Origin: a virus
DNA length: 64,000 nucleotides
Strand: one strand, 5' to 3'
IMG/VR virus record: IMGVR_UViG_3300028840_006907
Location: 288,001 to 352,000 of that record
Shown here: positions 1-64,000 of the stretch, in pieces
How positions within the stretch are numbered: the first letter of the stretch is position 1
Layout: every line of letters begins with the position of its first letter
Notes under the pieces: generated by a model
Told to the model about the DNA's origin: nothing
The model's input: the letters and a program-made list of their open reading frames with translations, nothing else
Databases searched by the model: none
Made by a program: the position numbers and the translations under genes

Positions 1-1
1 T

Positions 2-706
2 ATGAATTCGGTCGGAAAAAGAATTTGGATTGGGGCTGATGATCCTAAAAATTTGACCTTAAGAGTAGTAGACGAAAATTTAGACTATGCTTTTGAGATA
101 GGTATGTCTGATATGAAAGATACAGCACATTTATTAAATGCTCAAGAAATCGAAGTTTTCCGAAATAGCAAAGACCACTGGAGATTGGTGAAGGATGTCA
201 AGATCACTGAGCATCAGAAATATCTAATTAGTCATTCTTATTTCAATGGTATGGCGGATTATTTGAGTAGAATTTACAGTCAAGAGTCGTACTTTAGTGA
301 TTTACGGTTGAATGGTGAGATCAAGATATTAAAAGAAGGCGAATTACCTTTATACGATATTAATCCAGAAAAAGAAACCTATTGTTTTGGTGAGGATGGT
401 GAAGAGTTAATAAAGGTTGGATTTAAAAACAGAGTATATGTCCCTCTTTTTGAGATAGCCCAATGTCCTTTAAAAAAGTATAACTCTGTATGGGATGTAA
501 AGGTAGACGATTTTATTACCAATAATGATTTATTGGAATATGAGAACGATTTTTATGAAAGAATCGTAAAGGAGATAGGGACAAAAGTTAAGATAATTAT
601 CCCTATAAGAACTCCTATAACTGTTTTACCAGTGACTAACTGGGTTAAAGGTGAATTTGGTTTTTCATCTTTTATTATTCTTGGGATCGGAGTATTTAAA
701 CAGTGA
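2..706 (+). CDS. hypothetical protein (5' end may lie outside window)
   Basis: 234-aa ORF open from the window edge; its stop overlaps the next start (GTGA 703-706); no recognisable motif. Confidence 0.5.
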   Translation: MNSVGKRIWIGADDPKNLTLRVVDENLDYAFEIGMSDMKDTAHLLNAQEIEVFRNSKDHWRLVKDVKITEHQKYLISHSYFNGMADYLSRIYSQESYFSDLRLNGEIKILKEGELPLYDINPEKETYCFGEDGEELIKVGFKNRVYVPLFEIAQCPLKKYNSVWDVKVDDFITNNDLLEYENDFYERIVKEIGTKVKIIIPIRTPITVLPVTNWVKGEFGFSSFIILGIGVFKQ

Positions 707-1434
707 TTGATATTTTTATGACCACATGGTTTCGAGAAGAGTTCACACGTAAGTCTATTGAATTGATTCATGAAAGGACTAAACCTGGCACTTTCCAACT
801 TCATATTTTTGATAATAACAGTGGCCCGAAGATGCGCGAGTATTTAATAGGGCTTTTAAAAAATAAGAAAATAGCATCATTACATCTTGATTCTCGGAAT
901 ACCGGATGTCTTTATAATAAAGGTATTTTTCATATGATGGTGGAGGATTTTTGTAAATATTATATATGTACAGATAATGATGTCTATCCGCCTAAACTCT
1001 CTCCTGATTGGCTATCCCAGATGATTAAAATTATGGATGCTCATCCTGAACTAGCCTTTCTTGTCCCTCAGATACCCCCTCAGTGGCTTCAGGAACCTGA
1101 TCTTGCTAATTTAAAGGATGATATCGTTTATTGTAAAGCTGTTGGAAACACTTTTAAATTAGTTCGTAGAAAAGCGTTTCCTATATCAGAATTCCGTCCT
1201 GTACTAGGAGCATATGGTGATGATGCTCAGGTATGTGAACAGGTAAAATTACGAAATTATAAAGTAGCGTTTTGTCGGAATATTTTTTGTTATCATGCAG
1301 GACAATGTGAAAATTGGGGTTATAAAAAAGAAGAGATAGATTTGGATCCTCGTAAAGATGGTTACGGTAAACCGTTTAGCTATAAATTAATGAATGAAGA
1401 AACCTATGAACCTTTTCCGGAGAACAAAATATGA
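703..1434 (+). CDS. putative GT-A fold (family 2-like) glycosyltransferase
   Basis: HIFDNNSG and CTDNDVYPP (DxD-like) motifs typical of GT-A enzymes; start is GTG 703 or ATG 718; stop overlaps next start (ATGA at 1431). Confidence 0.5.
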   Translation: MIDIFMTTWFREEFTRKSIELIHERTKPGTFQLHIFDNNSGPKMREYLIGLLKNKKIASLHLDSRNTGCLYNKGIFHMMVEDFCKYYICTDNDVYPPKLSPDWLSQMIKIMDAHPELAFLVPQIPPQWLQEPDLANLKDDIVYCKAVGNTFKLVRRKAFPISEFRPVLGAYGDDAQVCEQVKLRNYKVAFCRNIFCYHAGQCENWGYKKEEIDLDPRKDGYGKPFSYKLMNEETYEPFPENKI

Positions 1435-1778
1435 AAAAGGCCACAGTAATAAGTCTGAGTGTAATAGTAGCTATTCTGGCAATAATTATTATAGTTACAA
1501 TAACTCATAACAGTGGAATAAATCTTACCAATCTTCATGTATCTGAAGATAAAAAAATTGAAGTAAATGAATGGGAACCTATAAAAACAGCCGGTGAAGA
1601 TGAACTAGTAAAAGTAGTTTGGGATCAGAAATATGGAGCTACGAAGACTGAGAATTGTAAAGTTGTATTTGAGAATAAGAAAAAGAAATTGTATAAATTA
1701 ATTGCCCCTGGTCTGGAAGTAGTAATAGAGCGTTCAAATATAAATGATATCTCATTTGAGATTATTAAAAAACAATAG
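1431..1778 (+). CDS. small membrane-anchored protein
   Basis: N-terminal hydrophobic helix ATVISLSVIVAILAIIIIVTI; translationally coupled to upstream gene. Confidence 0.5.
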   Translation: MKKATVISLSVIVAILAIIIIVTITHNSGINLTNLHVSEDKKIEVNEWEPIKTAGEDELVKVVWDQKYGATKTENCKVVFENKKKKLYKLIAPGLEVVIERSNINDISFEIIKKQ

Positions 1779-1844
1779 TGGTTCGAATAGATAGACCTAT
1801 ATATGGCACTATTCATTTAACTTTGATGTGTAAAGGAGATTGAA

Positions 1845-2657
1845 ATGAGTGAGTATATTCCTCAAATTTGTATTAGTGCTAGTGATCCTGTTAATTCGGT
1901 AAAAAGTCTACAGGGAAGTATTATAGGTATTCTATTTGAAAAAAAGGGTAAAGAAATTAAAAGTTCTATTTATGATAGACTCAAATCAATAGATAATAAA
2001 ATCAAAGAATATGAATCAGTATGTGGTAAGACTGAATCATTTGTGGAAGAGAAAGAGAAAGAACTAAAATCTTTAAAGGAATTTCATCAAACAAAAGAAG
2101 ACGAAAAAAAGGCTCTATTATTGCCTATTAAAAAGGAAATTGAAGAAAAAATAAAAAGAGCCAATGATATTACTTATGAATTTGATCTTAGTGTGTTTAA
2201 TGCAACAAAAGAGAAAGCGATTGAATTTGAAAAAGGTTTTGATGATATTAAAAATAAATTTGATGAGATAGATAATTTACTTATAAAAGATAGAGCTGTT
2301 ATTAAAGGTGCCAGAGGTATTCAGGGTTCAACAGGTCTTATGGGAGAAACGGGGATTCAGGGAGAACCTGTTCACGGTATAGGTTATGGAAGTGATGGTA
2401 ATATAGGAATAGGTACTGATAACCCTGATTCTATTCTTCATATGGGGACTGATCCAGGAGATAAAGCATATAGTAGATTAAATACACTTAATAATCTTTT
2501 AAAAAAATATATCAATAAACTGGAATCATTAAAAGAAGGTATTAATAGATTGAAAGAAGAAAAGAGACGTCTTCAATTAACCTATGATAATATTGATGAA
2601 TCCAGGGATTACAAATTAGATCTTAATATGTTGTCTGCTTTCGGTTTCGAAAAATAA
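1845..2657 (+). CDS. collagen-like / coiled-coil fibre protein
   Basis: RBS aaaggag; seven uninterrupted Gly-X-Y triplets GARGIQGSTGLMGETGIQGEP (nt 2307-2369) flanked by Lys/Glu-rich segments; IGIGTDNPDSILHMG resembles the VGIGLSSPLDALHIQ motif of the fibre at 59979. Confidence 0.6.
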   Translation: MSEYIPQICISASDPVNSVKSLQGSIIGILFEKKGKEIKSSIYDRLKSIDNKIKEYESVCGKTESFVEEKEKELKSLKEFHQTKEDEKKALLLPIKKEIEEKIKRANDITYEFDLSVFNATKEKAIEFEKGFDDIKNKFDEIDNLLIKDRAVIKGARGIQGSTGLMGETGIQGEPVHGIGYGSDGNIGIGTDNPDSILHMGTDPGDKAYSRLNTLNNLLKKYINKLESLKEGINRLKEEKRRLQLTYDNIDESRDYKLDLNMLSAFGFEK

Positions 2658-2670
2658 CTGGAGGAATGTT

Positions 2671-3144
2671 ATGAAAATTGTAAAAGCAATGAAAAAAATT
2701 GCCCGGTTGAAAGGGGAAGTACGCGAATTAAAGAAACGCATGAGCCGTTGTTTAAATACCCTAGAAGATAATGAAGATTTTGTTGAATCCTATAAGGATT
2801 TAGAGAAAGAATTACTTCATAAAATTACGATGATTATAAATTTGAAAAGTATTATTATGAAAGCAAATATTGATAATAATATGTTTTCTGTTATTGTGAA
2901 TTTGGGTGAACTTAAGAGTTATATGGAATATTTAAAAGAACTTGAACCTAAATCGGGTTTTAATAGTTTAAATGATTATTCAGATAAAAATGCTGAATTT
3001 AAATCACAATTGACTATAAAAGAAAAGAATGATAAAATTTCTGAATGTCAAAAAGCTATTAATGATTTGACAGATCTATTGGACGATTTTAATGCTACAA
3101 CTAATGTAGAATTTACAGAAATAGATTTAAAATTATTTGAATAA
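2671..3144 (+). CDS. hypothetical coiled-coil protein
   Basis: RBS ggagg 8 nt upstream; charged helical-looking sequence; no enzymatic motif. Confidence 0.5.
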   Translation: MKIVKAMKKIARLKGEVRELKKRMSRCLNTLEDNEDFVESYKDLEKELLHKITMIINLKSIIMKANIDNNMFSVIVNLGELKSYMEYLKELEPKSGFNSLNDYSDKNAEFKSQLTIKEKNDKISECQKAINDLTDLLDDFNATTNVEFTEIDLKLFE

Positions 3145-3149
3145 ATAAA

Positions 3150-3340
3150 AAGTGTAGTTGTCCGATGAATAGGTTATAATTTAGTTCAGTTCCGATTGAG
3201 CTTTTTTATAATTTATAAAAAATACATGGTATAAAGATATTGATATTTTCTTAATAATCGTCTTAGGTTTTACAAGTTTTTAGTTTTCAGTTGAGTCGAA
3301 TATCATTGTTCTTTTTTAGTTTTAGTTGACAACTACACTT
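3150..3340. repeat. 13-bp perfect inverted repeat pair flanking a 165-bp AT-rich segment
   Basis: AAGTGTAGTTGTC at 3150-3162 is the exact reverse complement of GACAACTACACTT at 3328-3340; TTTAGTT-containing imperfect direct repeats lie inside. Confidence 0.7.
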
Positions 3341-3361
3341 CCTTTATTAGATAGGAATAAT

Positions 3362-3652
3362 ATGGGTAAACTTCATAAAGAACTTTTTAAAGGATTAAAA
3401 TGGGTCCTTATTGCTATACTTATTATAGCGTTTATGGTGGGAGCCTGGGTAGGGTTGGCATGGTCAATAGGTTGGTTTGTAAATAGATTTTTTGATTTAC
3501 AAAATTTCAGCCCTGAGAGTTACATTTCATTCGGATCTATTATGCTGGTCTTTAATCTAATATTACAAATAATAACTGTAATTATCACCGTATGGGCTCT
3601 TCTTGCCTGGGGAAAATCCCGAGGAATGAATAATTTAAAGGGGGTCAAGTGA
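3362..3652 (+). CDS. small integral membrane protein
   Basis: ORF track starts at TTG 3326, but ATG 3362 (MGKLHKEL) is more plausible; hydrophobic stretches WVLIAILIIAFMVGAWVGLAW and IMLVFNLILQIITVIITVWALLAW. Confidence 0.5.
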   Translation: MGKLHKELFKGLKWVLIAILIIAFMVGAWVGLAWSIGWFVNRFFDLQNFSPESYISFGSIMLVFNLILQIITVIITVWALLAWGKSRGMNNLKGVK

Positions 3653-4134
3653 ATCGTACAATAGAGATTGATGCTGAATTTTTTGAGCACCTTTTAAATT
3701 GTATGGCAAATCAGAAGTATATCGGATCCCAATTACCTGAAAAAGCTGCCGAGAAACAAAAGATTATTGATGAGGCATGGCGAAAAGGTATGGATATATT
3801 AAATCCTATCGTTAAAACGAAAGATAAAGCAGAGGATGCTTTAAAAAAATTCAATAAGAAACTTCATAAAGATCTCCCCCTTATTACAAAAAAGATAAAA
3901 GATGTAATGGATGACAATAAATATCCAAAGGATTATGTCACTGAATATGCTATGAAGTGGACTTCTGTAAGACAAGATTGTGAGATGTATTGTCTTATAG
4001 CAGAATCGGTAGATAAAGAAGAATTCGAAAAGTTATGTGAAGACAGAAGTTATACCCGGAATATGAGAGATTATATCATAGAGGTTTTAAAACATGTAGG
4101 GTTAGGAGATAATCTTGAACTGGGACATGAATAG
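3649..4134 (+). CDS. hypothetical protein
   Basis: 161-aa ORF; GTG start overlaps upstream stop (GTGA); no motif recognised. Confidence 0.5.
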   Translation: MNRTIEIDAEFFEHLLNCMANQKYIGSQLPEKAAEKQKIIDEAWRKGMDILNPIVKTKDKAEDALKKFNKKLHKDLPLITKKIKDVMDDNKYPKDYVTEYAMKWTSVRQDCEMYCLIAESVDKEEFEKLCEDRSYTRNMRDYIIEVLKHVGLGDNLELGHE

Positions 4135-4315
4135 GTTTGAAAGATGGTTTTTAAAACGGCTTTGTAGAAAGATAGTGACACAGGGTGATCATAAGAGGCG
4201 TATTATTGAACATTATAAAATATTAATGGAAGCTGCAAAAGAAGAATTTACAGAAGAAAATAAGTATGGTCTTGATAGTTTCATGCAAGAATGTTTTGAA
4301 AAAGCACTTAAATAG
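4127..4315 (+). CDS. hypothetical small protein
   Basis: ORF track 4115 (TTG); ATG at 4127 overlaps upstream stop by 8 nt. Confidence 0.4.
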   Translation: MNRFERWFLKRLCRKIVTQGDHKRRIIEHYKILMEAAKEEFTEENKYGLDSFMQECFEKALK

Positions 4316-4335
4316 TAAAGGAAGATAATTGAAAT

Positions 4336-7320
4336 ATGGCAGAGCAATTAAAAGTTGGATGGGTCGGATATGGGGGTAATAGTTGGATGGCTGAGGATCT
4401 TCGGCCAGTTATAGAAAAGCTAGGAATGACTTTATTCACGATTCATGAACATGATAACGCAGATATTAAATGGGAAAAGGATAACTGGTTCAATCATTTA
4501 AAAAAAGCTGATATAGTTATAGCTCCAGCTAATTATAAAAAACAACCTGCAAAGAGTGCAAATCGATTAATACAATCAATGTCAATGGGTAAACCTGTCA
4601 TATGTTCTCCTTTACCTGCATATTTAGATGTGGCTAAAAAACATCCTGGTTCATTTCTTCTAGCTGATGTCCCGGAAGAATGGGAGGAATGTTTAAAATT
4701 GCTTAGAGATAATCCTTCTTTTCGTAAACAGATGAGTGAGAAGGCTCTAGAAGCTGTTGAAGATTTTTCGATAAATGTCATAGGAAATAAGTGGCTAGAA
4801 TTATTAGAGAAAGATGTACCAATAAAAAAAGATACTGAATCGAATAAAGTTCTTATTACAGATATAATCATACCTACATATAAAAATCTTCGTGGCTTGA
4901 AGTTATGTATTGAGAGTATTCTGGAGTGTACGTTAGTGCCGTACAATATTATAATTGTAAATAATGGAACTGATGAGGAATTGCATAACTATTGTTCTCA
5001 ATTGGTAAATGTAACTTACATAAAAAAAGACAGACTTAATTTTGCCCAAGCCATGAATGTCGGGATTAAAGCAGGTGATTCTGATTTAGTCGTTCTATTA
5101 AATGATGATGTTATTGTCAGTAAAGGATGGCTTATGAATTTGAAATATGCCTGTACTGAAGATGTGGGTGCAGTAGGACCTTTAAGTAATTGTGATAAAT
5201 CCTGGCTCCATAATCATGATATCAATATTGGTGGAGTAGAATTACTGCCTGGTTCAAATACTTTTGAACAAATTGAGCCTATTATTTCTCAGATATATAA
5301 TTATGAATCTCCTTTTTTAGAAGAACCTGAACGAAAATGGGTTGCATTTTATGCTACTTTAATTCCTCGGTCAGTAATAGAAGAAGTAGGTTTTTTAGAT
5401 GAGTCCTTTACAAATTCGGGAGAGGATGTTGATTATTGTAACAGGATTATGAAGTTAGGGTATAAAATAAAACAGACCTATAAAAGTTTTGTATTTCATT
5501 TCGGAGCTGTAAGTAGGAAATTACTGGAGCAGGAAGATAAGGGCACTTATCAGAAAGCTGATGAGGAGACTCAAGAATATTTAAAGATCAAGTATTCAAA
5601 ACCAACAGTAATAATCTATTCCGGTGCCAGTTGGGAGAGATGGAGTTATAAGTCTCTTGAACAGGGGGGTATTGGTGGTAGTGAAGTTTGGCAGATAAAT
5701 GTTTGTCGTGAGTTAAATAAATTGGGTTATAGAGTAATCAGTTTTAATGATTCCCCGGAAAAGGAAATGTGGGAAGATGGGATTCAATATCTTCATTATG
5801 GAGAATTTTCGAAATGGTGTGATGGTAACTATGCCGATTACGCAATTATAAGTAGAACAACCGATCCTTTACATCATCCTTTAAGAGCTGGAAAAATATT
5901 TATAATGGTTCACGATGTCTGGTTACTTTCTGCTAGAGATCAATTATTCCTTGATAAAGTAGATAAATTTTGTGTACTTAGTAAATGGCATTGGGATTTT
6001 TTTAAAGGTCACCATGGAATCCAAGATGAATCAAAATTGGCGTTGACTTCTAATGGGATAGATTTTAATCGTTATGATAACAAAAATATTGAAAGACATC
6101 CTTATAAAATGTTTTACAGTTCTTCCCCGGATCGAGGTCTTGATACACTCCTTTACCTATTTCCCTTTATTAAGGAAAAAATTCCAGAACTTGAACTCCA
6201 TATTTATTATGGATTTAACAATTGGGAAAAGGCAGTGAAGATGAGAAAAAACCAGATTGAGATAGATAGAATGAATAAAATAAAAAAGGATATGGAACAA
6301 CCTGGGGTATTTTATCATGGCCGAGTTGGTCAGAAGGAGCTAGCTGAAGCGCAATTAGAATGTTCTCTTTGGGCCTATCCGACGGATTTTGAAGAAGTTT
6401 TTTGCATCACTGCTATTGAGGCTCAAAGAGCCAGAATCCCTGTATTAGCAACGAATTACGCTGCTTTACAGACAACAGTAGGTGACTCAGGAATTCTAAT
6501 AGGAAATGGCATGAAAGGAGAATCTTATACACGAGATTATCGATTAAAATTTGTAGATGAGTGTATAAAAGTTTTAACAGATAAAGAATATAGAGAACAC
6601 TGGATTGAGAAAGGTTTAAAAAATACGGAGAAATATTCTTGGGAACAAGTGGCTAAAAATTGGAAGAAATTGTTTGAAAAAAGTGATCAAAAAGTAGAAG
6701 CAAAAATTATAGATGAAAAAGAATACAAGAAAGATCGAGTGCTAGTTCATGAAATGAAAATAAGTTCTAATTATATGCCAGATCCTCACAGCCATTTAAA
6801 TAATGAGAGAGATCGTTTTCATTATTATAAAACACTTAATGCTTTCGTTTCATCAAATTCATGTAGTGCATTGGATGTGGGTTGTTTTGATGGGTGGATT
6901 GATTTTCTTCTTATAGAACAAGGATTTAAATTAACTGGAGTTGAGTTGATGGAACCTCTTGTTCAAGCTGCTCGAAAATATGCAGAAGTTAAACAACTTG
7001 ATTATACAATTTATCAGGGTTTTTTTGAAGAGATTGAGATAGACCAGAAATTTGATTTAGTGATATGTTTGGAGACTTTGGAACATATTGATTTAAAACT
7101 TGTCCCTGAGTATATACAAAAAATGAAAAGTCTTGCTACAAAGGGTCTTTTCATATCACTCCCGGATCAGAAACATGAAGATAATACCCAGCATTTATGG
7201 ACACCTACTGAAAATTTAATAAGAAAAATGTGGGGTAATAAAAAGAATTTTTCATTGGAATACCATACTTATCAGGATTCAAATTTACCCGCTAATTGGT
7301 TAATTTATTTCGAAGTGTAG
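4336..7320 (+). CDS. 994-aa multidomain glycosyltransferase / methyltransferase fusion
   Basis: Four segments. ~4336-4830: GT-B C-terminal-half-like. ~4858-5536: GT2 (IIIPTYKN, LLNDDVIVSKGW, GEDVDYCNR). ~5608-6676: GT4/GT1 (GGIGGSEVW, EVFCITAIEAQRARIPVLATN). ~6825-7320: class I SAM methyltransferase (ALDVGCFDGW, LVICLETLEHI). Confidence 0.85.
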   Translation: MAEQLKVGWVGYGGNSWMAEDLRPVIEKLGMTLFTIHEHDNADIKWEKDNWFNHLKKADIVIAPANYKKQPAKSANRLIQSMSMGKPVICSPLPAYLDVAKKHPGSFLLADVPEEWEECLKLLRDNPSFRKQMSEKALEAVEDFSINVIGNKWLELLEKDVPIKKDTESNKVLITDIIIPTYKNLRGLKLCIESILECTLVPYNIIIVNNGTDEELHNYCSQLVNVTYIKKDRLNFAQAMNVGIKAGDSDLVVLLNDDVIVSKGWLMNLKYACTEDVGAVGPLSNCDKSWLHNHDINIGGVELLPGSNTFEQIEPIISQIYNYESPFLEEPERKWVAFYATLIPRSVIEEVGFLDESFTNSGEDVDYCNRIMKLGYKIKQTYKSFVFHFGAVSRKLLEQEDKGTYQKADEETQEYLKIKYSKPTVIIYSGASWERWSYKSLEQGGIGGSEVWQINVCRELNKLGYRVISFNDSPEKEMWEDGIQYLHYGEFSKWCDGNYADYAIISRTTDPLHHPLRAGKIFIMVHDVWLLSARDQLFLDKVDKFCVLSKWHWDFFKGHHGIQDESKLALTSNGIDFNRYDNKNIERHPYKMFYSSSPDRGLDTLLYLFPFIKEKIPELELHIYYGFNNWEKAVKMRKNQIEIDRMNKIKKDMEQPGVFYHGRVGQKELAEAQLECSLWAYPTDFEEVFCITAIEAQRARIPVLATNYAALQTTVGDSGILIGNGMKGESYTRDYRLKFVDECIKVLTDKEYREHWIEKGLKNTEKYSWEQVAKNWKKLFEKSDQKVEAKIIDEKEYKKDRVLVHEMKISSNYMPDPHSHLNNERDRFHYYKTLNAFVSSNSCSALDVGCFDGWIDFLLIEQGFKLTGVELMEPLVQAARKYAEVKQLDYTIYQGFFEEIEIDQKFDLVICLETLEHIDLKLVPEYIQKMKSLATKGLFISLPDQKHEDNTQHLWTPTENLIRKMWGNKKNFSLEYHTYQDSNLPANWLIYFEV

Positions 7321-7322
7321 TT

Positions 7323-7610
7323 ATGAATAGGTATGACATTATTTTGGGTAACAATAGTCGGTTAGCGATGATGGAAAAATGGTCCCCTAAAGATTATAGA
7401 CAGGAATATTTAGGGGAATTCGTAAAACCAACATGTTCAGTTTCTGATGGTCATAATAATTATTGCCCATCAAAACCAGAACATTTTTTTGAGTATCATG
7501 GTAAAGAAGTGGGTTTATGTAAAGACTGCTATTTACATTATTTAAATGGACATTTTGATAAAAGATTTCAGAAAAAGAATTATGGTTATACCATCTATCA
7601 AATCGATTAA
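7323..7610 (+). CDS. Cys/His-rich hypothetical protein
   Basis: ATG 7323 just after upstream stop (track start 7296 overlaps); CSVSDGHNNYC...CKDCYLHY suggests a metal-binding knuckle. Confidence 0.45.
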   Translation: MNRYDIILGNNSRLAMMEKWSPKDYRQEYLGEFVKPTCSVSDGHNNYCPSKPEHFFEYHGKEVGLCKDCYLHYLNGHFDKRFQKKNYGYTIYQID

Positions 7611-7611
7611 A

Positions 7612-8247
7612 ATGAAAAAAGGGCTATTTTTTACTTTTGAAGGTATTGATGGTTGTGGCAAAAGTACTCAATTAAGATTATCTACAGAATATCTTAAAAC
7701 TAAAAATATCCCTCATATAGTGACCCGAGAACCGGGAGGTACACCACTAGCAGAGAAAGTCAGAGAAATAATATTATCCCCACAGAATGATATTAAAGAT
7801 CGAGCTGAAGTTTTATTATACCTTGCTTCTAGAGCACAACATGTGGAAGAAAAGATAATCCCGGCAATGGAGCAAGGTAAAATTGTGCTTTGTGATCGTT
7901 TTCAGGAAGCTACATTTGCTTATCAAGGATTTGGTCGTGGTTTTTTAAGAGAGACTTTAGAAGTTTTAAATAATTTCTCTACTGATGGGTTGCAGCCAAC
8001 AAGGACCTTTATTTTTGATGTGAGTCTTAAATGTGCTAGTGAGAGATTAAAGAAGACCGGTAAAGCTCCGGATCGGCTTGAGCAAAATTCTCTTGAATTT
8101 TTTAGTAAAGTACGACAGGGTTTTTTTTCTCTAGCTGAAATTCATTCTGATCGAATACATCTTATTAATAGTGAGAAACCTATAGATGAAATTTTTGAAA
8201 TTGTTAAAAAAGATATAAACAAATATATAGATTATGGAAGCATATAA
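7612..8247 (+). CDS. tmk: thymidylate kinase
   Basis: FFTFEGIDGCGKSTQ P-loop, TREPGGT, LLYLASRAQH and LCDRF...AYQG motifs; ATG 7612 follows upstream stop (track start 7546 is upstream-extended). Confidence 0.9.
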   Translation: MKKGLFFTFEGIDGCGKSTQLRLSTEYLKTKNIPHIVTREPGGTPLAEKVREIILSPQNDIKDRAEVLLYLASRAQHVEEKIIPAMEQGKIVLCDRFQEATFAYQGFGRGFLRETLEVLNNFSTDGLQPTRTFIFDVSLKCASERLKKTGKAPDRLEQNSLEFFSKVRQGFFSLAEIHSDRIHLINSEKPIDEIFEIVKKDINKYIDYGSI

Positions 8248-8401
8248 ACTTTGTCCTCGATGTGGGGAATTGGTACCATTCAATACATATTTTGGTGGGT
8301 ATTTTTGTAAGTGTGGTTGGAAAGATGATACTTTTGATAAAGAGCGTATTGCTGCTATGAGAAAATGGAAACTACCAAAATCTTCAGATGGAATTATTTA
8401 A
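8234..8401 (+). CDS. 55-aa zinc-ribbon protein (below ORF-track size cutoff)
   Basis: My translation: MEAYKLCPRCGELVPFNTYFGGYFCKCGWKDD...; CPRC...CKC pairs; overlaps tmk 3' end by 14 nt. Confidence 0.4.
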   Translation: MEAYKLCPRCGELVPFNTYFGGYFCKCGWKDDTFDKERIAAMRKWKLPKSSDGII

Positions 8402-8681
8402 GTTCATACCATTCTGGCATTGCTTCTTTTTTTGAAAGTTTTCGTTGTACCTTTATAGATGTTTTAGGTTCATTTTTAACATATACTTTGTTATATCCCA
8501 GGGATTCCTGGGGATTTAATTCCATATCATTTGTTATTTCAAAAGAGATACCAGAAAAATCACTCTCTATTCTAACTCTTCTTTTATTATTCTCCTTCGA
8601 TTTTTTAACTGCTCTAAGAAGTTCTCTTAATGTTTTTTCGGTAAGATGTATCGTACTTTTATCGATATTTATATGAGGCAT
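8394..8681 (-). CDS. hypothetical protein
   Basis: MPHINIDKSTIHLTEKTLRELL... reads as a normal soluble protein, unlike the low-complexity + strand ORF 8365-8676; convergent with tmk operon. Confidence 0.4.
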   Translation of the reverse strand: MPHINIDKSTIHLTEKTLRELLRAVKKSKENNKRRVRIESDFSGISFEITNDMELNPQESLGYNKVYVKNEPKTSIKVQRKLSKKEAMPEWYELK

Positions 8682-8930
8682 ATTCCCACCCAATAAATTT
8701 TATAGCCGATCAAAAATTAAAGATAATATAATGCATTTCTAAATTTCAAATTTCCTTTAATTCAAAGGGTATTTCAGTGTCTCTTTGTGGCTCTTCAGTT
8801 TAATAATCATTTAATATTAGCTTCTAATTAGGTAGAGTTATACAAGAAATATTTATGAATAAATTCGATTATCTATTAATAGTTAACCGTTTTAAAAGCA
8901 TAGAAAATCTTAGGAATAAAAAGAGGCTGT

Positions 8931-10280
8931 ATGGAACAAAAATTATCGGTTATAGGATTAGGTAAATTGGGCTGTACAATGATGGTATGTTTTGCTCATA
9001 AAGGATGGGAAGTTATAGGGGTTGATGTTAATGAATTAACTATTGAAACTATTCTACGAGGTCGGAGTCCTATCGATGAACCTTTTGTAGAAGAGATGAT
9101 AAGTGATAATGCAGAAAGGATAAGAGTAACATCTGATTGTGAAAATGCTGTTTTAAATAGTGATGTAAGTTTTGTAATAGTTCCTACTCCCAGTAAGGAA
9201 GATGGGTCTTTTTCGACAGAATATGTTGAAAATGCTACAATGGAAGTTGCGAAAGCTTTGACAAAAAAGAACTCTTATCATTTAATTGTAATTACTTCTA
9301 CTGTTCTTCCTGGAGACAGTCTTCGAATTTCTTATGAGATTGCTCGGGAGTCAGGGAAAGAACTAGGAAAGGATTTCGGTGTTGTTTATAATCCTGATTT
9401 CATAGCACTCGGTAAAATTGTCAGCGATTTTTTAAACCCTGACATGATCCTTATCGGTGAGTACGATGAGAAGTCAGGAGATATCATTCAAGACATACAC
9501 CTGAAACTTATAGATAGTAATCCTACTTTTCATAGGATGAATTTCTTTAATGCTGAACTGGCGAAAATTTCTCTTAATGCCTACTGTACTTTGAAAATTA
9601 CTTTTGCGAACATAATCGCGGAGATATGTGAGAATTTACCTGGCGGTGATTCTAATAAAGTCTTAAGTGCTGTAGGAGCTGATAGTCGGGTGGGTCAAAA
9701 ATATCTCAAAGGTGGTTTGGGGTACAGCGGACCATGTTTTCCGCGTGATAATCGAGCCCTCGCCCATTCTGCAAGGTTCTTTGGCACTACAAATTATTTC
9801 TGTGAGATGACAGATGCAATAAACAACTATCATAAAACAGAAAGAATATGCAATCTTTTATTGGGGTACATGGAAGAAAAGAACACAAAAGAATTAGCTA
9901 TACTTGGTTTATCCTATAAGGAAGATACTCCTGTGATTGAAGAATCTGTATCTATTTCAGTTATAAAAACTCTTTGGGAAAAAGGAATGAATATAAAAGT
10001 TTTTGATCCGGTTGCTATGGAAAATGCAAAAAGAGAATTAGAAGGTTATGATAATATTTATTATGCCTCTTCTGAATATGATTGTATAGATGGTACTTCC
10101 GTTTGTTTTATAGCTACTCCTTGGAAACAGTTCTTTAGTTTGAATCATCAAGAAGTAATAAAAAGAATGAAAAAGAGTTCTATTATTCTTGACTCATGGG
10201 GAGTATTACCTTATGACAGAGCAACTAATAGAGGCAAAAAAGTAGAGGTAAAACAACTAGGGAAAAATTATCAATCGTAA
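8931..10280 (+). CDS. nucleotide-sugar dehydrogenase (UDP-glucose/GDP-mannose dehydrogenase family)
   Basis: N-terminal Rossmann VIGLGKLGCTMMVCFAHKGWEVIGVDVN; catalytic-Cys region GGLGYSGPCFPRDNRAL; family-typical length of 449 aa. Confidence 0.85.
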   Translation: MEQKLSVIGLGKLGCTMMVCFAHKGWEVIGVDVNELTIETILRGRSPIDEPFVEEMISDNAERIRVTSDCENAVLNSDVSFVIVPTPSKEDGSFSTEYVENATMEVAKALTKKNSYHLIVITSTVLPGDSLRISYEIARESGKELGKDFGVVYNPDFIALGKIVSDFLNPDMILIGEYDEKSGDIIQDIHLKLIDSNPTFHRMNFFNAELAKISLNAYCTLKITFANIIAEICENLPGGDSNKVLSAVGADSRVGQKYLKGGLGYSGPCFPRDNRALAHSARFFGTTNYFCEMTDAINNYHKTERICNLLLGYMEEKNTKELAILGLSYKEDTPVIEESVSISVIKTLWEKGMNIKVFDPVAMENAKRELEGYDNIYYASSEYDCIDGTSVCFIATPWKQFFSLNHQEVIKRMKKSSIILDSWGVLPYDRATNRGKKVEVKQLGKNYQS

Positions 10281-10342
10281 AAATTAGATATAAGAAGTCT
10301 CATTGAGACTATTCAATAAAATAATAAATAGGAATAAAAAAG

Positions 10343-11146
10343 ATGCCGAGATTAAGCTTTATTGTCACTGGACGAAATGACAATTATGACCAAAATTTTA
10401 ATGAACGTTTAACCATCGCTTTAAGAAGAAATATAAAATCCCTTCCAGACGCTGAATTCATTTTTGTAGAATGGAATCCTTATTTAGACCGCCCATTAAC
10501 ATGTTCAAAATTAAAAAGGACTTTTGGAGATCGAGTTAAATATTATGTAGTTCATCCTAAATATCATAAATATTATTGTAACATTGATGGTTTTCTTGAA
10601 TACCCTCCAAAAAATATCGGAATACGTAAGGCTACAGGTGAATTTATTATTTGTACAAATTCAGATGTAATTTTTTGTCCAGATCTAGTTCATTGTATGA
10701 ATATGCATTTGGAAAAAAATGTCCTTTATCGTGCTACTCGAATTGATATCCGACCAGATTATCTTAATGTAAGTTTCCCCCTTCATCCAAAATTTAAGCT
10801 TGAAACAAATCAAGGTCCTATGAATGCAGCGGGTGATTTTCTTTTAATGCATCGGGATCTATGGTATAAAACTACTGGTTATTGCGAGGAATACCCGTGG
10901 CAGAGATTACATAAAGATGCTCAGATAGTTTATTTGCTTTCTAATAAAAGAGGGTATGAAGTTCGAAACATAGGATCTATGACACATTGGAGACATCCTA
11001 GCTCCTGGTCTAATGGAAAATGTCGAGCTAGAGTAGGTGATGTGAATTGGGATTTTCAAAAATGTAATTACAAAATGAATAAAAAAACATGGGGTCTCAC
11101 GTTTACAGATGAGGTCGAAAAAGACGGCATAATTTGGCTAATTTAA
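10343..11146 (+). CDS. putative glycosyltransferase (GT-A-like)
   Basis: LSFIVTGRNDNY N-terminus and ICTNSDVIF acidic motif resemble GT2/GT7-type enzymes; assignment tentative. Confidence 0.4.
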   Translation: MPRLSFIVTGRNDNYDQNFNERLTIALRRNIKSLPDAEFIFVEWNPYLDRPLTCSKLKRTFGDRVKYYVVHPKYHKYYCNIDGFLEYPPKNIGIRKATGEFIICTNSDVIFCPDLVHCMNMHLEKNVLYRATRIDIRPDYLNVSFPLHPKFKLETNQGPMNAAGDFLLMHRDLWYKTTGYCEEYPWQRLHKDAQIVYLLSNKRGYEVRNIGSMTHWRHPSSWSNGKCRARVGDVNWDFQKCNYKMNKKTWGLTFTDEVEKDGIIWLI

Positions 11147-11176
11147 ATTTACATATAGATATTGAAAGGAGATTGT

Positions 11177-12151
11177 ATGAAACGTATATTGGTTACTGGA
11201 GCAGGCGGTTTTATTGGAGGCCATTTAGTCACTCGATTGAAAGAGGAGGGCTATTGGGTTCGTGGAGTTGATATTAAAGAGCATGAATATAAGAAGACTG
11301 ATGCAGATGAATTTTATCTTAAAGATTTGAGAATAATGCAAAATTGTCTTACTTCATGCGCTGATATTGATGAATGTTATACATTAGCTGCTGACATGGG
11401 TGGTGCAGGATTTGTTTTTACTGGTGAGAATGATGCTGATATCATGCATAATTCTGCGAAGATAAATTTAAATATGGCTGAAGCTTGCCGAATACAAGGA
11501 GTAAAGAAGATATTTTATTCCTCTTCAGCGTGCATGTATCCTGCTCATAATCAAACCGATCCGGATAATCCTTTACTTTCTGAGGATTCTGCTTATCCTG
11601 CAGCTCCCGATAGTGAATACGGGTGGGAAAAACTTTTCTCAGAACATCTTTATTTAGCTTATAACAAAAATTATGGACTGGATGTTCGTGTGGCAAGATT
11701 TCATAATATTTTTGGAGTTTTGGGAACATGGCAAGGTGGAAGAGAAAAAGCTCCTGCTGCATTGAATCGTAAAGTAGCTATGGCTAAAGATGGTGATGTA
11801 ATCGAAGTGTGGGGACCTGGTACTCAAACACGTTCTTTCCTTTATATAGAGGAATGTATTGAAGCAGTACGTCGTTTCATGGAATCAGATTTTTTAGGCC
11901 CTGTAAATATAGGTTCTGAAGAAATGATTTCAATAAACGATCTTGCGAAAATGGCCATAGATATTAGTGGTAAAAAACTTACTATCAAAAATGTGGAAGG
12001 TCCTGTAGGAGTTATGGGCCGTAATTCAGATAATAATTTATATGAAGAAAAGGTTGGATGGAGACCTTCAAAACCTTTACATTATGGTATGGAAAAGACT
12101 TATGCTTGGATAAGTGATCAAATTAAACAAATTTATCCCTTTAGAAAATAG
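11177..12151 (+). CDS. GDP-mannose 3,5-epimerase homologue (extended SDR)
   Basis: RBS aaaggag, ATG 11177. VTGAGGFIGGHL. Long collinear similarity to plant GME recalled from memory: DEFYLKDLR, LAADMGGAGF, SSSACMYP, RFHNIFGVLGTWQGGREKAPAA, TRSFLYIEEC, NIGSEEMISIN, GRNSDNNL. Confidence 0.85.
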   Translation: MKRILVTGAGGFIGGHLVTRLKEEGYWVRGVDIKEHEYKKTDADEFYLKDLRIMQNCLTSCADIDECYTLAADMGGAGFVFTGENDADIMHNSAKINLNMAEACRIQGVKKIFYSSSACMYPAHNQTDPDNPLLSEDSAYPAAPDSEYGWEKLFSEHLYLAYNKNYGLDVRVARFHNIFGVLGTWQGGREKAPAALNRKVAMAKDGDVIEVWGPGTQTRSFLYIEECIEAVRRFMESDFLGPVNIGSEEMISINDLAKMAIDISGKKLTIKNVEGPVGVMGRNSDNNLYEEKVGWRPSKPLHYGMEKTYAWISDQIKQIYPFRK

Positions 12152-12154
12152 CTT

Positions 12155-12856
12155 ATGGAATTAATAACAAAAGCAGTTATAATGGCTGGTGGAGAGGGTA
12201 CTCGGTTAAGACCTTATACAGAAATGACTCCTAAAGCAATGTTAGAGGTTAACGGTATTCCTCTCTTACGTTTAATGATAGAGAGACTTCATAGTTTTGG
12301 TATAACTCATTTCTATTTAAGTGTAAATTATCTCTCGAAAGTAATCTGTGATTATTTCGGTGATGGATCTAAATTTGGGATTAATATCACTTATATAAAA
12401 GAACCTTATTCGATGGGGACCGCAGGTTCAATTAGTATGGTTGATATTGAAGAACCTTTTTTGGTTATAAATGGAGATGTTTATACCAGTCTTGATTTTA
12501 GAGATCTCTTTGTAGAATTTAGAAGATCTAAATCAGATCTATTAATATGTTGTAGGGAGCAATTATTAAAAACAGATTATGGTGTTATTGTAAAAGAAGA
12601 TGACAGGATAACTTCCTGGGTTGAAAAACCTGAGTTTACTCATTACATAAGTTGTGGTATCTATGTATTCAAACCAGAGATTGTAAAATATATACCTAAA
12701 GAACATTTTTTTAATATGAATCATTTAGCTGAAGCGGTTATTGAAAAGAATAAAAAAGCTGGATTTTATTTAATGGATGATCTAGATATCTGGATTGATA
12801 TAGGAACTATTGAAGAATATAATAAGGTCAAGGAATTGTTAACAGTAAAAAAATAA
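12155..12856 (+). CDS. sugar-1-phosphate nucleotidyltransferase
   Basis: AVIMAGGEGTRLRPYTEMTPKAMLEV matches the GGxGTRLxPxTxxxPK NTP_transferase signature. Confidence 0.85.
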   Translation: MELITKAVIMAGGEGTRLRPYTEMTPKAMLEVNGIPLLRLMIERLHSFGITHFYLSVNYLSKVICDYFGDGSKFGINITYIKEPYSMGTAGSISMVDIEEPFLVINGDVYTSLDFRDLFVEFRRSKSDLLICCREQLLKTDYGVIVKEDDRITSWVEKPEFTHYISCGIYVFKPEIVKYIPKEHFFNMNHLAEAVIEKNKKAGFYLMDDLDIWIDIGTIEEYNKVKELLTVKK

Positions 12857-12865
12857 GAGGATAAA

Positions 12866-13759
12866 GTGAGAGTTGTATTTATTGGTTGCGTCAATTTCAG
12901 TAAAGCAATGTTGGAATATGCTTTAGAAATAGAGTGCCTTGAAATAGTGGGTATCGTGACAAAATCAGAATCCAATTTTAATACAGATTTCTGTTCTTTG
13001 GCCCCTTTAGCCCAGGAACATAATATTTCTTATCTTTTATACGATCAATTAAAATCGGAAAGTGGACTCAATAGTTGGGTTGAATTAAAATTTCCTGATG
13101 TGATCTTTTGTTTTGGTTGGTCCCATTTATTAAAAGCTGAACTTATAGAAATTCCTAAAATAGGAGTCATAGGACATCATCCTACAATGCTTCCTAAGAA
13201 TAGAGGGCGACATCCAGTAATATGGGCGTTAGCTTTAGGATTGGAGTATACTGCTTCAACTTTTTTCTTTATAGATCCTGGGGTGGATTCTGGGGATATT
13301 CTAGATCAAATCCCTGTAAATATAAATTTTGATGATGATGCTAGTATTCTCTATCAGAAGATCACAGTGACTGCAGGAAAGCAATTAAAAACATTTTCTC
13401 CTCTTTTGGAGAAAGGAGAATATATAGTTGTTAAACAAGATATGAGTAAAGCTACATGGTGGAGAAAAAGGTCAAAAGCTGATGGATATATTGATTGGCG
13501 TATGAGTTGTTTTTCCATTCATAATTTAGTCCGGGCTTTGACTTGTCCTTATGTAGGGGCTCATTGTGAATTTAACAATAGGGATATAAAGATCTGGAAA
13601 GTTAGAATAATGTATAAAGGATTAGATGATATTGAACCAGGTAAAATAATCGATTTAAATAGAAATAAAAATGAAATCTATATAAAGTGCGGGGATGGAG
13701 TTATGTGTATCTATGATCATGAATTTGATCCTCTGCCTGAGATCGGAACTTATTTATGA
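12866..13759 (+). CDS. sugar N-formyltransferase (Fmt/ArnA-N family)
   Basis: GTG start with RBS aagagg; HHPTMLPKNRGRHPVIWAL (SLLPxxRG-type) and IDPGVDSGDIL motifs; C-terminal Fmt-like domain. Confidence 0.8.
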   Translation: MRVVFIGCVNFSKAMLEYALEIECLEIVGIVTKSESNFNTDFCSLAPLAQEHNISYLLYDQLKSESGLNSWVELKFPDVIFCFGWSHLLKAELIEIPKIGVIGHHPTMLPKNRGRHPVIWALALGLEYTASTFFFIDPGVDSGDILDQIPVNINFDDDASILYQKITVTAGKQLKTFSPLLEKGEYIVVKQDMSKATWWRKRSKADGYIDWRMSCFSIHNLVRALTCPYVGAHCEFNNRDIKIWKVRIMYKGLDDIEPGKIIDLNRNKNEIYIKCGDGVMCIYDHEFDPLPEIGTYL

Positions 13760-14415
13760 AAATTATTGCCATTGCACCTCATCCTGATGATGAGACTCTG
13801 GGATGTGGTGGTACACTCTTGAAGCATCGGGATGCCTCAGATGATATTTATTTGGTTCTTGTTACTACAGCAGGTTCTGAATACAGTGAAGAGCATATCA
13901 ATAATAAATACAAAGAAATAGATAATGCCAACGAGATTTTTGAATTTAAGACTATCTTCGATTTGGGTTTCCCTGTTACTCATATTGGTTCTATAGATAT
14001 ATCAGAAATAATTGGTAAACTAATGGACACATTTAAATTAGTGGGTCCCGATATTATTTATGTTCCTTTCCCGTATGATATTCATACTGATCATCAAGTT
14101 GTTTTTGATGCGGTTTCTTCGTGTACAAAATGGTTCAGAATACCTACTTTGAAAAGAATACTAGCCTATGAAACTATATCTGAAACAGATTTTATTATTA
14201 GACCCGGTCCTTCTTTTATCCCTAATGTTTTTGTCAATATTGAAGATCACATTGATAAAAAGATAGAGGCTATGAAATGCTATGCTAGTGAAATTGCTAT
14301 GCCTCCTTTTCCTCGTAGTGAGGAGAATATCAGAGCCCTGGCAACATTAAGAGGTTCAACATCTGGTTTCAAAGCTGCGGAAGCTTTCATGTTGTTAAAG
14401 GAGATAGATGAATGA
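13756..14415 (+). CDS. PIG-L/LmbE family deacetylase
   Basis: AIAPHPDDETLGCGGTLLKH signature; HTDH downstream; ATGA coupling to upstream gene. Confidence 0.85.
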   Translation: MKIIAIAPHPDDETLGCGGTLLKHRDASDDIYLVLVTTAGSEYSEEHINNKYKEIDNANEIFEFKTIFDLGFPVTHIGSIDISEIIGKLMDTFKLVGPDIIYVPFPYDIHTDHQVVFDAVSSCTKWFRIPTLKRILAYETISETDFIIRPGPSFIPNVFVNIEDHIDKKIEAMKCYASEIAMPPFPRSEENIRALATLRGSTSGFKAAEAFMLLKEIDE

Positions 14416-15380
14416 GTAAAAAAGTTTTAGTTACTGGTGCAGGAGGATTTATAGGATCTCATTTAGTAAAACGGCTCATGGAATATGGGTATGATGTTAC
14501 AGCACTGGTAAAATATAATGCAAATGGTTCTTGGGGCTGGTTAGACACATTTCATCGTTCTGTAATCAAAGATATTAGAGTAGAGTTGGGTGATGTTCGG
14601 GATCCGGAACAAATGATGAGATATAAAAACATGGATATTATTTTCCATTTAGCTGCTTTGATAGGTATCCCTTATTCCTATGTAGCTCCTCGTTCATATG
14701 TCGATACCAATATAAACGGTACTTTAAACATGCTTCAGGTTTGTCGGGAAAATGGAGCTACTTATATTCATACATCAACTTCTGAGGTATATGGTACAGC
14801 CCTTTATGAACCTATTGATGAAAAACATCCTATCCAAACACAGAGTCCATATTCAGCTACAAAAAGTGCTGGAGATAGTTTAGCAAAGAGTTATTATCTT
14901 TCCTTCGATTTGCCCGTTATTATAGTAAGACCATTCAATACTTTTGGAACACGTCAATCTTTAAGAGCTGTTATTCCCACTATTATCAGTCAGGCATGTA
15001 AAGATGATGTTATAAAACTTGGAGATCCAAGTACCATGAGAGATTTCATTTTTGTGGATGATACTGTAGAAGGCTTTATAAAGGCCGCTGAGAGGGGAAA
15101 ATCTGGAGAGACTTATAATATAGGTTATGGCAAAAAAAGGTCAATAAGAAGTATTGTGGATGACGTAGGCAATATATTAGGTAAAGTTTTAAAAATTGAA
15201 TCGGAACCAGAGAGAATGCGACCTCCGAAGAGTGAGGTAAGAGTTCTTGTTTGTAATAATGAAAAAGCAAAAAAAGAATTGGGATGGGATATTAAATGGC
15301 CTTTTAAAAAAGGGTTGGAATATTTGATCTACGATTGGCAACGAGAAAACAAAGAAAGTAAAGATTTTTATCATGTCTAG
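14412..15380 (+). CDS. NAD-dependent nucleotide-sugar 4,6-dehydratase/decarboxylase-type SDR
   Basis: VTGAGGFIGSHL, TSTSEVYG, YSATKSAGD (YxxxK). Confidence 0.85.
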   Translation: MSKKVLVTGAGGFIGSHLVKRLMEYGYDVTALVKYNANGSWGWLDTFHRSVIKDIRVELGDVRDPEQMMRYKNMDIIFHLAALIGIPYSYVAPRSYVDTNINGTLNMLQVCRENGATYIHTSTSEVYGTALYEPIDEKHPIQTQSPYSATKSAGDSLAKSYYLSFDLPVIIVRPFNTFGTRQSLRAVIPTIISQACKDDVIKLGDPSTMRDFIFVDDTVEGFIKAAERGKSGETYNIGYGKKRSIRSIVDDVGNILGKVLKIESEPERMRPPKSEVRVLVCNNEKAKKELGWDIKWPFKKGLEYLIYDWQRENKESKDFYHV

Positions 15381-16449
15381 TATATTTTTACACATACCTC
15401 ATATAGGGGAAGAGGAAAAGGCAGAAGTAAATAAGGCTCTTAATACTGGAGAATTGACCTGTGGAAATTATTTAAATCAATTTGAAAAAGAATTAAGTGA
15501 AAGGATAAATTCTCCTGTTGTTTTATGCTCTTCTGGAACAGCAGCTTTGCAATTAGGTCTACATGCTATGGGTATAGGTCCAGGAGATGAAGTAATTGTT
15601 CCTAATATGTCTTTTGTTTCGACTATAAATTCTGTTTTATATATGGGTGCTACCCCAGTTTTGTGCGATGTAGGTGATCCTGAATACGAGCTTTCCATTG
15701 ATCCTGAAGAAATAATCGATCTCATAACTCCTCGAACTAAAGCTATAATGGTATCTCATCTTTGTGGGGGATACGGTGACATTGAAAAGATATTAGATAT
15801 AGCTAGTGCGTATAAAGTTGATGTCATTGAAGATGCTGCTCAGGCAGTAGGTTGTACTATGAATGGCAAAGCTTTGGGAACATTTGGAAAGTTTGGTGTC
15901 TATTCATTTAATGGGAATAAAATTATCACCACAGGTGGTGGAGGCACTCTTTTAACTTCAGATCGTGGAATGAGTCAGAGAGTACGAAATCTTCTTAATC
16001 AAGCGAAAGACATTTTAAATCCTTTTTCTCATATAGAGATGGGGTATAATTATAGAATCAGTAATATCCATGCTGCGATAGGTTGTGCTCAATTAAAAAA
16101 ATTAGACTCTTTTATTGATAAGAAAAAATTTATTCATGAGACCTATAAAAAGAAGTTAGACATAATAACTTATAAGGAAAAATCCAATTATTGGTTGAAT
16201 GTTTATAAAGTAAAAAAATTTAATCCTTATGAAGCTGTTTGGAATCTGGATTACAAAAGCATAGAGACTCGTCCTATTTATACCCCTTTTCATATGATGG
16301 ATTTTCTTAAAAAATATGGTGAGGATGAATACCCGGTTTCAGAGAAATTATATAACAGTCTTTTTTGTTTGCCATCTTATTTATCTCTTGATGAAGAGAT
16401 AATCGATAAAGTAGTGGATGAAATAAATAATTTGGAGAATAGTGAATGA
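15373..16449 (+). CDS. DegT/DnrJ/EryC1/StrS family sugar aminotransferase
   Basis: SGTAALQLGLHAMGIGPGDEVIVPNMSFVST and SFNGNKIITTGGGG (PLP lysine region). Confidence 0.9.
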   Translation: MSSIFLHIPHIGEEEKAEVNKALNTGELTCGNYLNQFEKELSERINSPVVLCSSGTAALQLGLHAMGIGPGDEVIVPNMSFVSTINSVLYMGATPVLCDVGDPEYELSIDPEEIIDLITPRTKAIMVSHLCGGYGDIEKILDIASAYKVDVIEDAAQAVGCTMNGKALGTFGKFGVYSFNGNKIITTGGGGTLLTSDRGMSQRVRNLLNQAKDILNPFSHIEMGYNYRISNIHAAIGCAQLKKLDSFIDKKKFIHETYKKKLDIITYKEKSNYWLNVYKVKKFNPYEAVWNLDYKSIETRPIYTPFHMMDFLKKYGEDEYPVSEKLYNSLFCLPSYLSLDEEIIDKVVDEINNLENSE

Positions 16450-17141
16450 AAAAACATATCCTTTTGATGTTTAATATGGGAAATAGTGGTGGGAAGTATT
16501 TCGAAGATATTTGTAATACTCACGAAGATGTTCAGATATGGCAAGAAGCAAATCACCTTTTAAAAGTAGATCATCTTGAGACACCAGTTCAGTTCGACAG
16601 GGTATATGCTTTTTTCATGAAACAGTATGAAGAAAATAAGAAAAAAACCATCGGATTAATAAAAGCTTTTGATCATCGGTTAATAGGATTGGCTGAAAGA
16701 ACTGGTGGGTCTATCATGCAGATGTTCAGACATCCTGTAGGTGTGGTGGGTTTTAAGACAGGCCATAAAATGGCTGAGTGTGAACAGAGAGGTTTGTTTG
16801 ACAAACTAGACACACCTGAAAAGATTTTTGAAGCTCATGTGGATTTTTATGCCTCAATATATAATTCCTATACGAAGAATGCTCATAAGTGGCCTGTTGT
16901 TAAATTAGAGGATTTAAAAAAGTCTTTACGGGAAAGAACTCCGTATTTTGAAGATGTAATGAAAAAAGCGCTGAAAGTTGACTGGCAACCGAAACATACA
17001 AAAAAAGTTATTAATATGGGAGGGCTTGAAGAGAATAGAGATCATTTTGATATTTGGAAATCATGGGAAGATTGGAAGAAAGATATTTTTCTGAAGTATT
17101 TCCAGGAAATAATGAAATTGTATATGTATGAATGGGAATGA
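16446..17141 (+). CDS. sulfotransferase-fold-like protein, paralogue A
   Basis: MFNMGNSGGKYF (P-loop-like) and MFRHPVGVV (RxP) motifs; clear paralogue of 20367-21158 (IGLIKAFDH, HVDFY, LEDL, IWKSWEDWKK). Confidence 0.4.
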   Translation: MKKHILLMFNMGNSGGKYFEDICNTHEDVQIWQEANHLLKVDHLETPVQFDRVYAFFMKQYEENKKKTIGLIKAFDHRLIGLAERTGGSIMQMFRHPVGVVGFKTGHKMAECEQRGLFDKLDTPEKIFEAHVDFYASIYNSYTKNAHKWPVVKLEDLKKSLRERTPYFEDVMKKALKVDWQPKHTKKVINMGGLEENRDHFDIWKSWEDWKKDIFLKYFQEIMKLYMYEWE

Positions 17142-17155
17142 TAGGAGGACGAAGT

Positions 17156-18151
17156 ATGAAAAATTTGGAAATCATAGCTGAGTTCGGAACTAATCATGTC
17201 GATCCTAATGGTAAAGTTCTTGAAAATATTGAGGATTTGATACATACACTAGCAGACAAAGGAGCGACTGCAGTTAAATTTCAGCTTTTTAAAGCTGATA
17301 ATTTAGTAGAAAAGAATACTGAAGTACATGGCCTTATAAAAAATTTGGAAATTGCTCTTGAAGAGCATGTCAGATTAAAAAAGATCTGCGAAGAAATAGG
17401 TTTGCGGTATCTTTGCACTCCTTTTTGCGTTGAGTCTTTGGATGCTCTTCTTAGTATAGGAGTAAAGGAAATAAAAATAGCCAGTTGTGATTGTGGTAAT
17501 TTACAATTGATGTCAGATATTGTACAACGTCATAACAAAATTCATCGAGTTATAATGGCTACAGGTATGTCAACATTGAATGAAATTGGTGTTTCCATTG
17601 ACATCCTTATTGATGGAGGATTTAATATTGATCTTTTACATTGTACAAGTGTTTACCCTACACCGATATACCGAGCTTCTCTAGACATGATAAGAGTCTT
17701 AAAAAAGAAGTGGGGTTTATTTAATATAGGATATTCGGATCATACATTGGGGACTGAAGTGGTGGGTATAGCCCGAGCTATGGGTTGTACCATTTTTGAA
17801 AAGCATGTAACTCCTGATAGAACAATGCCCGGTTTTGATCATGCTTATTCTTTTCCTATTGATGAATTTGATAAATATGTCGATGCTATCAAGAATGTCG
17901 ATCAGATAATAGGAGAAGAAAGAAAATACGTAGATAAAAAAGAAGCAGTATCTCGTGATGCCATGAAAAGAGGCATATGGTTTAAAAAAGAAGTGTTTAA
18001 AGGGCAGAAAATAACCAGAGATGATATCATTGTACGAAGACCGTTGAAAGGGGCCGTTAACCAGACTTACTATTTTTCTGTTCTTGGTAAAAAAGTAAAG
18101 AAGAATTTTAATGAGGATGATCCCGTTTTAACGGAGAATTTATATGAGTAA
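17156..18151 (+). CDS. nonulosonic acid synthase (NeuB/PseI/LegI family)
   Basis: RBS taggagg, ATG 17156; IIAEFGTNH...AVKFQLF N-terminal signature; YSDHTLG; C-terminal SAF-like segment. Confidence 0.85.
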   Translation: MKNLEIIAEFGTNHVDPNGKVLENIEDLIHTLADKGATAVKFQLFKADNLVEKNTEVHGLIKNLEIALEEHVRLKKICEEIGLRYLCTPFCVESLDALLSIGVKEIKIASCDCGNLQLMSDIVQRHNKIHRVIMATGMSTLNEIGVSIDILIDGGFNIDLLHCTSVYPTPIYRASLDMIRVLKKKWGLFNIGYSDHTLGTEVVGIARAMGCTIFEKHVTPDRTMPGFDHAYSFPIDEFDKYVDAIKNVDQIIGEERKYVDKKEAVSRDAMKRGIWFKKEVFKGQKITRDDIIVRRPLKGAVNQTYYFSVLGKKVKKNFNEDDPVLTENLYE

Positions 18152-19052
18152 AATAGGAATTCGATGTGATTGTGGACCGGTAATGGGCATGGGTCATATA
18201 TCTAGGCAGAAACTTATTTATGAAGAACTCATGAAATTGGACCACGAAGTTTCTTTTTTTGTAAAAAGAGAACGGAACATAGTTAAATCAATGGGACTTC
18301 CACTTTCAAATAAGATTTTAATGGATACAATGGATACTTTGATAATTGATTTAGTGGAAGGTTTTGAGGATTATGATTTTCCTCGAACTAAAATAGTTTT
18401 TTATGATGGTCCGGAAATGATACATTGTGATGCTGATATCATTTTTGCTTTAAATTATAAACAACAGAAATCCTGGTATAGAGGAACGGGTTATTATGTT
18501 GGGCTAGATTATATCCCGATGGATCCCAGCATTTCTAAAATAGAGAAAGAATTTGGTAATTTAGAAAAAATATTAATTATGACAAGTGGAATCGATCCTT
18601 GGGATATGCCAGGACAAATAGTTAGAGTTATTAAGGATCTGGGTTATGACATCACAGTTAAATTATCTAATGCTTATCCAAAAGATTGGATCAGTAAACT
18701 TGAGAAACATGCTGAGATAATTTTAAATGTGGATAGTGTTGCTTCATTATATGAAGAATATGATTTAATGATATGTACTGCAGGAAATGTGTTGTTCGAG
18801 GCTGCTGTAGCTGGTTTACCCTGTATAAGTTTTTCGACGGGTAAAGTTCAGGAGGGCCATGGGGCGTTTATGAGTGACAAAGGTTTTTCAGTTCATCTTG
18901 GAGGCTTTTGGAATAATACTGCTGAAGTTGGTTATTTGTCTGATGCTATAAAATTTTTAGCTGATAGATCGGATAGAGAACAAAGATCTGAGATAGGTCG
19001 TTCTATTTGTGATGGTAAAGGATTAGAAAGGATAATAAATATTATAGGGTAA
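18144..19052 (+). CDS. PseG-like nucleotide-sugar hydrolase / GT28-type protein
   Basis: IGIRCDCGPVMGMGHISRQ resembles the PseG GxGHxxR start; C-terminal TAGNVLFEAAVAGLPCI resembles the MurG/GT28 C-domain. Confidence 0.55.
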   Translation: MSKIGIRCDCGPVMGMGHISRQKLIYEELMKLDHEVSFFVKRERNIVKSMGLPLSNKILMDTMDTLIIDLVEGFEDYDFPRTKIVFYDGPEMIHCDADIIFALNYKQQKSWYRGTGYYVGLDYIPMDPSISKIEKEFGNLEKILIMTSGIDPWDMPGQIVRVIKDLGYDITVKLSNAYPKDWISKLEKHAEIILNVDSVASLYEEYDLMICTAGNVLFEAAVAGLPCISFSTGKVQEGHGAFMSDKGFSVHLGGFWNNTAEVGYLSDAIKFLADRSDREQRSEIGRSICDGKGLERIINIIG

Positions 19053-19055
19053 AAT

Positions 19056-19718
19056 ATGAAAACTATCGCATTTACATTGCCAGTAAGAAAGAACAGTCAA
19101 AGAGTAAAAAATAAAATGTTAAGACCTTTTGCAGGGAGAAGTTTATTTGAGATCTATTTGGATAAAATCGAATGTTTCAAACATTTGGTTTATGTTGTTG
19201 CCTATGAAGAAGAATTTATTAACATAGCTAAAAAAAGGGGATTTAAATATCTTCATAGAAGTGAAGAGTCTGCTAATGGGGAAACTTCTCCAGTTATCCA
19301 TAGTTATTTAAATGAGATGAAAGAAGATTTCATTTTTATGGCAACTGCGTGTTGTCCTTTGATGAAGACAGAGACTTTGAAAAATATCATGGTAGAGCTA
19401 TGTTCAAAACTCCATGATCCTAATTATCACGGTTTAATAACTGTAAAAAGATGTGGTAATGCTATTTGGAATTCAGAGAAGAAAGTAATGAATGATGATG
19501 TTCGAACTTTCAATACTAAGTTAAGAAAACCTTTTTACATCGAGACTAGTTCCGTTTTTGTTTTTAGACGTGAAAGATTTCTTAAACTAGGTGCATATTG
19601 GGATTTTGGTGATAAAGATCCCGATCTTTATGAAATTAATTCAATTGAAGCTACTGATATTGATACAATGGATGATTTCGAAGTAGCTGAAATACTTTAC
19701 AAAAGAAGGTTGTCATGA
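19056..19718 (+). CDS. CMP-nonulosonate cytidylyltransferase family (NeuA/PseF-like)
   Basis: LPVRKNSQRVKNKMLRPFAGRSL resembles the R-x-S-x-R-x-x-x-KN...G-x-(S/P)-L signature; ~220 aa. Confidence 0.6.
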   Translation: MKTIAFTLPVRKNSQRVKNKMLRPFAGRSLFEIYLDKIECFKHLVYVVAYEEEFINIAKKRGFKYLHRSEESANGETSPVIHSYLNEMKEDFIFMATACCPLMKTETLKNIMVELCSKLHDPNYHGLITVKRCGNAIWNSEKKVMNDDVRTFNTKLRKPFYIETSSVFVFRRERFLKLGAYWDFGDKDPDLYEINSIEATDIDTMDDFEVAEILYKRRLS

Positions 19719-20374
19719 AAAATTATGGCTATGCTGATATGAGTGAAAAAGAAAAATTATCTAAAGAACAAGTATTAGAATTTTGGAAAAATCCTATAAA
19801 CGATAATACTAATAAAAATGAGAACAATGATCCTGAGCATTATTTGAGTGGGGAAAAACGTAGCCGATATCTCGTTGAATTAATTAAAAGGCATTTACAT
19901 AAAGAAGCAAAAATATTAGAGATTGGTTGTAATGTCGGGAGGAATTTGCATTATCTATATGAAACAGGTTATAACAATTTAAATGGGATAGAAATTAATG
20001 ATAATGCTGTTCAAGTGATGCATAAAAATTATCCCGAATTATATGGAAGTGTAGGAATTTATAATTGTCCGGTTGAATCTATTATTACATCTTTTTCCGA
20101 TGAAGCCTATGACTTGGTCTTTACAATGGCTGTTTTAGAGCACATTCATTATGAGAGTGATTTCATTTTCTCTGAGATAGCTCGGGTAGCCAAAAGATGT
20201 ATAATTACAATTGAAGATGAAAAAACTACCTGGAGTAACAGACATTTTCCTCGTAATTATAAGGAGGTGTTTGAGAAGATCGGGAATTGGGTACAGATTT
20301 ATGATATGAATTGTGGTGGGATTAATATACTTGATGATCGATTTTGGGTAAGGGTATTTAAAAAGAATGTCTAA
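19715..20374 (+). CDS. class I SAM-dependent methyltransferase
   Basis: ILEIGCNVGRNL (motif I) and DLVFTMAVLEHI. Confidence 0.75.
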   Translation: MKNYGYADMSEKEKLSKEQVLEFWKNPINDNTNKNENNDPEHYLSGEKRSRYLVELIKRHLHKEAKILEIGCNVGRNLHYLYETGYNNLNGIEINDNAVQVMHKNYPELYGSVGIYNCPVESIITSFSDEAYDLVFTMAVLEHIHYESDFIFSEIARVAKRCIITIEDEKTTWSNRHFPRNYKEVFEKIGNWVQIYDMNCGGINILDDRFWVRVFKKNV

Positions 20375-21158
20375 ACGAATAGTGTTAGTCAGAAATATGG
20401 GAAACAGTGGCGGTGCCTGGTTAATGAAGGTATTTAATATGCATGAAAACATATTAATGTTTCAGGAATTAAACCAGATACTGAGGTTAAGATATGATTA
20501 TTCGGATATAAATAAGAAGAATCTAAATTACCCTCATGTTGACTATGATGTAAAAATAGCTCAACGGAGTCGTGATCTTAAAGGATTTTTATTTAATAGT
20601 AGAACTCAGTGTCATATAGCAACTAGTTTTCTTTTATATCAATATGATATTAGAAAAGAAGATGCGATTGGGTTAATAAAATGTTTTGATCATGAATCTA
20701 TAAGAGAATGTAGAGTAAAATGTCCTTCTGTTAAAGTTGTACAAGTTTTAAGAAATCCTATTGGTATAATAGATTTTTATATGAGTCAGGAAAATTTAAG
20801 GCAAATAGCCCATCATGATCCATATGAAATATCTTTTAAAAAACATGTGGATTTCTTTCATAATAAATTTATAGATTTTTGGGAAAATAATGAAAAAAAA
20901 GGTGAGAAAATTATACGACTAGAAGATTTGAATATATCATTGAAAGATGGAAATCCTTTCTTAAAAGACACTATGGAAGATTTATTTGAAGTTAATTTCT
21001 CAAATGAATTTATTGAAAAAATCAAACAAAATTTAGGTTATGGGAATGAAGGTAACCAGAATAAAGAGATATGGCAAAACTGGGAAGGATGGAAAAAAGA
21101 ATATTTCAAGAAATATTTCGAAAATCTAATGATGAATCTTGGCTATGAATTGAGGTGA
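20367..21158 (+). CDS. sulfotransferase-fold-like protein, paralogue B
   Basis: LVRNMGNSGGAWL and VLRNPIGIIDFY; paralogue of 16446-17141. Confidence 0.4.
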   Translation: MSKRIVLVRNMGNSGGAWLMKVFNMHENILMFQELNQILRLRYDYSDINKKNLNYPHVDYDVKIAQRSRDLKGFLFNSRTQCHIATSFLLYQYDIRKEDAIGLIKCFDHESIRECRVKCPSVKVVQVLRNPIGIIDFYMSQENLRQIAHHDPYEISFKKHVDFFHNKFIDFWENNEKKGEKIIRLEDLNISLKDGNPFLKDTMEDLFEVNFSNEFIEKIKQNLGYGNEGNQNKEIWQNWEGWKKEYFKKYFENLMMNLGYELR

Positions 21159-21161
21159 TAA

Positions 21162-21737
21162 ATGAATTTATTTGAATCTGCGTACTATACTGAAGAGGAT
21201 CTGAGAAAAGGCGGTTTTAAAAGTGTCGGTAAAAATGTTCAGATTGATAAAAGTTGCACGATAATAGGCTTAGATAAAATCACTCTAGGAGATAATGTTC
21301 GAATCGATGGTTACTGTTGTATTATTGCCACAAAAGAGGAAGTGATTTTCGGTTCTTATATTCATATAGGTTCGTTTTGTCATCTCTGTGGAACTGCAGG
21401 TCTTATAATGAAAGATTTTTCAGGTTTGTCACAAGGAGTTCGAATTTACTCCTCTTCTGATGATTATTCAGGAAAGTTTTTAACTAATCCAACTGTTCCC
21501 GATAAATACACAGGTATAATAAGAGAACCAGTTATTATAGGTAAACATGTTATAATCGGGGCTAATACTGTTATTCTTCCAGGAGTTGTTATAGGTGATG
21601 GGTCAGCTATTGGTGCCATGTCCCTTGTAACAAAAGACGTAGATAAAAATAGTGTCTATGCAGGTTGTCCAGCGAAATTTATAAAAACACGTTCAAAAAG
21701 AATATTTGATTTAGAGAAGAGGTTATTAAATGAATAA
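21162..21737 (+). CDS. left-handed beta-helix (hexapeptide repeat) acetyltransferase
   Basis: Hexapeptide periodicity, e.g. GKHVIIGANTVILPGVVIGDGSAIGAMSLVTKDV. Confidence 0.85.
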   Translation: MNLFESAYYTEEDLRKGGFKSVGKNVQIDKSCTIIGLDKITLGDNVRIDGYCCIIATKEEVIFGSYIHIGSFCHLCGTAGLIMKDFSGLSQGVRIYSSSDDYSGKFLTNPTVPDKYTGIIREPVIIGKHVIIGANTVILPGVVIGDGSAIGAMSLVTKDVDKNSVYAGCPAKFIKTRSKRIFDLEKRLLNE

Positions 21738-22443
21738 ATCAATTTTCATATGTTCAGGAGGTCGATGTGGTACACATTGGGTTCGGCCTATTCTTGCTCA
21801 GCTTTTAGATTTACAAACTGGGTTTGATTGGAAAGGATATAATCCAAATAAAATTCCCTTTAAAACAGAACCTGGAGCTATTTGGAAAATAAAGATGGTA
21901 GAAAAGAGAGAGCCAGGAGGAAGGATTTATTCAGGGCATATGCCAATTACAGAACTTCTACCTATTATCAGTTTAGTAAATATAATAATTCTTATAAGAG
22001 ATCCTAGAGATATGTGTGTTTCGGCTGCATATTATACTCCAGAAAGAAGAGTATTAACTCAAGAAGAATTTGAATCTAAATTTAATAATTTATTAATACA
22101 AGGAAGCCCGAATCCTGATTTTCATGAATCTTATATAGAAAGTAAGAATAAAATACCTCATTTTTTATTAAAATATGAAGATATGATTCATGATGATTAT
22201 GGCTCAATAGTTAAATTTTTAAATAATTCAGGTTATAAATTTGAAGAAGAAAAATTAAAATATGTACTTGATAAAAACTCATTCAAGAATTTATCAGGTG
22301 GACGAGAAGCCGGTGAGGAGGATAATACCGCTTTTTATAGAAAAGGTATTGTGGGTGATTGGGTAAATTATCTCTCTAATGGTTTACTTGAACAATATAC
22401 CGATAGGCATAAAACTTTGTTGGAAGAATGGGGGTATATGTAA
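21730..22443 (+). CDS. sulfotransferase (Sulfotransfer_1-like)
   Basis: 5'-PSB-like GGRCGTHW, 3'-PB-like IRDPRDMCVSAAYY, and FYRKGIVGDWVNY (RKGxxGDW). Confidence 0.8.
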   Translation: MNKSIFICSGGRCGTHWVRPILAQLLDLQTGFDWKGYNPNKIPFKTEPGAIWKIKMVEKREPGGRIYSGHMPITELLPIISLVNIIILIRDPRDMCVSAAYYTPERRVLTQEEFESKFNNLLIQGSPNPDFHESYIESKNKIPHFLLKYEDMIHDDYGSIVKFLNNSGYKFEEEKLKYVLDKNSFKNLSGGREAGEEDNTAFYRKGIVGDWVNYLSNGLLEQYTDRHKTLLEEWGYM

Positions 22444-22444
22444 T

Positions 22445-23116
22445 ATGGAAGATTATTTTGAACAAATGGTAACAGTTTTTAAAAAGTACTTTAAAGAGTA
22501 TTATCGTAATGTATTCACAAATCAATCAGTGGAAACCTGTACAGGTATTTATAATCTTTGTAAAAAAGAAAATCCAGATCAAGTAGTGGAAATGGGAACC
22601 AATCATGGGGCTTCTACTCTTTCTATAGTAAAAGCACTGACTGATTTAGGGAAAGATTTGTCTATTATTACTTCAATTGATTTAGACCACGAGAAATGGA
22701 AGGCAACATTTAATATACAAAAAGAATTGATTAAAAAGTATGATTTAAATTTAGGAAAAGTAAAATTAATAACTCAAGATTTTAATTCAGTAGATCCTGT
22801 AGAAATAATTGACCCTGAAAAGAAAGTATTTATTTTTTATGATATGCATGATCATCGAGGCCCATGGTCACAGAGACTACTTGATTTATGGGTACCTTTA
22901 GTTAAGAATGGTGTCTTCTCTATTCATGATGTAACTCCTGTAAGTGAATCCTTTGAAATAGTTCAGGATAAAATTTCCCCTCGAACAAAGATACAGTATA
23001 AGAGTGGGCAGTATTTTGCAGGTTTCAATGAATGTTTTCGAATAATAAAATGGGCAAATACAAATAACATAAATATAGAGATATTTCCAGGAGGAGTATA
23101 TTTCAGAAATGGCTAA
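22445..23116 (+). CDS. putative class I methyltransferase-like protein
   Basis: ATG 22445 follows upstream stop (track start 22379 overlaps); VVEMGTNHGASTL glycine-rich loop; FIFYDMHDH. Confidence 0.45.
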   Translation: MEDYFEQMVTVFKKYFKEYYRNVFTNQSVETCTGIYNLCKKENPDQVVEMGTNHGASTLSIVKALTDLGKDLSIITSIDLDHEKWKATFNIQKELIKKYDLNLGKVKLITQDFNSVDPVEIIDPEKKVFIFYDMHDHRGPWSQRLLDLWVPLVKNGVFSIHDVTPVSESFEIVQDKISPRTKIQYKSGQYFAGFNECFRIIKWANTNNINIEIFPGGVYFRNG

Positions 23117-23795
23117 CATTTTTATTGGAAAAAATATGTCAAATATAAAAAATATTCCTGGTTTAAATAAAATAACAAAGATACATGATGTGGCTGATTA
23201 TGTGAGATTAGCTGATTTTGTCTATAAAACAATTTCCCATTCTATGGATAGTGGGATTGATTTAGATTATTCTGTTAATCAATTGTATTGGCAATTTGTG
23301 AATAAAAAGAGATTTGGATGGTGCTATATGCATGCTCTGTATTATCATCTTATAGTACAAGAATATGGTCGTGAATCTTTTGTTTATGATTATGGCTTAC
23401 CAGCGCCACAATTAACTCATAGTGTTGTTGTAGTAACTTTACGTGATGATAAGTATTTAATTGATCCTTATTTTAATCGTTATTATGTAACAGAAAAAGG
23501 GAATCCGTATACATTTCCTGACTTATTGGCTATGATAAAAACTGATCCAACAAAAATTTATAGTAAATATGGACCTGGTTTGAAAGAAGTTAAACAGGGA
23601 GATAAATATATAGAAACTTCTCCTGAACAATTTGAAAAAGGAGTATTGGAATCGTGGCGAGTAAATCAGAATTATGATAAAATAATGATGGAAAAATTTA
23701 ATAGCACAAATGCATTATTATTAATGCATTGTAAAGTACAAAAAGCTAAAGTATGTAAAAAAATAGATGGGACAAAGTATTTTGACTTTTTCTAA
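23109..23795 (+). CDS. hypothetical protein
   Basis: 228-aa ORF coupled to upstream gene (ATG overlaps stop); GWCYMHALYY could be a Cys-His site, but the fold was not recognised. Confidence 0.4.
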   Translation: MANIFIGKNMSNIKNIPGLNKITKIHDVADYVRLADFVYKTISHSMDSGIDLDYSVNQLYWQFVNKKRFGWCYMHALYYHLIVQEYGRESFVYDYGLPAPQLTHSVVVVTLRDDKYLIDPYFNRYYVTEKGNPYTFPDLLAMIKTDPTKIYSKYGPGLKEVKQGDKYIETSPEQFEKGVLESWRVNQNYDKIMMEKFNSTNALLLMHCKVQKAKVCKKIDGTKYFDFF

Positions 23796-24570
23796 TGTTA
23801 TATCCTTTATCAGTGCATTTAAAAAGTTTAAACCTCCTTATGGTATGATACAGCATTCTGCTATGTATTCATGGAATGCTAATAATATTGAAGTATTTGT
23901 TCCAGATAATGAGGTTGGAGTTAAAGATGCTTGTCAGAGTTATCCTAATATTAAATTAATCCCCGATGTTAAACGGGCTCGGGAAATGGGCTTTTCAAAT
24001 CAGTCTCCTATGGTAAAAGATCTGATTGCAAAAGCTCTACCTTTAATCAATACTCCGATGGTAGCTTTAATTAATTCAGACATTATAATTCAACCTGATT
24101 TTATAGAAAGAATAGAAAAAATACTGAAAGAATACGGTTTTGATATTTATATGGTGGGAACTCGATTTGATATTAAATTGGATATTCATATAAGTTCGGA
24201 AGAGACATATAAACAGGTATTGAGTTCAGAACGAAAAAGTTATGATGGCAGTACTTCTTCAGATATATTTATAGCTTCTAAATTTACCTGGAGGAAGATA
24301 GTTCATGAAATGCCTGATTTTATTCTAGGTCGGTATGGGTGGGATAATTGGTTACATATGATTGCAGAACTTAAAGGATATCGTAAATTTAATTGTACAG
24401 ATGCTTTGACTATTCTTCATTGTGAGCATGATCATAAGCATATAGTTCTTCAGGAAAAGGCTGAAAAACAAAGTGCTCCAAGTTCACAGCATAATTTAAA
24501 GTTATGGAATGAAGTAAAAAATGTTTATGGGACGACCAGGATAAATGCATGGCCAAAAATTGAAATATAA
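23767..24570 (+). CDS. hypothetical protein, possible glycosyltransferase
   Basis: ALINSDIIIQPDF acidic motif; start uncertain (23767 or ATG 23845). Confidence 0.35.
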   Translation: MGQSILTFSNVISFISAFKKFKPPYGMIQHSAMYSWNANNIEVFVPDNEVGVKDACQSYPNIKLIPDVKRAREMGFSNQSPMVKDLIAKALPLINTPMVALINSDIIIQPDFIERIEKILKEYGFDIYMVGTRFDIKLDIHISSEETYKQVLSSERKSYDGSTSSDIFIASKFTWRKIVHEMPDFILGRYGWDNWLHMIAELKGYRKFNCTDALTILHCEHDHKHIVLQEKAEKQSAPSSQHNLKLWNEVKNVYGTTRINAWPKIEI

Positions 24571-24598
24571 TAGGGGTAAAGAAGTTTCTCTACCCCTA
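24571..24598 (+). terminator. stem-loop after gene 23767-24570 (no U-tract)
   Basis: TAGGGGTA (24571-24578) pairs with TACCCCTA (24591-24598) around a 12-nt loop; no following T-run, so terminator function is uncertain. Confidence 0.3.
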
Positions 24599-24661
24599 CA
24601 TGCACATTTTAACCACAATCCCATCTTATGGCTAAAAATATAATAAAAGGATGATACAAGA

Positions 24662-25480
24662 ATGAACCTTCTTCAGAGAGTAAAAAAATATTGGGATGAT
24701 AGACCCTGTAATATACGCCATTCAAAGGAACCCGTTGGAACCAGAAATTATTTCAATGAGGTTGAATATAAAAAATATAAAGTTGAACCGCATATATCAG
24801 GTTTCGCTGATTTTAATAAATGGAAGGATAAAAAGGTCCTTGAGATAGGCTGTGGGCTGGGCACTGAGACTATAAATTTTGCTAGAGCTGGTGCTAGGGT
24901 TGTCGCTGTGGATATGTCTGAGAAATCTTTGGAGCTGGCTAAGAAACGAGCGGAAGTTTTTGGCTTGTCCGATAAGATTACATTTTATCAGGGAAATGCT
25001 GAAGAACTTGATAAATTTATCCCAGCTCAGAAATTTGATCTTATCTGGTCTTTTGGTGTTATTCATCATACCCCGAATCCTGAGAACGTTATTGAATGTA
25101 TCAAGAAGTACCTGTCTCCAAGCAGTGAATTACGAATGATGGTTTATAATAAATTTAGTTGGAAAGTATTCTGGATCCTTTTTAAGTACGGGAAGTTTAA
25201 GTTTTGGGATATTGATAAATTCATAGCTCAAAATTCAGAAGCTCAGACCGGGTGCCCAATCACCTACACTTATACAAATAAATCAGTTCAAAAATTACTA
25301 AAAGGGTTTGTAATCGATAATATTAAAATTGAGCATATTTTTCCTTATAAAATTCGTGAATATAAGGAGAATAAATTCAAATTTATCTGGTATTTTAGAT
25401 ACCTGCCCAAATGGTTTTTTCATTGGTTAGAAAAGAGAATCGGTTGGCATATGTGCATAATCGCCAGATGGAGAATTTAG
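24662..25480 (+). CDS. class I SAM-dependent methyltransferase
   Basis: VLEIGCGLGTETINFARAGARVVAVDMSEKSLELAKKR and FDLIWSFGVIHH. Confidence 0.8.
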   Translation: MNLLQRVKKYWDDRPCNIRHSKEPVGTRNYFNEVEYKKYKVEPHISGFADFNKWKDKKVLEIGCGLGTETINFARAGARVVAVDMSEKSLELAKKRAEVFGLSDKITFYQGNAEELDKFIPAQKFDLIWSFGVIHHTPNPENVIECIKKYLSPSSELRMMVYNKFSWKVFWILFKYGKFKFWDIDKFIAQNSEAQTGCPITYTYTNKSVQKLLKGFVIDNIKIEHIFPYKIREYKENKFKFIWYFRYLPKWFFHWLEKRIGWHMCIIARWRI

Positions 25481-25482
25481 GG

Positions 25483-25567
25483 GTGGCCAGCCCCGCGTAG
25501 GCGGGGAAAAGGGATACGATAAGAAAAAATCTGCTCTGTGGAACAGCCCCACGAAAGTGGGGAATAA
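25483..25567 (-). CRISPR. two-repeat mini-array / solitary CRISPR-repeat-like hairpins (reverse orientation)
   Basis: Minus-strand copies CTTTTCCCCGCCTACGCGGGGCTGGCCAC (25483-25511) and TTATTCCCCACTTTCGTGGGGCTGTTCCA (25539-25567) match the repeat of the 51.4-kb array; 27-nt intervening sequence; sits between convergent genes. Confidence 0.55.
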
Positions 25568-25631
25568 TGCCACCCATTTTAAAAGATAGTATTGGGTGGT
25601 CTTTTAAATCAACTCTAAATTTTCCAGGAGT

Positions 25632-26096
25632 TTACAACCAGTCATCTTCTTTTCGGATAGATATTTTAGATAAAGTATCATTGTTAAGAAAAAGAGTTAC
25701 AATATAACGAACCCATTGATCATCATAATACCCAAATTCTTGTATTTCACTATTATCTGGAAATGAATCTACTATAACACTAGGTCCATAAACTTTCAGG
25801 ATTTTTCTTTTTGACATTCCAATCTTTAAATTTTGAAATTTACCTTCTTTAATTTCGATGTTATATAATCGGTGAGCAAAGATGTAACAAACCATATTCG
25901 GATAGTGCATATAAAGATCACTTTTAATAGTATCAATTTTTATAGGTTCTCCGAATTTTTCTATAACATCTTTAACAGTAAGGTCTTTTCGAAGATCGAA
26001 ATCAGGTCCGAATGGGAAGACACCGCAACTGTCGATTGAACGACTGAAGCATAAACTTACAAAAAGTATGATTGATATTAAAGTTTTCATATTCAC
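25632..26096 (-). CDS. secreted protein (signal peptide)
   Basis: N-terminus MNMKTLISIILFVSLCFS is a typical signal peptide. Confidence 0.55.
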   Translation of the reverse strand: MNMKTLISIILFVSLCFSRSIDSCGVFPFGPDFDLRKDLTVKDVIEKFGEPIKIDTIKSDLYMHYPNMVCYIFAHRLYNIEIKEGKFQNLKIGMSKRKILKVYGPSVIVDSFPDNSEIQEFGYYDDQWVRYIVTLFLNNDTLSKISIRKEDDWL

Positions 26097-26195
26097 TCCT
26101 CTCTATATATTATACCAGTCAAATAGCCATTTTATACCAAAAAAAATTGTAATAATCTTTTAATTGCGATGTAACGTAATGAAAAGGGGTAAATT

Positions 26196-26963
26196 ATGAT
26201 AGATGCGAAAAGAGTCGTTTTTTCATACTTAAATTTAAAAGTTGCCAAAGATATGACACCAGAAGAGGCAAAGAAAATAGTGGATAAAATGCCTCCAGGA
26301 AGATTTGATAAAATTAAAAAATTGTTACAGCCTTTTGCTAGATTGTTTAAAAAATCTTTTAATGTAAGAGATGCTGGTGTCCTTGATACTTTAGGAAAAT
26401 TAAGTAGGGCTAAGGGAATTCCTCTTGTTGAATTGTTAGCAGTAGCTTCTATCATGTTTGGTGCTACTGTTCCGTCTTATGCTGACACTGCTAAAGAAAA
26501 AGCTCCAATAGTTCAAGTAAAAGAGAAAAGGCCCATTTCTGAGGTAAGAGCGGATCTAGAAAAAGTTTTTGAATTACCAAAAGGTTTAATGACTCTTGTA
26601 AAAGTTACTCCTCAATTAGCAATAAATTTAAAAGGTATAGATGGATTTGTAGAGACCGTGGGTAAAAATCTCGATAAGAGTATAACTCCTGAAGTTTCAG
26701 TATTGTTAAATCAAGTCCCAGATAATCAATGGCCTGAATTATTGTCTGGTTTAGTAATGCAGAAAATTCAAGAAGATGATAAAGTTGATAAGAAATTTAA
26801 AAAGTTTATTAAACACCATAAAACTAGCCCTCAAAATATGAAAAAAGAGATAGCAAAAGTTGTCTCACAAGAGAAATCTGGCATTCAAAAATTTGTTGAT
26901 AAAGGCATGGCTGAGAAGGGCCTAGCTAAAAAAGCCCATGAAAGAGGCTATTTAATTTCATAA
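26196..26963 (+). CDS. hypothetical Lys-rich protein
   Basis: RBS aaaagggg; 255 aa; preferred over antisense ORF 26132-26455. Confidence 0.5.
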   Translation: MIDAKRVVFSYLNLKVAKDMTPEEAKKIVDKMPPGRFDKIKKLLQPFARLFKKSFNVRDAGVLDTLGKLSRAKGIPLVELLAVASIMFGATVPSYADTAKEKAPIVQVKEKRPISEVRADLEKVFELPKGLMTLVKVTPQLAINLKGIDGFVETVGKNLDKSITPEVSVLLNQVPDNQWPELLSGLVMQKIQEDDKVDKKFKKFIKHHKTSPQNMKKEIAKVVSQEKSGIQKFVDKGMAEKGLAKKAHERGYLIS

Positions 26964-27496
26964 ATAGCTGTCTTTGTAGTTTTCATACCGAAAAGTTTAA
27001 ATGGATATTTCCCTAAAAACAATTCTATTGCATCTTGGTATACGTATTCTACAGGATTTTGAAGAATTATAATTCCTCCTTTTCTCACTTTTGGAACAGC
27101 CTCTTTGATACAAGAAGATCTTGATCTACCATTTATGAAAATGATATCAAAAGAATGATCAGCAAAGTTATTTATATAATTTACATAGTCTCTAAAATTC
27201 TTATATAAATAAGCCGGTACAGTACTTCCGAAGCTCTCATGGCTGTAAGGAAAGGGTTTAGGGTCATCGATAGGTTCTATTAATTCATAAGTAAAATTTC
27301 CTTTATTAGGTCCTATCTGTTTTTTTAATGTCTCATATGTTTCTCTGTCATGTTCCACTGATACTACAGCTTTAACAGTTCTTCTGAAATAAATAGTAGA
27401 ATCTCCTGATCCATATTCAAAAGTGATCATGTCATATTCAATGAAACTTTTTAACCAGTCTATAGCTTCAGGTTCAATTGGGGGGTAAACTTCCAT
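26948..27496 (-). CDS. putative class I methyltransferase-like protein
   Basis: FEYGSGDSTIYF glycine-rich loop, DIIFINGRSR, KGGIIILQN. Confidence 0.5.
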   Translation of the reverse strand: MEVYPPIEPEAIDWLKSFIEYDMITFEYGSGDSTIYFRRTVKAVVSVEHDRETYETLKKQIGPNKGNFTYELIEPIDDPKPFPYSHESFGSTVPAYLYKNFRDYVNYINNFADHSFDIIFINGRSRSSCIKEAVPKVRKGGIIILQNPVEYVYQDAIELFLGKYPFKLFGMKTTKTAIYEIK

Positions 27497-27856
27497 TTAT
27501 TCTTCCTCTATTCTTTTTAGTCCAATATTTCCAAGTTCTTCATCATTAAGTTTTTCTAATTTTATATGTTCATTCATGATAATTACATAAAATGGAATAT
27601 CAATAGATGATTGAAAGATGTCAATTAAATCTTGTGCTTGTGCCTCGGTAACAGGCATTTTAGGTCTTATAATGACAAGATCATCTTCTTTCAATTGTAA
27701 CTTTTCTAATTGGTAATTTATAACGATGTTTTCTACATATTGTTCAGCTACCTCTTTTGGATTGTGGCTCAAAGTATATCCGCATTTGTCACATTTGCCT
27801 GTATAAAAATCGATAGCTTCATCTCTACATTCAGGGCATTCTATTTTTTTATCCAT
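27497..27856 (-). CDS. zinc-ribbon protein
   Basis: CPECRDEAIDFYTGKCDKCG (CxxC...CxxC). Confidence 0.45.
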   Translation of the reverse strand: MDKKIECPECRDEAIDFYTGKCDKCGYTLSHNPKEVAEQYVENIVINYQLEKLQLKEDDLVIIRPKMPVTEAQAQDLIDIFQSSIDIPFYVIIMNEHIKLEKLNDEELGNIGLKRIEEE

Positions 27857-27858
27857 TT

Positions 27859-28485
27859 CTAAAATTTCCTTTCTACAGTATCTTTGAATTTAATCATTTT
27901 CCCAGTTCCGGTTCCTATGTGAGGAAAAGGAGTTTCAAATTCATATTTAATGACACATTTTGGCCAAGTCATGGTTGATTTTCCTCTTCTTTGTACTTTT
28001 GTTGTTGTCACACTTCTATTGTTATCTTCTATAATGAATGTGCAAGGTAAATCCCAACCATCTACATAACGAACAGCTTCATAAAAATGTCCTTCATCTT
28101 CAGCTCCATCTCCAATAAAACACCATACTTTATTTTTGCTTTTCTCCATTTTTAAAGATAAGGCTATTCCGGTAGCTATAGAAGCGGTTCCTGCTAGTAT
28201 AGAAGATGACAGGAAATTTAATTTTTTATCGAAGACATGCATTGAATCCCCGTTTAATAATATCTTTTCAAGATCTTTTTCATTTCCTCCTGCTAGTAAA
28301 TAATGGTAGTGGGATCGATGGGTAGAAAGAATATAATCTCCTTCATTAACTTTTTTGAATATTTCAATAATTTGATCTTCATTTCCTCCATTTAAATATA
28401 TCAAATAAGGAAGAAGCCCTTCTTCAAAGAGTTCAATTACTCTCTTTTCAAAAGAGATAAGTTCATTTTTTGTTTTATTAAACAT
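27859..28485 (-). CDS. TPP-dependent dehydrogenase E1 alpha-like subunit
   Basis: HRSHYHYLLAGG and FIGDGAEDEGHFYEAVRYVDGWDLPCTFIIEDNNRSV match the GDG-x(~25)-NN TPP-binding motif of E1 alpha. Confidence 0.75.
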   Translation of the reverse strand: MFNKTKNELISFEKRVIELFEEGLLPYLIYLNGGNEDQIIEIFKKVNEGDYILSTHRSHYHYLLAGGNEKDLEKILLNGDSMHVFDKKLNFLSSSILAGTASIATGIALSLKMEKSKNKVWCFIGDGAEDEGHFYEAVRYVDGWDLPCTFIIEDNNRSVTTTKVQRRGKSTMTWPKCVIKYEFETPFPHIGTGTGKMIKFKDTVERKF

Positions 28486-29545
28486 AGTTATCTCCGTAAC
28501 ATTCTATTATTTGATGTATTATCTTATTTTTTGCCTCATTAGCACATTGATGTGTACAAGATATGTCAGGTCTAAAATTTTGAAAGAAATTTTCTGTATC
28601 TCGTGAGAACCAGGTTTCACTGAATTTTTTATTTTTAATGGATCCTACCAATCCTTTTGGAGAATAAGCCATATTGTGACAAGTATAGATATTGAGATCA
28701 GCTCCAATTACAGGTACTATTAACGAGAAGAAACATTTTTTGTATTCTCTTTTATTTACCATAGGAGATATATTGTAACTGTCAAAAACATCAATACCTT
28801 CAATTTGACTAGCATATATAGTATCCAATTGTTCTCTTACTTGATATTTAATGGTATTGTGATAGTTATAAAAATCAGGAACCCACACCGGGGAGAATCG
28901 TATATTATCTACACCCATTTTATGTACAAGTTGAAAAGCTTCTATTAAGAATTCACAATTTTCTTTTGTTATGATATAGTTGACCCCGAGATTACAGGAA
29001 CTTTCTTTTTTTGAAAAGTTAAGAACATTTTCTACTATTTGATGAAACATTTTAGGGGATGCTTTTCTCGATTCGATAAAACTTTTTTCATCCCAGTAAT
29101 CGATAGAAACTCTAATCCATTTAGCATGAGTCATAATATCAGCTATGTTTCCACTGAGGAATTGACCATTTGTTAATATGGAAAGATCTATTTTACACTC
29201 AAGAGTTTTTTCAAGTATTTTCTCAATACCTTTATGAATTAATGGCTCTCCTCCACCAGAATAGGTAATAGCTTTAACACCAATGTCTTGAAGATCCTCT
29301 AATATTTCCATCATCTTTTCTGTGGGAATTTCATCCACTCTTTTCATATCGTCATGCATTTTAGAAAAGGAATAGTTGTACACACAGAAGTAACAATTAT
29401 GACAACATCTATTGGTAGGTTTTATTCTGACATAGATAGGAGAAGTTACAACATCATTTCGAAACGATTTCAATTTATCAGGAAACCACACTATTTTATA
29501 GTTGTTGTATTTATTATTCATTGTCATAGAAACCTCGTGTTTCAA
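28478..29545 (-). CDS. radical SAM enzyme
   Basis: TNRCCHNCYFCVY (CxxxCxxC), YSGGGEPL, SILTNG; start uncertain (29545/29527/29521). Confidence 0.8.
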   Translation of the reverse strand: MKHEVSMTMNNKYNNYKIVWFPDKLKSFRNDVVTSPIYVRIKPTNRCCHNCYFCVYNYSFSKMHDDMKRVDEIPTEKMMEILEDLQDIGVKAITYSGGGEPLIHKGIEKILEKTLECKIDLSILTNGQFLSGNIADIMTHAKWIRVSIDYWDEKSFIESRKASPKMFHQIVENVLNFSKKESSCNLGVNYIITKENCEFLIEAFQLVHKMGVDNIRFSPVWVPDFYNYHNTIKYQVREQLDTIYASQIEGIDVFDSYNISPMVNKREYKKCFFSLIVPVIGADLNIYTCHNMAYSPKGLVGSIKNKKFSETWFSRDTENFFQNFRPDISCTHQCANEAKNKIIHQIIECYGDNYV

Positions 29546-30038
29546 TTAGCATCATAGAGGTTTCCCATTTTGCTGCCTCTTTATAATGGTATAAAATTTC
29601 TTCTGAGTTATTTAATCTGATAACAGGAAAATCTACCATTTTCGATACAGCTTCAGTATGGTCCTGGACATGAGTTATGCAACTATATAAAGGTTTTTCT
29701 TTTTTCCCAATGACAACTCTTATAATCACTTTAGGATCGTAATCACCGTTTGACATAACTTTTATTTTGTCTAAATGATTTACTATTGAATCTAGTGCAT
29801 TTAAAACAAAATCAAATCGTTCAAAATAAACAATTGGTTTGTATCCTCTGATGCTCATTCCTATGGCCATTCCTGCCATTAAGTTCTCGGCTACAGGTGT
29901 TTCGATTAATTGAGATTCCGGAACATCAATTAAGGTATTAGCTGCTCTAGTGTATTTTGTATTATATCCTATAAATACTGTTTTTTCTTGTTTAGCCAAT
30001 TCATTCATCGAGTATTTAAGAGCATCTATATATCGCAT
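29514..30038 (-). CDS. E1 beta-like (transketolase pyrimidine-binding) subunit, lacks the C-terminal domain
   Basis: MRYIDALKYSMNELAKQEKTVFIGYN...LIETPVAENLMAGMAIGMSIRGYKPIV follows the E1 beta N-terminal pattern; only 174 aa. Confidence 0.7.
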   Translation of the reverse strand: MRYIDALKYSMNELAKQEKTVFIGYNTKYTRAANTLIDVPESQLIETPVAENLMAGMAIGMSIRGYKPIVYFERFDFVLNALDSIVNHLDKIKVMSNGDYDPKVIIRVVIGKKEKPLYSCITHVQDHTEAVSKMVDFPVIRLNNSEEILYHYKEAAKWETSMMLIETRGFYDNE

Positions 30039-30656
30039 CTATTTAACCTTTTCTTTTGGTGTAATAATCAGATAACCTTGGTCTCGGTAATCTTTTGTGA
30101 CATCGTGTGTCTCTTTAAACATTTCAACAATGTAATTAGTACCATTTAAACCGTATTTAGGTCTGAAGTATCTGTAACGTGCTATTAAATTACCTGTTTC
30201 AAATGGCCCATCTTCATGATGATTTAGATCATCAATAATCATGACGTCTTTACCTTTTCGATATTTTTTTATCATTTCGAGTTCTAAGTTTAAAGGAAAT
30301 TTCAATCTTTTTGGAAGATCTTCATCATAGTGATGTCCATCTATCTGAAAGTCAGCTCCGGGAAAATGAGCATCTAAAAAGAAAAGAACTACATCAGTTT
30401 CTTTAACTTCATTTTTAAATAGTGATTCGAGTCCTACTGGAGATTCACAATTCAAAAAATTAATTCGTGGGTCTACAATATTTTTTGAGGTTTCATTGAA
30501 AAGTTTTTCGATAATTTCAATAGAGTGTATTTTTTCAAAAGGAAATCCTAATGCATATGTTACTCCTTCTCCTTTTCCCGTACCTGTCTCTATCATAATA
30601 TTGCATCCGTAATCTCTGATATACTCATCAAGTTTATGCTTGTTTAGAGTTCCCAT
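30039..30656 (-). CDS. methyltransferase-like protein, FLDAHFPGADF family, copy 1
   Basis: ETGTGKGEG glycine-rich loop, FFLDAHFPGADF, IIDDL, QGYLIITPK; paralogue of 32001-32615. Confidence 0.45.
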   Translation of the reverse strand: MGTLNKHKLDEYIRDYGCNIMIETGTGKGEGVTYALGFPFEKIHSIEIIEKLFNETSKNIVDPRINFLNCESPVGLESLFKNEVKETDVVLFFLDAHFPGADFQIDGHHYDEDLPKRLKFPLNLELEMIKKYRKGKDVMIIDDLNHHEDGPFETGNLIARYRYFRPKYGLNGTNYIVEMFKETHDVTKDYRDQGYLIITPKEKVK

Positions 30657-31513
30657 TATATTTCCCTTTGGTTAAAGTTTGGTGTATAAAATTGTTGAAT
30701 CGCTTTATAATCATGTGGTAAAAAGTATTTCTTTATCCATGTATATGTAGGCATTCTATTGTAGATATTTTGATCATGAGTTTTTATGAATAATTTATGA
30801 GGAGGAAGTACTTTACAACATAAAATAGCACAGAAAGAATCGCACCCAACATAATAACCTGCGTATTTTGACAGGGCTATTATTGAAGTTAAAGGAATGT
30901 CTTTTGGGGCTATGAAATGATTTAAAGTAGGTGCAACAGGTGTGTCTGAAATAATGAGAACCTTTAAGCCAGTCTTTATTGACAGGTTATTTATAAATTC
31001 CCAATCATCATTATTGATAACCGCTATATCACTTCGTGGTCTTGAAGAGGTTGGATAGTGCATTAAGATATATTTAAAAGGTTCTATTTTTAATCCATTC
31101 CAATCAATATCATCAACACTAGCGCTCATTAAAAATGATGACCCTTGAAAAGTTCTATTGGTATCCATTATCATTGGTACCATGTCTACGGGACGTACAT
31201 CATCTTCAGGTTTTATATTAAGTAATTCTTTTCCTATTGTGTAATCAGGTTCGATGTCAGATCTAAAATGCCAGAAGGTATCTTTTATCGGGCTAGATTG
31301 AAAGGTCCTTCTCATATTTTTTCTACCTACTTCTTCATCTATGAAGTGATGCTTTTTTACTCTGTAATAGATATTATGATCAATTATAGGAGCTATGCAT
31401 TTCCCAAATCTGCATGGCCAGTATATTTCAGTTATAGATTCTCTTTCTTTTTGAGTCATTAAAGCATCGATACACATCATATCTCCGATGCCGACAGAGA
31501 AGTAAATTTTCAT
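30656..31513 (-). CDS. putative GT-B (GT9-like) glycosyltransferase, GIGD family, copy 1
   Basis: N-terminal IYFSVGIGDMMC and C-terminal YVGCDSFCAILC loosely resemble heptosyltransferase motifs; tentative. Confidence 0.35.
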   Translation of the reverse strand: MKIYFSVGIGDMMCIDALMTQKERESITEIYWPCRFGKCIAPIIDHNIYYRVKKHHFIDEEVGRKNMRRTFQSSPIKDTFWHFRSDIEPDYTIGKELLNIKPEDDVRPVDMVPMIMDTNRTFQGSSFLMSASVDDIDWNGLKIEPFKYILMHYPTSSRPRSDIAVINNDDWEFINNLSIKTGLKVLIISDTPVAPTLNHFIAPKDIPLTSIIALSKYAGYYVGCDSFCAILCCKVLPPHKLFIKTHDQNIYNRMPTYTWIKKYFLPHDYKAIQQFYTPNFNQREI

Positions 31514-32001
31514 TATTTTTCTCCAAAAATCATAAATGAGTGAAATAGGTCCCTTTCGGAAGCATAAATATTTTTATAGCCTTTGTTTTTCATGTAATCT
31601 TGGATAATTTTAGGTGTAAAGATATGCCTATGTTTTCTATTGTTCCATGGCCTCCAATATTCTTGTTCATAATGAGGAAGGTATAAGAACAATATCCCTC
31701 CTTCTTTTAAAATTTCATACCAATAATCCATGGCATCTATCCAGTTTTCGATATGTTCTAAGCAATGACTTGAGAAGACATAATCGACATCTTTCTTTGG
31801 TAAATTTAAAGCATGATACCCATCATCGAAGATTAGGTCAATAGGAATAGCTCCAGGTAAAGCCCAGGATCCTTTTCTGCATCCTATGTCATAACCTGTA
31901 CCTTTACATAATTGTTGGGCATAAGGTATAGCGAATTTGGCTGCATAACCTTCTGCTTGAAAATGGGGGTAAAATTTATTATTGAATTCTATTAATTCCA
32001 T
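31513..32001 (-). CDS. class I SAM-dependent methyltransferase
   Basis: GYDIGCRKG, VDYVFSSHCLEHI, LKEGGILFLYLP. Confidence 0.7.
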   Translation of the reverse strand: MELIEFNNKFYPHFQAEGYAAKFAIPYAQQLCKGTGYDIGCRKGSWALPGAIPIDLIFDDGYHALNLPKKDVDYVFSSHCLEHIENWIDAMDYWYEILKEGGILFLYLPHYEQEYWRPWNNRKHRHIFTPKIIQDYMKNKGYKNIYASERDLFHSFMIFGEK

Positions 32002-32615
32002 TATTCCTCTCGTTTTGGTGTTATTATCATATATCCTTGTGATTGGAAATCTCTAGTAAGAGAATGTGTCTTTCCGAATGCATCAAAAAGGAATTTTGAT
32101 CCGGAGGTAGGAGATATTTCATGGGCTAAAGTATTCGGTCCATCTGTAAAGGGGCCACTCTCATAAAGGCGTAAATCATCAGTTATAATTATATCATTTG
32201 TGACATCTTTTAAAGATGTGATTACTTCTACTTCTTTCTCACATGGGAGTCTCGTATTATAATCAGGTTCACTATTATAATAGGTATAATGGAAGTCAGC
32301 TCCTGGGAAATGAGCATCTAAAAAGAACAGTGTGTTGCCTTTCAAGTCCTTTATGATTTCGGGCAGAATTTTAAATGAGTTACCGTGATAAATTTTACAA
32401 TTTTTCCCTTTTTCTTTTGATAGAGCATCAAATTTTTTTACTGCTTTTTTATATATCTGATCATAAATCTCTATTGAATAAAAATTTTCAAAGGAATAAT
32501 TTAATGCATATTCCAAGCAATCACCTTCACCGGTACCAGTTTCAACATAATTTTTGAGGTTAAACGATTTAATCCATTTTTCCATTTCTGTAATAACTTG
32601 ATTTATGTGTCCCAT
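32001..32615 (-). CDS. methyltransferase-like protein, FLDAHFPGADF family, copy 2
   Basis: ETGTGEGDC, FFLDAHFPGADF, IITDDL, QGYMIITPK. Confidence 0.45.
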   Translation of the reverse strand: MGHINQVITEMEKWIKSFNLKNYVETGTGEGDCLEYALNYSFENFYSIEIYDQIYKKAVKKFDALSKEKGKNCKIYHGNSFKILPEIIKDLKGNTLFFLDAHFPGADFHYTYYNSEPDYNTRLPCEKEVEVITSLKDVTNDIIITDDLRLYESGPFTDGPNTLAHEISPTSGSKFLFDAFGKTHSLTRDFQSQGYMIITPKREE

Positions 32616-32623
32616 TTAATTCC

Positions 32624-33286
32624 TTATCTATAATTGTAATTGACTTTGAATAAGTCTTTGAGGTGGTAATAGTTCTTTGGTCCCCATCTTGAAAAGAGAT
32701 CAATCTTTTTTGCCTTTAAAGTAAGCTTTTCCATTATGTAATTAAACACTGTATCGATTAATTGAATCTCTTCAGCATTTTCAATTACTTTGGACCAATC
32801 AATTACATTAAAACCTTCATAAAGAGTATTATCTATTATTCTTAAATTAGTGGTAATTGGTATGGGAAAACATTTACTATGAGGAGGAGTACCATAATGA
32901 ATATTTCTAAAGACATATCTCTCATTATCTTTTAAACCTAGTATTTTATAATAAAGTTCATTTTCTTTCTTAGGGAATCTTTTAAAATTAAAGTAATTGG
33001 TCCAATCCCTGTGATCCAGTCCTACTAATTTATACTTTCCTTCCATGATAGGACCTGGAATTATTTGATCCGCATTTTGTAGATCTACATAGAGGTCTAT
33101 ATTATCGGGTTGGCCAAGAGGTACGAATTCGACTCCTGGGCTTATGAGGTAATCATTATACCATAAAAATTCTTTTCTGACGGGCCATTTTACTTGATAG
33201 CCTTGGTGCACAAAGTGCTGACCAATTTTTTGACAGAAAAAGACATCTCCAATGCCAGCCGGTTGATTTATTACGCATAGTTTCAT
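32624..33286 (-). CDS. hypothetical, GIGD family, copy 2 (possible GT)
   Basis: N-terminus MKLCVINQPAGIGDVFFCQ parallels 30656-31513. Confidence 0.3.
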   Translation of the reverse strand: MKLCVINQPAGIGDVFFCQKIGQHFVHQGYQVKWPVRKEFLWYNDYLISPGVEFVPLGQPDNIDLYVDLQNADQIIPGPIMEGKYKLVGLDHRDWTNYFNFKRFPKKENELYYKILGLKDNERYVFRNIHYGTPPHSKCFPIPITTNLRIIDNTLYEGFNVIDWSKVIENAEEIQLIDTVFNYIMEKLTLKAKKIDLFSRWGPKNYYHLKDLFKVNYNYR

Positions 33287-34090
33287 TTATCCAATAATAT
33301 CCTTTAAGTATTTGTCGTATAAGATATCTTCAATTATGTCATACTGTAAGGCAATTTTGAAATTATTCTCAATATATTCCATCAAGGAATAATACAATTC
33401 AGGGGATAAATCCGATACATCAAAGTCATCTTTTAATGTTATGATACCACGACTATCAAAAAACTCTCCTACATCGGGACTCCCATGATATACTGGAACT
33501 GTACCAGTAGTAAAACAGTCCAATATTTTTTCAGTCCAGTAAGTTTCATATTGTGAATTTTCAATTGTAACGGAGAACATGTAATCTACCAGAGCAATTT
33601 CTTTTTTCTCTATTTCATTAAACCCTCTGCCGTAAAGATCTAATTTATCTCTTAATTTATTTACCCATGCTAGTCTGAAATTATGGCCAGCACACATCCT
33701 TTTAGCAGAACTCATCATTGAGGCTAATTTAGTCTTCTTATAAATTTTAGGTTCCTTTATCCAGTACCCGTGAGAGGTGATGTAATGGAAATTATCTGCA
33801 AGGCTGTAGATTCTTTTGTCATGGGTAAATAGGAGAGGATAGGATTCTGAAATTTCTTTTGCATGGGCTATTATGTTGTCTATTACATTAGGAATAATTG
33901 AACTGGATTCTACTACCCAGGCAATTTTATTCGTTTTATTATTTATGTTCGGAACTATTTGTTCATCTACGAAAAAAGTCAGATCTTCTTGTTTACCTTT
34001 AGACCAATCAAAGTACGTAGGTTTTTTCCATAGTGTAGAAGAATAAGCATGTTGGAACCAACCACCTATAAGTCCTATTTTCTTTTTCAT
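33287..34090 (-). CDS. GT10 (alpha-1,3/4-fucosyltransferase-like) glycosyltransferase
   Basis: YMFSVTIENSQYETYWTEKILDCFTTGTVPVYHGSPDVGEFF aligns with the Helicobacter FucT motif FNLCFENTQGYGYVTEKIIDAYFSHTIPIYWGSP (from memory). Confidence 0.8.
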   Translation of the reverse strand: MKKKIGLIGGWFQHAYSSTLWKKPTYFDWSKGKQEDLTFFVDEQIVPNINNKTNKIAWVVESSSIIPNVIDNIIAHAKEISESYPLLFTHDKRIYSLADNFHYITSHGYWIKEPKIYKKTKLASMMSSAKRMCAGHNFRLAWVNKLRDKLDLYGRGFNEIEKKEIALVDYMFSVTIENSQYETYWTEKILDCFTTGTVPVYHGSPDVGEFFDSRGIITLKDDFDVSDLSPELYYSLMEYIENNFKIALQYDIIEDILYDKYLKDIIG

Positions 34091-34710
34091 TACAGACCGC
34101 CCTTGATATAGAATGCATCACCCCATGTCCCTCCATCCCATGTGGTCTCAGCTCTTTCAAAACCGTATTTTGAAAGGAAAGAATCCAACTCAGTTACCAT
34201 GCAACAATTTTCATAGACTTGATCACGATTTACTTCAGCAATGATATAGTCAATCTTTCTTAATGTCTCTGTGCCCCCTTTAAAAACTTCCAGCTCAAAT
34301 CCCTGGACATCAATATTAATGAGGTTGCTAAAATCAGAAAAATAAAAGTTGTCTAATTTTTCTACTCTTATCTCATCCGATTCTTCAAACTTAATATGTG
34401 GGTACTGTCTTAAATGTATCAGTGGTTTTAATAAGGAGCTAGATTCTCCTTGATTGGATGATTTATAGAAAGTCTTAAAACATTCTTCCGGACCTAAAGC
34501 AATGTTATAAATTCTTACTCTAGAGTCGTCTTTGATATTCTCGTATAGTACTTTAAAGGAATCTGGATCGGGTTCGAAAAAGTTCATCTCTTTTATTGAA
34601 TCATATTTTATATAAATTTTATATTCTTCCCCATAATGGGCTCCTATATGAATGATCCCAGTAACATTCATGTCGTATTTGTTTATTAATCTATCGAAAT
34701 CAAGTAGCAT
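34090..34710 (-). CDS. FkbM-family methyltransferase
   Basis: IHIGAHYGEE, NIDVQGFELEVFKGG, IIAEV. Confidence 0.7.
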   Translation of the reverse strand: MLLDFDRLINKYDMNVTGIIHIGAHYGEEYKIYIKYDSIKEMNFFEPDPDSFKVLYENIKDDSRVRIYNIALGPEECFKTFYKSSNQGESSSLLKPLIHLRQYPHIKFEESDEIRVEKLDNFYFSDFSNLINIDVQGFELEVFKGGTETLRKIDYIIAEVNRDQVYENCCMVTELDSFLSKYGFERAETTWDGGTWGDAFYIKGGL

Positions 34711-36765
34711 TTAATCCTCCCACTTAAGTTCAATCTCTTGATGTGGGGAAATATTTTTTACCCCTTTAATATTTCTGATAGATAGTTTACGGCCTTCCAA
34801 ATATTTCTGATTAAATTCTCCTGCTGAAATATTACCATGTCTGTTAGGGTAAGCTCCAACAAGATTTACAGGTATATTAACAATTTTAGATTCGTCATAA
34901 CAGAGCATCATAGGTCTTTCTGGAATCTGTTTCATAAGAGCATCTTCGAAAGTATTAGGATTGTTATAGGTACCGTTTTTTATTGCACTCATTAAATCAG
35001 GTGTACGATAGATATTTCCATCAACACTCATGGGATACCCCCAATCCCCGGCATAATTTTTCCATTCCCATTTATTTTCTGAAGAAAGATCGGGAGGCGG
35101 AGATGGTATGTTTTGGGGATAACAGAAATTGATCCTAGAGCATAATCTCAAAGAGATGCTTAAGATCTCATCTGGATTTAATTTGTCAAAGTCATTTCTT
35201 AATTTGTACGGTTCTTTGAATACAATGTCATCAACTAAAAACATTGTATATTCTTTTTCGGTATTTACAGCATTTATAACTGAATCTTTAAAATCATTAG
35301 TTTGTTTATAAAAGTAGAATCCTGGATGATCTGAGATAACTTTATCATAACCAGCTTTAAAATCATCGTTACTGTATGTCCATATAATAGTTATTTTGAA
35401 TTCGTACCAGTTTTCCCAAAGTTCCTTTATACTTCTTAATAATAAATCTAGTTGACATGCCCGATCTTTACTGAAAATAACAACATTCATATTTTTTAGT
35501 CTTTTATAGGGAGGTCTTTGGAAGATCCCATGAGCACAGTCCCTCTGTGTAGACCCTCTTTTATGGTCATTGACATCACTTTCAGTATTATAGATGTAGT
35601 TAAATGAAGTTAATAATTTAGCGTGTGAAGGACCTGCCATTTCGAGCATGGGTATCATGAATGACAAATCTCCTGCCATATGCCAGAAAGTGTCACCAGA
35701 GATAAAATCTCTTTTATCTATTTTTCTAAACAGCCATGTTTTAAAGGTCCTTAAATGAGTGGCTCTCCAGTCGGTGGTTTTTCTGAGAAGGTCCCAATTG
35801 GGCATTTTTGCCCATCCATCTCGTTCACCTCTTCCATTATATTCTCTAAATTGTCCGAATGAGATCCAGGTATCCGGGTCTTTATAAGCTTCAAGGACTC
35901 TTTCAAAAACCTTATTGTCATCTGGTAGCCAGTCATCTCCATCAATATTTATACAAATATCTTGATTATTAATTTCGGGTCTATGTAAAGTATGATAATA
36001 ATTTCCGCTGACATATCTTTTTTCGGTATTATTTATAATAACAAATCGATCATCTCCGTAAGTATGCCTTTCAATAAAATCAAGACTGTTATCTGTAGAT
36101 AGGTCATTACAGATATAACATTTCCAGTTTCTTACTGATTGGTTTTTTATACTGTTGATACATCGGATAATGTATTTACCTGCATTCCAACATGGAGTGA
36201 CAATTCGTAATGTATTTTTTTCTTCTTGATATTCTTGTAACACTTTGACTTCAGGTTTGGTCTCTTCTTTTTGGATACTCTTTTTTCGAACAACAATTTC
36301 GAAGGACCATTCTCCGTACATTTTTAAGTCGTAACGTTCATGATGGATAAGTTCTACACCACCTATTTTTTGAAGAATTTCCCAGAGATCTTCCCAGCCA
36401 AAATGATGGATATGTTTTTTGTTACATCTTGGATCATCTAATGGATGATAATATTCTTTGTCTACTTGGTAGAGGACTAGATATCCATCATCTTTGAGTA
36501 TTCTGAGCCACTCTCTGAGGGTTGCTTCGGTATCATATATTTCTTCCAATAAATGACTGGAATAGACATAATCAAAATGTTTATCAGGGTAGCAGGGCAT
36601 GAGACGGGCGTCTATGGGCATGTCTGCGAAAGGACTTAAAAGATCTATCCCTATAGCATCAATTTTTATTTTTGTATTACCACAGCCTAAGTCAACTCCT
36701 TGACCTTGACAGTATTTGAGTAATCTATTTCTGCAATTATCTGTTTCTCCTTTATGTCTTTCCAT
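34711..36765 (-). CDS. 684-aa methyltransferase-GT2-unknown domain fusion
   Basis: ~36765-36271: class I MTase (VDLGCGNTKI, FDYVYSSHLLEEI). ~36213-35506: GT2 (IVTPCWNAGKYIIRCINSIKNQ, NIDGDDWL). ~35476-34711: uncharacterised domain starting VVIFSKDRACQLDLLLRSI. Confidence 0.8.
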   Translation of the reverse strand: MERHKGETDNCRNRLLKYCQGQGVDLGCGNTKIKIDAIGIDLLSPFADMPIDARLMPCYPDKHFDYVYSSHLLEEIYDTEATLREWLRILKDDGYLVLYQVDKEYYHPLDDPRCNKKHIHHFGWEDLWEILQKIGGVELIHHERYDLKMYGEWSFEIVVRKKSIQKEETKPEVKVLQEYQEEKNTLRIVTPCWNAGKYIIRCINSIKNQSVRNWKCYICNDLSTDNSLDFIERHTYGDDRFVIINNTEKRYVSGNYYHTLHRPEINNQDICINIDGDDWLPDDNKVFERVLEAYKDPDTWISFGQFREYNGRGERDGWAKMPNWDLLRKTTDWRATHLRTFKTWLFRKIDKRDFISGDTFWHMAGDLSFMIPMLEMAGPSHAKLLTSFNYIYNTESDVNDHKRGSTQRDCAHGIFQRPPYKRLKNMNVVIFSKDRACQLDLLLRSIKELWENWYEFKITIIWTYSNDDFKAGYDKVISDHPGFYFYKQTNDFKDSVINAVNTEKEYTMFLVDDIVFKEPYKLRNDFDKLNPDEILSISLRLCSRINFCYPQNIPSPPPDLSSENKWEWKNYAGDWGYPMSVDGNIYRTPDLMSAIKNGTYNNPNTFEDALMKQIPERPMMLCYDESKIVNIPVNLVGAYPNRHGNISAGEFNQKYLEGRKLSIRNIKGVKNISPHQEIELKWED

Positions 36766-36788
36766 TTTATTCCTCTAATTTAAATATG

Positions 36789-37337
36789 TTATCTGTTATC
36801 TTTTACAATCTGTTCTAATTGAGCTATACGATTTTTTAACTCAGTATTTTCAGTTTTTAATTTTTCTAATTCTTTCTCTTCTTCAATTTCGGTGTCTTTT
36901 ATCATAATGGAAAGAATTTCAATTTCAGCAGGTTTAATAATTTCTGGAAAATGTTCGAAATTAATTAAATAGAAATCTATTTCGATTTCTTCCTCCAGAA
37001 TTGAGTTGATTTCAGTAAAGAGTTTTTCATATTTATTTTTTAAATCAATAAGTTCAATTTTGAATTGAGGATTTTCTGCAACACCTTTAAATTCTTCGTT
37101 CTCGATGATGGGGGCATTATTTTCGTCTCTATCCACATATTTGGCACAAAGGTTTAGTCTCTTTTCTTCAAATTCATTTAAATCTTTTTGAAGGTTATCT
37201 AATATTTCGAGTTCTTCTTTTATCTTGTTTTTATTTTTTAATAAACCTAGTCCAAACCATTTGGATGCATCTATAATACTAACTCTTTGTATTGATTCGT
37301 TAATTTTTTTGATTTCTCCTCTTTTTATTTTAGCCAT
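36789..37337 (-). CDS. hypothetical coiled-coil protein
   Basis: 182-aa ORF; Glu/Lys-rich with C-terminal ELEKLKTENTELKNRIAQLEQ. Confidence 0.5.
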   Translation of the reverse strand: MAKIKRGEIKKINESIQRVSIIDASKWFGLGLLKNKNKIKEELEILDNLQKDLNEFEEKRLNLCAKYVDRDENNAPIIENEEFKGVAENPQFKIELIDLKNKYEKLFTEINSILEEEIEIDFYLINFEHFPEIIKPAEIEILSIMIKDTEIEEEKELEKLKTENTELKNRIAQLEQIVKDNR

Positions 37338-37344
37338 TTTTTTC

Positions 37345-37842
37345 TCACTCTGTCCTTGTTATGTTGTAAACTTCAGTTTTTATCTTATCTAATTTTTTAA
37401 GAGTATCTTTTAAATTTTTCTCTATATCAAAGATTTCTTTCACAAATACTTCACTAGCGTTATATTGACCTTTTTTTATTTGCATTATAGCTATTTGTCT
37501 ATGTTCCGGTTCTGAAAGTACAAGAACGGTATTATCAGGAATTTTTCTTGAAATTATAACAGTAGCTCCCCACATATAACCCATAATACCATTTCTTATA
37601 GATTCTTTTCTTGTCTCCATATCAATTGAATCTTTACAAAATTTTCTAATATCAACATAAGATCTAGAATTCATTAAAACTTCATTTACTCTATTTTCAT
37701 GTTTTTCTATTTCTGCAAATCCATCAGCTAAAATATCGGGTATAAAATTAGGAATAGGGCTTTTAATAATTTTCCTAATATTTAATGACTTGATGAATTC
37801 TTCATATTCTATGTCTTTTAATTCTTTCGATAGGTATGCCAC
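37345..37842 (-). CDS. hypothetical protein (shares xWGA motif with 38393 and 38722 genes)
   Basis: GIMGYMWGATVIISRKIPDNTVLVL resembles KIWGAQIWIAPEATEIKAY and GFLWKTPVLLIEEATEVKVY of neighbours. Confidence 0.5.
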   Translation of the reverse strand: MAYLSKELKDIEYEEFIKSLNIRKIIKSPIPNFIPDILADGFAEIEKHENRVNEVLMNSRSYVDIRKFCKDSIDMETRKESIRNGIMGYMWGATVIISRKIPDNTVLVLSEPEHRQIAIMQIKKGQYNASEVFVKEIFDIEKNLKDTLKKLDKIKTEVYNITRTE

Positions 37843-38393
37843 TATTCATCCCCTTTAAAGATAGTATCTAAAAGTGAACCTTTATTATCCGATAATATGC
37901 AATTTTCGAAATAGGTTTTGAAAGATAAAGCATTTATTAATCGTTGAAAATCGACTCTTATTATTTTAAAGAAATAGTCATAAGCACAAGATGGGCATAT
38001 ATGATATATTTCAGGTTTTCCAGAGTTTTCTGAAACAATATCATATTTAATACATGTACTCTTAGCAGGGATATTACATCCTTTGATAGAACATTTTTGA
38101 GCCCATTCAATTATCTCTATGAATACTCTTCCTTTTTCACCATTATAGAAATTTGTGTAGAAAGGATTTATTTTCATATAAGTAATAGGGAATATATTAT
38201 ATACAGTAAGAACCGTATGGGGCTCTTTCATTGTTGCATCGATATCTTCTGAATTTCGTGAAATATATAATTCAGAGTCACATTGCATAATTTCTTTAGC
38301 CTTATTTTTATCACTAGTGGCTATTACTACTCTGTATGAGAAATTCAAAAGATTATCAAAATATTTATCAGTTGTAAATACTTCTAAATTCAT
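37842..38393 (-). CDS. hypothetical Cys-rich protein
   Basis: CSIKGCNIPAKSTC...ICPSCAY putative zinc site. Confidence 0.5.
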   Translation of the reverse strand: MNLEVFTTDKYFDNLLNFSYRVVIATSDKNKAKEIMQCDSELYISRNSEDIDATMKEPHTVLTVYNIFPITYMKINPFYTNFYNGEKGRVFIEIIEWAQKCSIKGCNIPAKSTCIKYDIVSENSGKPEIYHICPSCAYDYFFKIIRVDFQRLINALSFKTYFENCILSDNKGSLLDTIFKGDE

Positions 38394-38731
38394 TATAATC
38401 CTAATCTTTTAATAGTATGAGCTATATTTGGGAAATCCTCTTTTAATATATTAAATTGATTTTTACTATATGCTTTGATTTCGGTTGCTTCAGGAGCTAT
38501 CCAAATTTGAGCACCCCATATTTTTGCACAACATCCTTTTTCAAAACGTTCCTTATTTTTTTCAAAATCAAAAAAATTGTATACTTCTCTTGCGTAAAAC
38601 CAGTCTTGTGGGCCTATAATTATATGATCAACTTCTTCTTTAGCGCTTCGTATTTTTGAAAATATCTGTCCAAAATATCCGATTATATCTTCTTCATTCA
38701 TTTTTTTTAAAATTGACATGTCTACTCCCAT
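38393..38731 (-). CDS. hypothetical protein, tandem paralogue 1
   Basis: Shares the ...W(G/K)...EATE(I/V)K(A/V)Y...F...(K/M)KDFPN pattern with 38722-39081; start 38731 or 38719. Confidence 0.5.
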   Translation of the reverse strand: MGVDMSILKKMNEEDIIGYFGQIFSKIRSAKEEVDHIIIGPQDWFYAREVYNFFDFEKNKERFEKGCCAKIWGAQIWIAPEATEIKAYSKNQFNILKEDFPNIAHTIKRLGL

Positions 38732-39081
38732 CGTACTTTTTGTAATAATAGATTGTTAGGGAAGTCTTTTTTCATATCACTGAAATTTCCTTCGTGGTAA
38801 ACTTTGACTTCAGTTGCTTCTTCAATTAATAATACAGGGGTTTTCCATAGGAAACCCACTAGTCCATCTTGAGAGTGTTCATGTTTTTCGATAGAGTCGG
38901 TGTCTAAATATTCTCTGATACCTGATAAGGATGTGAGATAATCCCAATCAATTCGATTTATTATCATATAGCGTGGTTTTTTCTCTTGTCTGATAAAGAG
39001 CAAAGAGATGTGATTAATTACTTTATTCTTTTTAGTATTTTTATTACCGGTTTTTCCAGCGATTTCTTTTAAGCTTGGCAT
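38722..39081 (-). CDS. hypothetical protein, tandem paralogue 2
   Basis: See 38393-38731. Confidence 0.5.
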   Translation of the reverse strand: MPSLKEIAGKTGNKNTKKNKVINHISLLFIRQEKKPRYMIINRIDWDYLTSLSGIREYLDTDSIEKHEHSQDGLVGFLWKTPVLLIEEATEVKVYHEGNFSDMKKDFPNNLLLQKVRWE

Positions 39082-39084
39082 TTA

Positions 39085-39759
39085 CTATTCCCGGTAAAAA
39101 GGTGGAAAGGAAACCCAATCTTTCATTCCTTTTAGAACGAGTCCATCTACATCTACCTGCATTCCTCCTACTATTTGGATCATGGGTTTGAACTTTTCAC
39201 AAATTCTTTTTATAAATCGGAAATCATGTTCAGGTTCATGTCTCCAAGGTTCTTCGATGGCCCATTCTCTTTTTACTATATAACAAGGAGTACCTACGTG
39301 GCATATGATAGGAAACATATGAATATCAATTTCAGGAACAAGAACAATTGTCTCGGGATCTCCATCTTTATACATCCGGGATTGCTGACATGACATCTGT
39401 ACTATACCAATCATGTTGTCACGGCAATTTGAGATGAGTGTTTCGAGATAAGTATCTTTGTAACGATCATCATCATCACAAAATACTAGGTATTGTCCCC
39501 GAGAAATTTTTATACCGTGATTTCGTGGTTTCGTTCCTGGAGAGATATCCATATTACCGTAATCTTTTTCGATATTACAGAATTGTGTCCAGGGTCCAGC
39601 AGTTTTCATTAAGTTAATGACATCTACAGGAGGTGGTCCATCATATACTATTATATGTTCAAAATTTTTAAAAGTTTGGTTTTTGAAATCGTTAAGTAAA
39701 TTTGATAGTTCTCTTACACCGCGAGAAGCAGGGGTAATAACACTGATAGTTGGTCCCAT
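39085..39759 (-). CDS. GT2 family glycosyltransferase
   Basis: ISVITPASRGVRELSNLLNDFKNQTFKNFEHIIVYDG and VFCDDDD (DxD). Confidence 0.8.
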   Translation of the reverse strand: MGPTISVITPASRGVRELSNLLNDFKNQTFKNFEHIIVYDGPPPVDVINLMKTAGPWTQFCNIEKDYGNMDISPGTKPRNHGIKISRGQYLVFCDDDDRYKDTYLETLISNCRDNMIGIVQMSCQQSRMYKDGDPETIVLVPEIDIHMFPIICHVGTPCYIVKREWAIEEPWRHEPEHDFRFIKRICEKFKPMIQIVGGMQVDVDGLVLKGMKDWVSFPPFYRE

Positions 39760-40011
39760 TTTGTCTCCAAGCCAATTTTAAAAAAGATAAATAAAAATTA
39801 GGTCTCATCATAGTAAAAAATATTAAAAGAATATTAAAATACCCTTTACATGCCATATAAATACTTTTTTCTTTTAGAAGTCCTTATAGTCCAGTAGGTT
39901 ATATATCAATTTAATTATCTTTTAATACAAAATTCCTTTGTATAGATCTAAATTTTCTTTAAAATAGAGATATTAAATTCAAATCTAAATCAAATAGTGA
40001 AAGGATTCCTA
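39760..40011. promoter_or_regulatory. AT-rich divergent intergenic region (strand switch)
   Basis: 252-bp gene-free region between the minus block ending at 39759 and the plus block starting at 40012; no promoter elements confidently placed. Confidence 0.4.
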
Positions 40012-41475
40012 ATGGTAACAGAGTTTACAAAAGGCAAAAATCAAAAATTTGTAGCAACTATATCCTTCAGTCTTAATTGGGATGATAGAGATATTAAATC
40101 TATTAAGATAAAAGAGGGTCAGGAACTTTTCTATGATGGTGAAGTAGCTACTGTAGAAAATGGTGCTGGACAAGTAAAAGGTCGGTGTATGGGGTTAAAA
40201 TCAGCCATTAATGTTATGAATTGGTTGGTTCCTGTGGAAAATGGGGGGTCTTCAAAAACTCCTGAAGTACCAAAAATAGTTAGTGATAGTTTATTTGAGA
40301 ATGATGATTATAAACCAGGAATAGGTGGAAATCTTGACACTTATATCGAACGAACTAATGAAATTGGTGGGAAACGAGAAATTATCAAGGAAGAAGATTT
40401 GATTGTTAAAACTGTCTCACCTATTAATAAGAGAGAAGAGCAACCTAAGAAAGGAAAATTGGAAATAGCAGGAGATCAAGTTGAAGTCCCTAAAGACCGC
40501 CTTTTAGTAAGTAGTACCACTATAAGAACAAAGTCGAGTAAAAGAGATGTCACAATAACCAGAGCTGATGAAATGGGAGCTGATTCGGTACAACCTCTTA
40601 AAAAGGTTAAAGGAACAACTGCTAAAAAAGAAAAGAAAAAAAGTTTTACAGTTGATGATACTACTCCAAGACAAATTCATGAAGATATGAAATTGGATGA
40701 GATCCATCGTATCACTAAAGTTGTAAATGCTGATGAGTCTCAAGATGCTAAAGTTGTAAAGAAAATCGATAGATCTAAAGTAGAAGTCAAAGAAATTGAG
40801 GGAGTTACATTAAAGAGAACCGATTCTCCAAAAGATGTTAAGTTTAATAAAACAACTTCTCCTACTGAAGTTTCTATAAAAACTACTGTTGGTTCTGGAA
40901 GTAATTATTCCGCAGGAGATCAAGGTGGTGTGGTTGTAGGTAGATCTAAAGTTGCTAAAACTGGAGTTGAGAAAAAAGGTCAAGATTTAATTGATGATAT
41001 TTTTGAGGAAGCTCCAGTAATTACTGAAGAGGAAAAACAAAAACAAGCTAAAAAATTAGCTGAGAGAACAAAAAAAGCCCAAGAACGAGCGGCCAGCAGG
41101 AAAAAAAGTTCTAAAGAAACACAGAAAATGATGGAAAAGGAGAAAGAAGTTCAGAATGTAGAAGTTGAAATCCCTGCTGATAAGGCACCTGATCTTATTG
41201 AAGAAGTAAAAGCAGATGATTTAACAAAAATTACATCAGTGGAAATAGATGGTGATTTAACTGAAATAACTTCTGTAAAAGAAGATACTGTTGATTATCT
41301 ATTAATGTTGCCCGATAATTGGAACAAACTACATTGGGTAAAGAAGGAAAAATTTATAAAAGAAGTAACAGATGCTTCCTTTATAAGGTTTATTCTTTCT
41401 ATGGAAATAACCAAAGCAGTCAGAAATGCTTGTTTAGAAAGGTTAGAAGAACTTGGACAGAAAGAGTCAGGCTAA
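40012..41475 (+). CDS. Lys/Glu-rich hypothetical protein
   Basis: ATG 40012 (track GTG 39997); long charged low-complexity middle, e.g. KQKQAKKLAERTKKAQERAASRKK. Confidence 0.5.
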   Translation: MVTEFTKGKNQKFVATISFSLNWDDRDIKSIKIKEGQELFYDGEVATVENGAGQVKGRCMGLKSAINVMNWLVPVENGGSSKTPEVPKIVSDSLFENDDYKPGIGGNLDTYIERTNEIGGKREIIKEEDLIVKTVSPINKREEQPKKGKLEIAGDQVEVPKDRLLVSSTTIRTKSSKRDVTITRADEMGADSVQPLKKVKGTTAKKEKKKSFTVDDTTPRQIHEDMKLDEIHRITKVVNADESQDAKVVKKIDRSKVEVKEIEGVTLKRTDSPKDVKFNKTTSPTEVSIKTTVGSGSNYSAGDQGGVVVGRSKVAKTGVEKKGQDLIDDIFEEAPVITEEEKQKQAKKLAERTKKAQERAASRKKSSKETQKMMEKEKEVQNVEVEIPADKAPDLIEEVKADDLTKITSVEIDGDLTEITSVKEDTVDYLLMLPDNWNKLHWVKKEKFIKEVTDASFIRFILSMEITKAVRNACLERLEELGQKESG

Positions 41476-43231
41476 ACGAATACTTGCGAATGTTGTCGAT
41501 TTTGATATGCATAACCTTTTTCCTCCACGAACCTTTATGGAGAATCTGGAAGATGCATCATCAGGAGAGTTTACATCTCAGCCTCAAAAAACTCTTAGGG
41601 AACGCCCTTATGGTACTCAACCATTAATGGTAACCCCTAAGTATGAGGGTGATTTCCTGAAAAAGTTACGGAAACCCGAACTAGAAGGCAAACCTGTAAT
41701 GCCTTTGGAAAATGTCGTGAATGTTTATGCTGCAAATCCAAATAATTTATGGGATTTCAGTATGCCTTCTGAATGGTTAAAACATCAGGAACGGCCTTTT
41801 CCCCGTAACCTCGTGGATCTCTATTATGAAACAAATAGGCCAGGTGAGGGTGTTGGAGAAAAAACTCTTGATGAATACCATGATCGGGGTTGGGATGCAG
41901 ATGATGCTCCTGAAATGTCAGAAGACAAACCTATTCGTAGAGGACCTTTTCCTGGGAAACCTTTAAAAGTTCCTTTTCATTCGGCATCAAAAAGAGTGGT
42001 GGCGTCATATTTATCTGAGTTTACGGAAAAAGATGAATGTTGTGGACCGAATGTAGGGATAGTTGTAGCATCATATTTAATGAATTGTGTTCCTTCTGAA
42101 TTTATTGTTAATTTTGAAAATATTAAAACCGCTATGTTATTAGAGGGGTTAGAAGAAAGTCGGATTGATAGTAAAACAAAAGGACTTCATAAATTAGAGA
42201 CTGGGGATGTGGTTGTAAGACCTTATAGAAATAGCCCTAAACAGGGTAAATGGATTTTTAAAACATTCTCAGGTCCAAGACCACCTGCAGCAATAGAGTG
42301 GCCTTATACTACAACTTTTGAGTTTATACCACATGGAAGAGAAAAACGAGTAAATAAACTTCATGTAAGAACGAGTTGCACTTGTCCTTCCTGGCTTTTT
42401 TGGGGTGCTCAATATAATGCTACTATGCAGGATTATAGGTATGGTCCTATAAGACCTAAGTTTGCTCCTCCTGACAAAAGAGATAAAAGGCGTAAGTTTT
42501 TAGCCTGTAAACATATCATAGCTTGTATTCCATATTTAGTTGGAACAGGACAACGTGGTAAATTTACCGATGAAGGTTTTTCTCTTCATATGATTGATGT
42601 TCCTGTAGAAAAGAGAAAACGGATCATAAAAGCTCCTAAATTTCAAATAATGAAAAAGGCTCCGATAGAAGAGTTAAGAATACCCCAGGAATTAATGAAA
42701 GCAGGTAAGAAGCCTGAAGTAAGATCTATTGTTTCTGAGTGGAAAACTGCTACTCCGCGTTTAAGAAAATCCATGTTGAAAAAGTTGGATGATGTTCAGG
42801 ATGTCTCTTACATAGCTCATAGGTTTCCTGAATCAGCTACTCATTTAGTTGCTGAGAGATTGAAGGAAATTGGTGATAAGACAAAACAGATGGATGTCAA
42901 GAAAGATGCGGTGGAGGAAATAAAAGTAATAGAGAAGATTGAGGATAAAGTTGAAAAAGCTCTTCCAGAAGTTCCGGCTGAATTGAGTCATTTTGAAGAT
43001 GATGAGAAGATCCAAAATTTATTAAAGGACATTAAAGAAACTCCTGGTTGGGAAAGAAAAAGTACACTTTTGAAGGAACAGGATGATGCTGATGCTCTTG
43101 CATATATGGCAATAGCTTTATATCGAGAGGATTTTGATGAAAGTGTTAATATTATCCTTGAAAAATTAAGTGATATGGTTAAGGAAAAGGGTGATCCAAA
43201 AGCCAAGAAATGGTCGGAGTATATTTATTAA
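41453..43231 (+). CDS. SWIM zinc-finger-containing protein
   Basis: SCTCPSW ... FLACKHIIAC fits the CxC-x(n)-CxH SWIM pattern. Confidence 0.6.
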   Translation: MDRKSQAKRILANVVDFDMHNLFPPRTFMENLEDASSGEFTSQPQKTLRERPYGTQPLMVTPKYEGDFLKKLRKPELEGKPVMPLENVVNVYAANPNNLWDFSMPSEWLKHQERPFPRNLVDLYYETNRPGEGVGEKTLDEYHDRGWDADDAPEMSEDKPIRRGPFPGKPLKVPFHSASKRVVASYLSEFTEKDECCGPNVGIVVASYLMNCVPSEFIVNFENIKTAMLLEGLEESRIDSKTKGLHKLETGDVVVRPYRNSPKQGKWIFKTFSGPRPPAAIEWPYTTTFEFIPHGREKRVNKLHVRTSCTCPSWLFWGAQYNATMQDYRYGPIRPKFAPPDKRDKRRKFLACKHIIACIPYLVGTGQRGKFTDEGFSLHMIDVPVEKRKRIIKAPKFQIMKKAPIEELRIPQELMKAGKKPEVRSIVSEWKTATPRLRKSMLKKLDDVQDVSYIAHRFPESATHLVAERLKEIGDKTKQMDVKKDAVEEIKVIEKIEDKVEKALPEVPAELSHFEDDEKIQNLLKDIKETPGWERKSTLLKEQDDADALAYMAIALYREDFDESVNIILEKLSDMVKEKGDPKAKKWSEYIY

Positions 43232-43578
43232 TGAAAATCGTTCCAGACATAATTTATTCAAAATGTAAAACTAGCTTGTATTGTAAAGGAGGAGAGACTC
43301 TAAATGATTCTTTGAATTACGGTTTCGCCTATATAGAACAACAGGATCATATCGTTGAATACATTGTGGCAAACAATCGTGTGATGAAAAGGATTTTGGG
43401 AGAAATCGGTGATTCAAAATTGAAACCTGAAAAACAATTTATTGGAGAACTCTGGACAGCAAAATTATTATTGTCGAATAAATTGCATGATTCACAAATA
43501 CTTTTTTCTAACAGTGTTTTTTCAATAGTTATAAATCTAAATCTAAATCCAAAGGAAGTTGACAATGCCTACATATGA
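43231..43578 (+). CDS. hypothetical protein
   Basis: ATG 43231 overlaps upstream stop (TAATG). Confidence 0.45.
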   Translation: MKIVPDIIYSKCKTSLYCKGGETLNDSLNYGFAYIEQQDHIVEYIVANNRVMKRILGEIGDSKLKPEKQFIGELWTAKLLLSNKLHDSQILFSNSVFSIVINLNLNPKEVDNAYI

Positions 43579-43954
43579 CTATTCCTGTTCTTCTTGTAAG
43601 GTAGTAGAAGAGCATATACACCCAATAAATGATGAACCAAAATATAAATGCCCTAAATGCGGTAAAGTAATGAAAAAAATAATTTCAGGTAGTTTCGGAG
43701 GATTTATAATGAAGGGTGGAACACCTGCTATTCATTATAGAGAGAAACAGCAACGCTTAAAAAATAGTGAAAAAATGGAGAAAAAACAGAGGCAAACATG
43801 GGGAGACTCTGGGCCTAAGATAGCCCCCAATATAGCGGGTGTGAGAACTGATTCTTGGTCAGATGCTCAGAAGATGGCTAAAGAGGCAGGAATGAATCAT
43901 GAGAGTTATACACCATATGTAGAGAAGGAAAAGAAGAAAAAAATCATCATTTAA
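43565..43954 (+). CDS. FmdB-family zinc-ribbon protein
   Basis: MPTYDYSCSSCKVVEEH...YKCPKCG is the characteristic CxxC_CxxC N-terminus; RBS aaggaag. Confidence 0.7.
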   Translation: MPTYDYSCSSCKVVEEHIHPINDEPKYKCPKCGKVMKKIISGSFGGFIMKGGTPAIHYREKQQRLKNSEKMEKKQRQTWGDSGPKIAPNIAGVRTDSWSDAQKMAKEAGMNHESYTPYVEKEKKKKIII

Positions 43955-44005
43955 GTCTTAATAATCTTTTGATATCGGTTTTATATTAAAATAAGGAATT
44001 TATCT

Positions 44006-44647
44006 ATGAATAGTTTTATTGAACCTCTTTATAAAGCAGTCGATTTGATCAAATTTGGTTGGAGTCGAGAAGCTGGTGCAGTCTCATATAATATGTATGT
44101 AGGACAGACTTCAGGGTCTTTATCACAACTTTACACAGATATACCTGATGTAGCAAGCAAACAACCCGTTGGACTAGGGAAAGTTATCCGTGATGCAACG
44201 ATAGAAGATGTAAGATCGACTTTAAGTCTAGCAAGTACAGTTAATTTTGGTAATAGGACGTTGTATTTTGCCATCACTTATGTAGACTCAGTAGGAGCAG
44301 AAAGTGCCCTAGCTGATTCCAGAATAGTAGAAGTACCCCCAGTTGGCATAACTCCAAAAACTATGAAAGATGATCCAACAATCAGAAGACAGGGATTTGT
44401 CTATAGTGAGGATTTATTAAAATGGGTAAAAATGGCTGGTTCCGCAAGTGGTGCTTTAATTACAAGTGAATCGAGTTTTTATTCAGATAATATTACAACT
44501 GAATATACTTATGACGGAACAAATCTATCGACTGAGAAGTCTTATTTAAGTGATGCCACGACTGCAGGGTCACCGGCAAAATTAAAGACATATACTTATT
44601 CTGGGAGTGATTTAATTAAGGTTGTAGTAACGGACAGCACCGTTTAA
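44006..44647 (+). CDS. hypothetical protein (possible virion protein)
   Basis: 213-aa Ser/Thr-rich beta-type composition; FGWSREAGAVSYNMYVG hints at an FN3/Ig-like fold; not verifiable here. Confidence 0.5.
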   Translation: MNSFIEPLYKAVDLIKFGWSREAGAVSYNMYVGQTSGSLSQLYTDIPDVASKQPVGLGKVIRDATIEDVRSTLSLASTVNFGNRTLYFAITYVDSVGAESALADSRIVEVPPVGITPKTMKDDPTIRRQGFVYSEDLLKWVKMAGSASGALITSESSFYSDNITTEYTYDGTNLSTEKSYLSDATTAGSPAKLKTYTYSGSDLIKVVVTDSTV

Positions 44648-44723
44648 TAATCTATTGATACGGAAAAAATAGTATATCTCAGGATTATAATGACAATTTA
44701 TTAATAGCTAAGGAGGAAATACC

Positions 44724-44990
44724 ATGGCAATTCCTACAGTAATAGTCAACTATGATGGTACTGATTACGGCAGAGTTTATCTAGGTGATGTTGGTCGAAG
44801 ACATCAGCTCGGAGGTGCGAAGGGCCTTTATTCTTTAGGTCAAGATCGTTATCTCAGTAGTGGTCAAGATGCAACATTTATCGCTACAAGTGATGTAATC
44901 ATGAGTGCCACATATGCCGGAGCAGATAGAACCGGTCAGATTAAGAACATGGAAGACAGGGGTGCCTTTACAGTTACTGACACCTTTTAA
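44724..44990 (+). CDS. small, probably highly expressed protein
   Basis: Strong RBS aaggagg; followed by a strong intrinsic terminator. Confidence 0.55.
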   Translation: MAIPTVIVNYDGTDYGRVYLGDVGRRHQLGGAKGLYSLGQDRYLSSGQDATFIATSDVIMSATYAGADRTGQIKNMEDRGAFTVTDTF

Positions 44991-45031
44991 ACGGTCATAA
45001 AGATGTAATGTATTAGAAATCAGCCCTTAAG

Positions 45032-45067
45032 AAGGCCACCGTTATTTTTAAGGGTGGCCTTTTTTTA
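45032..45067 (+). terminator. rho-independent terminator
   Basis: AAGGCCACC (45032-45040) pairs with GGTGGCCTT (45053-45061); followed by a T-run. Confidence 0.75.
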
Positions 45068-45113
45068 TAAGATATTAGATAACAGATTTAAATATTAGAT
45101 AAGAGAGTTTTTT

Positions 45114-45410
45114 ATGGACGAAAATGAAATTATTACTGATGACAGTTTTGATGCTTCATCTGGCTATCAAACATGTGATTTATATTTGGCAGCTTTTTTT
45201 CTTTCTGCTGGATGTGAAATGATGAAATCAGTACGGAATAAGAGAACAAAAAGAGTTTATTTTCTTTTTGAAAAGAATCCAACACTGAAAGATTTAAAAT
45301 TAGATTACTTTAGCCGTAAAGCTAAAATTGATGCTTTAACATTTGCTGATAATGTGAAATCTCTTAAAAGTCTATGCCATAATATATCGACTATGAGGGA
45401 TATGAGTTAA
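45114..45410 (+). CDS. hypothetical protein
   Basis: 98-aa ORF. Confidence 0.5.
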   Translation: MDENEIITDDSFDASSGYQTCDLYLAAFFLSAGCEMMKSVRNKRTKRVYFLFEKNPTLKDLKLDYFSRKAKIDALTFADNVKSLKSLCHNISTMRDMS

Positions 45411-45428
45411 ATCTAAAAGGGGGCATAA

Positions 45429-45599
45429 ATGGCTACCACTATTGTAAATCAAGAAAGAGAAAAGGTGATTTCTCCTACTCTAGGAGATAAAATGTCTTCA
45501 TCAGAGCCTAGTGTTTATTATGTTACACATAAATGGGTTCTTGATTCTACGAGCAATGTGCCTGTTGGTACTCAAGTCGAAATAAGTTTTCCTTCTTAA
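45429..45599 (+). CDS. 56-aa hypothetical protein (below ORF-track cutoff)
   Basis: RBS aaggggg 5 nt upstream; my translation MATTIVNQEREKVISPTLGDK...VEISFPS. Confidence 0.4.
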   Translation: MATTIVNQEREKVISPTLGDKMSSSEPSVYYVTHKWVLDSTSNVPVGTQVEISFPS

Positions 45600-45613
45600 A
45601 AGGTTTATAATAT

Positions 45614-46051
45614 ATGTTGCTAAATGATTTTGTTCGAGTTGTCAATGCAGCGAAAAAATTCAAAATAAAAGATAAATTTGAATTTATTTCGTTTGATGAT
45701 ATTACTCATGAAACAGGTGGATTGAAAGATGATCCCGAAAGTATTGAAATTTGGGCTGCTGTAAAAATCTTTTATGAAGGCGAACTCCCCGATAGTTATA
45801 AAGCACTCAATCTTATTATCGGGGATTGGGTAGAAAAGAATAAAAGTGAATTAACAAAAGTCCTTCATTCTGAATTGAAATATCACTTTAAAGAAAAATA
45901 TAAAGACAGTGATTCGGAAGAACTGGATAAACTTGATGATTCAGCTATATGGGCGGATCAACTAGATTATATGCCTGCTACAGTTGAAGGTGAAAAAGCA
46001 TTAATGATTGAAATTGAACTTGTTCTTCACGCTGAACCTATCGAGGAATAA
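45614..46051 (+). CDS. hypothetical acidic protein
   Basis: 145-aa ORF. Confidence 0.5.
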   Translation: MLLNDFVRVVNAAKKFKIKDKFEFISFDDITHETGGLKDDPESIEIWAAVKIFYEGELPDSYKALNLIIGDWVEKNKSELTKVLHSELKYHFKEKYKDSDSEELDKLDDSAIWADQLDYMPATVEGEKALMIEIELVLHAEPIEE

Positions 46052-46053
46052 TT

Positions 46054-46431
46054 ATGAGGAAATCTAATGAATCTACTGATAGAGCATGTAATGCTGTTGT
46101 TGACTATATAGATGAAGGATCATTATACTCTGCCGGTAGATTGGTTATTTATCGGCAAGATTCTAGTGTCATGTCAATTCATAGCCTTTCTGATCCAGCA
46201 TGTATAGACTCAACTGATGGGACCGCAGTATTTAATACTATCTATGATGCTACAGCTATGCTAGACGGTACAGCAACAACATTCGATGTATTAAATAAAG
46301 ATGCAAGTAATGTCTTTGATGGAAGCGTATCCTTAACAAATGGCTCAGGTGATCTGAAATTACCTGCTACAACCATATATCAGGATTCCACCATTAATAT
46401 CTCATATGCCTTTTACTCTGTCCCACGGTAA
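46054..46431 (+). CDS. hypothetical protein
   Basis: 125-aa ORF, tight spacing in operon. Confidence 0.5.
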   Translation: MRKSNESTDRACNAVVDYIDEGSLYSAGRLVIYRQDSSVMSIHSLSDPACIDSTDGTAVFNTIYDATAMLDGTATTFDVLNKDASNVFDGSVSLTNGSGDLKLPATTIYQDSTINISYAFYSVPR

Positions 46432-46437
46432 GGTCCT

Positions 46438-47013
46438 ATGGATATTTATGACGGAAAACTATCCCTTGTTGATAGTACCCATATTAGTGAATTTATAGGG
46501 AGTATTACTCTTACTAGTTCTCTTCGACTTGTTGATACCACTCATACCGTTTCCCTTACTGGGTATGTCTTAAATGACTCAACTTATCTCCCTGGTGATG
46601 CTACCTTTGCTCAAGGCAGTGAGCTAACTTCTGCTGATATGACGGTTGTCTTTGCTGACTGGACATATGCTCACGGTGTTCCGAATATTGATGGTACCCT
46701 TGTAGATGGGACTTTAGGTTATAGATGGTTTGATCCATATAGAATTCATTACAGTATTTATTATATGGATTATGATACCTCTGATTTTAATCTTATCGGA
46801 TATAGGTATCGAGAACCAGGTCGTCAAAATGTAGGTTTATATTTTGCCCCTATGATAGTAGGGCAACCTGGTCATTACGAAAATAGATGGGTATATCAAA
46901 GAGAAGTATTGGGCTATTCTCAAGAAATAAGACAAAAATTTACTTCTATGTCCAGTGGCCTGGACGCTATGAGAGATTACCCAGTGGATTCCACTAGTGG
47001 TGACAGTACGTAA
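46438..47013 (+). CDS. hypothetical protein
   Basis: 191-aa ORF. Confidence 0.5.
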   Translation: MDIYDGKLSLVDSTHISEFIGSITLTSSLRLVDTTHTVSLTGYVLNDSTYLPGDATFAQGSELTSADMTVVFADWTYAHGVPNIDGTLVDGTLGYRWFDPYRIHYSIYYMDYDTSDFNLIGYRYREPGRQNVGLYFAPMIVGQPGHYENRWVYQREVLGYSQEIRQKFTSMSSGLDAMRDYPVDSTSGDST

Positions 47014-47027
47014 ATGGAGGATTTAAA

Positions 47028-47807
47028 ATGAAAATATCGAATTTAACTTTAGAACTTGATAAAATAGCGGATGAAATCCAGGTCCAGGATCCTACTATAG
47101 CCCTTGCTATTGATAAAATATCTGATGCTTTGGAGAATCCTAAAAAGAAAATCGATCCTTCAACTTTAACAGATGAACAAATTAAAAAGATGAAAGTTCA
47201 TCTTAGAGTCAGAACTGCTCGATATGTTATTAGTAGTGAAACTTTGCATATGTTAAAGGAAGCAGGTCTTAAGGAAGATTTTGATAAAATATTCAGTAAA
47301 GGTAAAGCCACATGGTTTAATTTATGGAATAAAATTAAAGATAAAACTCTTATGGCTGAAATAAAAGCTTTAAATTCTGTCCATGCTATCAAAGAATTCC
47401 TTAAAAAAAATCCTGCAATGAAATGGACTGTATTAAGTGCTATTGCCTTAGGTCTCATATCTTTGCCTTTGGCAGCGAATGTCGATATCATATCTCCAAG
47501 TAATTTAATTGATCTTGTCACTAGTATCGATATTGATATAGTGATGGATCCATCTGGATTCCCTTCTCTTGAAATCACTATTGATGATTCATGGATACAG
47601 GAAGTAGCTCAAGAAAGTATGATGGATGCAAAATCTAAAGAGCAGTTAAAATCCAATCTTAAAGATAGTCTTATGGAGATTTTAACTGAAAAGTATGAAA
47701 GAAGTCCTTTGAAAAAAGTTATTAAAAAAGAACAGATAATTCCACATCTCCAACGAATTATTAAAGAGCAATTATGGCCAAAAATTTTAAAATATTTAGT
47801 TATATAA
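47028..47807 (+). CDS. hypothetical protein with one hydrophobic segment
   Basis: RBS ggagg; WTVLSAIALGLISLPLAA hydrophobic stretch. Confidence 0.5.
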   Translation: MKISNLTLELDKIADEIQVQDPTIALAIDKISDALENPKKKIDPSTLTDEQIKKMKVHLRVRTARYVISSETLHMLKEAGLKEDFDKIFSKGKATWFNLWNKIKDKTLMAEIKALNSVHAIKEFLKKNPAMKWTVLSAIALGLISLPLAANVDIISPSNLIDLVTSIDIDIVMDPSGFPSLEITIDDSWIQEVAQESMMDAKSKEQLKSNLKDSLMEILTEKYERSPLKKVIKKEQIIPHLQRIIKEQLWPKILKYLVI

Positions 47808-47822
47808 TAAAGGAGATATAAG

Positions 47823-47966
47823 ATGCCTACTAGAAAAGTTTATGGTGGTAAAAATTATGATTGGAATTATGGTAGAACCAGAGATGATTTAAAAGCTGAA
47901 GCAAAATGGAAAGAATCAAAAGACCGGAAAGAACGTCAAGAACAAGACAAAAGAAATAAGAAATAA
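47823..47966 (+). CDS. 47-aa basic protein (below ORF-track cutoff)
   Basis: RBS aaggag; MPTRKVYGGKNYDWNYGRTRDD...; stop directly abuts next ATG (TAAATG). Confidence 0.35.
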   Translation: MPTRKVYGGKNYDWNYGRTRDDLKAEAKWKESKDRKERQEQDKRNKK

Positions 47967-48536
47967 ATGTTTTATAGAAGAGAATTAATTGATCTAAATT
48001 CTAGTGAAGGAAAGACTCTAATGGAATGTATGTTGCCAGGTTGTCAGGGCAATGAGTTTAAAGAGACTGTTGCCAATAGATTAAGAAAAGTCTCACGGAT
48101 ACTTAAGGCTCAATTCTATGACATCGATCCTGAAATGCTCCTGAGACTATATCAGGATTATCTCGAAGAAATGCCTGATAATTGGAATTATATCCTTCCA
48201 CCTGAACTTAATGAAATTATAAAAAGTGGTCAGGCTAGTAATTATTTTCTACTTGATATTCGGAAACCTGAAGATTTTCAGGAAGTTCGTATACCAGGTA
48301 CAGTAAATATCTATTGGCAAGATGTATTGAAAAAAGAAAATTTAAATAAATTGCCTATTGATAAAGAAATAATAATTATTTGTTATCTTGGTCATACAAG
48401 TTCTCAGATCTTGGTTATTTTGTCCACATTAGGTTACCGTTGTAGATCTCTGAAGTTCGGGATGGGTAAAAGTCCCGATGTAAAAGTACTTATAAAGGGT
48501 TGGTTGGATTATAATTTCCCAGTGATAAAACAATAG
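47967..48536 (+). CDS. rhodanese-domain protein
   Basis: LLDIRKPEDFQEVRIPGTVNI and active-site loop CYLGHTS (compare GlpE CYHGNSS). Confidence 0.75.
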   Translation: MFYRRELIDLNSSEGKTLMECMLPGCQGNEFKETVANRLRKVSRILKAQFYDIDPEMLLRLYQDYLEEMPDNWNYILPPELNEIIKSGQASNYFLLDIRKPEDFQEVRIPGTVNIYWQDVLKKENLNKLPIDKEIIIICYLGHTSSQILVILSTLGYRCRSLKFGMGKSPDVKVLIKGWLDYNFPVIKQ

Positions 48537-48543
48537 ATTTATT

Positions 48544-49032
48544 ATGAATAAGCAATCGTTTAATAAAGAAAATGTTACAGAACTTCTTAGTCAATTGAAA
48601 AAAGTAGTTAATCGGGATTTGGGTGATGAATATAATCAGGAATTAATAGAATTAAGTAGGAAAATAGACCGAAATTTTAAAAAGAGAAAATTAGTAATGC
48701 GGGTGGCTTCTAATTTTTTAAAAACTATTCTTGCTACAATGGCATATAGTACTCATGGTAAATGGTCACCTTCAAAAGAGATTTATAAAACTGAAAAAGA
48801 ACGTGGTAATAAAGTTGATAAACTTCTTTTACAAGAAAATTATGACGCTATTTGGGTATGCCCTAAACCAGAAGATTGTGTAAGATATAATAGAAGTAGT
48901 GATGAAGAAGATGATCCTGTAACACAGGAAGAAATTGATGAACTCGTCAAAGTCAATTTGAGTGGAGCTACACACGTAAAATCTATGGATGATGGTGATG
49001 GCGGGGAATTATGGATTAGAAAGGCAAAGTAG
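48544..49032 (+). CDS. hypothetical protein
   Basis: 162-aa ORF. Confidence 0.5.
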   Translation: MNKQSFNKENVTELLSQLKKVVNRDLGDEYNQELIELSRKIDRNFKKRKLVMRVASNFLKTILATMAYSTHGKWSPSKEIYKTEKERGNKVDKLLLQENYDAIWVCPKPEDCVRYNRSSDEEDDPVTQEEIDELVKVNLSGATHVKSMDDGDGGELWIRKAK

Positions 49033-49610
49033 TGATTTGTTCTGATGAATATCAATTCATATTTTATGCAGTCCCTAAAACCGGTTCTCGATCCATGCAA
49101 AATTTTCTTCAACGTTACGGTCGTCGCTCTGTAACTGGCTGGTCACCTAATCATAATAATTATGAAGAAGTAAAAAGTGATGTAGGTATAGAAAAAAGTA
49201 ATAAATATTTTAAGTTTGCTTTTTTCAGAAATCCATGGGCTATGCTTGTATCCATGTATTTCTATAATATGCATATATGGGGACTAAATGCCAAAAAAGA
49301 TTCTGTTGTAAATTGGCTTAATACATATAAAGGCGGGGATCCTTATATTCCTTATATTTTTGATAATGAAGGAAATGCCATTTTGGATTTTATGGGTAAG
49401 TTAGAAAATTCCAGAGAAGATTTAAAAACTGTCTGTAAAATGTTAAAGATCCCGATCTCAGGAGAATTGTCCCATATAGGAAAACAACATGTAAAAGGAA
49501 GATTGGATTATAGAGCGTATTATGAAAGTCCAGTACTAGTGGAAAAAATAAGAAAGATATTTTCAAAAAGTCTTAGTGTGTTAAATTATGACTTTAATGA
49601 AGGGGTTTAA
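49032..49610 (+). CDS. sulfotransferase (family 2-like)
   Basis: GTG start; FYAVPKTGSRSM (PKxGS/T) and FFRNPWAMLVSMY (RNPxxxxVS). Confidence 0.7.
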   Translation: MICSDEYQFIFYAVPKTGSRSMQNFLQRYGRRSVTGWSPNHNNYEEVKSDVGIEKSNKYFKFAFFRNPWAMLVSMYFYNMHIWGLNAKKDSVVNWLNTYKGGDPYIPYIFDNEGNAILDFMGKLENSREDLKTVCKMLKIPISGELSHIGKQHVKGRLDYRAYYESPVLVEKIRKIFSKSLSVLNYDFNEGV

Positions 49611-49673
49611 CTTAAATATAAAGCTAGGGTCTTATAAGTTGTGATGGGCTTATATATGACTAAAGTGTGGTAA

Positions 49674-49715
49674 GTGGTCAAGGTTCTTAGAGAGGTCCCT
49701 TGACCACTTTTATTT
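49674..49715 (+). terminator. rho-independent terminator
   Basis: GTGGTCAAGG (49674-49683) pairs with CCTTGACCAC (49698-49707); followed by TTTTATTT. Confidence 0.7.
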
Positions 49716-49764
49716 AATTTAAGTATATTAATTTCCCAGAGAGCATAACTAATGCAAAGAAGTT

Positions 49765-49807
49765 TAGGTTGTGGGACCAAGGTCAGGGTTCTGCAACCTA
49801 TTTTTTT
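49765..49807 (+). terminator. second terminator-like hairpin (possible sRNA 3' end)
   Basis: TAGGTTG (49765-49771) pairs with CAACCTA (49794-49800), with an inner GACC/GGTC stem, then T7. Confidence 0.45.
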
Positions 49808-49949
49808 ATCCTATAATACCTCCCATAATTTATGCCCATTAAAGAGGCCAGTAAAAATTTATTTTCTGGCATTTTTTGTAATAAACTTCTAATATCTGTA
49901 ACCTCCGATAAAGGGAAAGCGACTATTACCCTAAAAAGGAGGTCCGTTT

Positions 49950-50816
49950 ATGGACAAAAAATATGAAGACCGAATGCTTGTCGTTTTTATCTTAGTGGGT
50001 CTAGTTGGTGGGTCACTGTTCTATTTCCTTAAAGATGGTCAGCCTCTCAGCTCAATTTTCATGACTTTCGCTCTATCAAGTATCCTCTATCGATTCCTGG
50101 GTGGAATTGGCCAAGGCACAAAATTCAGTGTCGGAGCATTTCGGTTAGGTGGTAGTGCAGCCTTCATGATCGGCTGTATCTTTTTTATCAACGAGTACAT
50201 TTTCCCAAAACCAGAAATCAACACCATTGTTTTAAGTACTCCCCAGGATCGATGGGTTCCTGTTAAATACCCTACAGGTGAGTATGTGAATGTTAAGGTA
50301 TTAACTCCTTCTGGAGATACTATTATTCATGGTATAAGTAGTGTAGAAATGGATGCTTTAAAAAAAAGGGAATACTGCATCACAAAAGAAGGGGAGAATT
50401 TTTATATCTGTTCTAATGCTGATTCAACGGTAATAGGCCATCTTAAGTTTGAAGATGTTTTTAAAGCTATTGAAAATGATATCCATATCACAGTCCAAGA
50501 TTTTCGGGTTTTTAAATTATACCCTAATCCTATAAATGACCCAAAAGATCAAGAAAAGAAATATAAAACTACTGATTCACTTGATGCTGTAAGTCAGACT
50601 TTTCCCATAGTAATCGAAGTCGATAAAACTAATATGAATATAAAGACAAAGGATGACAGTTTATTAACATCAGATGTACCTCGTAGTGAAAAATTCTATT
50701 TAGTTGATATTGAAAATGAGTATTTTATAGTTACAATATTACATGCTAATTTAGAAACATCAGAAAGTAAATGGTATTCTGAGTTTCTTGTTGGAAAAGT
50801 ATCTATTAATCGATAG
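49950..50816 (+). CDS. membrane protein with C-terminal soluble domain
   Basis: RBS aaaggagg; three N-terminal hydrophobic helices (MLVVFILVGLVGGSLFYF, IFMTFALSSILYRFLGG, GGSAAFMIGCIFFI). Confidence 0.55.
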   Translation: MDKKYEDRMLVVFILVGLVGGSLFYFLKDGQPLSSIFMTFALSSILYRFLGGIGQGTKFSVGAFRLGGSAAFMIGCIFFINEYIFPKPEINTIVLSTPQDRWVPVKYPTGEYVNVKVLTPSGDTIIHGISSVEMDALKKREYCITKEGENFYICSNADSTVIGHLKFEDVFKAIENDIHITVQDFRVFKLYPNPINDPKDQEKKYKTTDSLDAVSQTFPIVIEVDKTNMNIKTKDDSLLTSDVPRSEKFYLVDIENEYFIVTILHANLETSESKWYSEFLVGKVSINR

Positions 50817-50823
50817 AGGTAAT

Positions 50824-51252
50824 ATGAGCAATATGAAAATTGCAATAGCTTCTTATATGCGTTATACAGTTGTTTTAGCCAACTTGAAAGAGCATTTCAA
50901 AAGAGAACTCGATCTAGCTGGCCTATTTGATAAAGACTCCGATTATAATGGAATGATAGGTAACGCTGTTATGGACCTGTGTAAAGTCTTCTCTGATCAG
51001 GGCCATAGCGGGTTCTCCGCGAACTGGGTTCTGAAATTGTTCGATACTCTTGGTCACTATAAAACGTTGACTCCTATTACAGATAATCCGAAAGAGTGGA
51101 TGAAGGTTACAGATGGCCTCGGTAGAGATGAACCGGTCTGGCAGAGTAATCGAAATCCTTCCCTTTTTTCTAATAATGGTGGAAAGAGTTATTATGATGT
51201 AGACGATAAGAAGCGTAAGAAGATCCGCTCTAAAAAGTTTAAAAAGAAATAA
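50824..51252 (+). CDS. hypothetical protein
   Basis: ATG 50824 follows upstream stop (track start 50788 overlaps); basic C-terminal tail. Confidence 0.5.
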   Translation: MSNMKIAIASYMRYTVVLANLKEHFKRELDLAGLFDKDSDYNGMIGNAVMDLCKVFSDQGHSGFSANWVLKLFDTLGHYKTLTPITDNPKEWMKVTDGLGRDEPVWQSNRNPSLFSNNGGKSYYDVDDKKRKKIRSKKFKKK

Positions 51253-51414
51253 TTTTTCTGAATAAATCAGGTTTTTTTCTTATTCTTTCGATAATTTCTC
51301 TTCTCTTTTTTCTCATAATTTATTATAATTATATATAGTATCTATAGCTCTTTGAAATTGGTAGAAATTTACTGAATCCGTAAGCCCTTGATCTTATGAT
51401 ATTTATGTTTTAGT
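51253..51414 (+). promoter_or_regulatory. AT-rich CRISPR leader-like region
   Basis: 162-bp gene-free AT-rich segment immediately 5' of the first repeat in the I-E repeat orientation; possible TTGATC(51388)-17 nt-TAGTAT(51411) promoter, weak. Confidence 0.45.
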
Positions 51415-52313
51415 ATATTCCCCGCGTATGCGGGGCTGGGCCGATAAATCTTAAAATGGGTAAGATAAAAACCTGAATATTCCCCGCCCATGCGGGGCTG
51501 ATGCGTAATATAAATAATTTTTGATCAATTATAGGACATATTCCCCGCCCCTGCGGGGATTCCCCGAAAATATTGATGTTTTTTTGTATATATCAAAAAT
51601 ATTCCCCGCCCCTGCGGGGTTGATGCGAATACCGAACAAGTGCAGGGCCTGCAGATTATATATTCCCCGCGTATGCGGGGCTGGCGCGTAGGAGGTAAAA
51701 ATGAAATCGAAACATATTCCCCGCGTATGCGGGGCTGGTTCTAGAATTGAATGAAGCGCTGAATTTTCCCCGCCCATGCGGGGCTGAACCGACCGGGAAA
51801 TCATATCTATCCATAAATCTTGCATATTCCCCGCGTATGCGGGGCTGAACCGATACTAGATTGGGACATGTGTTTACCCAGAACATATTCCCCGCCCATG
51901 CGGGGCTGAACCGATTTCAAAAAACACGACCAGATAAAGATGAATATTCCCCGCGTATGCGGGGCTGTGTCAGGGTGAGAGGCTCGTGACGAATAATTTT
52001 TCATATTCCCCGACTCTTCGGGGTTGCCCCTCAGGAAGCTATTGAATTGCAAAAAACTGTATTCCCCGTCTATGCGGGGCTGTCTCTCCACATGCAAATG
52101 TAAGTAGTAAATACTGAATATTCCCCGGCATTCCGGGGCTGATCCCGTCTGGTAAAAACATAAAATGGTTCATCATAAGTATTCCCCGCCCATGCGAGGT
52201 TGGGCCATCCAGTACTGCTACTGCTAGGACCGTATTCCCCGCCCATGCGGGGCTGATCCTACGACTGGGACAGAAGTATTCATTGGTTTCACCCCGGCCT
52301 TTCCGGGGTCTAA
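51415..52313 (+). CRISPR. type I-E-like CRISPR array, 16 repeats, no adjacent cas genes
   Basis: Best repeats ATATTCCCCGCGTATGCGGGGCTGAACCG at 51824 and 51885 (51763 differs slightly). The TTCCCC anchor recurs at 51418, 51480, 51541, 51602, 51663, 51717, 51766, 51827, 51888, 51947, 52006, 52062, 52121, 52182 and 52235, plus a degenerate copy near 52288. Unique intervening sequences. Confidence 0.85.
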
Positions 52314-52316
52314 AAT

Positions 52317-52355
52317 AAGGATCTGAGATTTTTTTCTTAGATCCTTATATTTTTA
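52317..52355 (+). terminator. rho-independent terminator immediately after the array
   Basis: AAGGATCTGAG (52317-52327) pairs with CTTAGATCCTT (52336-52346) with one G-U; 8-nt loop; T-rich tail. Confidence 0.65.
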
Positions 52356-52409
52356 ATAATGTATTTATATTATTCCTTTAAATAATATCAAAATAAAAAA
52401 GGAAAAAGT

Positions 52410-53315
52410 ATGGCAATTGCGTTTATGAGAGGAAGCACCACTAATCAGAATGATTTGACCATAACGGTACGTGATACATCCAATAATTTGATCGACCCGT
52501 ATTCGTTGGAGTATGCTGTCTTCGATTACACTAGTGGCACTGAGGTCCTCATCGGATCCCCTGTTAATACTCCGCTCAAGTTGTCAACAGGAGAATATTG
52601 GGCGGAGGTTGTAATAGCAGCCGATGCCAATATAGGTCTCTGGCGCATCCGTTGGACAATTCAAGAAACAGCAGTCAGTCCTGTTTATCAATCGGTTCAG
52701 GAATTTCAAGTAGTAGGTTCCAGTGTTGTGACGAGTGTAACCGGAGATGCAAATTTTGATGCATTGGTCCATTCTTTACGAGTGATACTCCGAGACAACA
52801 ATCCGGACCGCAACTACAGATTTCGTCCCCCAGCTTCCGAGAAATTTATCCAAGGTCAGACCCAAGTCTTTGGATTCATTTGGGAAGATGAAGAGCTTGT
52901 AGAGTATATATACATGGCTATTGACGACTTCAATTCACGCCCCCCGACTACAGGTATAGATGTGGCCAATCTTTGGGGAACTGAGAGACGGTGGAGAACT
53001 ACAATTATTTTAAGAGCAGCAGCTTTTGCATGTTTCGCTATAACAATGAATTGGATCGCTGACGAATTTTCTTATTCAATTTCTGGAGTATCTCTTGACA
53101 TTGAGAAATCTTCGAAGTATCAATCTATGAAAGAGAATTATATCAATGAATATGACAAGCTTGTCGAGGCCAATAAGAGATCCATAAAAATTATAAAAGG
53201 TCTTAGGCAATATCGGTACGGGGTGGGCATCACGAGCGCCCTGGGACCCATGAACAGACCTGGAGTTCAAAGTAGAAGAAACCTTATAAGTCCAAGTTAT
53301 GGCCCTTATTTCTAA
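52410..53315 (+). CDS. hypothetical protein (possible virion protein)
   Basis: 301-aa ORF; visibly less AT-rich than its surroundings; no motif recognised. Confidence 0.5.
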   Translation: MAIAFMRGSTTNQNDLTITVRDTSNNLIDPYSLEYAVFDYTSGTEVLIGSPVNTPLKLSTGEYWAEVVIAADANIGLWRIRWTIQETAVSPVYQSVQEFQVVGSSVVTSVTGDANFDALVHSLRVILRDNNPDRNYRFRPPASEKFIQGQTQVFGFIWEDEELVEYIYMAIDDFNSRPPTTGIDVANLWGTERRWRTTIILRAAAFACFAITMNWIADEFSYSISGVSLDIEKSSKYQSMKENYINEYDKLVEANKRSIKIIKGLRQYRYGVGITSALGPMNRPGVQSRRNLISPSYGPYF

Positions 53316-53408
53316 TGAGTTATGGAGATGATAGCTTTTTCTGTAAATCTAAATTATTCTATATGATTTTATAAAGAATATTTGTAGACTTGGACCTAGG
53401 GCAGTACC

Positions 53409-55859
53409 TTATATTTTATTATTTTTTCTAAGGAGAGCTATCTGACGTTTAATCCATCGAGGAGTTTCTTCAAGAGTTTCAGCCATTTGATTTCTTGTCA
53501 TCTTTCCACGATTATCTATTATGAATTGGAGCTTTTCTTCAGTCTTTCTATCTTTGGTACAACCAATAGGGTTTTTTGTAGATAATGTACCTTTTTTTTG
53601 TAAGAATTTTATTTGAGATTTAACCCATCGCTCTGTTTCATTGAGAGCTTTAGATAATTCTTTTTTAGTTTTATTTTTATAATTAGTGATTATATACTGC
53701 GTTTTTTCAGGGGTTCTTCTACATTTTGTTGAGAATTTAGAAATCTCTTTTAAATAGGTAAATTTCTCAGTGGGTTGTTTAATATTTATATCTTCAATAC
53801 ATTTTGAATTATATATTTCTTTTTCTCTTTTAGGATAAGGTTTAGTAACATAATTTTTTAATTTGTTAATTTTTTTCTTATCTCTTTTATTTTCACCTAT
53901 TAATAAGACATATTTATGTTTTCTTTCAGTAATAAATTTTTGAGCTTCAGATAATATATTTTTATTCCAATTATTCCATTGAACTTTAATTCCTTCTGGT
54001 ATGGTACTCATATTTTTAAAACCATTTTCTTTAAACCATTCCTTTTGAGAAATAATCCCTTGATTTTTACACCATTTTTTAAATGCTGATGTACGTTTTA
54101 GAGATTGAGCTGAAAAAGTCCTATTATTTTTAATGGAAGGATGTTTATATAAGTATGAACTTCCAAAGTTATTTCCTAGATAATCAAATCCACAAGCTTG
54201 GTAAATAGTCCCTATTTCAAGAGCTTTAGGATCAGCATAACCTATGAAAGCTCTTTTAGAAGTGTTATTAGCCATCCAATTACAAGCAAACCTTATAAGA
54301 CGGCTACCCAGGTTTTTCGGGGTCCATGAGGCAGTGGCACCTCTTTGAATTAAAGCTTCATATTTGGGAGTATCTTTACCTAGAATTTTGGAATATGCTG
54401 TGGGTTCATTTATAAATAATACTCCTGCGAGAATATTATTGTATCTGGCTGTGAAGCACCATTTTGGTATTACTCCAATTGTTCCTAACCATTCATATTT
54501 TTTTATAAATTGGACCATTTCATTATTAAATTTTTCTTCAGATAATGTAAAAGAAGTAGCTTTTAAAGAAGAGTGATTGAAATCGATATTTTTTTTATCT
54601 TCATCAATCCATTGAAGTTTCTTTTTATATTGGTGGCATATAAAAGTGGTCTTGTTTTTACTGTTAATTTTATTTTTTATTAAATCAATGATAATACCTT
54701 TTCGGATAGCTTCTTTTACATCATCAGACCAAAATCTAATCAAATTGGGTATATTTTTATTTTGGATTTCATCATTCTTAATATTTTCTTTTATTTTTAA
54801 TGCCCTTGGAGACGTATCATTTTCTCTTATTTCTTTACCATGCCAATAATTACCATCATATTGTACCCATAAGTTATAGCGAGGCATATAGAAATCAATT
54901 ACATGTTTAATAATTGGGTGCATAACTTGATGTTCTACAAAAGGATCAAATACAATAAGATAATTAAAAAAGTTATTTTCTTCATCTGAGGATGAGAAGG
55001 AATTATTTAGTTTAACTGTTTTATATGTTTTTTCTTTTATTTCAACATTCTGTTGGGGATTTTCAACGCCATATCTTTCAATATTAGTTTCAGTGATTTT
55101 TTTCTTAATCTCTGGAGATTGGAATACATTGTCAACCCCGTATCTTGATTGTACTGTTACTTTAACTTTTCTTTTTACTTCTTTAGATTGAGAGGGGTAT
55201 TCTACTCCTCGTTTTTCAATATTAGATTGACGGGATTTTTCTTTCATTGAGTTTAGTTGAGTAGAATATTCTACGCCATAACGTTTTTTAATAGTTTCGT
55301 TATTATGTTTAACTATATCTTCATTTATTTTATCTCGATTCCTTCTTAATCCTAGTTTAATAGCTCTTTCTCGGATGGCTTTCCAGGTCCTGTTTTCAAA
55401 GTAGAGCATAATAAATTCCATAGAATTCTTTTCATATACTTCTTTTAAAAGATCATCTTCTTTGGGTGACCAGAAGTCTTCCCTAGCAGGAGCGCTTTTA
55501 CCACCATCAATCATTTCTTGTTTAATTATTTCAGGATTTCTTTGAAGGTTTAATTTTTGAGCATTACTTCGGATGCTTTGCCATGATCGATTCTTGAATT
55601 TAGAAAGGATAAATTCTTTTGAATTATTTTCATATATATTTTTAAGAATATTTATCTCTTCGGTTGTCCAGGAATCTTTTCTTGGTCCTCTTTTTTTACG
55701 GTCTTCATTTATAAGGTCAGGATTACGGTGAAGATTTAGCTTACGTGCTTTTCTACAGATGGTTGTCCAAGATTTATTTAATTTGGAGATAATAAATTCT
55801 TTTGAATTATTTTTATATATTTCTTTTAATAAATTTTCTTCTTCTATTTTCCAACGCAT
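53409..55859 (-). CDS. free-standing homing-endonuclease-like mosaic protein (Myb/SANT x3, HNH-associated repeats, PD-(D/E)xK-like core, Mom/GNAT-like domain, C-terminal HTH repeats)
   Basis: ATG 55859 with RBS aagagg (track start 55916 less likely). Three W-x2-EE-x2-L...Y...W...I repeats. Four (R/K)(Y/R)GVExxxQ repeats. VIDFYMPRYNLWVQYDGNYWHG. NLGSRLIRF...FIGYADPKALEIGTIYQACGFDYLG. Confidence 0.65.
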   Translation of the reverse strand: MRWKIEEENLLKEIYKNNSKEFIISKLNKSWTTICRKARKLNLHRNPDLINEDRKKRGPRKDSWTTEEINILKNIYENNSKEFILSKFKNRSWQSIRSNAQKLNLQRNPEIIKQEMIDGGKSAPAREDFWSPKEDDLLKEVYEKNSMEFIMLYFENRTWKAIRERAIKLGLRRNRDKINEDIVKHNNETIKKRYGVEYSTQLNSMKEKSRQSNIEKRGVEYPSQSKEVKRKVKVTVQSRYGVDNVFQSPEIKKKITETNIERYGVENPQQNVEIKEKTYKTVKLNNSFSSSDEENNFFNYLIVFDPFVEHQVMHPIIKHVIDFYMPRYNLWVQYDGNYWHGKEIRENDTSPRALKIKENIKNDEIQNKNIPNLIRFWSDDVKEAIRKGIIIDLIKNKINSKNKTTFICHQYKKKLQWIDEDKKNIDFNHSSLKATSFTLSEEKFNNEMVQFIKKYEWLGTIGVIPKWCFTARYNNILAGVLFINEPTAYSKILGKDTPKYEALIQRGATASWTPKNLGSRLIRFACNWMANNTSKRAFIGYADPKALEIGTIYQACGFDYLGNNFGSSYLYKHPSIKNNRTFSAQSLKRTSAFKKWCKNQGIISQKEWFKENGFKNMSTIPEGIKVQWNNWNKNILSEAQKFITERKHKYVLLIGENKRDKKKINKLKNYVTKPYPKREKEIYNSKCIEDINIKQPTEKFTYLKEISKFSTKCRRTPEKTQYIITNYKNKTKKELSKALNETERWVKSQIKFLQKKGTLSTKNPIGCTKDRKTEEKLQFIIDNRGKMTRNQMAETLEETPRWIKRQIALLRKNNKI

Positions 55860-55962
55860 ATGAGTACCTCTTTTTAGTATATTACTTATTATAACAGGTA
55901 TTAGAGTTATTGTCAATATTTCATTTAATAAATATGGAATTCATTAATTTATAGGGAAAAAG

Positions 55963-56316
55963 ATGGAAATTGAAATTTATGGAAAAGAATTTGTTTCTTG
56001 TAATATTTTAAGGGCTGAAGTAGGTACAAATTGCCCACAGGGGGGAGATACAGGACATGGTGGTCGAACTATTTTAAGATTGATTGATGAAGCAGCTACT
56101 GATATAAGTATAAAAGTAGATGGTCAGCCTTTAGGTAGTATAAAAACTTTGGAAATATTATTAGGTGGCGATACTGAGTGCGACACTTTTATGAATGCTC
56201 TTAATTTTGCCTTGAATGTATTAAAAGATCATAATCCAAATTATGAAATGGATCCACATATAAGAGGTTCTGGGAAGGGATTGATACAAAAAGATTATAA
56301 AATAGAAACATTATGA
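55963..56316 (+). CDS. hypothetical protein, upstream partner of ATPase
   Basis: 117 aa; GTNCPQGGDTGHGGRT Gly-rich loop; stop overlaps ATPase start (ATGA). Confidence 0.5.
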   Translation: MEIEIYGKEFVSCNILRAEVGTNCPQGGDTGHGGRTILRLIDEAATDISIKVDGQPLGSIKTLEILLGGDTECDTFMNALNFALNVLKDHNPNYEMDPHIRGSGKGLIQKDYKIETL

Positions 56317-56861
56317 TTACAAAGATAGAATTATTAGAAAAATACAGAACTTTAAAACCGTTTGTTATGGAGCCTAATCTAGGAGTCAATCTTATTGTTG
56401 GTGAGAATGGTTCGGGTAAATCCTCATTGTTAAATATTATAAAGGAAAATGCTCCTGAGGTAAGATTAGAAATTGAAGGTACTATAAATTATTACCATTT
56501 TGATACGGAAAAGGACAATCCTCGAACTCAAGGCACTCTTCCATTTAATGCTCCTGGTGATGTTTATGCCTATCATCTGACGTCACATTTCCAGAGTCAT
56601 GGTGAAGTACTATTTCCTATTTTAAATCTTATGAGAACTTTTGAGAACAGGATTTTATTCTATGATGAACCGGAGAGTGGGGTCTCGATTAATAATCAGT
56701 TAAAGGCATGTACTGCGATAAGAAAAGCGGTAAGGAATGGTTGTCAACTTTTTATTGCGACTCATTCTTATATATTTATAAAAAAATTTAAAAAAGTCTT
56801 TGATTTAAAGACATATCAATTTGTAAAATCAGAGGATTGGTTATCTCAATTTAGGATATAA
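56313..56861 (+). CDS. minimal ABC/SMC-type P-loop ATPase (182 aa)
   Basis: Walker A GENGSGKSSLL, Walker B + D-loop ILFYDEPESGV, H-loop FIATHS. Confidence 0.75.
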   Translation: MITKIELLEKYRTLKPFVMEPNLGVNLIVGENGSGKSSLLNIIKENAPEVRLEIEGTINYYHFDTEKDNPRTQGTLPFNAPGDVYAYHLTSHFQSHGEVLFPILNLMRTFENRILFYDEPESGVSINNQLKACTAIRKAVRNGCQLFIATHSYIFIKKFKKVFDLKTYQFVKSEDWLSQFRI

Positions 56862-56862
56862 C

Positions 56863-57000
56863 ATGATACCAGAATGGGTTTATAGATTAATGGTTGAAGA
56901 TCGAGAACGATGTATGATAAATCATTTAGAAAAAAGGAATTATATTGACGAGGAAGAGATAAAAGAGAATACTCTTTCTGATATCTCTGAAAAGGATTAA
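56863..57000 (+). CDS. 45-aa hypothetical ORF
   Basis: ATG 2 nt after ATPase stop; MIPEWVYRLMVEDRERC...; no other support. Confidence 0.25.
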   Translation: MIPEWVYRLMVEDRERCMINHLEKRNYIDEEEIKENTLSDISEKD

Positions 57001-57073
57001 AATATGACTCTCATGGATTTACATAAATAAATTTTATTTCACATATTTTTTAACTTTACATAAGGAGACATAC

Positions 57074-57913
57074 ATGCACAAAATAATAGTCTTATTATTA
57101 GTTTTGTTAGTGAATGTTTTTTCTGTAACGCCTGAATATTTGTGGGTAGGTTCCTACACTATTGAGCATTACAATAATGGTGTTTATTTGGCTTATAGTC
57201 ATAAGCAAGCTTCTGCTTTTACTTCTCTAATGAGTTGGCTTATTAATTGGAAAAATCTTGATATTGATTATAAGTGGAATCATAACTATAAGGATGCTGC
57301 TGTTAATGAGACAGTATTCGAAGGACAGGATTTTAATATTAATGAATTTCTCATTTTTGTTAGTCATGGTTATCGGGGAGGAATGGTCATTAATAAATAT
57401 AATACTTCGACTACTTATGCAATGGATATCTCTAATCAATATCCTAATACCAGATCATGGGATTTTGGTAATTCTTATACCAAATGGATTATCATGGGTT
57501 CTTGTCATACAATCCTGGATGAGCATGTGACTGTGTGGGGGACCACTTTTTATTTTTACGATCAGATTTTTGATGGTGTGCATAGTATTATGGGCTATAA
57601 ATCTGATGGTAGAAACGTTTATGATGGTGGTCCGATAGGAAGATTCCCATTAGAGTGGGTTCATAATCGACGTTCTATTTGGAATGCATGGCGTGTGTCG
57701 GTCCGGGAAGAAGTATATGAAGGTTGCAACCAAGATGTGACACCTTCCATGGTAGGTGTTTGGGGAACTGTGAATGGGCAAGATTGGGATGCAGATACTG
57801 AATTGTTTTATGCTGTGTATGATGCCTTAACACCTCATAATGAAACTTTGGGGGCTTGGATAGGTTATGGTATGATGTATCGTCATGTTGAATATGGCGA
57901 TCCGGAATATTAA
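57074..57913 (+). CDS. secreted protein, possible clan CD (caspase-fold) cysteine peptidase
   Basis: Signal peptide MHKIIVLLLVLLVNVFS; hydrophobic strand + His-Gly (LIFVSHG) and hydrophobic strand + Cys (WIIMGSCH) in dyad order. Confidence 0.4.
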   Translation: MHKIIVLLLVLLVNVFSVTPEYLWVGSYTIEHYNNGVYLAYSHKQASAFTSLMSWLINWKNLDIDYKWNHNYKDAAVNETVFEGQDFNINEFLIFVSHGYRGGMVINKYNTSTTYAMDISNQYPNTRSWDFGNSYTKWIIMGSCHTILDEHVTVWGTTFYFYDQIFDGVHSIMGYKSDGRNVYDGGPIGRFPLEWVHNRRSIWNAWRVSVREEVYEGCNQDVTPSMVGVWGTVNGQDWDADTELFYAVYDALTPHNETLGAWIGYGMMYRHVEYGDPEY

Positions 57914-57930
57914 AAAAGGGAGATAAAGAG

Positions 57931-58848
57931 ATGAAAAAAGTATTTATTATAATAGTATTGTTTTGTGCTTATGGATTTTCAGAAATATCTGTGTCAGATA
58001 TTGTTAAATCATTTGTGGATAATCCAAAGACTTTCAGATCTAGATTGTTGAAATATGAAGTTATTCCAGACCATGTTGATTTACCAATAGAATTTGTCGA
58101 TGATGAAGATGAAAGTTTATGGAAAACTAAGAAAAAGGTTAATTATATAATAGATTATTCAAAGATGTCGAAATGTGCTGATAAATTTAGAGATCTTTTT
58201 GCATATGAAGGATTGACTGAATATCAGTATATGGATCAGTCAAACCTTTTGGTATTTAATCATCCTAATGGTGGCCGTGAAGTATCCGCACAGATTGTCA
58301 GGGATTTGATTAATACTAGAACAGAGGCAGAATTAAAAAATATAGGATTGACTTTAGGTGAAAAGCTCTTTGCCATTTTTAAGAATAAAATAGAATTTCA
58401 ATGTACGGAAATAGAGTATACAAGGGGTCATACGAATTTAAACCAAATAAGTAAATACTCTATTCGATATAGGCGTATTTTTAATGATGGTATTGTCTTA
58501 CAGAATATTTCCTATATAATGTTAACTCTGGAAGGACTTGGTGATTTGATTGAAGTCGAGATTAAATGGCCTAAATTTAAAAAATGTGAAAATATAAAGA
58601 ATGGCATTTTAATTAAGGACGCTTTAATATTAGCTAAACAAGAGTATAATGAAATCGCTTCTCGAAAAGTTGATGAATTCTTAAATATTGAAGCTATCGA
58701 TAGACTTTCTATAACTGGATCTTGTTTTGGATGGACTCATGAGATCATTGATGGTGTTAATTTATTAAAACCTAGTTATGGGTTTGTGGGAATAGCTGAA
58801 ACAAAGAATGGTAAAAAAGAACATCATTATATAAATATCGATAAATGA
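57931..58848 (+). CDS. secreted hypothetical protein
   Basis: Signal peptide MKKVFIIIVLFCAYGFS; RBS gggag. Confidence 0.5.
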   Translation: MKKVFIIIVLFCAYGFSEISVSDIVKSFVDNPKTFRSRLLKYEVIPDHVDLPIEFVDDEDESLWKTKKKVNYIIDYSKMSKCADKFRDLFAYEGLTEYQYMDQSNLLVFNHPNGGREVSAQIVRDLINTRTEAELKNIGLTLGEKLFAIFKNKIEFQCTEIEYTRGHTNLNQISKYSIRYRRIFNDGIVLQNISYIMLTLEGLGDLIEVEIKWPKFKKCENIKNGILIKDALILAKQEYNEIASRKVDEFLNIEAIDRLSITGSCFGWTHEIIDGVNLLKPSYGFVGIAETKNGKKEHHYINIDK

Positions 58849-58888
58849 TCTATTTTTTTGATACAGTTTTGTAGAAATGGGCTAAATC

Positions 58889-59614
58889 TTGCAACAACAA
58901 ATTTTCGGGTGTTTAAAAGATACTCTTTCGATTCTGATTGTTTTAAAAGATCCTACAGTTGTTAAAAAGATTATAAGGTTTATTCAGCCTACTTATATTT
59001 ATAATATCACAATAGTTAATTCGGTTAAAGGAGCACAGGAAGTTCTTGACAAAGAAAGAGTTCATCTCTGTCTTCTGGGTTCTGAATTTAAAGAATTTGC
59101 TATTATAAATAAATATTTATATACTTCGTTTATAATATTTGTAATTGATGATATAAATTATCATGAGATTTTTAATTATGTGAAATTAGGAGTTAAGACT
59201 CTAATTGACAAAGGTAGTATTAACTTCTCTTTGATAAAAATAATTAATCATTTTTCTCTTAGGAATGTTATTAATCCATTCTATAGAAGAGGTTTCGAAG
59301 ATATTTTATCTGTTTCCACTGAAAAATTAATTGAAAGAAATCCTAGTGGAGTAACTGACTGGGCTTCTGATTGTGGTATATCAGAAAGACAATTAAGATG
59401 GATATGGAATATAAGATTTAAAGTAAAAACTAGAATCGTATTATTTATTTATAAAATTTATAAAACTGCTTTTGATGTTAAAAACCCTTTAGACAAAAAG
59501 ACCTTCGAACAATTAACTTTTTTCTTTATTTCCCATAAAAATGAAATAATAGATTATATCAATTACTTACAATTAAAAGATGTTCCTGTCTACAAAATGT
59601 TCTTTCAATCGTAA
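58889..59614 (+). CDS. possible pseudo-receiver / HTH regulator
   Basis: TTG start (uncertain); ILIVLKD...HLCLLG resembles a receiver domain lacking the acidic pair; GVTDWASDCGISERQLRWIW resembles an HTH. Confidence 0.3.
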   Translation: MQQQIFGCLKDTLSILIVLKDPTVVKKIIRFIQPTYIYNITIVNSVKGAQEVLDKERVHLCLLGSEFKEFAIINKYLYTSFIIFVIDDINYHEIFNYVKLGVKTLIDKGSINFSLIKIINHFSLRNVINPFYRRGFEDILSVSTEKLIERNPSGVTDWASDCGISERQLRWIWNIRFKVKTRIVLFIYKIYKTAFDVKNPLDKKTFEQLTFFFISHKNEIIDYINYLQLKDVPVYKMFFQS

Positions 59615-59695
59615 TAAACTTCTAATACTCTATTCAATGTAATAATCAATTGATATTTAGCTCTGTTTTAAAGACTATCTGATAAGGAGCAAAAA

Positions 59696-59941
59696 ATGGC
59701 TTTTGAAGTTGAATATTTTGAATTGTCACCGAGCGATGCAACAAATGAGTATGTCTCATTAGGGGGTGTTCCAGTGGTTGCTGATAATGTTGCAATAGAT
59801 CTTGTGGGAGGTACAGCCCAAGCATTAACGAATGATTTTGCCGTTGATGGAACAAGAATTGTATGGGATAGTACATCCTATAATTTAAATGGACTGCTTG
59901 CTACTGGTGACAAAATGAGAGCTATCTACGATAGATCCTAA
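59696..59941 (+). CDS. small fibre-associated protein
   Basis: RBS aaggag; 81 aa; immediately upstream of fibre gene. Confidence 0.5.
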   Translation: MAFEVEYFELSPSDATNEYVSLGGVPVVADNVAIDLVGGTAQALTNDFAVDGTRIVWDSTSYNLNGLLATGDKMRAIYDRS

Positions 59942-59978
59942 CACCTATAACTAATCGATTTTAAAGGAGTTAGAGCAA

Positions 59979-62900
59979 ATGGCTCAAGTAGAAAGAAAAT
60001 GGATCCAGGACCAAGCAATTTCCAATGAAAAAGTAGATCCCACTGATATTTATACCATTACAGGTTTAAGAGTTGATGAAACCAATGCCATTGGGAGAGT
60101 AGGAATAGGTTTATCTAGCCCTTTGGATGCTCTTCATATTCAACGAACTGATTCTTCTTCTGGAATGATGCTGGATCTTAGTGATGGTACAAATGGTAAA
60201 CTTTATAAGATATATTCAGGAGCTAATGGTTTACTGAATTTTACTGATGCTACAGATGGGGGCATATTCACCTATGGTGAATCAGGTTCGATAGGTCGAG
60301 TTGGTATCAATACCGCATCTATCCAAGATCACCTTCATGTAAGTTCCCCTTTAACAGATGCTGCGTTAAGACTTGATTTAGATGATGGACTCAATGGTCG
60401 AGCTTATCGTCTTGTCTCAGATACAGATGGAGCTTTTAGGATAATTGATGTTGATGCGGGTAATGTAAATAGACTTCAGATTGCTAATACAGGAACTTTA
60501 ACTGTCTCAGGTGATGCAACTTTTGATAGTAATTTTCAAATTAATGGTACTGTTACAGTTATTAATACTGAAATTGTCATTGCAGATCAATTAGAAATAA
60601 ATCAAACTGACAATCAGGCAGCATTGATAGTAAGTCAAGATACAGGTGGTGCTACAGCCACTGTAATGAGAATTGAAAATGCTGGCACAGGCCATGCTTT
60701 AACCGTAGATTCTGGTAATGTAGGTATTGGTACTTTAACTCCGGCTGCTCCTCTTCATGTTCAAGGTGATATAATTACTGCCAATGGGTATAATATCGGA
60801 GACACCACTCATAGAATTGGTACTCTTTGGATGGCTTCTACTGTAGATTATTTGACTGACCTTAATTTTAGTTCAGGTGGAACAAATGTTACTTTTGCAA
60901 CCGGTGGAAATGTCGGGATAGGTTCTGGTACTCCTACCCAGGCCCTGGATGTGGTTGGAACTATAGAAAATACAGGTGATATCATAACAACTGGTTCTTA
61001 TCCTTCCGGTTTAATAAGAGGAGCTTATTTAACGATAACTACTGGAAATTCGACTTTCCAAGGAAGAGTGGGAATTGGTGTTACAAGTCCGTCTTATCCT
61101 CTTCATGTTGGTGGAGACATTTATTCCAATACAGGTAATATTGTAGCCACTGCTGGAACTGTGACAGGTGGATCTGGTTTAATAGCTACTACAGGTGGTG
61201 TTATAGCCTCTGCTGGAAATATAACAGCGACCTTGGGTGATCTCATCGCTTCTGCGGGTTCTGTAACTGCTAATACAAATGTAACTGCTACGAATGGAAA
61301 TATAGTTGCTTCTAATGGAAATATTTCTGCTACGAATGGTACAGTAACAGGAGGCACCGGTTTAATAGCTACCACAGGGGGTGTGACCGCTACGAATGGA
61401 AATATAGTTGCTTCTAATGGAAATATTTCTGCTACGAATGGTACAGTAACAGGAGGCACCGGTTTAATAGCTACCACAGGGGGTGTGACCGCTTTAGCTG
61501 GTAATATCTCTGCTTCGGCTGGTTCTGTAACTGCTAATACTAATATAACAGCCACGAATGGTAATATTGTTGCTTCTAATGGAAATATTTCTGCTACAAA
61601 TGGTACGGTAACAGGAGGCACCGGTTTAATAGCGACTACAGGTGGTGTAACCGCTACGGCTGGAAATATCACTGCTTCAAATGGTAGTTTTGTCGCTCCA
61701 AATGGAATTGTAAGTGTAGGTTTTGGCGTTATAGCAGCAGGGGGTGATATATTTGCCCAAACGGGTAAAGTAGGAATTTCAACCAGTTCTATTGCAGGAG
61801 GTTATGTATTACATGTTCAAGGAAACGCTTATTGTTCAGGTCAAGTAGATACAAATACTTTGGATGTAGGTAGTGGCAGTTTTACTGTAAGTGCAATTGG
61901 TGCAACAAATATCGGACCAGGCTGGTTAACTTTCGGTCAACATATGTCTGGTGGAGGACAGATTGGATCTGCTTCTACCGTAAATATTGTTTCAACCAGT
62001 GGTGCAACTATGTCAGGAGGTTCAGGCGCTGTCTCAATTACTACTAATAACAGTGGTACGCCAAGTGCGATTAATGTGACCTCTGGAAATAACACCGGAT
62101 CAGGAGTTGGTGGAGCACTCAATCTGAATGCAGGTGATTCGGGAGGAGCTGGTACAGGTGGTGCAGTAACTATTACTGGAGGAACGGCTTCAGGTGGTGG
62201 ATCTACAGGAGGAGACATTTTGCTGCTTCCTGGAAGTGCTGTCTCAAATGGGCGCGTTGAGGTAGGCACAGGTGCCTCTTCGAAAAATTTATGGGTTTCA
62301 GGTAGTGTAACTATAGAAGGAGCTAATTCTGCTTTTGCTCTTTCGATTAATAATACGAATTATGTAGGAGCTTATTGTGCAATAGCAGGAGCATCAACGG
62401 TAGCTGGCTGGTTTGAAAATAGTGGTTCAGATTCAACATCTATGTTTGTGCAACAATTAAATACTGGTAAAGGGCTTTTCGCTACTGGATTAGGATTAAA
62501 TTCTTTTGCAGGATTTTTCCAAAGTACGGGCTATACAACTCTTAGGTCAGAAGTGAGTGGTACTGGAGGTGGTGATTATGCTGTACATGCAATATGTACA
62601 AATGCTGGATCGAGTGCCACTTCAGCAGCAGTTTTTGCTCAAAATTGGGGAGGTGGAAAAGCTATTCAGGCAACCGCAGGAACTGGAACTACTATTCAAG
62701 GGTCAAACACTAATGGTACTGCTATTTATGGGTCTCAAGCAGGAACCTCTGGTAGAGCAGGACGTTTTAGGTGTAATGCTGGATCTTATGCATACAATGC
62801 TGTTGAGGTAGAAGTGACTTCAGGTACAGGAGCTTCAAAAGGGATCTTAGTTAATTATACCGGTTCTGGTAATGCTATAGAAGTAAACGGTGGTAGTGGC

Positions 62901-63665
62901 TATGGTATTGAAGCATACCAAAGTGCAGGAACAGTTTATCATGGGACTAATTCAGGAACTACAGGTAGAGCTGCTTTATTCGAAACTTCTAATACCAGTT
63001 TTAATGGTACTATAGTTGAAATAAGTAGTAATACAACATCACTGAATAATAATTGTTTAGTTTGCAATCATTCAGGTAGTGGTACAGGTCTTACTGTTAA
63101 CTCCAATGCAGCGGGTGCTAGTTTTGGTATTAACAGCTTTATGCCGGGTGTCTCTGGAACTGGAAGAGCTATTAATGGCTACTGTGTTTCAGCATCAGGA
63201 TTTGCCGGTTATTTTACTGGGAATGTACATATTGCGGGTACTCTTTCTAAAACTGCGGGTGGTTTTAAAATTGATCATCCAATTGAACCTGAGACAAAGA
63301 ATTTAGTTCATAGTTTTGTTGAAAGCCCTGAGATGAGGAATGTCTATTATGGACGGGCTGTGACTCATGATGGGACAGCATCTATAGGTCTTCCGGATTG
63401 GTGGGTTACATTAAATGGGTCTAATAAGGAAGAGTATAATTATAGTTTAACTACTATTGGTAAATACAGCAGATTATTTATTAGTAAAGAAATAGAGAAC
63501 AATCAATTTGAAGTCTCTTCATTGGATGGAGACTGTACTTTTTCCTGGACTATCTCAGCCATTCGCCATGATACTTATGCTGAGAGCAACAGAATACAAG
63601 TAGAAAAGAACAAAACACAAGAAGAAATAGATGATTATAAAAAAGAGCATGGCATTTCTGTCTAA
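59979..63665 (+). CDS. tail-fibre-like protein (1228 aa) with Gly/Thr/Asn/Ala-rich repeats
   Basis: RBS aaaggag; repeated VGIG...P...LHV motifs; 34-aa repeat ATNGNIVASNGNISATNGTVTGGTGLIATTGGVT x3; long beta-rich G/S/T/A core; conserved C-terminal FKIDHP...VESPEMRNVYYG module. Confidence 0.8.
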   Translation: MAQVERKWIQDQAISNEKVDPTDIYTITGLRVDETNAIGRVGIGLSSPLDALHIQRTDSSSGMMLDLSDGTNGKLYKIYSGANGLLNFTDATDGGIFTYGESGSIGRVGINTASIQDHLHVSSPLTDAALRLDLDDGLNGRAYRLVSDTDGAFRIIDVDAGNVNRLQIANTGTLTVSGDATFDSNFQINGTVTVINTEIVIADQLEINQTDNQAALIVSQDTGGATATVMRIENAGTGHALTVDSGNVGIGTLTPAAPLHVQGDIITANGYNIGDTTHRIGTLWMASTVDYLTDLNFSSGGTNVTFATGGNVGIGSGTPTQALDVVGTIENTGDIITTGSYPSGLIRGAYLTITTGNSTFQGRVGIGVTSPSYPLHVGGDIYSNTGNIVATAGTVTGGSGLIATTGGVIASAGNITATLGDLIASAGSVTANTNVTATNGNIVASNGNISATNGTVTGGTGLIATTGGVTATNGNIVASNGNISATNGTVTGGTGLIATTGGVTALAGNISASAGSVTANTNITATNGNIVASNGNISATNGTVTGGTGLIATTGGVTATAGNITASNGSFVAPNGIVSVGFGVIAAGGDIFAQTGKVGISTSSIAGGYVLHVQGNAYCSGQVDTNTLDVGSGSFTVSAIGATNIGPGWLTFGQHMSGGGQIGSASTVNIVSTSGATMSGGSGAVSITTNNSGTPSAINVTSGNNTGSGVGGALNLNAGDSGGAGTGGAVTITGGTASGGGSTGGDILLLPGSAVSNGRVEVGTGASSKNLWVSGSVTIEGANSAFALSINNTNYVGAYCAIAGASTVAGWFENSGSDSTSMFVQQLNTGKGLFATGLGLNSFAGFFQSTGYTTLRSEVSGTGGGDYAVHAICTNAGSSATSAAVFAQNWGGGKAIQATAGTGTTIQGSNTNGTAIYGSQAGTSGRAGRFRCNAGSYAYNAVEVEVTSGTGASKGILVNYTGSGNAIEVNGGSGYGIEAYQSAGTVYHGTNSGTTGRAALFETSNTSFNGTIVEISSNTTSLNNNCLVCNHSGSGTGLTVNSNAAGASFGINSFMPGVSGTGRAINGYCVSASGFAGYFTGNVHIAGTLSKTAGGFKIDHPIEPETKNLVHSFVESPEMRNVYYGRAVTHDGTASIGLPDWWVTLNGSNKEEYNYSLTTIGKYSRLFISKEIENNQFEVSSLDGDCTFSWTISAIRHDTYAESNRIQVEKNKTQEEIDDYKKEHGISV
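61287..61490 (+). repeat. perfect 102-bp in-frame tandem duplication inside the fibre gene
   Basis: 61287-61388 and 61389-61490 are identical at all 102 nt; a third copy at 61551-61652 differs at 9 positions, all synonymous. Confidence 0.9.
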
Positions 63666-63695
63666 ATTTCTTTTGTAAAAAGGAGTTAAATACTC

Positions 63696-64000
63696 ATGTC
63701 ACAAGTGTTGAGAAAATGGATAGCTGATCAAGCCGTTAATAATGATAAAATAGATCCTACCGATACCTATACAATTACAGGATTGAGAGTCGATGAGACG
63801 AATGCCGTAGGAAGAATAGCAATGGGATTAAGCAGTCCATTAGATGCTATTCATATTAGGAGGACTGATACTTCTGCTGGTATAATAATGGATCTTGATG
63901 ATGGAGGTTCAGGACGATCTTATCAAATAACTTCAGATCAAAGTGGCTTTTTAAATGTAAGAGATAGAGATCTCGATGTTGATCGATTGACTTTATATTC
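63696..64000 (+). CDS. second tail-fibre-like protein (partial, runs off window)
   Basis: RBS aaaggag; MSQVLRKWIADQAVNNDKIDPTDTYTITGLRVDETNAVGR parallels MAQVERKWIQDQAISNEKVDPTDIYTITGLRVDETNAIGR of 59979. Confidence 0.7.
   Translation, partial: MSQVLRKWIADQAVNNDKIDPTDTYTITGLRVDETNAVGRIAMGLSSPLDAIHIRRTDTSAGIIMDLDDGGSGRSYQITSDQSGFLNVRDRDLDVDRLTLY

What the first reader, a model, noticed from the sequence alone, without database searches (positions are those of the whole stretch)
16446..22443. Multiple sulfotransferase-like genes (plus a rhodanese) with no PAPS-synthesis genes in view
One canonical sulfotransferase lies at 21730-22443 (GTHW, RDPRDxxVS, RKGxxGDW). A family-2-like one lies at 49032-49610. 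Two mutually paralogous proteins with a P-loop-like NMGNSGG and an R(H/N)P motif lie at 16446-17141 and 20367-21158, interleaved with the nonulosonate genes. A GlpE-like rhodanese is at 47967-48536. This points to a sulfated glycan product, which is rare for phage-encoded pathways. It would rely on host PAPS, because no cysC/cysDN is seen.
Basis: partly seen in the sequence, partly recalled or inferred. Interest (0 to 1): 0.55.

Follow-up and report, generated by a model that had tools for sequence, protein, structure and literature searches.

The report
Sulfotransferases in a phage sugar operon
A very large uncultured phage-like genome carries an operon for a sialic-acid-like nine-carbon sugar that includes one ordinary sulfotransferase and two copies of a rare, unannotated sulfotransferase-fold family with an altered active-site loop, so the encoded sugar coat is probably sulfated.

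Summary
ORF 21730-22443 is a canonical Sulfotransfer_1 enzyme with every catalytic and PAPS-binding motif intact, also in 39-49%-identical orthologues. ORF 49032-49610 is a compact Sulfotransfer_2/phrog_3347 enzyme with both PAPS motifs.

The family is tiny (60 representatives among 1.84 billion proteins). It recurs in nonulosonate clusters, often directly after the CMP-sugar synthetase. One distant member overlaps an APS kinase gene.

No PAPS-synthesis gene lies in the window or in 10 kb either side; the remaining ~385 kb of the contig was not seen. The rhodanese has no evident link to sulfation.

Phage sulfotransferases are already catalogued. The new elements are the variant family and its tie to a legionaminic-type pathway. 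Sulfation itself is inferred, not shown.

The parts
8931..10280 (+). UDP-glucose/GDP-mannose 6-dehydrogenase, a source of uronic acid; first gene of the co-directional operon
   Evidence: Pfam UDPG_MGDP_dh N, central and C domains, E 9e-45. Syntenic in L002, L003 and L016.
10343..11146 (+). Conserved 267-aa protein of unknown function
   Evidence: No Pfam or NCBIfam hit. Present at the same place in L002, L003 and L005.
11162..12151 (+). SDR sugar epimerase/reductase
   Evidence: Pfam Epimerase E 1.2e-40. NCBIfam best hit is GDP-fucose synthase-like, far below its cut-off.
12155..12856 (+). Sugar-1-phosphate nucleotidylyltransferase (makes the NDP-hexosamine precursor)
   Evidence: Pfam NTP_transferase E 5e-37. 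NCBIfam hits to guanylyl/uridylyl transferases, all below cut-off.
12866..13759 (+). Sugar N-formyltransferase (ArnA/Fmt-like, N plus C domains)
   Evidence: Pfam Formyl_trans_N and Formyl_trans_C. NCBIfam formyltransferase E 2e-45.
13756..14415 (+). PIG-L family de-N-acetylase
   Evidence: Pfam PIG-L E 9.5e-21.
14412..15380 (+). LegB-like NDP-HexNAc 4,6-dehydratase
   Evidence: NCBIfam TIGR04180 LegB, E 4.5e-117, 390 bits against a cut-off of 475.
15373..16449 (+). LegC-family PLP aminotransferase
   Evidence: Pfam DegT_DnrJ_EryC1 E 1e-92. NCBIfam TIGR04181 LegC family, 304 bits against a cut-off of 420.
16446..17141 (+). Paralogue A: sulfotransferase-fold protein of a new small family, with loop GNSGGK and motif RHP. 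Start and stop overlap the neighbouring genes.
17132..18151 (+). NeuB-type nonulosonate synthase
   Evidence: Pfam NeuB E 2.8e-58 plus a SAF domain. NCBIfam NeuB 244 bits and PseI 179 bits, both below cut-off.
18144..19052 (+). PseG-like GT-B protein (NDP-sugar hydrolase candidate)
   Evidence: NCBIfam PseG E 2e-17, 64 bits against a cut-off of 154. Weak Pfam Glyco_trans_1_4 hit.
19056..19718 (+). CMP-nonulosonate synthetase (cytidylyltransferase)
   Evidence: Pfam CTP_transf_3 E 5e-10. NCBIfam PseF E 1e-12, below cut-off.
19715..20374 (+). SAM methyltransferase, similar to the pseudaminic-acid-associated methylase
   Evidence: Pfam Methyltransf_11. NCBIfam TIGR03587 E 1e-11, below cut-off.
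20367..21158 (+). Paralogue B: same family as A, with loop GNSGGA, motif RNP and a roughly 35-aa insertion after strand 2. The true start is 20367, not the Met11 used by database gene callers.
21162..21737 (+). Hexapeptide-repeat (left-handed beta-helix) acyltransferase
   Evidence: Pfam Hexapep E 3e-13. NCBIfam hits to WbbJ, NeuD/PglB and similar, below cut-off.
21730..22443 (+). Canonical PAPS-type sulfotransferase (Sulfotransfer_1)
   Evidence: Pfam E 1.1e-22. PDB best hit SULT2A1 at E 3e-11, with PSB Arg12, His70, Arg90/Ser98 and RKG..GDW aligned. All are invariant in orthologues.
22445..23116 (+). Methyltransf_24 / CmcI-like O-methyltransferase
   Evidence: Pfam E 8e-8. Start taken from the JGI gene call.
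23109..23795 (+). Conserved protein with weak similarity to arylamine N-acetyltransferase
   Evidence: Pfam Acetyltransf_2 E 1.5e-4, just below cut-off. The same faint hit appears in the L003 orthologue.
23767..24570 (+). Conserved protein with very weak GT2-like similarity
   Evidence: Pfam Glyco_tranf_2_3 E 0.006. Syntenic in L002.
24662..25480 (+). SAM methyltransferase, last gene of the operon
   Evidence: Pfam Methyltransf_31 E 3e-23.
49032..49610 (+). Compact Sulfotransfer_2 / phrog_3347-type sulfotransferase, outside the operon; substrate unknown
   Evidence: Pfam E 1.7e-9. phrog_3347 over full length at E 1e-7. Motifs PKTGSRS and RNPWAMLVS. tblastn hits to the Stenotrophomonas phage DLP_6 'sulfotransferase' and to huge phage LR756508.1.
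47967..48536 (+). Rhodanese-domain protein, named in the finding; no evidence that it belongs to the sulfation system
   Evidence: Pfam Rhodanese E 8.4e-10. Cys in the CYLGHTS loop. GlpE model 19.8 bits against a cut-off of 102.

Best explanation
The window is part of a huge (389-470 kb) uncultured phage-like genome. Its first ~40 kb form a glycan-building island.

Inside the island, a translationally coupled operon (8931-25480, + strand) makes a legionaminic-acid-type 5,7-diamino nonulosonate:
- a nucleotidyltransferase, a LegB-like dehydratase and a LegC-like aminotransferase;
- a NeuB-type synthase, a PseG-like hydrolase and a CMP-transferase.

The operon also carries tailoring enzymes: a de-N-acetylase, a formyltransferase, acyltransferases, three to four methyltransferases and three sulfotransferase-fold enzymes.

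The canonical enzyme (21730-22443) is a fully equipped PAPS-dependent sulfotransferase. Paralogues A and B belong to a small, unannotated branch of the same superfamily, structurally closest to tyrosylprotein sulfotransferases. They keep the Glu base, the Lys and the 3'-phosphate Arg. They have Asn instead of the catalytic Lys/Arg in the 5'-phosphosulfate loop.

Most likely they too use PAPS. They would sulfate the nonulosonate or its CMP-activated form, or a neighbouring sugar of the finished glycan. PAPS would come from the host or from phage genes outside the part seen.

Shown: gene content, folds, motif conservation, synteny. Inferred: donor, acceptor, regiochemistry, the target of the glycan (virion or host surface) and the source of PAPS.
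For: Canonical enzyme:
- Pfam E 1.1e-22.
- Aligned to SULT2A1 with Arg12, His70, Arg90, Ser98 and RKG..GDW in register.
- These residues are invariant in orthologues that are only 39-49% identical.

Paralogue fold:
- Confident models.
- The viral fold library returns phage and giant-virus 'sulfotransferase' proteins first.

Paralogue sequence:
- hhalign of the family against the canonical enzyme gives E 1.4e-4. The PSB loop, strand-3 Lys/His, RxP and LED/YED motifs all align in register.
- The weak HMM alignment to TPST1 puts E34, K105 and R129 on the counterparts of TPST2 Glu99, Lys158 and Arg183.
- Arg78, Glu99 and Lys158 are the TPST2 catalytic residues whose Ala mutants lose activity (PMC10951654). 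Arg183 as the 3'-PB arginine is from memory.
- Conservation across 58 representatives: E34 in 53, K105 in 52, R129 in 56, E186 in 58.

Gene context:
- Distant member P0078 overlaps an APS kinase gene beside a Wzy polymerase gene.
- Members sit directly after the CMP-transferase in L002, L012/L013 and L016/L017.
- L016 is an independently arranged nonulosonate cluster at 54% GC. It also holds UDP-Glc DH, Sulfotransfer_1, a formyltransferase and PIG-L.
- Copy number varies from two to three per locus, which fits tailoring enzymes.

Precedent: the Halorubrum sp. [quoted passage not shown]

Phage-like origin:
- Tad3, E 5e-33.
- phrog_3758 virion structural protein.
- Tail and tail-fibre-like similarities.
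- Very large ORFs without family hits on the flanks.
Against: - Both paralogues have Asn at the position of the catalytic Lys/Arg, and both Thr of the PSB loop are replaced. Family-wide that position is His 21, Asn 16, Arg 7.
- The 3'-PB Ser and the RKG motif are not conserved.
- Ala mutants of the equivalent Arg in TPST2 lose most activity. An Asn enzyme could therefore be slow, inactive or use another donor.
- No residue-level structural superposition or ligand modelling could be done.
- Sequence links to known sulfotransferases are weak: PDB E 0.4-1.2, HH probability 52%, and Pfam hits at E ~1e-3 in only 3 of 58 members.
- A Leg/Pse-type sugar has only two free hydroxyls (C4, C8; established chemistry). 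The operon holds three sulfotransferase-fold enzymes and three to four methyltransferases, so not all can act on it.
- No PAPS-synthesis gene was seen.
- No capsid, portal or terminase gene was seen in the window, so phage identity is not proven.
Confidence: 0.62

Rival explanations
1. Only the canonical Sulfotransfer_1 enzyme (and perhaps the distant ST2-type enzyme) sulfates anything. Paralogues A and B are catalytically impaired sulfotransferase-fold proteins. They would act as substrate-binding, scaffolding or specificity subunits, for example partnered with the canonical enzyme or with each other.
For: - Asn replaces the catalytic Lys/Arg, and the Thr-Thr of the PSB loop and the 3'-PB Ser are lost.
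- The equivalent Arg78Ala mutant of TPST2 is strongly impaired.
- Family members nearly always occur together with a Sulfotransfer_1 gene and in two or three copies per locus.
Against: - GNSGG, Glu34, Lys105 and Arg129 are invariant across 22 orthologues of both clades and nearly so across 58 representatives. That is the pattern of a working active site.
- Seven representatives keep Arg at the loop position, so the family grades into canonical chemistry.
- A distant member pairs with APS kinase and no Sulfotransfer_1 gene is visible, although those contigs are only 3-5 kb.
Confidence: 0.18
2. The family has kept the sulfotransferase fold but switched donor. It would use another nucleoside-5'-phospho-X compound, such as the CMP-nonulosonate made by the gene immediately upstream. 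It would then be a nonulosonate transferase or another group-transfer enzyme, not a sulfotransferase.
For: - Members lie directly after, and overlap, the CMP-transferase gene in three independent arrangements.
- The residues that contact the sulfate-bridging oxygen (Lys/Arg) and the 3'-phosphate (Ser, RKG) have degenerated.
- No clear nonulosonate transferase is identifiable inside the operon.
Against: - The 3'-phosphate-binding Arg is kept in 56 of 58 representatives.
- Every sulfotransferase among the fold matches uses PAPS, to my knowledge, including the lyase-like retinol dehydratase and the CurM/OLS domains.
- P0078 is coupled to APS kinase.
- The island encodes many conventional glycosyltransferases that could transfer the sugar.
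Confidence: 0.07
3. The paralogues are P-loop-type small-molecule kinases (sugar or nucleotide phosphotransferases). The modification would then be phosphate, which has the same nominal +80 Da mass as sulfate.
For: - The Halorubrum glycan mass data could not tell sulfate from phosphate.
Against: - There is no Walker A GxxxxGK[ST] motif. The loop is G-N-S-G-G-[A/K]-[W/Y].
- No Walker B or lid signature was recognised.
- All top fold hits are sulfotransferases and align about 190 residues, against about 150 for kinases.
- The RxP and LED motifs align with sulfotransferase motifs.
Confidence: 0.04
4. The contig is not a phage but a fragment of a small cellular genome or another mobile element. 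The cluster would then be an ordinary cell-surface polysaccharide or S-layer glycan locus.
For: - No capsid, portal or terminase gene lies in the window.
- The contig is absent from the IMG/VR copy searched and from GenBank phages.
- The window contains thymidylate kinase and many sugar genes typical of cells.
Against: - Tad3 anti-Thoeris protein.
- phrog_3758 virion structural protein.
- Tail-protein and tail-fibre-like matches.
- A Mom-like/HNH fusion.
- Runs of very large ORFs without any family.
- No tRNA or rRNA in 64 kb.
- Not found in 185,579 GTDB species genomes.
- A comparable NeuB-like plus sulfotransferase region lies in the 484-kb uncultured phage LR756508.1.
Confidence: 0.1

Closest known systems
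Tyrosylprotein sulfotransferases TPST1/TPST2 (PDB 5wri, 3ap3)
   Different: About 10% identity and no significant sequence match (E 0.4). The catalytic Arg78 equivalent is Asn, the Thr-Thr of the loop is Gly-x, and the 3'-PB Ser is lost. The gene context points to sugar acceptors, not protein tyrosine. Not a member.
Cytosolic sulfotransferases (Pfam Sulfotransfer_1; SULT2A1, SULT1 family)
   Same: ORF 21730-22443 is a bona fide member. It has the PSB loop, the catalytic His, RDPRDxxVS and RKGxxGDW.
   Different: Arg replaces Lys in the PSB loop, and the protein is shorter (237 aa). It is encoded in a phage-like nonulosonate operon. tblastn finds no match in 50,697 GenBank phage records.
Natural-product and glycolipid sulfotransferases (CurM/OLS ST domains, StaL, mycobacterial Stf0/Stf1/Stf9, NodH)
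   Different: As far as I recall, all of these keep a basic residue in the PSB loop; this was not tested here. There is no significant sequence similarity.
Halorubrum sp. PV6 / HRPV-1 N-glycan pathway (5-N-formyl-legionaminic acid plus sulfated glucuronic acid)
   Same: The ingredient list matches this operon: a legionaminic-type pathway, a formyltransferase, a uronic-acid source and sulfation (PMC6137143).
   Different: There the pathway belongs to the host and the virus only borrows the glycan. Here it appears to be encoded by the virus-like genome itself, at 32% GC. No homology between the two sets of genes was tested.
Phage sulfotransferases already catalogued (phrog_3347; Stenotrophomonas phage DLP_6 'sulfotransferase'; huge phage LR756508.1)
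   Same: ORF 49032-49610 matches phrog_3347 over its full length and matches both phage records. LR756508.1 has this type of gene about 10 kb from a NeuB-like gene, next to dehydratase/epimerase and GT10-like genes.
   Different: None of these phages carries the A/B family. None has been characterised biochemically, to my knowledge.

Membership tests
PAPS-dependent sulfotransferase superfamily (paralogues A and B) | Single alpha/beta domain with a parallel sheet and a strand-loop-helix at the nucleotide site | tested here: met
PAPS-dependent sulfotransferase superfamily (paralogues A and B) | 5'-phosphosulfate-binding loop with a catalytic Lys or Arg followed by S/T-G-T/S-T/S | tested here: not met
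   The loop is G-N-S-G-G-(A/K), with Asn at the Lys/Arg position in all 22 close homologues. Family-wide the position is His 21, Asn 16, Arg 7. Register confirmed against TPST1 and the canonical enzyme.
PAPS-dependent sulfotransferase superfamily (paralogues A and B) | 3'-phosphate-binding motif: Arg after strand 4, and Ser eight residues later | tested here: inconclusive
   Arg129 (Arg95 in A) is kept in 56 of 58 and aligned to the Arg of TPST1 VRDGRASVHS and of the canonical enzyme. The Ser position is Phe, Gly or another residue.
PAPS-dependent sulfotransferase superfamily (paralogues A and B) | Catalytic base (His in SULTs, Glu in TPSTs) and transition-state Lys | tested here: inconclusive
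   Glu34 (53/58) and Lys105 (52/58) align with the counterparts of TPST2 Glu99 and Lys158. The alignment comes from a non-significant HMM hit, and no structural superposition could be inspected.
PAPS-dependent sulfotransferase superfamily (paralogues A and B) | Binds PAPS and transfers sulfonate | not testable with these tools
   Only indirect evidence: a distant member overlaps an APS kinase gene.
Pfam Sulfotransfer_1 (ORF 21730-22443) | Score above the gathering threshold, plus the PSB basic residue, catalytic His, 3'-PB Arg/Ser and RKGxxGDW | tested here: met
   81 bits against a cut-off of 22. Arg12, His70, Arg90, Ser98 and R204-K-G..G-D-W align to SULT2A1 and are invariant in orthologues.
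Pfam Sulfotransfer_2 / phrog_3347 (ORF 49032-49610) | Profile match plus the PKxGxT(S) and RxPxxRxxS-type motifs | tested here: met
   Pfam 38.6 bits against a cut-off of 22, N-terminal 77 residues only. phrog_3347 matches residues 2-188 at E 1e-7. PKTGSRS and RNPWAMLVS are present. No PDB sequence match.
Tyrosylprotein sulfotransferase family | Significant sequence similarity and the Arg78/Glu99/Lys158 triad | tested here: not met
   E 0.4 against TPST1. The Arg is replaced by Asn. This is a structural neighbour only.
P-loop NMP/sugar kinases | Walker A GxxxxGK[ST] | tested here: not met
GlpE thiosulfate sulfurtransferase (ORF 47967-48536) | NCBIfam equivalog score; single rhodanese domain of about 108 aa | tested here: not met
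   19.8 bits against a cut-off of 102. The protein is 189 aa, with a 75-aa N-terminal extension. The generic rhodanese domain and Cys are present.
Legionaminic acid pathway (LegB, LegC, LegI, LegF) | Equivalog-level scores for each enzyme | tested here: inconclusive
   LegB 390/475 bits, LegC 304/420 bits, NeuB 244/400 bits, PseF 48/206 bits. The hydrolase resembles PseG rather than LegG. The stereochemistry of the product cannot be assigned.

The most novel reading that the evidence does not exclude
The A/B family is a sulfotransferase-fold lineage that has changed chemistry. Having lost the catalytic Lys/Arg and the 3'-phosphate Ser, and being welded to the CMP-nonulosonate synthetase gene, it might no longer use PAPS. 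It would instead use the CMP-activated nine-carbon sugar (or another nucleoside-5'-phospho donor). That would make it a previously unknown fold class of nonulosonate transferase encoded by a huge phage.

A milder novel reading is that A and B are the first regiospecific O- or N-sulfotransferases for legionaminic/pseudaminic-type sugars, giving a sulfated bacterial-type sialic acid analogue on a virion. I put that reading at about 0.3.
Probability: 0.07. Interest if true: 0.85.

Novelty: new variant of a known kind. Interest (0 to 1): 0.5.

Why it matters
Sulfated sialic acids are known from animals. I found no report of a sulfated legionaminic- or pseudaminic-type sugar, or of a virus that encodes its own pathway for one, in the literature searched.

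If the prediction holds, three things follow.
- It adds a new negatively charged sugar to microbial and viral glycobiology.
- It gives an entry point to how huge phages decorate virions or remodel host surfaces.
- It defines a small enzyme family that tests how far the sulfotransferase active site can drift (Asn or His in place of the 'essential' Lys/Arg) and still work.

Practically, the family is invisible to Pfam, NCBIfam and PHROGs. Such genes are therefore currently annotated as hypothetical, and the database gene call for paralogue B (P0001) starts at Met11 and so loses the first strand.

Tried and rejected
Searches that found nothing:
- DNA searches of the operon and a neighbouring region against 50,697 GenBank phages gave no match.
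- Pfam, NCBIfam and PHROG scans of both paralogues gave no hit.
- A profile of the close family (A1) against PDB sequences gave nothing, even at E 10.
- Pattern scans for the family found nothing in IMG/VR, JGI metagenome contigs or GTDB genomes. The same holds for an exact 34-mer of the window. The A2 alignment was too diverse to scan with.
- The third protein search, with A2, added almost nothing because of its word index.
- tblastn of paralogue B and of the canonical enzyme against phages gave no match.
- The afdb50 fold library was unavailable.
- Literature searches for phage-encoded sulfated nonulosonates returned nothing relevant.

Ideas considered and rejected:
- Paralogue A as the missing LegH/PseH N-acyltransferase of the core pathway, because of its position between the aminotransferase and the synthase. 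It is absent from that position in the otherwise syntenic loci L003-L005.
- A functional link between the rhodanese and sulfation: the chemistry differs, the gene is about 25 kb away, and structural-type genes lie between.
- A hidden third family member in the window: none by HMM.
- Recent horizontal acquisition of the island: its GC of 0.30-0.36 matches the rest of the window.

Full report
**1. What the window is**

The 64-kb window has 29-40% GC, no tRNA, and long blocks of co-directional, often overlapping ORFs. Exact look-up places it on a JGI metagenome contig of 388,651 bp (3300017963, Ga0180437_10000019). A 469,617-bp version exists in other sources.

It is absent from every other collection searched:
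- 50,697 GenBank phage records;
- the IMG/VR copy, the JGI contig collection and 185,579 GTDB species genomes.

Several features point to a huge phage:
- a Tad3 anti-Thoeris protein at 50788-51252, E 5e-33;
- a phrog_3758 virion structural protein at 46054-46431;
- a Mom-like/HNH fusion;
- weak tail-protein and tail-fibre-like matches for the 592-aa and 1228-aa ORFs;
- further ORFs of 1158, 741 and more than 1305 aa just downstream.

No capsid, portal or terminase gene was seen. I rate 'phage' at about 0.85-0.9.

**2. The observation**

- **ORF 21730-22443.** It matches Pfam Sulfotransfer_1 at E 1.1e-22. Its best solved relative is SULT2A1 at E 3e-11. GGRCGTHW aligns with the 5'-phosphosulfate loop, YSGHMPI with the catalytic His, and RDPRDMCVS with the 3'-phosphate motif. 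RKGIVGDW aligns with the C-terminal nucleotide motif. In orthologues only 39-49% identical, all these residues are invariant. The only change is Arg for Lys in the loop, as in many bacterial enzymes (my knowledge).
- **ORF 49032-49610.** It passes the Sulfotransfer_2 threshold on its N-terminal third. It matches phrog_3347 'Galactose-3-O-sulfotransferase' end to end. It shows PKTGSRS and RNPWAMLVS.
- **ORF 47967-48536.** It has a rhodanese domain with its Cys but scores far below the GlpE model.
- **PAPS synthesis.** I scanned the window ORFs of 145 aa or more against Pfam. No APS kinase, ATP sulfurylase or CysD/N appeared. None is among the precomputed Pfam hits for 10 kb on either side. That covers roughly 84 kb of 389-470 kb.

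**3. The two paralogues**

*Sequence and rarity.* They are 29% identical (E 2e-34) and have no Pfam, NCBIfam or PHROG match. Only about 22 close homologues exist among 5.8 billion clustered proteins. A full HMMER scan of 1.84 billion representatives found 60 at E 1e-3 or better.

*Active site.* A 58-sequence alignment (A2) gives the family signature:
- strand 1, then G-[H/N/R]-[S/G/C]-G-G-x-W;
- N-x-H-P;
- Glu34 at the end of strand 2;
- G-x-I-Lys105 at the end of strand 3;
- Arg129-[N/H]-Pro after strand 4;
- [R/K]-L-Glu186-D-L, then W236..W239 and Y260.

Profile-profile comparison with the canonical enzyme of this operon gives E 1.4e-4 (probability 52%). The loop, the strand-3 Lys/His, RxP and LED/YED all align in register.

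The A2 profile finds no significant PDB sequence. Even so, five of its eight weak hits are sulfotransferases. Its alignment to TPST1 pairs the motifs as follows:

| Family motif | TPST1 sequence | TPST2 residue |
|---|---|---|
| G-h-S-G-G | P-R-S-G-T-T | Arg78 (family has H/N/R) |
| HP | HPD | - |
| Glu34 | second Glu of CGEE | Glu99 |
| Lys105 | LCNKDPF | Lys158 |
| Arg129 | VRDGRASVHS | Arg183 (from memory) |

Arg78, Glu99 and Lys158 are the TPST2 residues whose Ala mutants lose activity (PMC10951654).

The family thus keeps a TPST-like Glu/Lys pair and the 3'-phosphate Arg. Three things are missing:
- the catalytic Lys/Arg, which is Asn in both window copies and in all 22 close homologues, and family-wide His 21, Asn 16, Arg 7;
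- both loop threonines;
- the 3'-PB Ser.

This is a real departure from the textbook motif. It is the main reason activity remains an inference.

**4. Genomic context**

The operon 8931-25480 encodes, in order:
1. UDP-glucose dehydrogenase
2. a conserved unknown protein
3. an SDR epimerase
4. a sugar-1-P nucleotidyltransferase
5. a formyltransferase
6. a PIG-L deacetylase
7. a LegB-like dehydratase (390 bits)
8. a LegC-family aminotransferase (304 bits)
9. paralogue A
10. a NeuB-type synthase
11. a PseG-like protein
12. a CMP-transferase
13. a methylase
14. paralogue B
15. a hexapeptide acyltransferase
16. the canonical sulfotransferase
17. three further tailoring or unknown genes
18. a final methyltransferase

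All scores are below the equivalog cut-offs. The product is a legionaminic/pseudaminic-type nonulosonate of unassigned stereochemistry.

The same cluster recurs on other metagenomic contigs (L002-L005).
- Paralogue A is missing from its slot in L003-L005. Those loci instead carry two tandem B-type copies, and L003 has a third copy after the Sulfotransfer_1 gene. Copy number and position vary while the core pathway does not, which marks tailoring enzymes. This rules out A as the missing core N-acyltransferase.
- A distant, Arg-type member (P0051) lies directly after the CMP-transferase in a differently ordered nonulosonate cluster of 54% GC. That cluster also has UDP-Glc DH, Sulfotransfer_1, a formyltransferase, PIG-L and a GNAT.
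- P0042 also follows a CMP-transferase.
- P0034 is fused to a methyltransferase in a sugar cluster.
- P0078, which retains a more canonical SGT loop and the 3'-PB Ser, overlaps an APS kinase gene next to a Wzy polymerase gene.

These independent contexts tie the family to glycan tailoring, to nonulosonates in particular, and at least once to PAPS supply.

**5. Mechanism proposed**

Shown by homology: the operon builds and CMP-activates a 5,7-diamino nonulosonate.

Inferred:
[quoted passage not shown] Such a sugar has only the C4 and C8 hydroxyls free (established chemistry). Three sulfotransferase-fold enzymes and three to four methyltransferases cannot all act on it. Some must act on other residues, for example the uronic acid implied by UDP-Glc dehydrogenase.

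A precedent is the N-glycan of Halorubrum sp. PV6 and its virus HRPV-1. [quoted passage not shown] There, however, the host supplies the pathway.

The island around the operon (about 700-39,760) holds many glycosyltransferases and methyltransferases that could assemble the glycan. Whether the target is the virion or the host surface is unknown.

**6. Comparison and novelty**

Phage sulfotransferases are not new as a category.
- PHROGs has phrog_3347.
- BFVD lists many.
- Stenotrophomonas phage DLP_6 has an annotated one.
- The 484-kb uncultured phage LR756508.1 has an ST2-type gene about 10 kb from a NeuB-like gene, beside dehydratase/epimerase and GT10-like genes.

Three things are new.
- A small, unannotated sulfotransferase-fold family with a non-canonical loop.
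- Its repeated coupling to CMP-nonulosonate synthetase genes.
- A virus-like genome that seems to encode the whole pathway for a formylated, methylated and probably sulfated nonulosonate. NeuB matched only three of the 50,697 phage-collection records.

I file the canonical enzyme as a member of Sulfotransfer_1. I file the A/B family as a new variant within the sulfotransferase superfamily, and as a member of no named family.

**7. Verdict**

My probabilities:
- the operon yields a sulfated glycan: about 0.75;
- A and B are themselves active PAPS-dependent sulfotransferases: about 0.6;
- their acceptor is the nonulosonate: about 0.4.

Reliance on host PAPS is untested beyond about 84 kb. The rhodanese should be dropped from the story.

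Noticed in passing
window 27859-30038 (- strand): A split thiamine-diphosphate enzyme (E1_dh/DXP_synthase_N-like, 208 aa, and Transket_pyr-like, 174 aa) flanks a radical SAM protein (355 aa) inside the glycan island. This could indicate two-carbon branching or other unusual carbon chemistry on a sugar.
   Followed up: no
window 50788-51252 (+): Strong match to Tad3, a type I Thoeris inhibitor (Pfam PF25185, E 5e-33). This is an anti-defence gene that supports a viral origin.
   Followed up: no
window 53409-55916 (-): An 835-aa fusion of HNH/homing-endonuclease-like and D5-like regions with a Mom-like DNA-modification domain (PHROG hits; Pfam DUF7487 plus Mom).
   Followed up: no
window 4336-7320 (+) and 34711-36765 (-): Multi-domain glycan enzymes. 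One is a 994-aa GT2 + GT1/GT4 + methyltransferase fusion. The other is a 684-aa methyltransferase + GT2 fusion. A similar 693-aa GT2-methyltransferase-TPR protein lies just upstream of the window (L015).
   Followed up: no
window 33287-34090 (-): A GT10 (fucosyltransferase-type) C-terminal domain, E 1.7e-9. A homologue sits next to the ST2-type gene in huge phage LR756508.1 (L018 19753-20607).
   Followed up: partly
L003 1-364 (ENA ERZ4576380 NODE_15): The UDP-glucose dehydrogenase orthologue in this related contig is 640 aa and carries a weak intein-splicing Pfam hit. The window copy is 449 aa.
   Followed up: no
window 20367-20399; protein P0001: The database gene call for paralogue B (P0001) starts at Met11 (MGNSGG...) and so cuts off the conserved first beta-strand; homologue P0008 likewise begins at MGNSGG. 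Homologue alignment supports the ATG at 20367, which overlaps the upstream methyltransferase by 8 nt.
   Followed up: yes
L018 (LR756508.1 295000-344000): An unannotated 484-kb uncultured phage carries an ST2-type sulfotransferase, a GT10-like gene, two SDR dehydratase/epimerase genes and a NeuB-like gene within about 11 kb. It has no member of the A/B family.
   Followed up: partly
L009 4835-6262 (JGI 3300020190): A 475-aa protein fuses an A/B-family domain to a Methyltransf_9 domain. It lies in a cluster with several FkbM-type and other methyltransferases and UDP-Glc dehydrogenase.
   Followed up: no
window 7546-8247 (+): A thymidylate kinase (Pfam E 2e-42) sits between glycosyltransferase genes and the sugar operon.
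   Followed up: no

Follow-up and report, generated by a model that had tools for sequence, protein, structure and literature searches.

Solitary repeat units carried by phages are RNA anti-CRISPRs that bind Cas6 and Cas7, and two of them, RacrIE1 and RacrIE2, belong to type I-E (Camara-Wilpert et al., Nature 2023, PMC10651486). Phages also produce crRNA-like RNAs (Cracrs), which consist of degenerate repeats and short spacers (24 and 21 nt for type I-E), are sometimes arrayed, and act as anti-CRISPR RNAs by competing for Cas proteins and repressing cas promoters (Liu et al., bioRxiv 10.1101/2024.10.29.618823). Viral mini-arrays of one or two spacers take part in inter-virus competition, with repeats identical to those of the host and spacers mostly directed against related viruses (PMC11656645). 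Canonical type I-E arrays combine repeats of 29/28 nt with spacers of 32/33 nt in a 61-nt period. We compared with these systems a pair of repeat-like hairpins (positions 25483 to 25567, minus strand; the mini-locus) located in a 64,000-nucleotide stretch of viral DNA (the window; positions 288,001 to 352,000 of IMG/VR record IMGVR_UViG_3300028840_006907). The mini-locus fits Racrs and crRNA-like RNAs better than classic viral mini-arrays, and we place it with moderate confidence in the known class of phage-borne CRISPR-repeat mimics of the Racr and Cracr kind. The most notable aspects of the finding are the conservation of an orthologous pair in a related phage and the presence of a heterogeneous 15-unit array next to a Tad3 gene.

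The window has a G+C content of 33% and belongs to a ~389-kb contig of a huge phage, which is uncultivated and comes from the sediment of a saline lake. The window matches JGI contig Ga0180437_10000019 (388,651 bp; metagenome 3300017963) with one mismatch over the stretches compared, and its proteins are also found on contigs of up to 469,617 bp. No terminase, capsid or other phage hallmark gene was recognized within the window, so that the phage assignment leans on indirect lines of evidence. The product of a 301-codon gene located beside the 15-unit array (52410-53315) has 112 relatives in IMG/VR contigs of up to ~450 kb, and homologues displaying 81-88% identity are present on contigs of up to 512 kb. 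This protein had no PHROG, Pfam or PDB sequence match, and its structural model (pLDDT 70, medium confidence) resembles virion proteins of tailed phages, among them the BppU N-terminal domain/BppU-type baseplate proteins and gp165 of Bacillus phage G. The window also codes for a Tad3-family anti-Thoeris protein and a Mom-like protein. Together, the relatives of the 301-aa protein, its predicted virion-like fold and the two anti-defense genes point to a huge tailed phage as the source. Several homologues of the 301-aa protein (~67-89% identity) comprise ~460-510 residues including an intein domain (PF14890), the window copy being intein-free. Toward the end of the window, a 1228-aa open reading frame (59979-63665) contains in-frame tandem repeats at 61277-61686 (plus strand) with periods of 21, 81 and 102 nt, the copies of the 102-nt unit being 98% identical. 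Beyond the window, it is followed by genes for proteins of 1158, 741 (Laminin_G_3) and 1305 aa, which are probably fiber or host-recognition proteins.

The two hairpins of the mini-locus, whose sequence is exactly that given by the initial annotation, lie between the stop codons of two convergent genes, as had been claimed. The first, on the plus strand (24662-25480), encodes a class I SAM-dependent methyltransferase and is the last gene of a sugar-nucleotide block comprising genes for UDP-glucose dehydrogenase, epimerases, a DegT aminotransferase, NeuB, a CMP-sugar synthetase, a formyltransferase and a sulfotransferase. The second, on the minus strand (25632-26090), encodes a 152-aa protein with weak DUF4309/BamE-like matches and is the last gene of a block for glycosyltransferases, methyltransferases, a radical SAM enzyme and fragments of a TPP enzyme. 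The mini-locus is thus located at the junction of two glycan gene blocks, in agreement with the earlier description. Genes for sugar-nucleotide synthesis and glycan tailoring occupy ~30 kb on both strands (8931-39759), a region that also includes genes for a PIG-L deacetylase, a GT10 fucosyltransferase-like protein, GT2 enzymes, sulfotransferases, many methyltransferases and the split TPP-enzyme fragments. A 994-aa fusion of GT2, GT1 and methyltransferase domains is encoded at 4336-7320.

Read along the minus strand, the mini-locus consists of an upstream candidate repeat mimic, miniA (TTATTCCCCACTTTCGTGGGGCTGTTCCA, 25567 to 25539), a spacer-like segment (CAGAGCAGATTTTTTCTTATCGTATCC, 25538 to 25512), which is the 27-nt gap initially reported, and a downstream candidate mimic, miniB (CTTTTCCCCGCCTACGCGGGGCTGGCCAC, 25511 to 25483). 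The layout of miniA (TTATT-CCCCAC-TTTC-GTGGGG-CTGTTCCA) comprises a 6-bp stem, in which an A:U pair replaces a G:C pair, and a 4-nt loop; that of miniB (CTTTT-CCCCGC-CTAC-GCGGGG-CTGGCCAC) ends 2 nt from the methyltransferase stop codon. The two units are identical at 19 of 29 positions and have the same orientation as the 152-aa gene, which places them, in the sense orientation, in the 3' untranslated region of that gene. The existence of a distant and inverted second repeat locus was confirmed: a main array of 15 units is located 25.8 kb away on the plus strand (51415-52260). The window contains 16 matches to the pattern TTCCCC-N6-12-GGGG, versus 0.44 expected from shuffled sequences, and the 16 are split between the mini-locus (2, minus strand) and the main array (14 at 51.4-52.3 kb, plus strand). 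Perfect 6-bp GC-rich hairpins show nearly the same distribution, 18 of the 19 listed for the window falling at the two loci, a count that includes two overlapping duplicates and a terminal hairpin at 52292. An unfiltered covariance model built on the 17 units, which scores miniA at 35.1 bits (miniA itself being in the seed alignment), revealed no further copy in the window or in the adjoining 5.7 kb on the left and 9.7 kb on the right. A 25/27 match to miniA in Escherichia phages of the Drexlerviridae was rejected as a chance resemblance, since it corresponds to an ordinary terminator hairpin.

As judged from layout and consensus, the repeat units of both loci belong to the type I-E family. 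Each is organized as 5 nt, a 6-bp stem interrupted by a 4-nt loop, and 8 nt, and the units display the features of the I-E repeat consensus (GC stem of 6 to 7 bp, 4-nt loop, TTCCCC...GGGG core). A genome scan identified genuine arrays with a 61-nt period and repeats of the form GTGTTCCCCGC....GCGGGGCTGAACCG in many bacteria, and metagenome arrays with the same period containing GTATTCCCCACGCACGTGGGGCTGAACC were also recovered. The CTGTTCC tail of miniA is a natural variant present in genuine I-E arrays. In the genome scan, the repeat core was shared by many GC-rich I-E hosts, so that no single host stood out. A metagenome scan with the loose pattern TATTCCCC-N8-GGGGCTG mostly returned single chance matches, and among the matches listed were few genuine I-E arrays and not the contig of this phage. 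Rfam searches detected no family in the whole window at the gathering threshold and, in E-value mode, only chance-level matches and no CRISPR repeat family at the two loci. No Cas family was present among the precomputed Pfam assignments of the genes called in a region extending from 5.7 kb before to 9.7 kb after the window (~79 kb of the ~389-kb contig).

Despite this homology, neither locus has the regularity of a canonical type I-E array. The repeats are heterogeneous (19/29 identity between miniA and miniB; a mean of 22.9/29 among the units of the main array), the spacers depart from the uniform 32-33 nt (27 nt in the mini-locus, 20 to 33 nt in the main array), and an adjacent cas operon is lacking within the ~79 kb searched. 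The 27-nt intervening sequence had no match in INPHARED, IMG/VR (searched with every sixth base free), the window or 80 related huge-phage loci, and its comparison with ~120 type I-E loci gave no match above 13-14 nt, which is the chance level. The two best-formed spacers of the main array likewise gave nothing above chance in INPHARED, IMG/VR, the window and the loci of relatives. Because its repeats are identical at only 19 of 29 positions and its spacer is short and had no match in these searches, the mini-locus is neither a canonical CRISPR array nor a classic viral mini-array. The initial suggestion of a one-spacer mini-array or solitary repeat units therefore holds in part: the units are homologous to type I-E repeats and have no cas gene nearby, but the locus is not a regular mini-array.

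The main array forms a self-contained unit. Downstream of the gene for the Tad3-family anti-Thoeris protein (50824-51252, plus strand), which lies immediately upstream of the array, an AT-rich leader-like region (23.5% GC) with a promoter-like site (TTCTCA-18-TATAGT, 51310-51339, plus strand) precedes the 15 units, and the whole is closed by a strong terminator-like hairpin of 14 pairs followed by a T-run (52315-52348, plus strand). A large DUF7487/Mom-like gene (53409-55916, minus strand) is located on the side of the array region opposite to Tad3. Hairpin and 5' flank are conserved across the units, whereas the 8-nt 3' handle is variable: the canonical CTGAACCG handle is found only in units 7 to 9, these three units having 32-nt spacers, and the leader-proximal units are non-canonical. 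The 61-nt period is observed only in parts of the array. Hairpins inside the spacers did not exceed background, and the content of the array was identical in assemblies from three samples. In these sequence features, the main array resembles a series of repeat mimics more than it does an adaptation-fed array. Inside the array (51690-51754, plus strand), a perfect Shine-Dalgarno sequence (AGGAGG, 51690-51695) is located 5 nt before an ATG (51701) that opens a 17-codon reading frame; this frame (MKSKHIPRVCGAGSRIE) reads through repeat unit 6 and may be due to chance or encode a small peptide.

The related contigs compared at this site lack the array. In contig L333 (8451-9477), which encodes a Tad3 protein 75% identical to that of the window, the interval between Tad3 and the 301-aa gene contains a 123-aa open reading frame and non-coding DNA and no repeat unit, which suggests that this slot is a variable site for anti-defense cargo. 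The terminator-like hairpin at 52315-52348 is conserved in this array-less contig. The hairpin at 52292-52308 (plus strand; CCCCGG-CCTTT-CCGGGG) was considered as a degenerate last repeat and rejected, since it has a counterpart in L333 (~9375-9395); it is more likely part of the conserved terminator region than a decayed repeat. The array is also missing from L131, the closest IMG/VR relative, and no type I-E-like array or unit was found in 80 related huge-phage loci, weak matches of the model in L198 and L183/L184 being ordinary sequence without the hairpin. A syntenic contig from the same sample as L333, L124, lacks the mini-locus; if these two contigs come from one phage, both loci are absent together.

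The closest relative found is represented by contigs L330 and L331, which originate from two samples and encode a flanking 151-aa protein 70% identical to the 152-aa protein of the window. A pair of hairpins (ATTTTCCCCTGCCTTAGCGGGGATGACCCT, a 25-nt spacer and ATTTCCCCCGTTTTTCACGGGGCTGTTCCT in L330) occupies the same slot, bounded by the stop codons of the 151-aa gene and of the convergent methyltransferase gene, in the same orientation and with a start-to-start spacing of 55 nt, versus 56 nt in the window. A model built exclusively on the units of the window detected both L330 units (E=0.001 and 0.0035 in 1.57 Mb). Stem differences between the two phages are compensated, the upstream units showing A:U versus G:C and the downstream units C:G versus U:A. 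One L330 stem has a bulged T and the other hairpin a 5-nt loop, and the spacers of the two phages are unalignable (27 nt versus 25 nt). Across the 17 units of the window, 99% of the stem cells are paired, with three double compensatory changes and one G-U change, and the covariation score was reached by none of 500 shuffles. Loops and 3' tails vary freely. The unpaired I-E flanks (TT before the stem, C/A-TG after it) are kept in 4 of 4 mini units and in 14 of 15 units of the main array. Since L330 retains the hairpins by compensatory changes in combination with an unrelated spacer, selection acts on the hairpins. In more distant relatives (61-67% identity), the two genes are again paired but no hairpins lie between them. 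As L330 has the hairpin pair and the more distant relatives do not, this comparison traces the origin of the pair to a recent common ancestor and indicates that its hairpins have since been maintained, ruling out neutral debris.

The intergenic region as a whole folds better than shuffled sequences on both strands (z = -4.3 and -4.6). The type I-E hairpins themselves differ from intrinsic terminators, which have a U-run after the hairpin, and from REP elements, which are dispersed palindromes: no T-run follows either hairpin of the mini-locus on either strand, and copies occur only at the two loci in 79 kb. The 3' part of miniA and the beginning of the spacer together form a distinct terminator-like hairpin (CTGTTC-CACA-GAGCAG followed by ATTTTTTCTT; 25521-25546, minus strand), which is not conserved in L330. 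Were this hairpin active, minus-strand transcripts would stop after miniA only. A further hairpin (CCACCCA-N17-TGGGTGG, with TCTTTT after it on the plus strand; 25570-25600) lies within a 45-nt segment missing in L330, and its TGGGTGGC arm has an alternative pairing with GCCACCC in the tail of miniB. The GCCACCC/TGGGTGGC motif occurs three times (25480-25487, 25569-25576 and 25593-25599), making alternative pairings possible. An inverted repeat complementary at 10 of 11 positions (GGAGAATTTAG at 25470-25480 and CTAAATTTTCC at 25616-25626) brackets the intergenic element and overlaps the methyltransferase stop codon. No sigma-70-like promoter matching at least 9 of 12 positions was detected upstream of miniA, a consensus that may not be that of this phage; read-through from the 152-aa gene is a possible source of a transcript. 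Published solitary repeat units are often located directly downstream of a promoter.

The comparison with Racrs reveals both shared and divergent properties. In both cases, repeat-like hairpins of the I-E kind are carried by a phage outside a CRISPR-Cas locus, with no cas gene nearby (within ~79 kb here), and the hairpin is what is kept, the guide part being irrelevant. An anti-defense neighborhood (Tad3 adjacent and the Mom-like gene nearby) surrounds the sister locus, the mini-locus itself being flanked by glycan genes. Unlike a Racr, which has one unit and no second repeat within ~100 bp, the mini-locus has two units 56 nt apart; it lacks a detected dedicated promoter, being located in a 3' untranslated region between convergent operons, and no recognizable acr gene adjoins it. 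SRUFinder classes a locus as a mini-array when a full match and a partial match next to it are at least 90% identical (PMC10651486), and miniA and miniB are too divergent to be assigned to this category. Like Cracr arrays, the locus is phage-borne, array-like and multiplexed, and its degenerate units flank a shortened spacer (27 nt, or 25 nt in L330, versus 21-24 nt for type I-E Cracrs). It differs from them in that the spacer is not conserved between orthologues, Cracrs being defined by a partial match (at least 9 PAM-proximal nt) to a host cas or creT promoter or by similarity to a host CreR/CreA, and in that the main array contains 15 units rather than the two or three spacers described for Cracrs. 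Viral mini-arrays share with the mini-locus the repeat-spacer-repeat organization in a virus without cas genes (in the ~79 kb searched), but the repeats of the latter are unlike each other and its short spacer has no target among the related viruses searched. With canonical type I-E arrays, the two loci share the repeat consensus, the hairpin and, in parts of the main array, the 61-nt period; they differ by heterogeneous repeats, variable spacers, non-canonical leader-proximal units and the lack of adjacent cas genes.

We tentatively favor the possibility, which we hold at somewhat less than even, that the mini-locus is a pair of degenerate type I-E repeat mimics acting on host Cas6e/Cascade in the manner of a Racr. 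Transcripts of the minus-strand operon that ends with the 152-aa gene would carry the pair, in sense, as their 3' tail. Its hairpins retain the I-E geometry that Cas6e recognizes (a 6-bp GC stem with a 4-nt loop, preceded by TT and followed by CTG), and the mimic RNA would bind Cas6e of the host, and possibly also Cas7, yet supply no useful guide. Such binding would titrate the machinery for crRNA processing and Cascade assembly, as Racrs do, with the heterogeneous 15-unit array beside Tad3 as the larger arm of this strategy. That the mimics are transcribed, bind Cas6e and inhibit CRISPR is our inference. The basis of this reading is the I-E homology of the units, selection on hairpins and not on the spacer, the lack of cas genes in ~79 kb and the anti-defense context. 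Conservation of the hairpins but not of the spacer leads us to favor a decoy of the Racr type over a guide of the Cracr type. Counted against the mimic reading are the lack of a promoter directly upstream, the absence of a recognizable acr gene beside the mini-locus and the relaxed hairpins of L330; deviations in bulge and loop are reported to impair Cas6 processing (bioRxiv 10.1101/2024.10.29.618823). Selection on hairpins is also equally expected of a purely structural RNA element. In an extended form of the mimic reading, which we consider unlikely, the two loci would constitute a 17-unit set of non-identical I-E mimics acting as a broad-spectrum RNA sponge for the Cas6e/Cascade of various hosts. 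The hairpins would be fixed and the 3' handles would sample natural I-E variants (CTGAACCG, CTGATCC and CTGTTCC, with ATGACCC in the relative); one arm, next to Tad3, would form an independent unit running from promoter to terminator, and the other, in the 3' untranslated region of a glycan-modification operon, would couple decoy output to expression of that operon.

The main rival to the mimic reading is a structural RNA role, according to which CRISPR-derived hairpins now serve for 3'-end protection, termination or insulation between convergent operons, with no Cas contact. The exact position of the pair between two stop codons in both phages, the strong folding of the intergenic region on both strands, the terminator-like hairpin with its T-run inside the mini-locus and the relaxed geometry in L330 (bulge and 5-nt loop) are all consistent with this role. 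However, the I-E hairpins have no U-run on either strand, and they keep the unpaired I-E flanks in nearly all units, which a generic hairpin would not need. Moreover, such hairpins are not used in the other intergenic regions of this window, and relatives have the same gene junction without them. We regard the structural explanation, which includes the role as mere 3'-end elements that the initial annotation had named as its refutation, as somewhat doubtful, if worth retaining. A guide function of the Cracr type would involve processing by host Cas6e/Cascade of a 56-nt RNA, made of the 8-nt handle CUGUUCCA, the 27-nt spacer and a 21-nt hairpin, which would repress immunity by partial matching to the promoter of cas8e/casA or of the CreT toxin. 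Two degenerate units flanking a spacer shorter than the canonical 32-33 nt are what this function predicts (published I-E Cracr spacers being 24 and 21 nt; bioRxiv 10.1101/2024.10.29.618823); the CTGTTCC handle is found in natural I-E arrays, and short spacers (20-27 nt) are present in the main array too. Yet the spacer differs between the two orthologous loci and includes a terminator-like signal, and its best matches to ~120 I-E loci remain at the chance level. We consider this function to be rather improbable.

Explanations based on functional CRISPR immunity or recombination are less compatible with the data. The phage could have its own CRISPR-Cas system, with cas genes elsewhere in the ~389-kb genome, the 15-unit array as a guide store and the mini-locus as an orphan fragment. 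Huge phages often carry CRISPR-Cas systems, some of them incomplete (PMC11656645), the cas search covered ~79 kb of the genome, and three units of the array combine the canonical handle with 32-nt spacers. On the other hand, no cas family was present within those ~79 kb, heterogeneous repeats with non-canonical leader-proximal units are the opposite of an adaptation-fed array, the array content did not vary among three samples, and the searches of INPHARED, IMG/VR, the window and the loci of relatives revealed no protospacers; an own system is improbable. We find it very improbable that host Cas proteins use the single spacer of the mini-locus against a competing related phage for superinfection exclusion. 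Viral mini-arrays of one or two spacers that mostly target related viruses do exist, but those described have host-identical repeats (PMC11656645), whereas miniA and miniB are far below the SRUFinder threshold of at least 90% identity and the 27-nt spacer is matchless in IMG/VR, INPHARED and 80 related huge-phage loci. The initial annotation had also envisaged that the inverted repeat copies might mediate inversion of the whole 25.5-51.4 kb segment. The two loci are indeed in inverted orientation, but their longest common exact run is 11 nt, well below the requirement of homologous recombination. In addition, gene order was constant in assemblies, which can hide minor isomers: seven contigs carry the methyltransferase with the same neighbors at the 25.5-kb junction, three samples gave assemblies with an identical 51.4-kb junction, and L330 (70% protein identity) keeps the gene-repeat-repeat-gene synteny. 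A role as recombination substrate is barely conceivable on this evidence, and the idea of an inversion switch for inverted repeat loci is removed as misleading.

If the mimic reading is true, the range of RNA-based anti-CRISPR strategies would come to include a huge phage that is uncultivated and lives in saline lake sediment. The two loci would then provide a natural case of many divergent mimics (2 + 15) selected for the hairpin alone. The orthologous pair of L330, from a phage with 70% protein identity, offers an evolutionary test set in which the stems are compensated and the spacer drifts, and may help to define what a Cas6e decoy needs.

What the first reader, a model, noticed from the sequence alone, without database searches (positions are those of the whole stretch)
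27497..30038. Split TPP-dependent E1 alpha/beta pair bracketing a radical SAM enzyme inside a sugar island
Three coupled minus-strand genes encode the following:
- an E1 beta-like subunit that lacks the usual C-terminal domain (29514-30038)
- a radical SAM enzyme with the CxxxCxxC motif (28478-29545)
- an E1 alpha-like TPP-binding subunit with GDG...NN (27859-28485)

A zinc-ribbon protein follows. No E2 or E3 partners are visible, and the context is glycosyl- and methyl-transferases. Stand-alone E1 alpha/beta pairs in sugar clusters have been proposed to attach two-carbon branches to keto-sugars (the AviB1/AviB2 logic in avilamycin, recalled from memory). Adding a radical SAM enzyme suggests an unusual C-branched, C-methylated or deoxygenated sugar. 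I do not know of this trio in a phage.
Basis: partly seen in the sequence, partly recalled or inferred. Interest (0 to 1): 0.7.

Follow-up and report, generated by a model that had tools for sequence, protein, structure and literature searches.

The report
Radical-SAM plus thiamine sugar-tailoring cassette
Three overlapping genes in a huge phage (a stripped-down thiamine enzyme in two pieces plus a radical SAM enzyme) form a widespread, uncharacterised cassette of phages, bacteria and archaea that probably oxidises a sugar and adds a two-carbon unit to it.

Summary
Three translationally coupled minus-strand genes encode a minimal E1-beta-like Pyr domain (174 aa), a radical SAM enzyme (349 aa from ATG 29527, not the TTG at 29545) and a minimal E1-alpha-like TPP-binding domain (208 aa, also truncated).

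The trio is not a phage oddity. An alpha/beta pair flanks this rSAM family in 79 of 80 viral loci and 62 of 80 genome loci.

The new result is a displacement. Among alpha-selected viral loci, 54 have the rSAM and no Zn-alcohol dehydrogenase, 18 have the dehydrogenase and no rSAM, and none have both (p = 2.6e-15). The dehydrogenase version usually also carries a ketoreductase. Syntenic phage islands differ only in this core.

The rSAM has one auxiliary Cys4 cluster and folds most like DesII and BlsE. The best reading is that the rSAM makes a sugar carbonyl and the TPP pair adds a C2 unit from pyruvate, as proposed for AviB1/AviB2. A GT9-like transferase travels with the pair, and heptose-activation genes recur nearby, so the substrate is probably a heptose rather than a 4-keto-6-deoxyhexose.

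No biochemistry exists. I rate it a new variant of a known kind.

The parts
29514..30038 (-). Minimal E1-beta-like subunit (Pyr domain only, 174 aa). It keeps the cofactor-activating Glu51 and His123.
   Evidence: Transket_pyr E 1.8e-6 and PDH E1-beta NF006667 E 8.9e-17 over model positions 6-172 of 327. It matches PHROG 34187 positions 237-404. E51 and H123 are at least 95% conserved in 67 family members. The nearest solved structures are PDH E1-beta.
28478..29527 (-). Radical SAM enzyme (349 aa from ATG 29527) with a C41xxxC45xxC48 cluster and one auxiliary Cys4 site (C265, C283, C324, C328). Cys178 is an extra, near-invariant cysteine.
27859..28485 (-). Minimal E1-alpha-like subunit (PP domain only, 208 aa) with the Mg-TPP motif G125-D126-G127...N155 and the family signature H56-R57-x-H59-x-H61.
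   Evidence: E1_dh E 1.3e-19 over model positions 16-176 of 300; PDH E1-alpha TIGR03182 scores 93 bits against a cut-off of 394. It matches PHROG 34187 positions 7-202. Conservation is shown. The family has at least 1083 cluster representatives, and the top 120 are 199-232 aa.
30656..31513 (-). Compact GT-B glycosyltransferase of 285 aa, GT9-like (heptosyltransferase-like). It travels with alpha/beta in both the rSAM-type and the ADH-type cassettes.
30039..30656 (-). 205-aa protein of unknown function, probably methyltransferase-like. It is a paralogue of 32001-32615 and a homologue of S-SM2 SSM2_194.
   Evidence: No Pfam hit for this copy. The paralogue hits Methyltransf_4 at E 7.7e-6. jackhmmer hits fall in L168, L245, L169 and L020.
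27497..27856 (-). Zinc-ribbon protein (119 aa). It is lineage-specific and not part of the conserved module.
   Evidence: CxxC...CxxC is visible in the translation. It matches PHROG 18156 at E 3.1e-6. It is found only in the window's own contig and in L245.
26948..27496 (-). Last gene of the minus-strand operon: a 182-aa weak methyltransferase-like protein, followed by a terminator-like hairpin at 26949-26933.
   Evidence: Methyltransf_24 E 0.0058, below the cut-off. It is syntenic in L245.
33287..34710 (-). GT10 fucosyltransferase-family gene (33287-34090) and a Methyltransf_21 gene (34090-34710). They mark the island as syntenic with the ADH-type islands of other phages.
   Evidence: Pfam assignments for the source contig are. 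The same MT21-GT10 pair precedes ADH-E1alpha-E1beta-p285 in L247, L249 and L250 and precedes the trio in L245.

Best explanation
The beta-rSAM-alpha trio is a self-contained sugar-tailoring module that works in two steps.

**Step 1 (inferred).** The radical SAM enzyme abstracts a hydrogen from a sugar carbinol carbon. Using its single Cys4 auxiliary cluster as electron acceptor, it oxidises that hydroxyl to a carbonyl without NAD. This is what BtrN does, and what DesII does on TDP-quinovose.

**Step 2 (inferred from family chemistry).** The minimal E1-like alpha/beta TPP enzyme decarboxylates a 2-oxo acid, most likely pyruvate. It then adds the hydroxyethyl-TPP carbanion to that carbonyl. The product carries an acetyl group, or a 1-hydroxyethyl group after reduction. 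It is a branch if the carbonyl is a ketone, and a two-carbon chain extension if it is an aldehyde.

The co-travelling GT9-like transferase and the surrounding methyl- and glycosyltransferases then decorate the sugar and attach it.

The substrate is most likely a nucleotide-activated heptose drawn from the host pool, because this window and the small phages encode no activation genes for it. The target is probably a virion or cell-surface glycan.

**What is shown:** the gene architecture, the catalytic motifs, the conservation, and the displacement by a dehydrogenase. **What is inferred:** the chemistry, the substrate and the target.
For: 1. **Tight linkage.** An alpha/beta pair is next to this rSAM family in 79 of 80 viral loci and 62 of 80 genome loci. 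In viral loci it lies within 100 bp in about 95% of cases. In the window the start and stop codons overlap.
2. **Catalytic competence.** GDG...N, the HRxHxH cluster, beta Glu51 and beta His123 are at least 95% conserved.
3. **No lipoyl chemistry.** The beta C-terminal domain and the alpha C-terminal third are missing, and there is no E2 or E3.
4. **Displacement.** In alpha-selected viral loci, 54 have rSAM and no ADH, 18 have ADH and no rSAM, 2 have neither (contig edges) and 0 have both; Fisher p = 2.6e-15. The ADH is a true medium-chain Zn-ADH and sits directly upstream of alpha-beta.
5. **Several independent architectures show it.** These are fused minimal alpha-beta in cyanophages S-SM2 and P-TIM68 and in small phages, split minimal B-A (L215, L216), and full-length E1 alpha/beta in T4-like freshwater phages whose island is syntenic with the window (MT21-GT10-...-core-p285).
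6. **Gene order mirrors the proposed pathway.** A classical ketoreductase follows alpha-beta in 14 of 20 ADH-type loci. The order ADH-TPP-KR matches oxidise, add acetyl, reduce the side chain, as with Pau7 (PMC4753412).
8. **Heptose theme.** p285 is GT9-like. GT9 domains occur in phage and DPANN loci. A GmhA-like SIS protein, a GmhB-like HAD phosphatase and a PfkB kinase/cytidylyltransferase fusion recur: the fusion is in 38 bacterial loci, and heptose genes are in S-SM2, L247, L249 and L250.
Against: - No member of either family has been assayed, so every chemical step is inferred.
- The ketoreductase is essentially absent from rSAM-type loci (one strong hit among 202). The rSAM may therefore replace ADH plus KR together, which fits a redox-neutral reaction such as epimerisation as well as it fits dehydrogenation.
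- The near-invariant extra Cys178 could be a hydrogen donor, as in radical epimerases.
- Structural similarity to DesII, BlsE and BtrN rests on 13-19% identity and the general rSAM/twitch fold.
- The window has no heptose genes.
- Some loci instead carry RmlA/RmlB/C-methyltransferase or pseB/pseC contexts, so the substrate may differ between lineages.
- Locus counts include close relatives, and some contigs were fetched twice, so they overstate independence.
Confidence: 0.45

Rival explanations
1. The TPP pair works at the sugar-phosphate level like DXS or transketolase. The rSAM (or the ADH) makes an aldehyde or ketone on a sugar or polyol phosphate. The TPP enzyme extends it by two carbons to an unusual ketose phosphate. 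Isomerase, kinase, phosphatase and nucleotidyltransferase steps of the GmhA/HldE/GmhB type (host or phage) then activate it for GT9-like transfer.
For: - SIS isomerase, HAD phosphatase and PfkB/cytidylyltransferase genes recur beside the module in bacteria, S-SM2 and T4-like phages.
- Alpha also hits DXP_synthase_N (E 8.1e-8).
- Distant bacterial versions use full split transketolase-like pairs.
- A PfkB kinase directly follows p285 in L247, L249 and L250.
Against: - The best sequence and structure matches are E1, not transketolase or DXS.
- The rSAM folds most like enzymes that act on nucleoside-linked sugars.
- A 1-deoxy-ketose made from pyruvate could not be isomerised by a GmhA-type enzyme (established chemistry).
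- The small phages and the window carry no activation genes at all.
Confidence: 0.2
2. The rSAM is a radical sugar epimerase (like AbmJ, or from memory HygY, NeoN and AviX12). The Zn-ADH plus ketoreductase pair is the two-step oxidise-and-re-reduce equivalent. The TPP enzyme then acts on a carbonyl that arises elsewhere, for example from a host 4,6-dehydratase.
For: - The ketoreductase tracks the ADH version (14 of 20 loci) and is absent from the rSAM version, so the swap is [ADH+KR] for [rSAM].
- The near-invariant Cys178, outside both cluster sites, lies on a barrel strand.
- rSAM heptose epimerisation has a precedent in AbmJ (PMC9978623).
Against: - In 13 loci the gene order ADH-alpha/beta-KR places the TPP step between the two redox steps.
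- Six ADH-type loci, including S-SM2, lack the ketoreductase.
- The tight coupling of the rSAM to alpha and beta, with overlapping genes, is not explained if their reactions are unrelated.
Confidence: 0.15
3. One reading: alpha/beta add a two-carbon branch to an NDP-4-keto-6-deoxyhexose, and the rSAM separately C-methylates or deoxygenates the sugar.
For: - In a Methylococcaceae MAG the trio sits beside RmlA, RmlB, a dTDP-sugar isomerase and a sugar C-methyltransferase.
- Vent contigs carry SDR and C-methyltransferase fusions next to B-R-A.
- The closest fold, DesII, is a deoxysugar enzyme.
Against: - There is no cobalamin-binding domain, so it is not a class B methylase.
- A methylase or deoxygenase would not be expected to be replaced one-for-one by a Zn-alcohol dehydrogenase.
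- 6-deoxyhexose genes are a minority context, whereas heptose and GT9 contexts dominate.
Confidence: 0.1
4. The rSAM is a protein maturase, like anSME or the tungsten-enzyme maturase that is its best NCBIfam hit. It would install a modification on the split alpha or beta subunit rather than act on a sugar.
For: - The best NCBIfam hit is TIGR04317 (89 bits), and many peptide-modifying SPASM models score at E 1e-10 to 1e-16.
- In this sample the rSAM occurs only with split alpha/beta, never with the fused form.
Against: - All those scores are far below the family cut-offs (89 against 380).
- Split alpha/beta works without the rSAM in L215, L216, L247, L249 and L250.
- A maturase would not be replaced by an alcohol dehydrogenase.
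Confidence: 0.05
5. It is an ordinary pyruvate or acetoin dehydrogenase E1, carried as an auxiliary metabolic gene with the rSAM beside it by chance.
For: The generic database names and best named hits are PDH or acetoin DH E1 alpha/beta.
Against: - Scores are far below the equivalog cut-offs (93 against 394, and 61 against 321).
- Both subunits lack the regions needed for E2 docking and reductive acylation.
- There is no E2 or E3 in the window or among the recurrent neighbours.
- The context is invariably sugar genes.
Confidence: 0.02

Closest known systems
AviB1/AviB2 (avilamycin) and Pau11/Pau12 (paulomycin): E1 alpha/beta-like pairs proposed to install a C-4 acetyl branch on a keto-sugar from pyruvate
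   Same: Both are a stand-alone E1-type alpha/beta TPP pair inside a sugar cluster with no E2 or E3. In the ADH-type sister cassettes a ketoreductase follows, as Pau7 follows Pau11/12 (PMC4753412).
   Different: Here both subunits are cut down to bare PP and Pyr domains (208 and 174 aa). The pair is obligatorily coupled to a radical SAM enzyme or a Zn-ADH rather than fed by a 4,6-dehydratase. The partners point to heptose. The hosts are phages, Gram-negative bacteria and DPANN archaea, not actinomycete antibiotic clusters. I could not run a direct sequence comparison with AviB1/B2.
BtrN (butirosin), a twitch-domain radical SAM dehydrogenase
   Same: Both have a radical SAM core plus a single Cys4-ligated auxiliary [4Fe-4S] site in a short C-terminal domain. 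BtrN performs an alcohol-to-ketone oxidation on a carbohydrate-like substrate. From memory, other aminoglycoside pathways use an NAD-dependent Zn-ADH for the same step, which is the same kind of swap seen here (PMC10337720).
DesII and BlsE, radical SAM enzymes acting on nucleoside-linked sugars
   Different: Identity is 13-19%. From memory, DesII has no auxiliary cluster. The BlsE NCBIfam model scores 40.6 bits against a cut-off of 400.
Heterotetrameric 2-oxo acid dehydrogenase E1 (PDH, BCKDH, acetoin DH)
   Same: These give the best sequence and solved-structure matches. The TPP/Mg motif and the activating Glu are conserved.
   Different: The beta C-terminal domain and the alpha C-terminal region are missing, there is no E2 or E3, and scores are far below the equivalog cut-offs.
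YerE (yersiniose) and DXS: TPP enzymes that add a pyruvate-derived C2 unit to a sugar carbonyl
   Same: They carry out the same proposed carboligation chemistry. YerE is cited in PMC4753412, and alpha gives a weak DXP_synthase_N hit.
   Different: From memory, YerE belongs to the acetolactate-synthase-type flavoprotein family. DXS is a single chain of about 620 aa acting on glyceraldehyde 3-phosphate.

Membership tests
2-oxo acid dehydrogenase E1, heterotetrameric alpha/beta type | TPP/Mg-binding GDG-(x)n-N motif in alpha and the cofactor-activating Glu in beta | tested here: met
   G125-D126-G127...N155 in alpha and E51 in beta are at least 95% conserved in the family.
2-oxo acid dehydrogenase E1, heterotetrameric alpha/beta type | Full-length subunits: the beta C-terminal (Transketolase_C) domain that docks E2, and the alpha C-terminal region carrying the catalytic His and regulatory loops | tested here: not met
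   Beta aligns only to model positions 6-172 of 327, and alpha only to 16-176 of 300 or 16-181 of 315. PDB alignments stop at residue 216 of 365 in E1-alpha.
2-oxo acid dehydrogenase E1, heterotetrameric alpha/beta type | Score above the curated equivalog cut-offs, and presence of E2/E3 partners | tested here: not met
   Alpha scores 93 bits against 394, and beta 61 bits against 321. No E2 or E3 occurs in the window or among recurrent neighbours.
Radical SAM superfamily | CxxxCxxC cluster motif and a Pfam PF04055 score above the gathering cut-off | tested here: met
   C41, C45 and C48 are invariant. PF04055 scores 62.8 bits against 29.5.
SPASM/twitch subgroup of radical SAM enzymes | C-terminal cysteines for auxiliary [4Fe-4S] clusters: four for one twitch cluster, seven or more for the two SPASM clusters | tested here: inconclusive
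   Four invariant C-terminal Cys (C265, C283, C324, C328) fit a single Cys4 twitch-type site, and a seven-Cys SPASM pattern is absent. Many homologues carry a precomputed PF13186 SPASM hit, but the window protein does not at E 0.1 or better. Cluster content is not testable here.
Radical SAM alcohol dehydrogenases (BtrN, anSME type) | Two-electron oxidation of a carbinol to a carbonyl with stoichiometric SAM cleavage | not testable with these tools
   MoaA models score 48.9-56.3 bits against cut-offs of 231-325, and no RNR activase model is among the top hits.
AviB1/AviB2-type sugar C2-branching E1 pairs | An E1 alpha/beta-like pair without E2 or E3 inside a glycan or deoxysugar gene cluster | tested here: met
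AviB1/AviB2-type sugar C2-branching E1 pairs | Sequence orthology to AviB1/AviB2, and transfer of a pyruvate-derived acetyl group to a 4-keto sugar | not tested
GT9 heptosyltransferases (for the 285-aa partner at 30656-31513) | GT-B fold closest to WaaC/WaaF/TibC, and a Pfam PF01075 match | tested here: inconclusive

The most novel reading that the evidence does not exclude
The rSAM and the minimal TPP enzyme form one complex that does radical-polar C-C coupling. The 5'-deoxyadenosyl radical generates a sugar carbon radical that is captured directly by the TPP-bound C2 intermediate, or the reverse. This would build a branched or chain-extended 'nonose' from host ADP-heptose in one step. The Zn-ADH plus ketoreductase version needs three steps to do the same. 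GT9-like enzymes would then use the new sugar to glycosylate virions.
Probability: 0.1. Interest if true: 0.9.

Novelty: new variant of a known kind. Interest (0 to 1): 0.6.

Why it matters
- **Chemistry.** If the model holds, this is a widespread and so far unstudied way of making C2-branched or C2-extended sugars. It pairs an oxygen-sensitive radical SAM oxidase with the smallest known E1-type thiamine enzyme, about 380 residues in total.
- **A natural control.** The aerobic equivalent (Zn-ADH, fused alpha-beta, ketoreductase) exists in cultured cyanophages S-SM2 and P-TIM68. That gives a built-in control and a tractable system to start from.
- **Phage biology.** Hundreds of phages, from 30-kb siphoviruses to phages above 400 kb, carry the cassette. 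It often lies next to the capsid gene and glycosyltransferases. This suggests that virion or host-surface glycans contain an unknown sugar.
- **Annotation.** More than a thousand proteins now labelled 'pyruvate dehydrogenase E1 alpha', 'transketolase central region' or 'MoaA/NifB/PqqE family' would need correcting.

Tried and rejected
- **Single-sequence phmmer for alpha/beta** found them in only 96 and 91 of 167 loci and missed divergent pairs, so I replaced it with iterated profiles. The 'AB' labels arise because one fused sequence entered the alpha profile; they are not real fusions.
- **Full-text literature searches (ten)** combined radical SAM with thiamine, transketolase, E1, heptose, branched sugar or O-antigen. 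None found a paper on this pairing. The BtrN-versus-NeoA statement could not be confirmed in the library and is marked as recalled from memory.
- **Accessory unknowns.** X254 and Y260 from the small phages have no homologue in the window. hhalign found no relation among p285, X254, Y260, X265, X234, p220 and p205.
- **Zinc ribbon as a conserved electron donor:** rejected, because it occurs only in the window's near relatives.
- **Insertion of the rSAM into a fused alpha-beta gene:** rejected, because the fused order is alpha-beta and A-R-B never occurs.
- **Heptose genes in the window:** none found.
- **Promoter scan:** no more sites than in shuffled sequence.
- **Plasmid search:** only one distant hit.
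- **One Pfam call** failed on a wrong coordinate and was repeated.


Full report
**1. What is in the window**

The minus strand between about 39.8 kb and 26.9 kb is one tightly packed run of genes. Within it lie three genes.
- 29514-30038 encodes a 174-aa protein that matches only the pyrimidine-binding (Pyr) domain of E1-beta or transketolase. It hits Transket_pyr at E 1.8e-6 and PDH E1-beta NF006667 at E 8.9e-17, over model positions 6-172 of 327.
- 28478-29527 encodes a radical SAM (rSAM) enzyme (PF04055, E 5.8e-17).
- 27859-28485 encodes a 208-aa protein that matches only the core of the TPP-binding (PP) domain of E1-alpha. It hits E1_dh at E 1.3e-19, over model positions 16-176 of 300.

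The rSAM starts at ATG 29527 (349 aa), not at the upstream TTG. This follows from the called database protein, the family alignment, and a GAGG 5 nt upstream. The beta stop overlaps the rSAM start by 14 nt. The rSAM stop overlaps the alpha start by 8 nt, after a GGAG.

A zinc-ribbon ORF follows at 27497-27856, then a weak methyltransferase-like gene and a terminator-like hairpin. I found no E2 or E3 gene in any ORF I annotated.

The window comes from a very large phage. The same proteins lie on contigs of 389-470 kb. The only DNA-level match in GenBank phages is the 735-kb huge phage LR756501, which has the same beta-rSAM-alpha order.

**2. The proteins**

Both TPP subunits look catalytically intact.
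- In alpha, G125-D126-G127...N155 (the Mg-TPP motif) and an H56-R57-x-H59-x-H61 cluster are conserved in at least 95% of 60 family members.
- In beta, the cofactor-activating Glu51 and His123 are conserved to the same degree in 67 members.

The nearest solved structures are human and Geobacillus PDH E1 alpha/beta, but only at E 1e-9 to 1e-11 and only over the core domains. Scores against curated PDH models are far below their cut-offs: 93 against 394 bits, and 61 against 321 bits. Together the two subunits form a minimal PP+Pyr enzyme of about 380 residues. It cannot dock an E2, because the beta C-terminal domain that does this in E1 enzymes is missing (the docking role is established knowledge of E1 structures).

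The alpha family is large and tightly conserved. It has at least 1083 cluster representatives, and the top 120 are 199-232 aa long and at least 60% identical.

The rSAM has the canonical C41xxxC45xxC48 motif. It also has four invariant C-terminal cysteines (C265, C283, C324, C328) and a near-invariant Cys178. This pattern fits a single Cys4 auxiliary cluster of the twitch type, not a two-cluster SPASM domain.

**3. The trio is a conserved cassette**

A word-indexed search found 1687 relatives of the rSAM, and the top 120 are all at least 46% identical. I scanned reference genomes and IMG/VR with an rSAM alignment. This returned 86 genome stretches and 165 viral stretches, of which 80 loci from each were kept. 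I then searched those loci with iterated alpha and beta profiles.

| Set | Loci with an alpha/beta pair next to the rSAM | Orders seen |
|---|---|---|
| Viral (80) | 79 | A-B-R 44; B-R-A 28 (as in the window); B-R cut by a contig end 6; R-A 1 |
| Genome (80) | 62 | A-B-R 24; R-A-B 18; divergent (opposite-strand) arrangements 18; B-R-A 1; R-A 1 |

In viral loci the rSAM lies within 100 bp of alpha in 94% of cases and within 100 bp of beta in 95%. Hosts include Methylococcaceae, Magnetospirillaceae, Verrucomicrobia, Patescibacteria and DPANN archaea. More distant versions occur in Azospirillum, Magnetospirillum, Magnetococcales, Lachnospiraceae and Chlorobium.

PHROG 34187 shows that in some phages alpha and beta are one protein, in the order alpha then beta. 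The order A-R-B was never seen. The window's 'bracketing' is therefore a gene-order variant, not an insertion into a fused gene.

Two lineages of small phages (contigs of 25-38 kb) carry the trio with only one or two glycosyltransferase-like genes.
- In one lineage the cassette lies between the major head protein and the tape measure.
- In the other it lies between a RecE/RecT/RusA module and virion genes.

These phages encode no sugar-activation genes, so the substrate must be a common host metabolite.

**4. The key result: the rSAM and a Zn-alcohol dehydrogenase replace each other**

I scanned IMG/VR with an alpha alignment, a selection that is blind to the rSAM. It found 354 alpha-encoding stretches. 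The 74 new viral loci divide as follows.

| Class | Loci |
|---|---|
| rSAM present, no Zn-ADH | 54 |
| Zn-ADH present, no rSAM | 18 |
| Neither (short contigs ending just after beta) | 2 |
| Both | 0 |

Fisher's exact test gives p = 2.6e-15.

The ADH is a genuine medium-chain Zn-dehydrogenase (ADH_N plus ADH_zinc_N) and usually lies immediately upstream of alpha-beta. Across every alpha/beta-bearing locus fetched, the counts are 202 with the rSAM, 19 with the ADH and none with both. These counts include close relatives and some contigs fetched twice.

The ADH version occurs in at least four different architectures.
- Fused minimal alpha-beta in the cultured cyanophages S-SM2 and P-TIM68.
- Fused minimal alpha-beta next to the capsid gene of small phages.
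- Split minimal beta-alpha in L215 and L216.
- Full-length E1-alpha (312-325 aa) and E1-beta (345-347 aa, with Transketolase_C) in T4-like freshwater phages.

The last group is syntenic with the window. Its order is MT21 - GT10 - x - x - a ~208-aa gene - [ADH - E1alpha - E1beta] - p285 - PfkB kinase - SDR. The window's order is MT21 - GT10 - p220 - p204 - MT - p285 - p205 - [beta - rSAM - alpha]. The full-length alpha shares the HRSHxHYL signature with the window's alpha and is 32% identical (E 6e-27).

A classical short-chain ketoreductase follows alpha-beta in 14 of 20 rSAM-less loci. It is essentially absent from rSAM-type loci, with one strong hit (L002) among 202.

**5. Most likely mechanism**

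The simplest reading of ADH - TPP enzyme - ketoreductase has three steps.
1. Oxidise a sugar hydroxyl to a carbonyl.
2. Add the pyruvate-derived hydroxyethyl-TPP carbanion to it, giving an acetyl-bearing carbon.
3. Reduce the side-chain ketone to 1-hydroxyethyl.

This is the logic proposed for AviB1/AviB2 and Pau11/Pau12 followed by Pau7 (PMC4753412). It is also the chemistry of YerE and DXS.

In the window's version the rSAM would supply the carbonyl. BtrN is a proven rSAM alcohol dehydrogenase with exactly this kind of Cys4 auxiliary cluster (PMC10337720). From memory, other aminoglycoside pathways use an NAD-dependent Zn-ADH for the same step, and DesII dehydrogenates TDP-quinovose.

All chemistry here is inference. 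The architecture, the motifs, the linkage and the displacement are shown.

The main weakness is that the ketoreductase disappears together with the ADH. The rSAM might therefore replace both enzymes, which would suit a redox-neutral radical epimerase. AbmJ is a precedent on a heptose (PMC9978623), and Cys178 would be the hydrogen donor. I rank that reading as a rival.

**6. Which sugar, and which target**

Other evidence points the same way.
- GT9 Pfam domains occur in the phage MT/GT fusions and in DPANN loci.
- In bacteria the recurrent neighbours include a cytidylyltransferase-PfkB kinase fusion (38 loci), a GmhA-like SIS protein and a GmhB-like HAD phosphatase. SDR enzymes, DegT aminotransferases, sugar C-methyltransferases and further paralogous rSAMs also recur.
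- S-SM2 carries phosphoheptose isomerase and heptose kinase/adenylyltransferase genes in the same island.

A heptose-type nucleotide sugar is therefore the best guess. In this window, which has none of those genes, it would be drawn from the host.

Minority contexts differ between lineages, so the substrate may differ too.
- RmlA, RmlB, an isomerase and a C-methyltransferase in a Methylococcaceae MAG.
- pseB, pseC and a Maf-like gene on a Solidesulfovibrio plasmid.
- The window's own opposite arm, which encodes a complete nonulosonic-acid pathway.

A sugar-phosphate-level, DXS-like chain extension is a serious rival.

The target is not established. Placement next to capsid genes in two small-phage lineages suggests virion glycosylation, which is known in mycobacteriophages (Freeman 2023, cited in PMC12619734). 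Phage DNA glycans (Pyle 2024, same source) and host-surface modification are not excluded.

**7. Verdict**

- **Observation:** confirmed.
- **Interpretation:** partly supported. The AviB-type idea stands, and neither refutation condition is met. But the trio is common, it is not an insertion, the rSAM is better explained as the carbonyl-forming partner than as a methylase or deoxygenase, and heptose is a better substrate guess than a 4-keto-6-deoxyhexose.
- **Prior work:** I found no published characterisation in ten full-text searches.
- **Novelty:** a new variant of a known kind, namely an obligate rSAM/minimal-E1 pairing with a natural ADH-based counterpart. It is biochemically untested and directly testable.

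Noticed in passing
window 8931-24570 (+ strand): This arm encodes a near-complete nonulosonic-acid (pseudaminic/legionaminic-type) pathway with tailoring genes. It includes a UDP-Glc/GDP-Man dehydrogenase family gene, an SDR epimerase, a sugar-1-P nucleotidyltransferase, a formyltransferase, a PIG-L deacetylase, a 4,6-dehydratase, a DegT aminotransferase, a NeuB synthase and a CMP-sugar synthetase. It also has methyltransferases, a hexapeptide acyltransferase and a Sulfotransfer_1 sulfotransferase. A sulfated or formylated nonulosonate made by a phage would be unusual.
   Followed up: partly
window 4336-7320 (+): A 994-aa protein combines GT2, GT1 and methyltransferase domains in one chain. 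With it, the sugar island spans roughly 4.3-39.8 kb of the window.
   Followed up: no
window 53409-55916 (-): An 835-aa ORF combines a Mom-like DNA-modification domain (PF25680; PHROG 1384) with homing/HNH-endonuclease-like and D5-like regulator segments. It may be a DNA-modification enzyme of the phage.
   Followed up: no
window 30039-30656 and 32001-32615 (-): These are two paralogous ~205-aa proteins sharing ETGTGxG...FLDAHFPGADF motifs. One weakly hits Methyltransf_4. Homologues include S-SM2 SSM2_194. Their function is unknown and they recur in the same islands.
   Followed up: partly
L087, L076, L051, L028, L054 (bacterial loci): Bacterial loci carry two to six paralogous rSAMs of this same family side by side. 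They sit with full-length split transketolase-like pairs, a GmhA/HAD/PfkB-cytidylyltransferase module, DegT, C-methyltransferases and a UDP-galactopyranose-mutase-like flavoenzyme. This looks like a large uncharacterised heptose-modification system.
   Followed up: partly
L244 (Solidesulfovibrio carbinolicus plasmid pDCAR1, 89103-118131): A distant rSAM family member (34.5% identity) lies with two split transketolase pairs, methyltransferases and FabG. These sit next to pseB, pseC and an MptE-like (Maf-type) gene, which looks like a flagellin-glycosylation island.
   Followed up: no
L215 and L216 (IMG/VR contigs of 194 kb and 88 kb): L215 has two copies of a split minimal alpha/beta pair about 3 kb apart, in the order ADH-beta-alpha, with no rSAM. 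L216 shows the same start but is cut by its contig end. This is the only rSAM-less split minimal form seen.
   Followed up: no
L002 (GCA_024449895.1 contig, 230 kb): This is the only rSAM-type locus that also has a strong ketoreductase hit. Its order is x266-rSAM-x263-alpha-beta-SDR, with a second 470-aa rSAM nearby and an intein/LAGLIDADG gene at the locus edge.
   Followed up: no
PMC12801897 (cyanophage S-SCSM2R paper): A DegT-like aminotransferase, an amidinotransferase and a 'radical SAM maturase' in a cyanophage are described there as antibiotic-synthesis genes. They may instead be sugar-tailoring genes like those studied here. I did not check this against the sequence.
   Followed up: no
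window, whole: Cumulative GC skew flattens and reverses between about 26 kb and 40 kb. This matches the block of minus-strand genes and simply reflects the direction of transcription.
   Followed up: no
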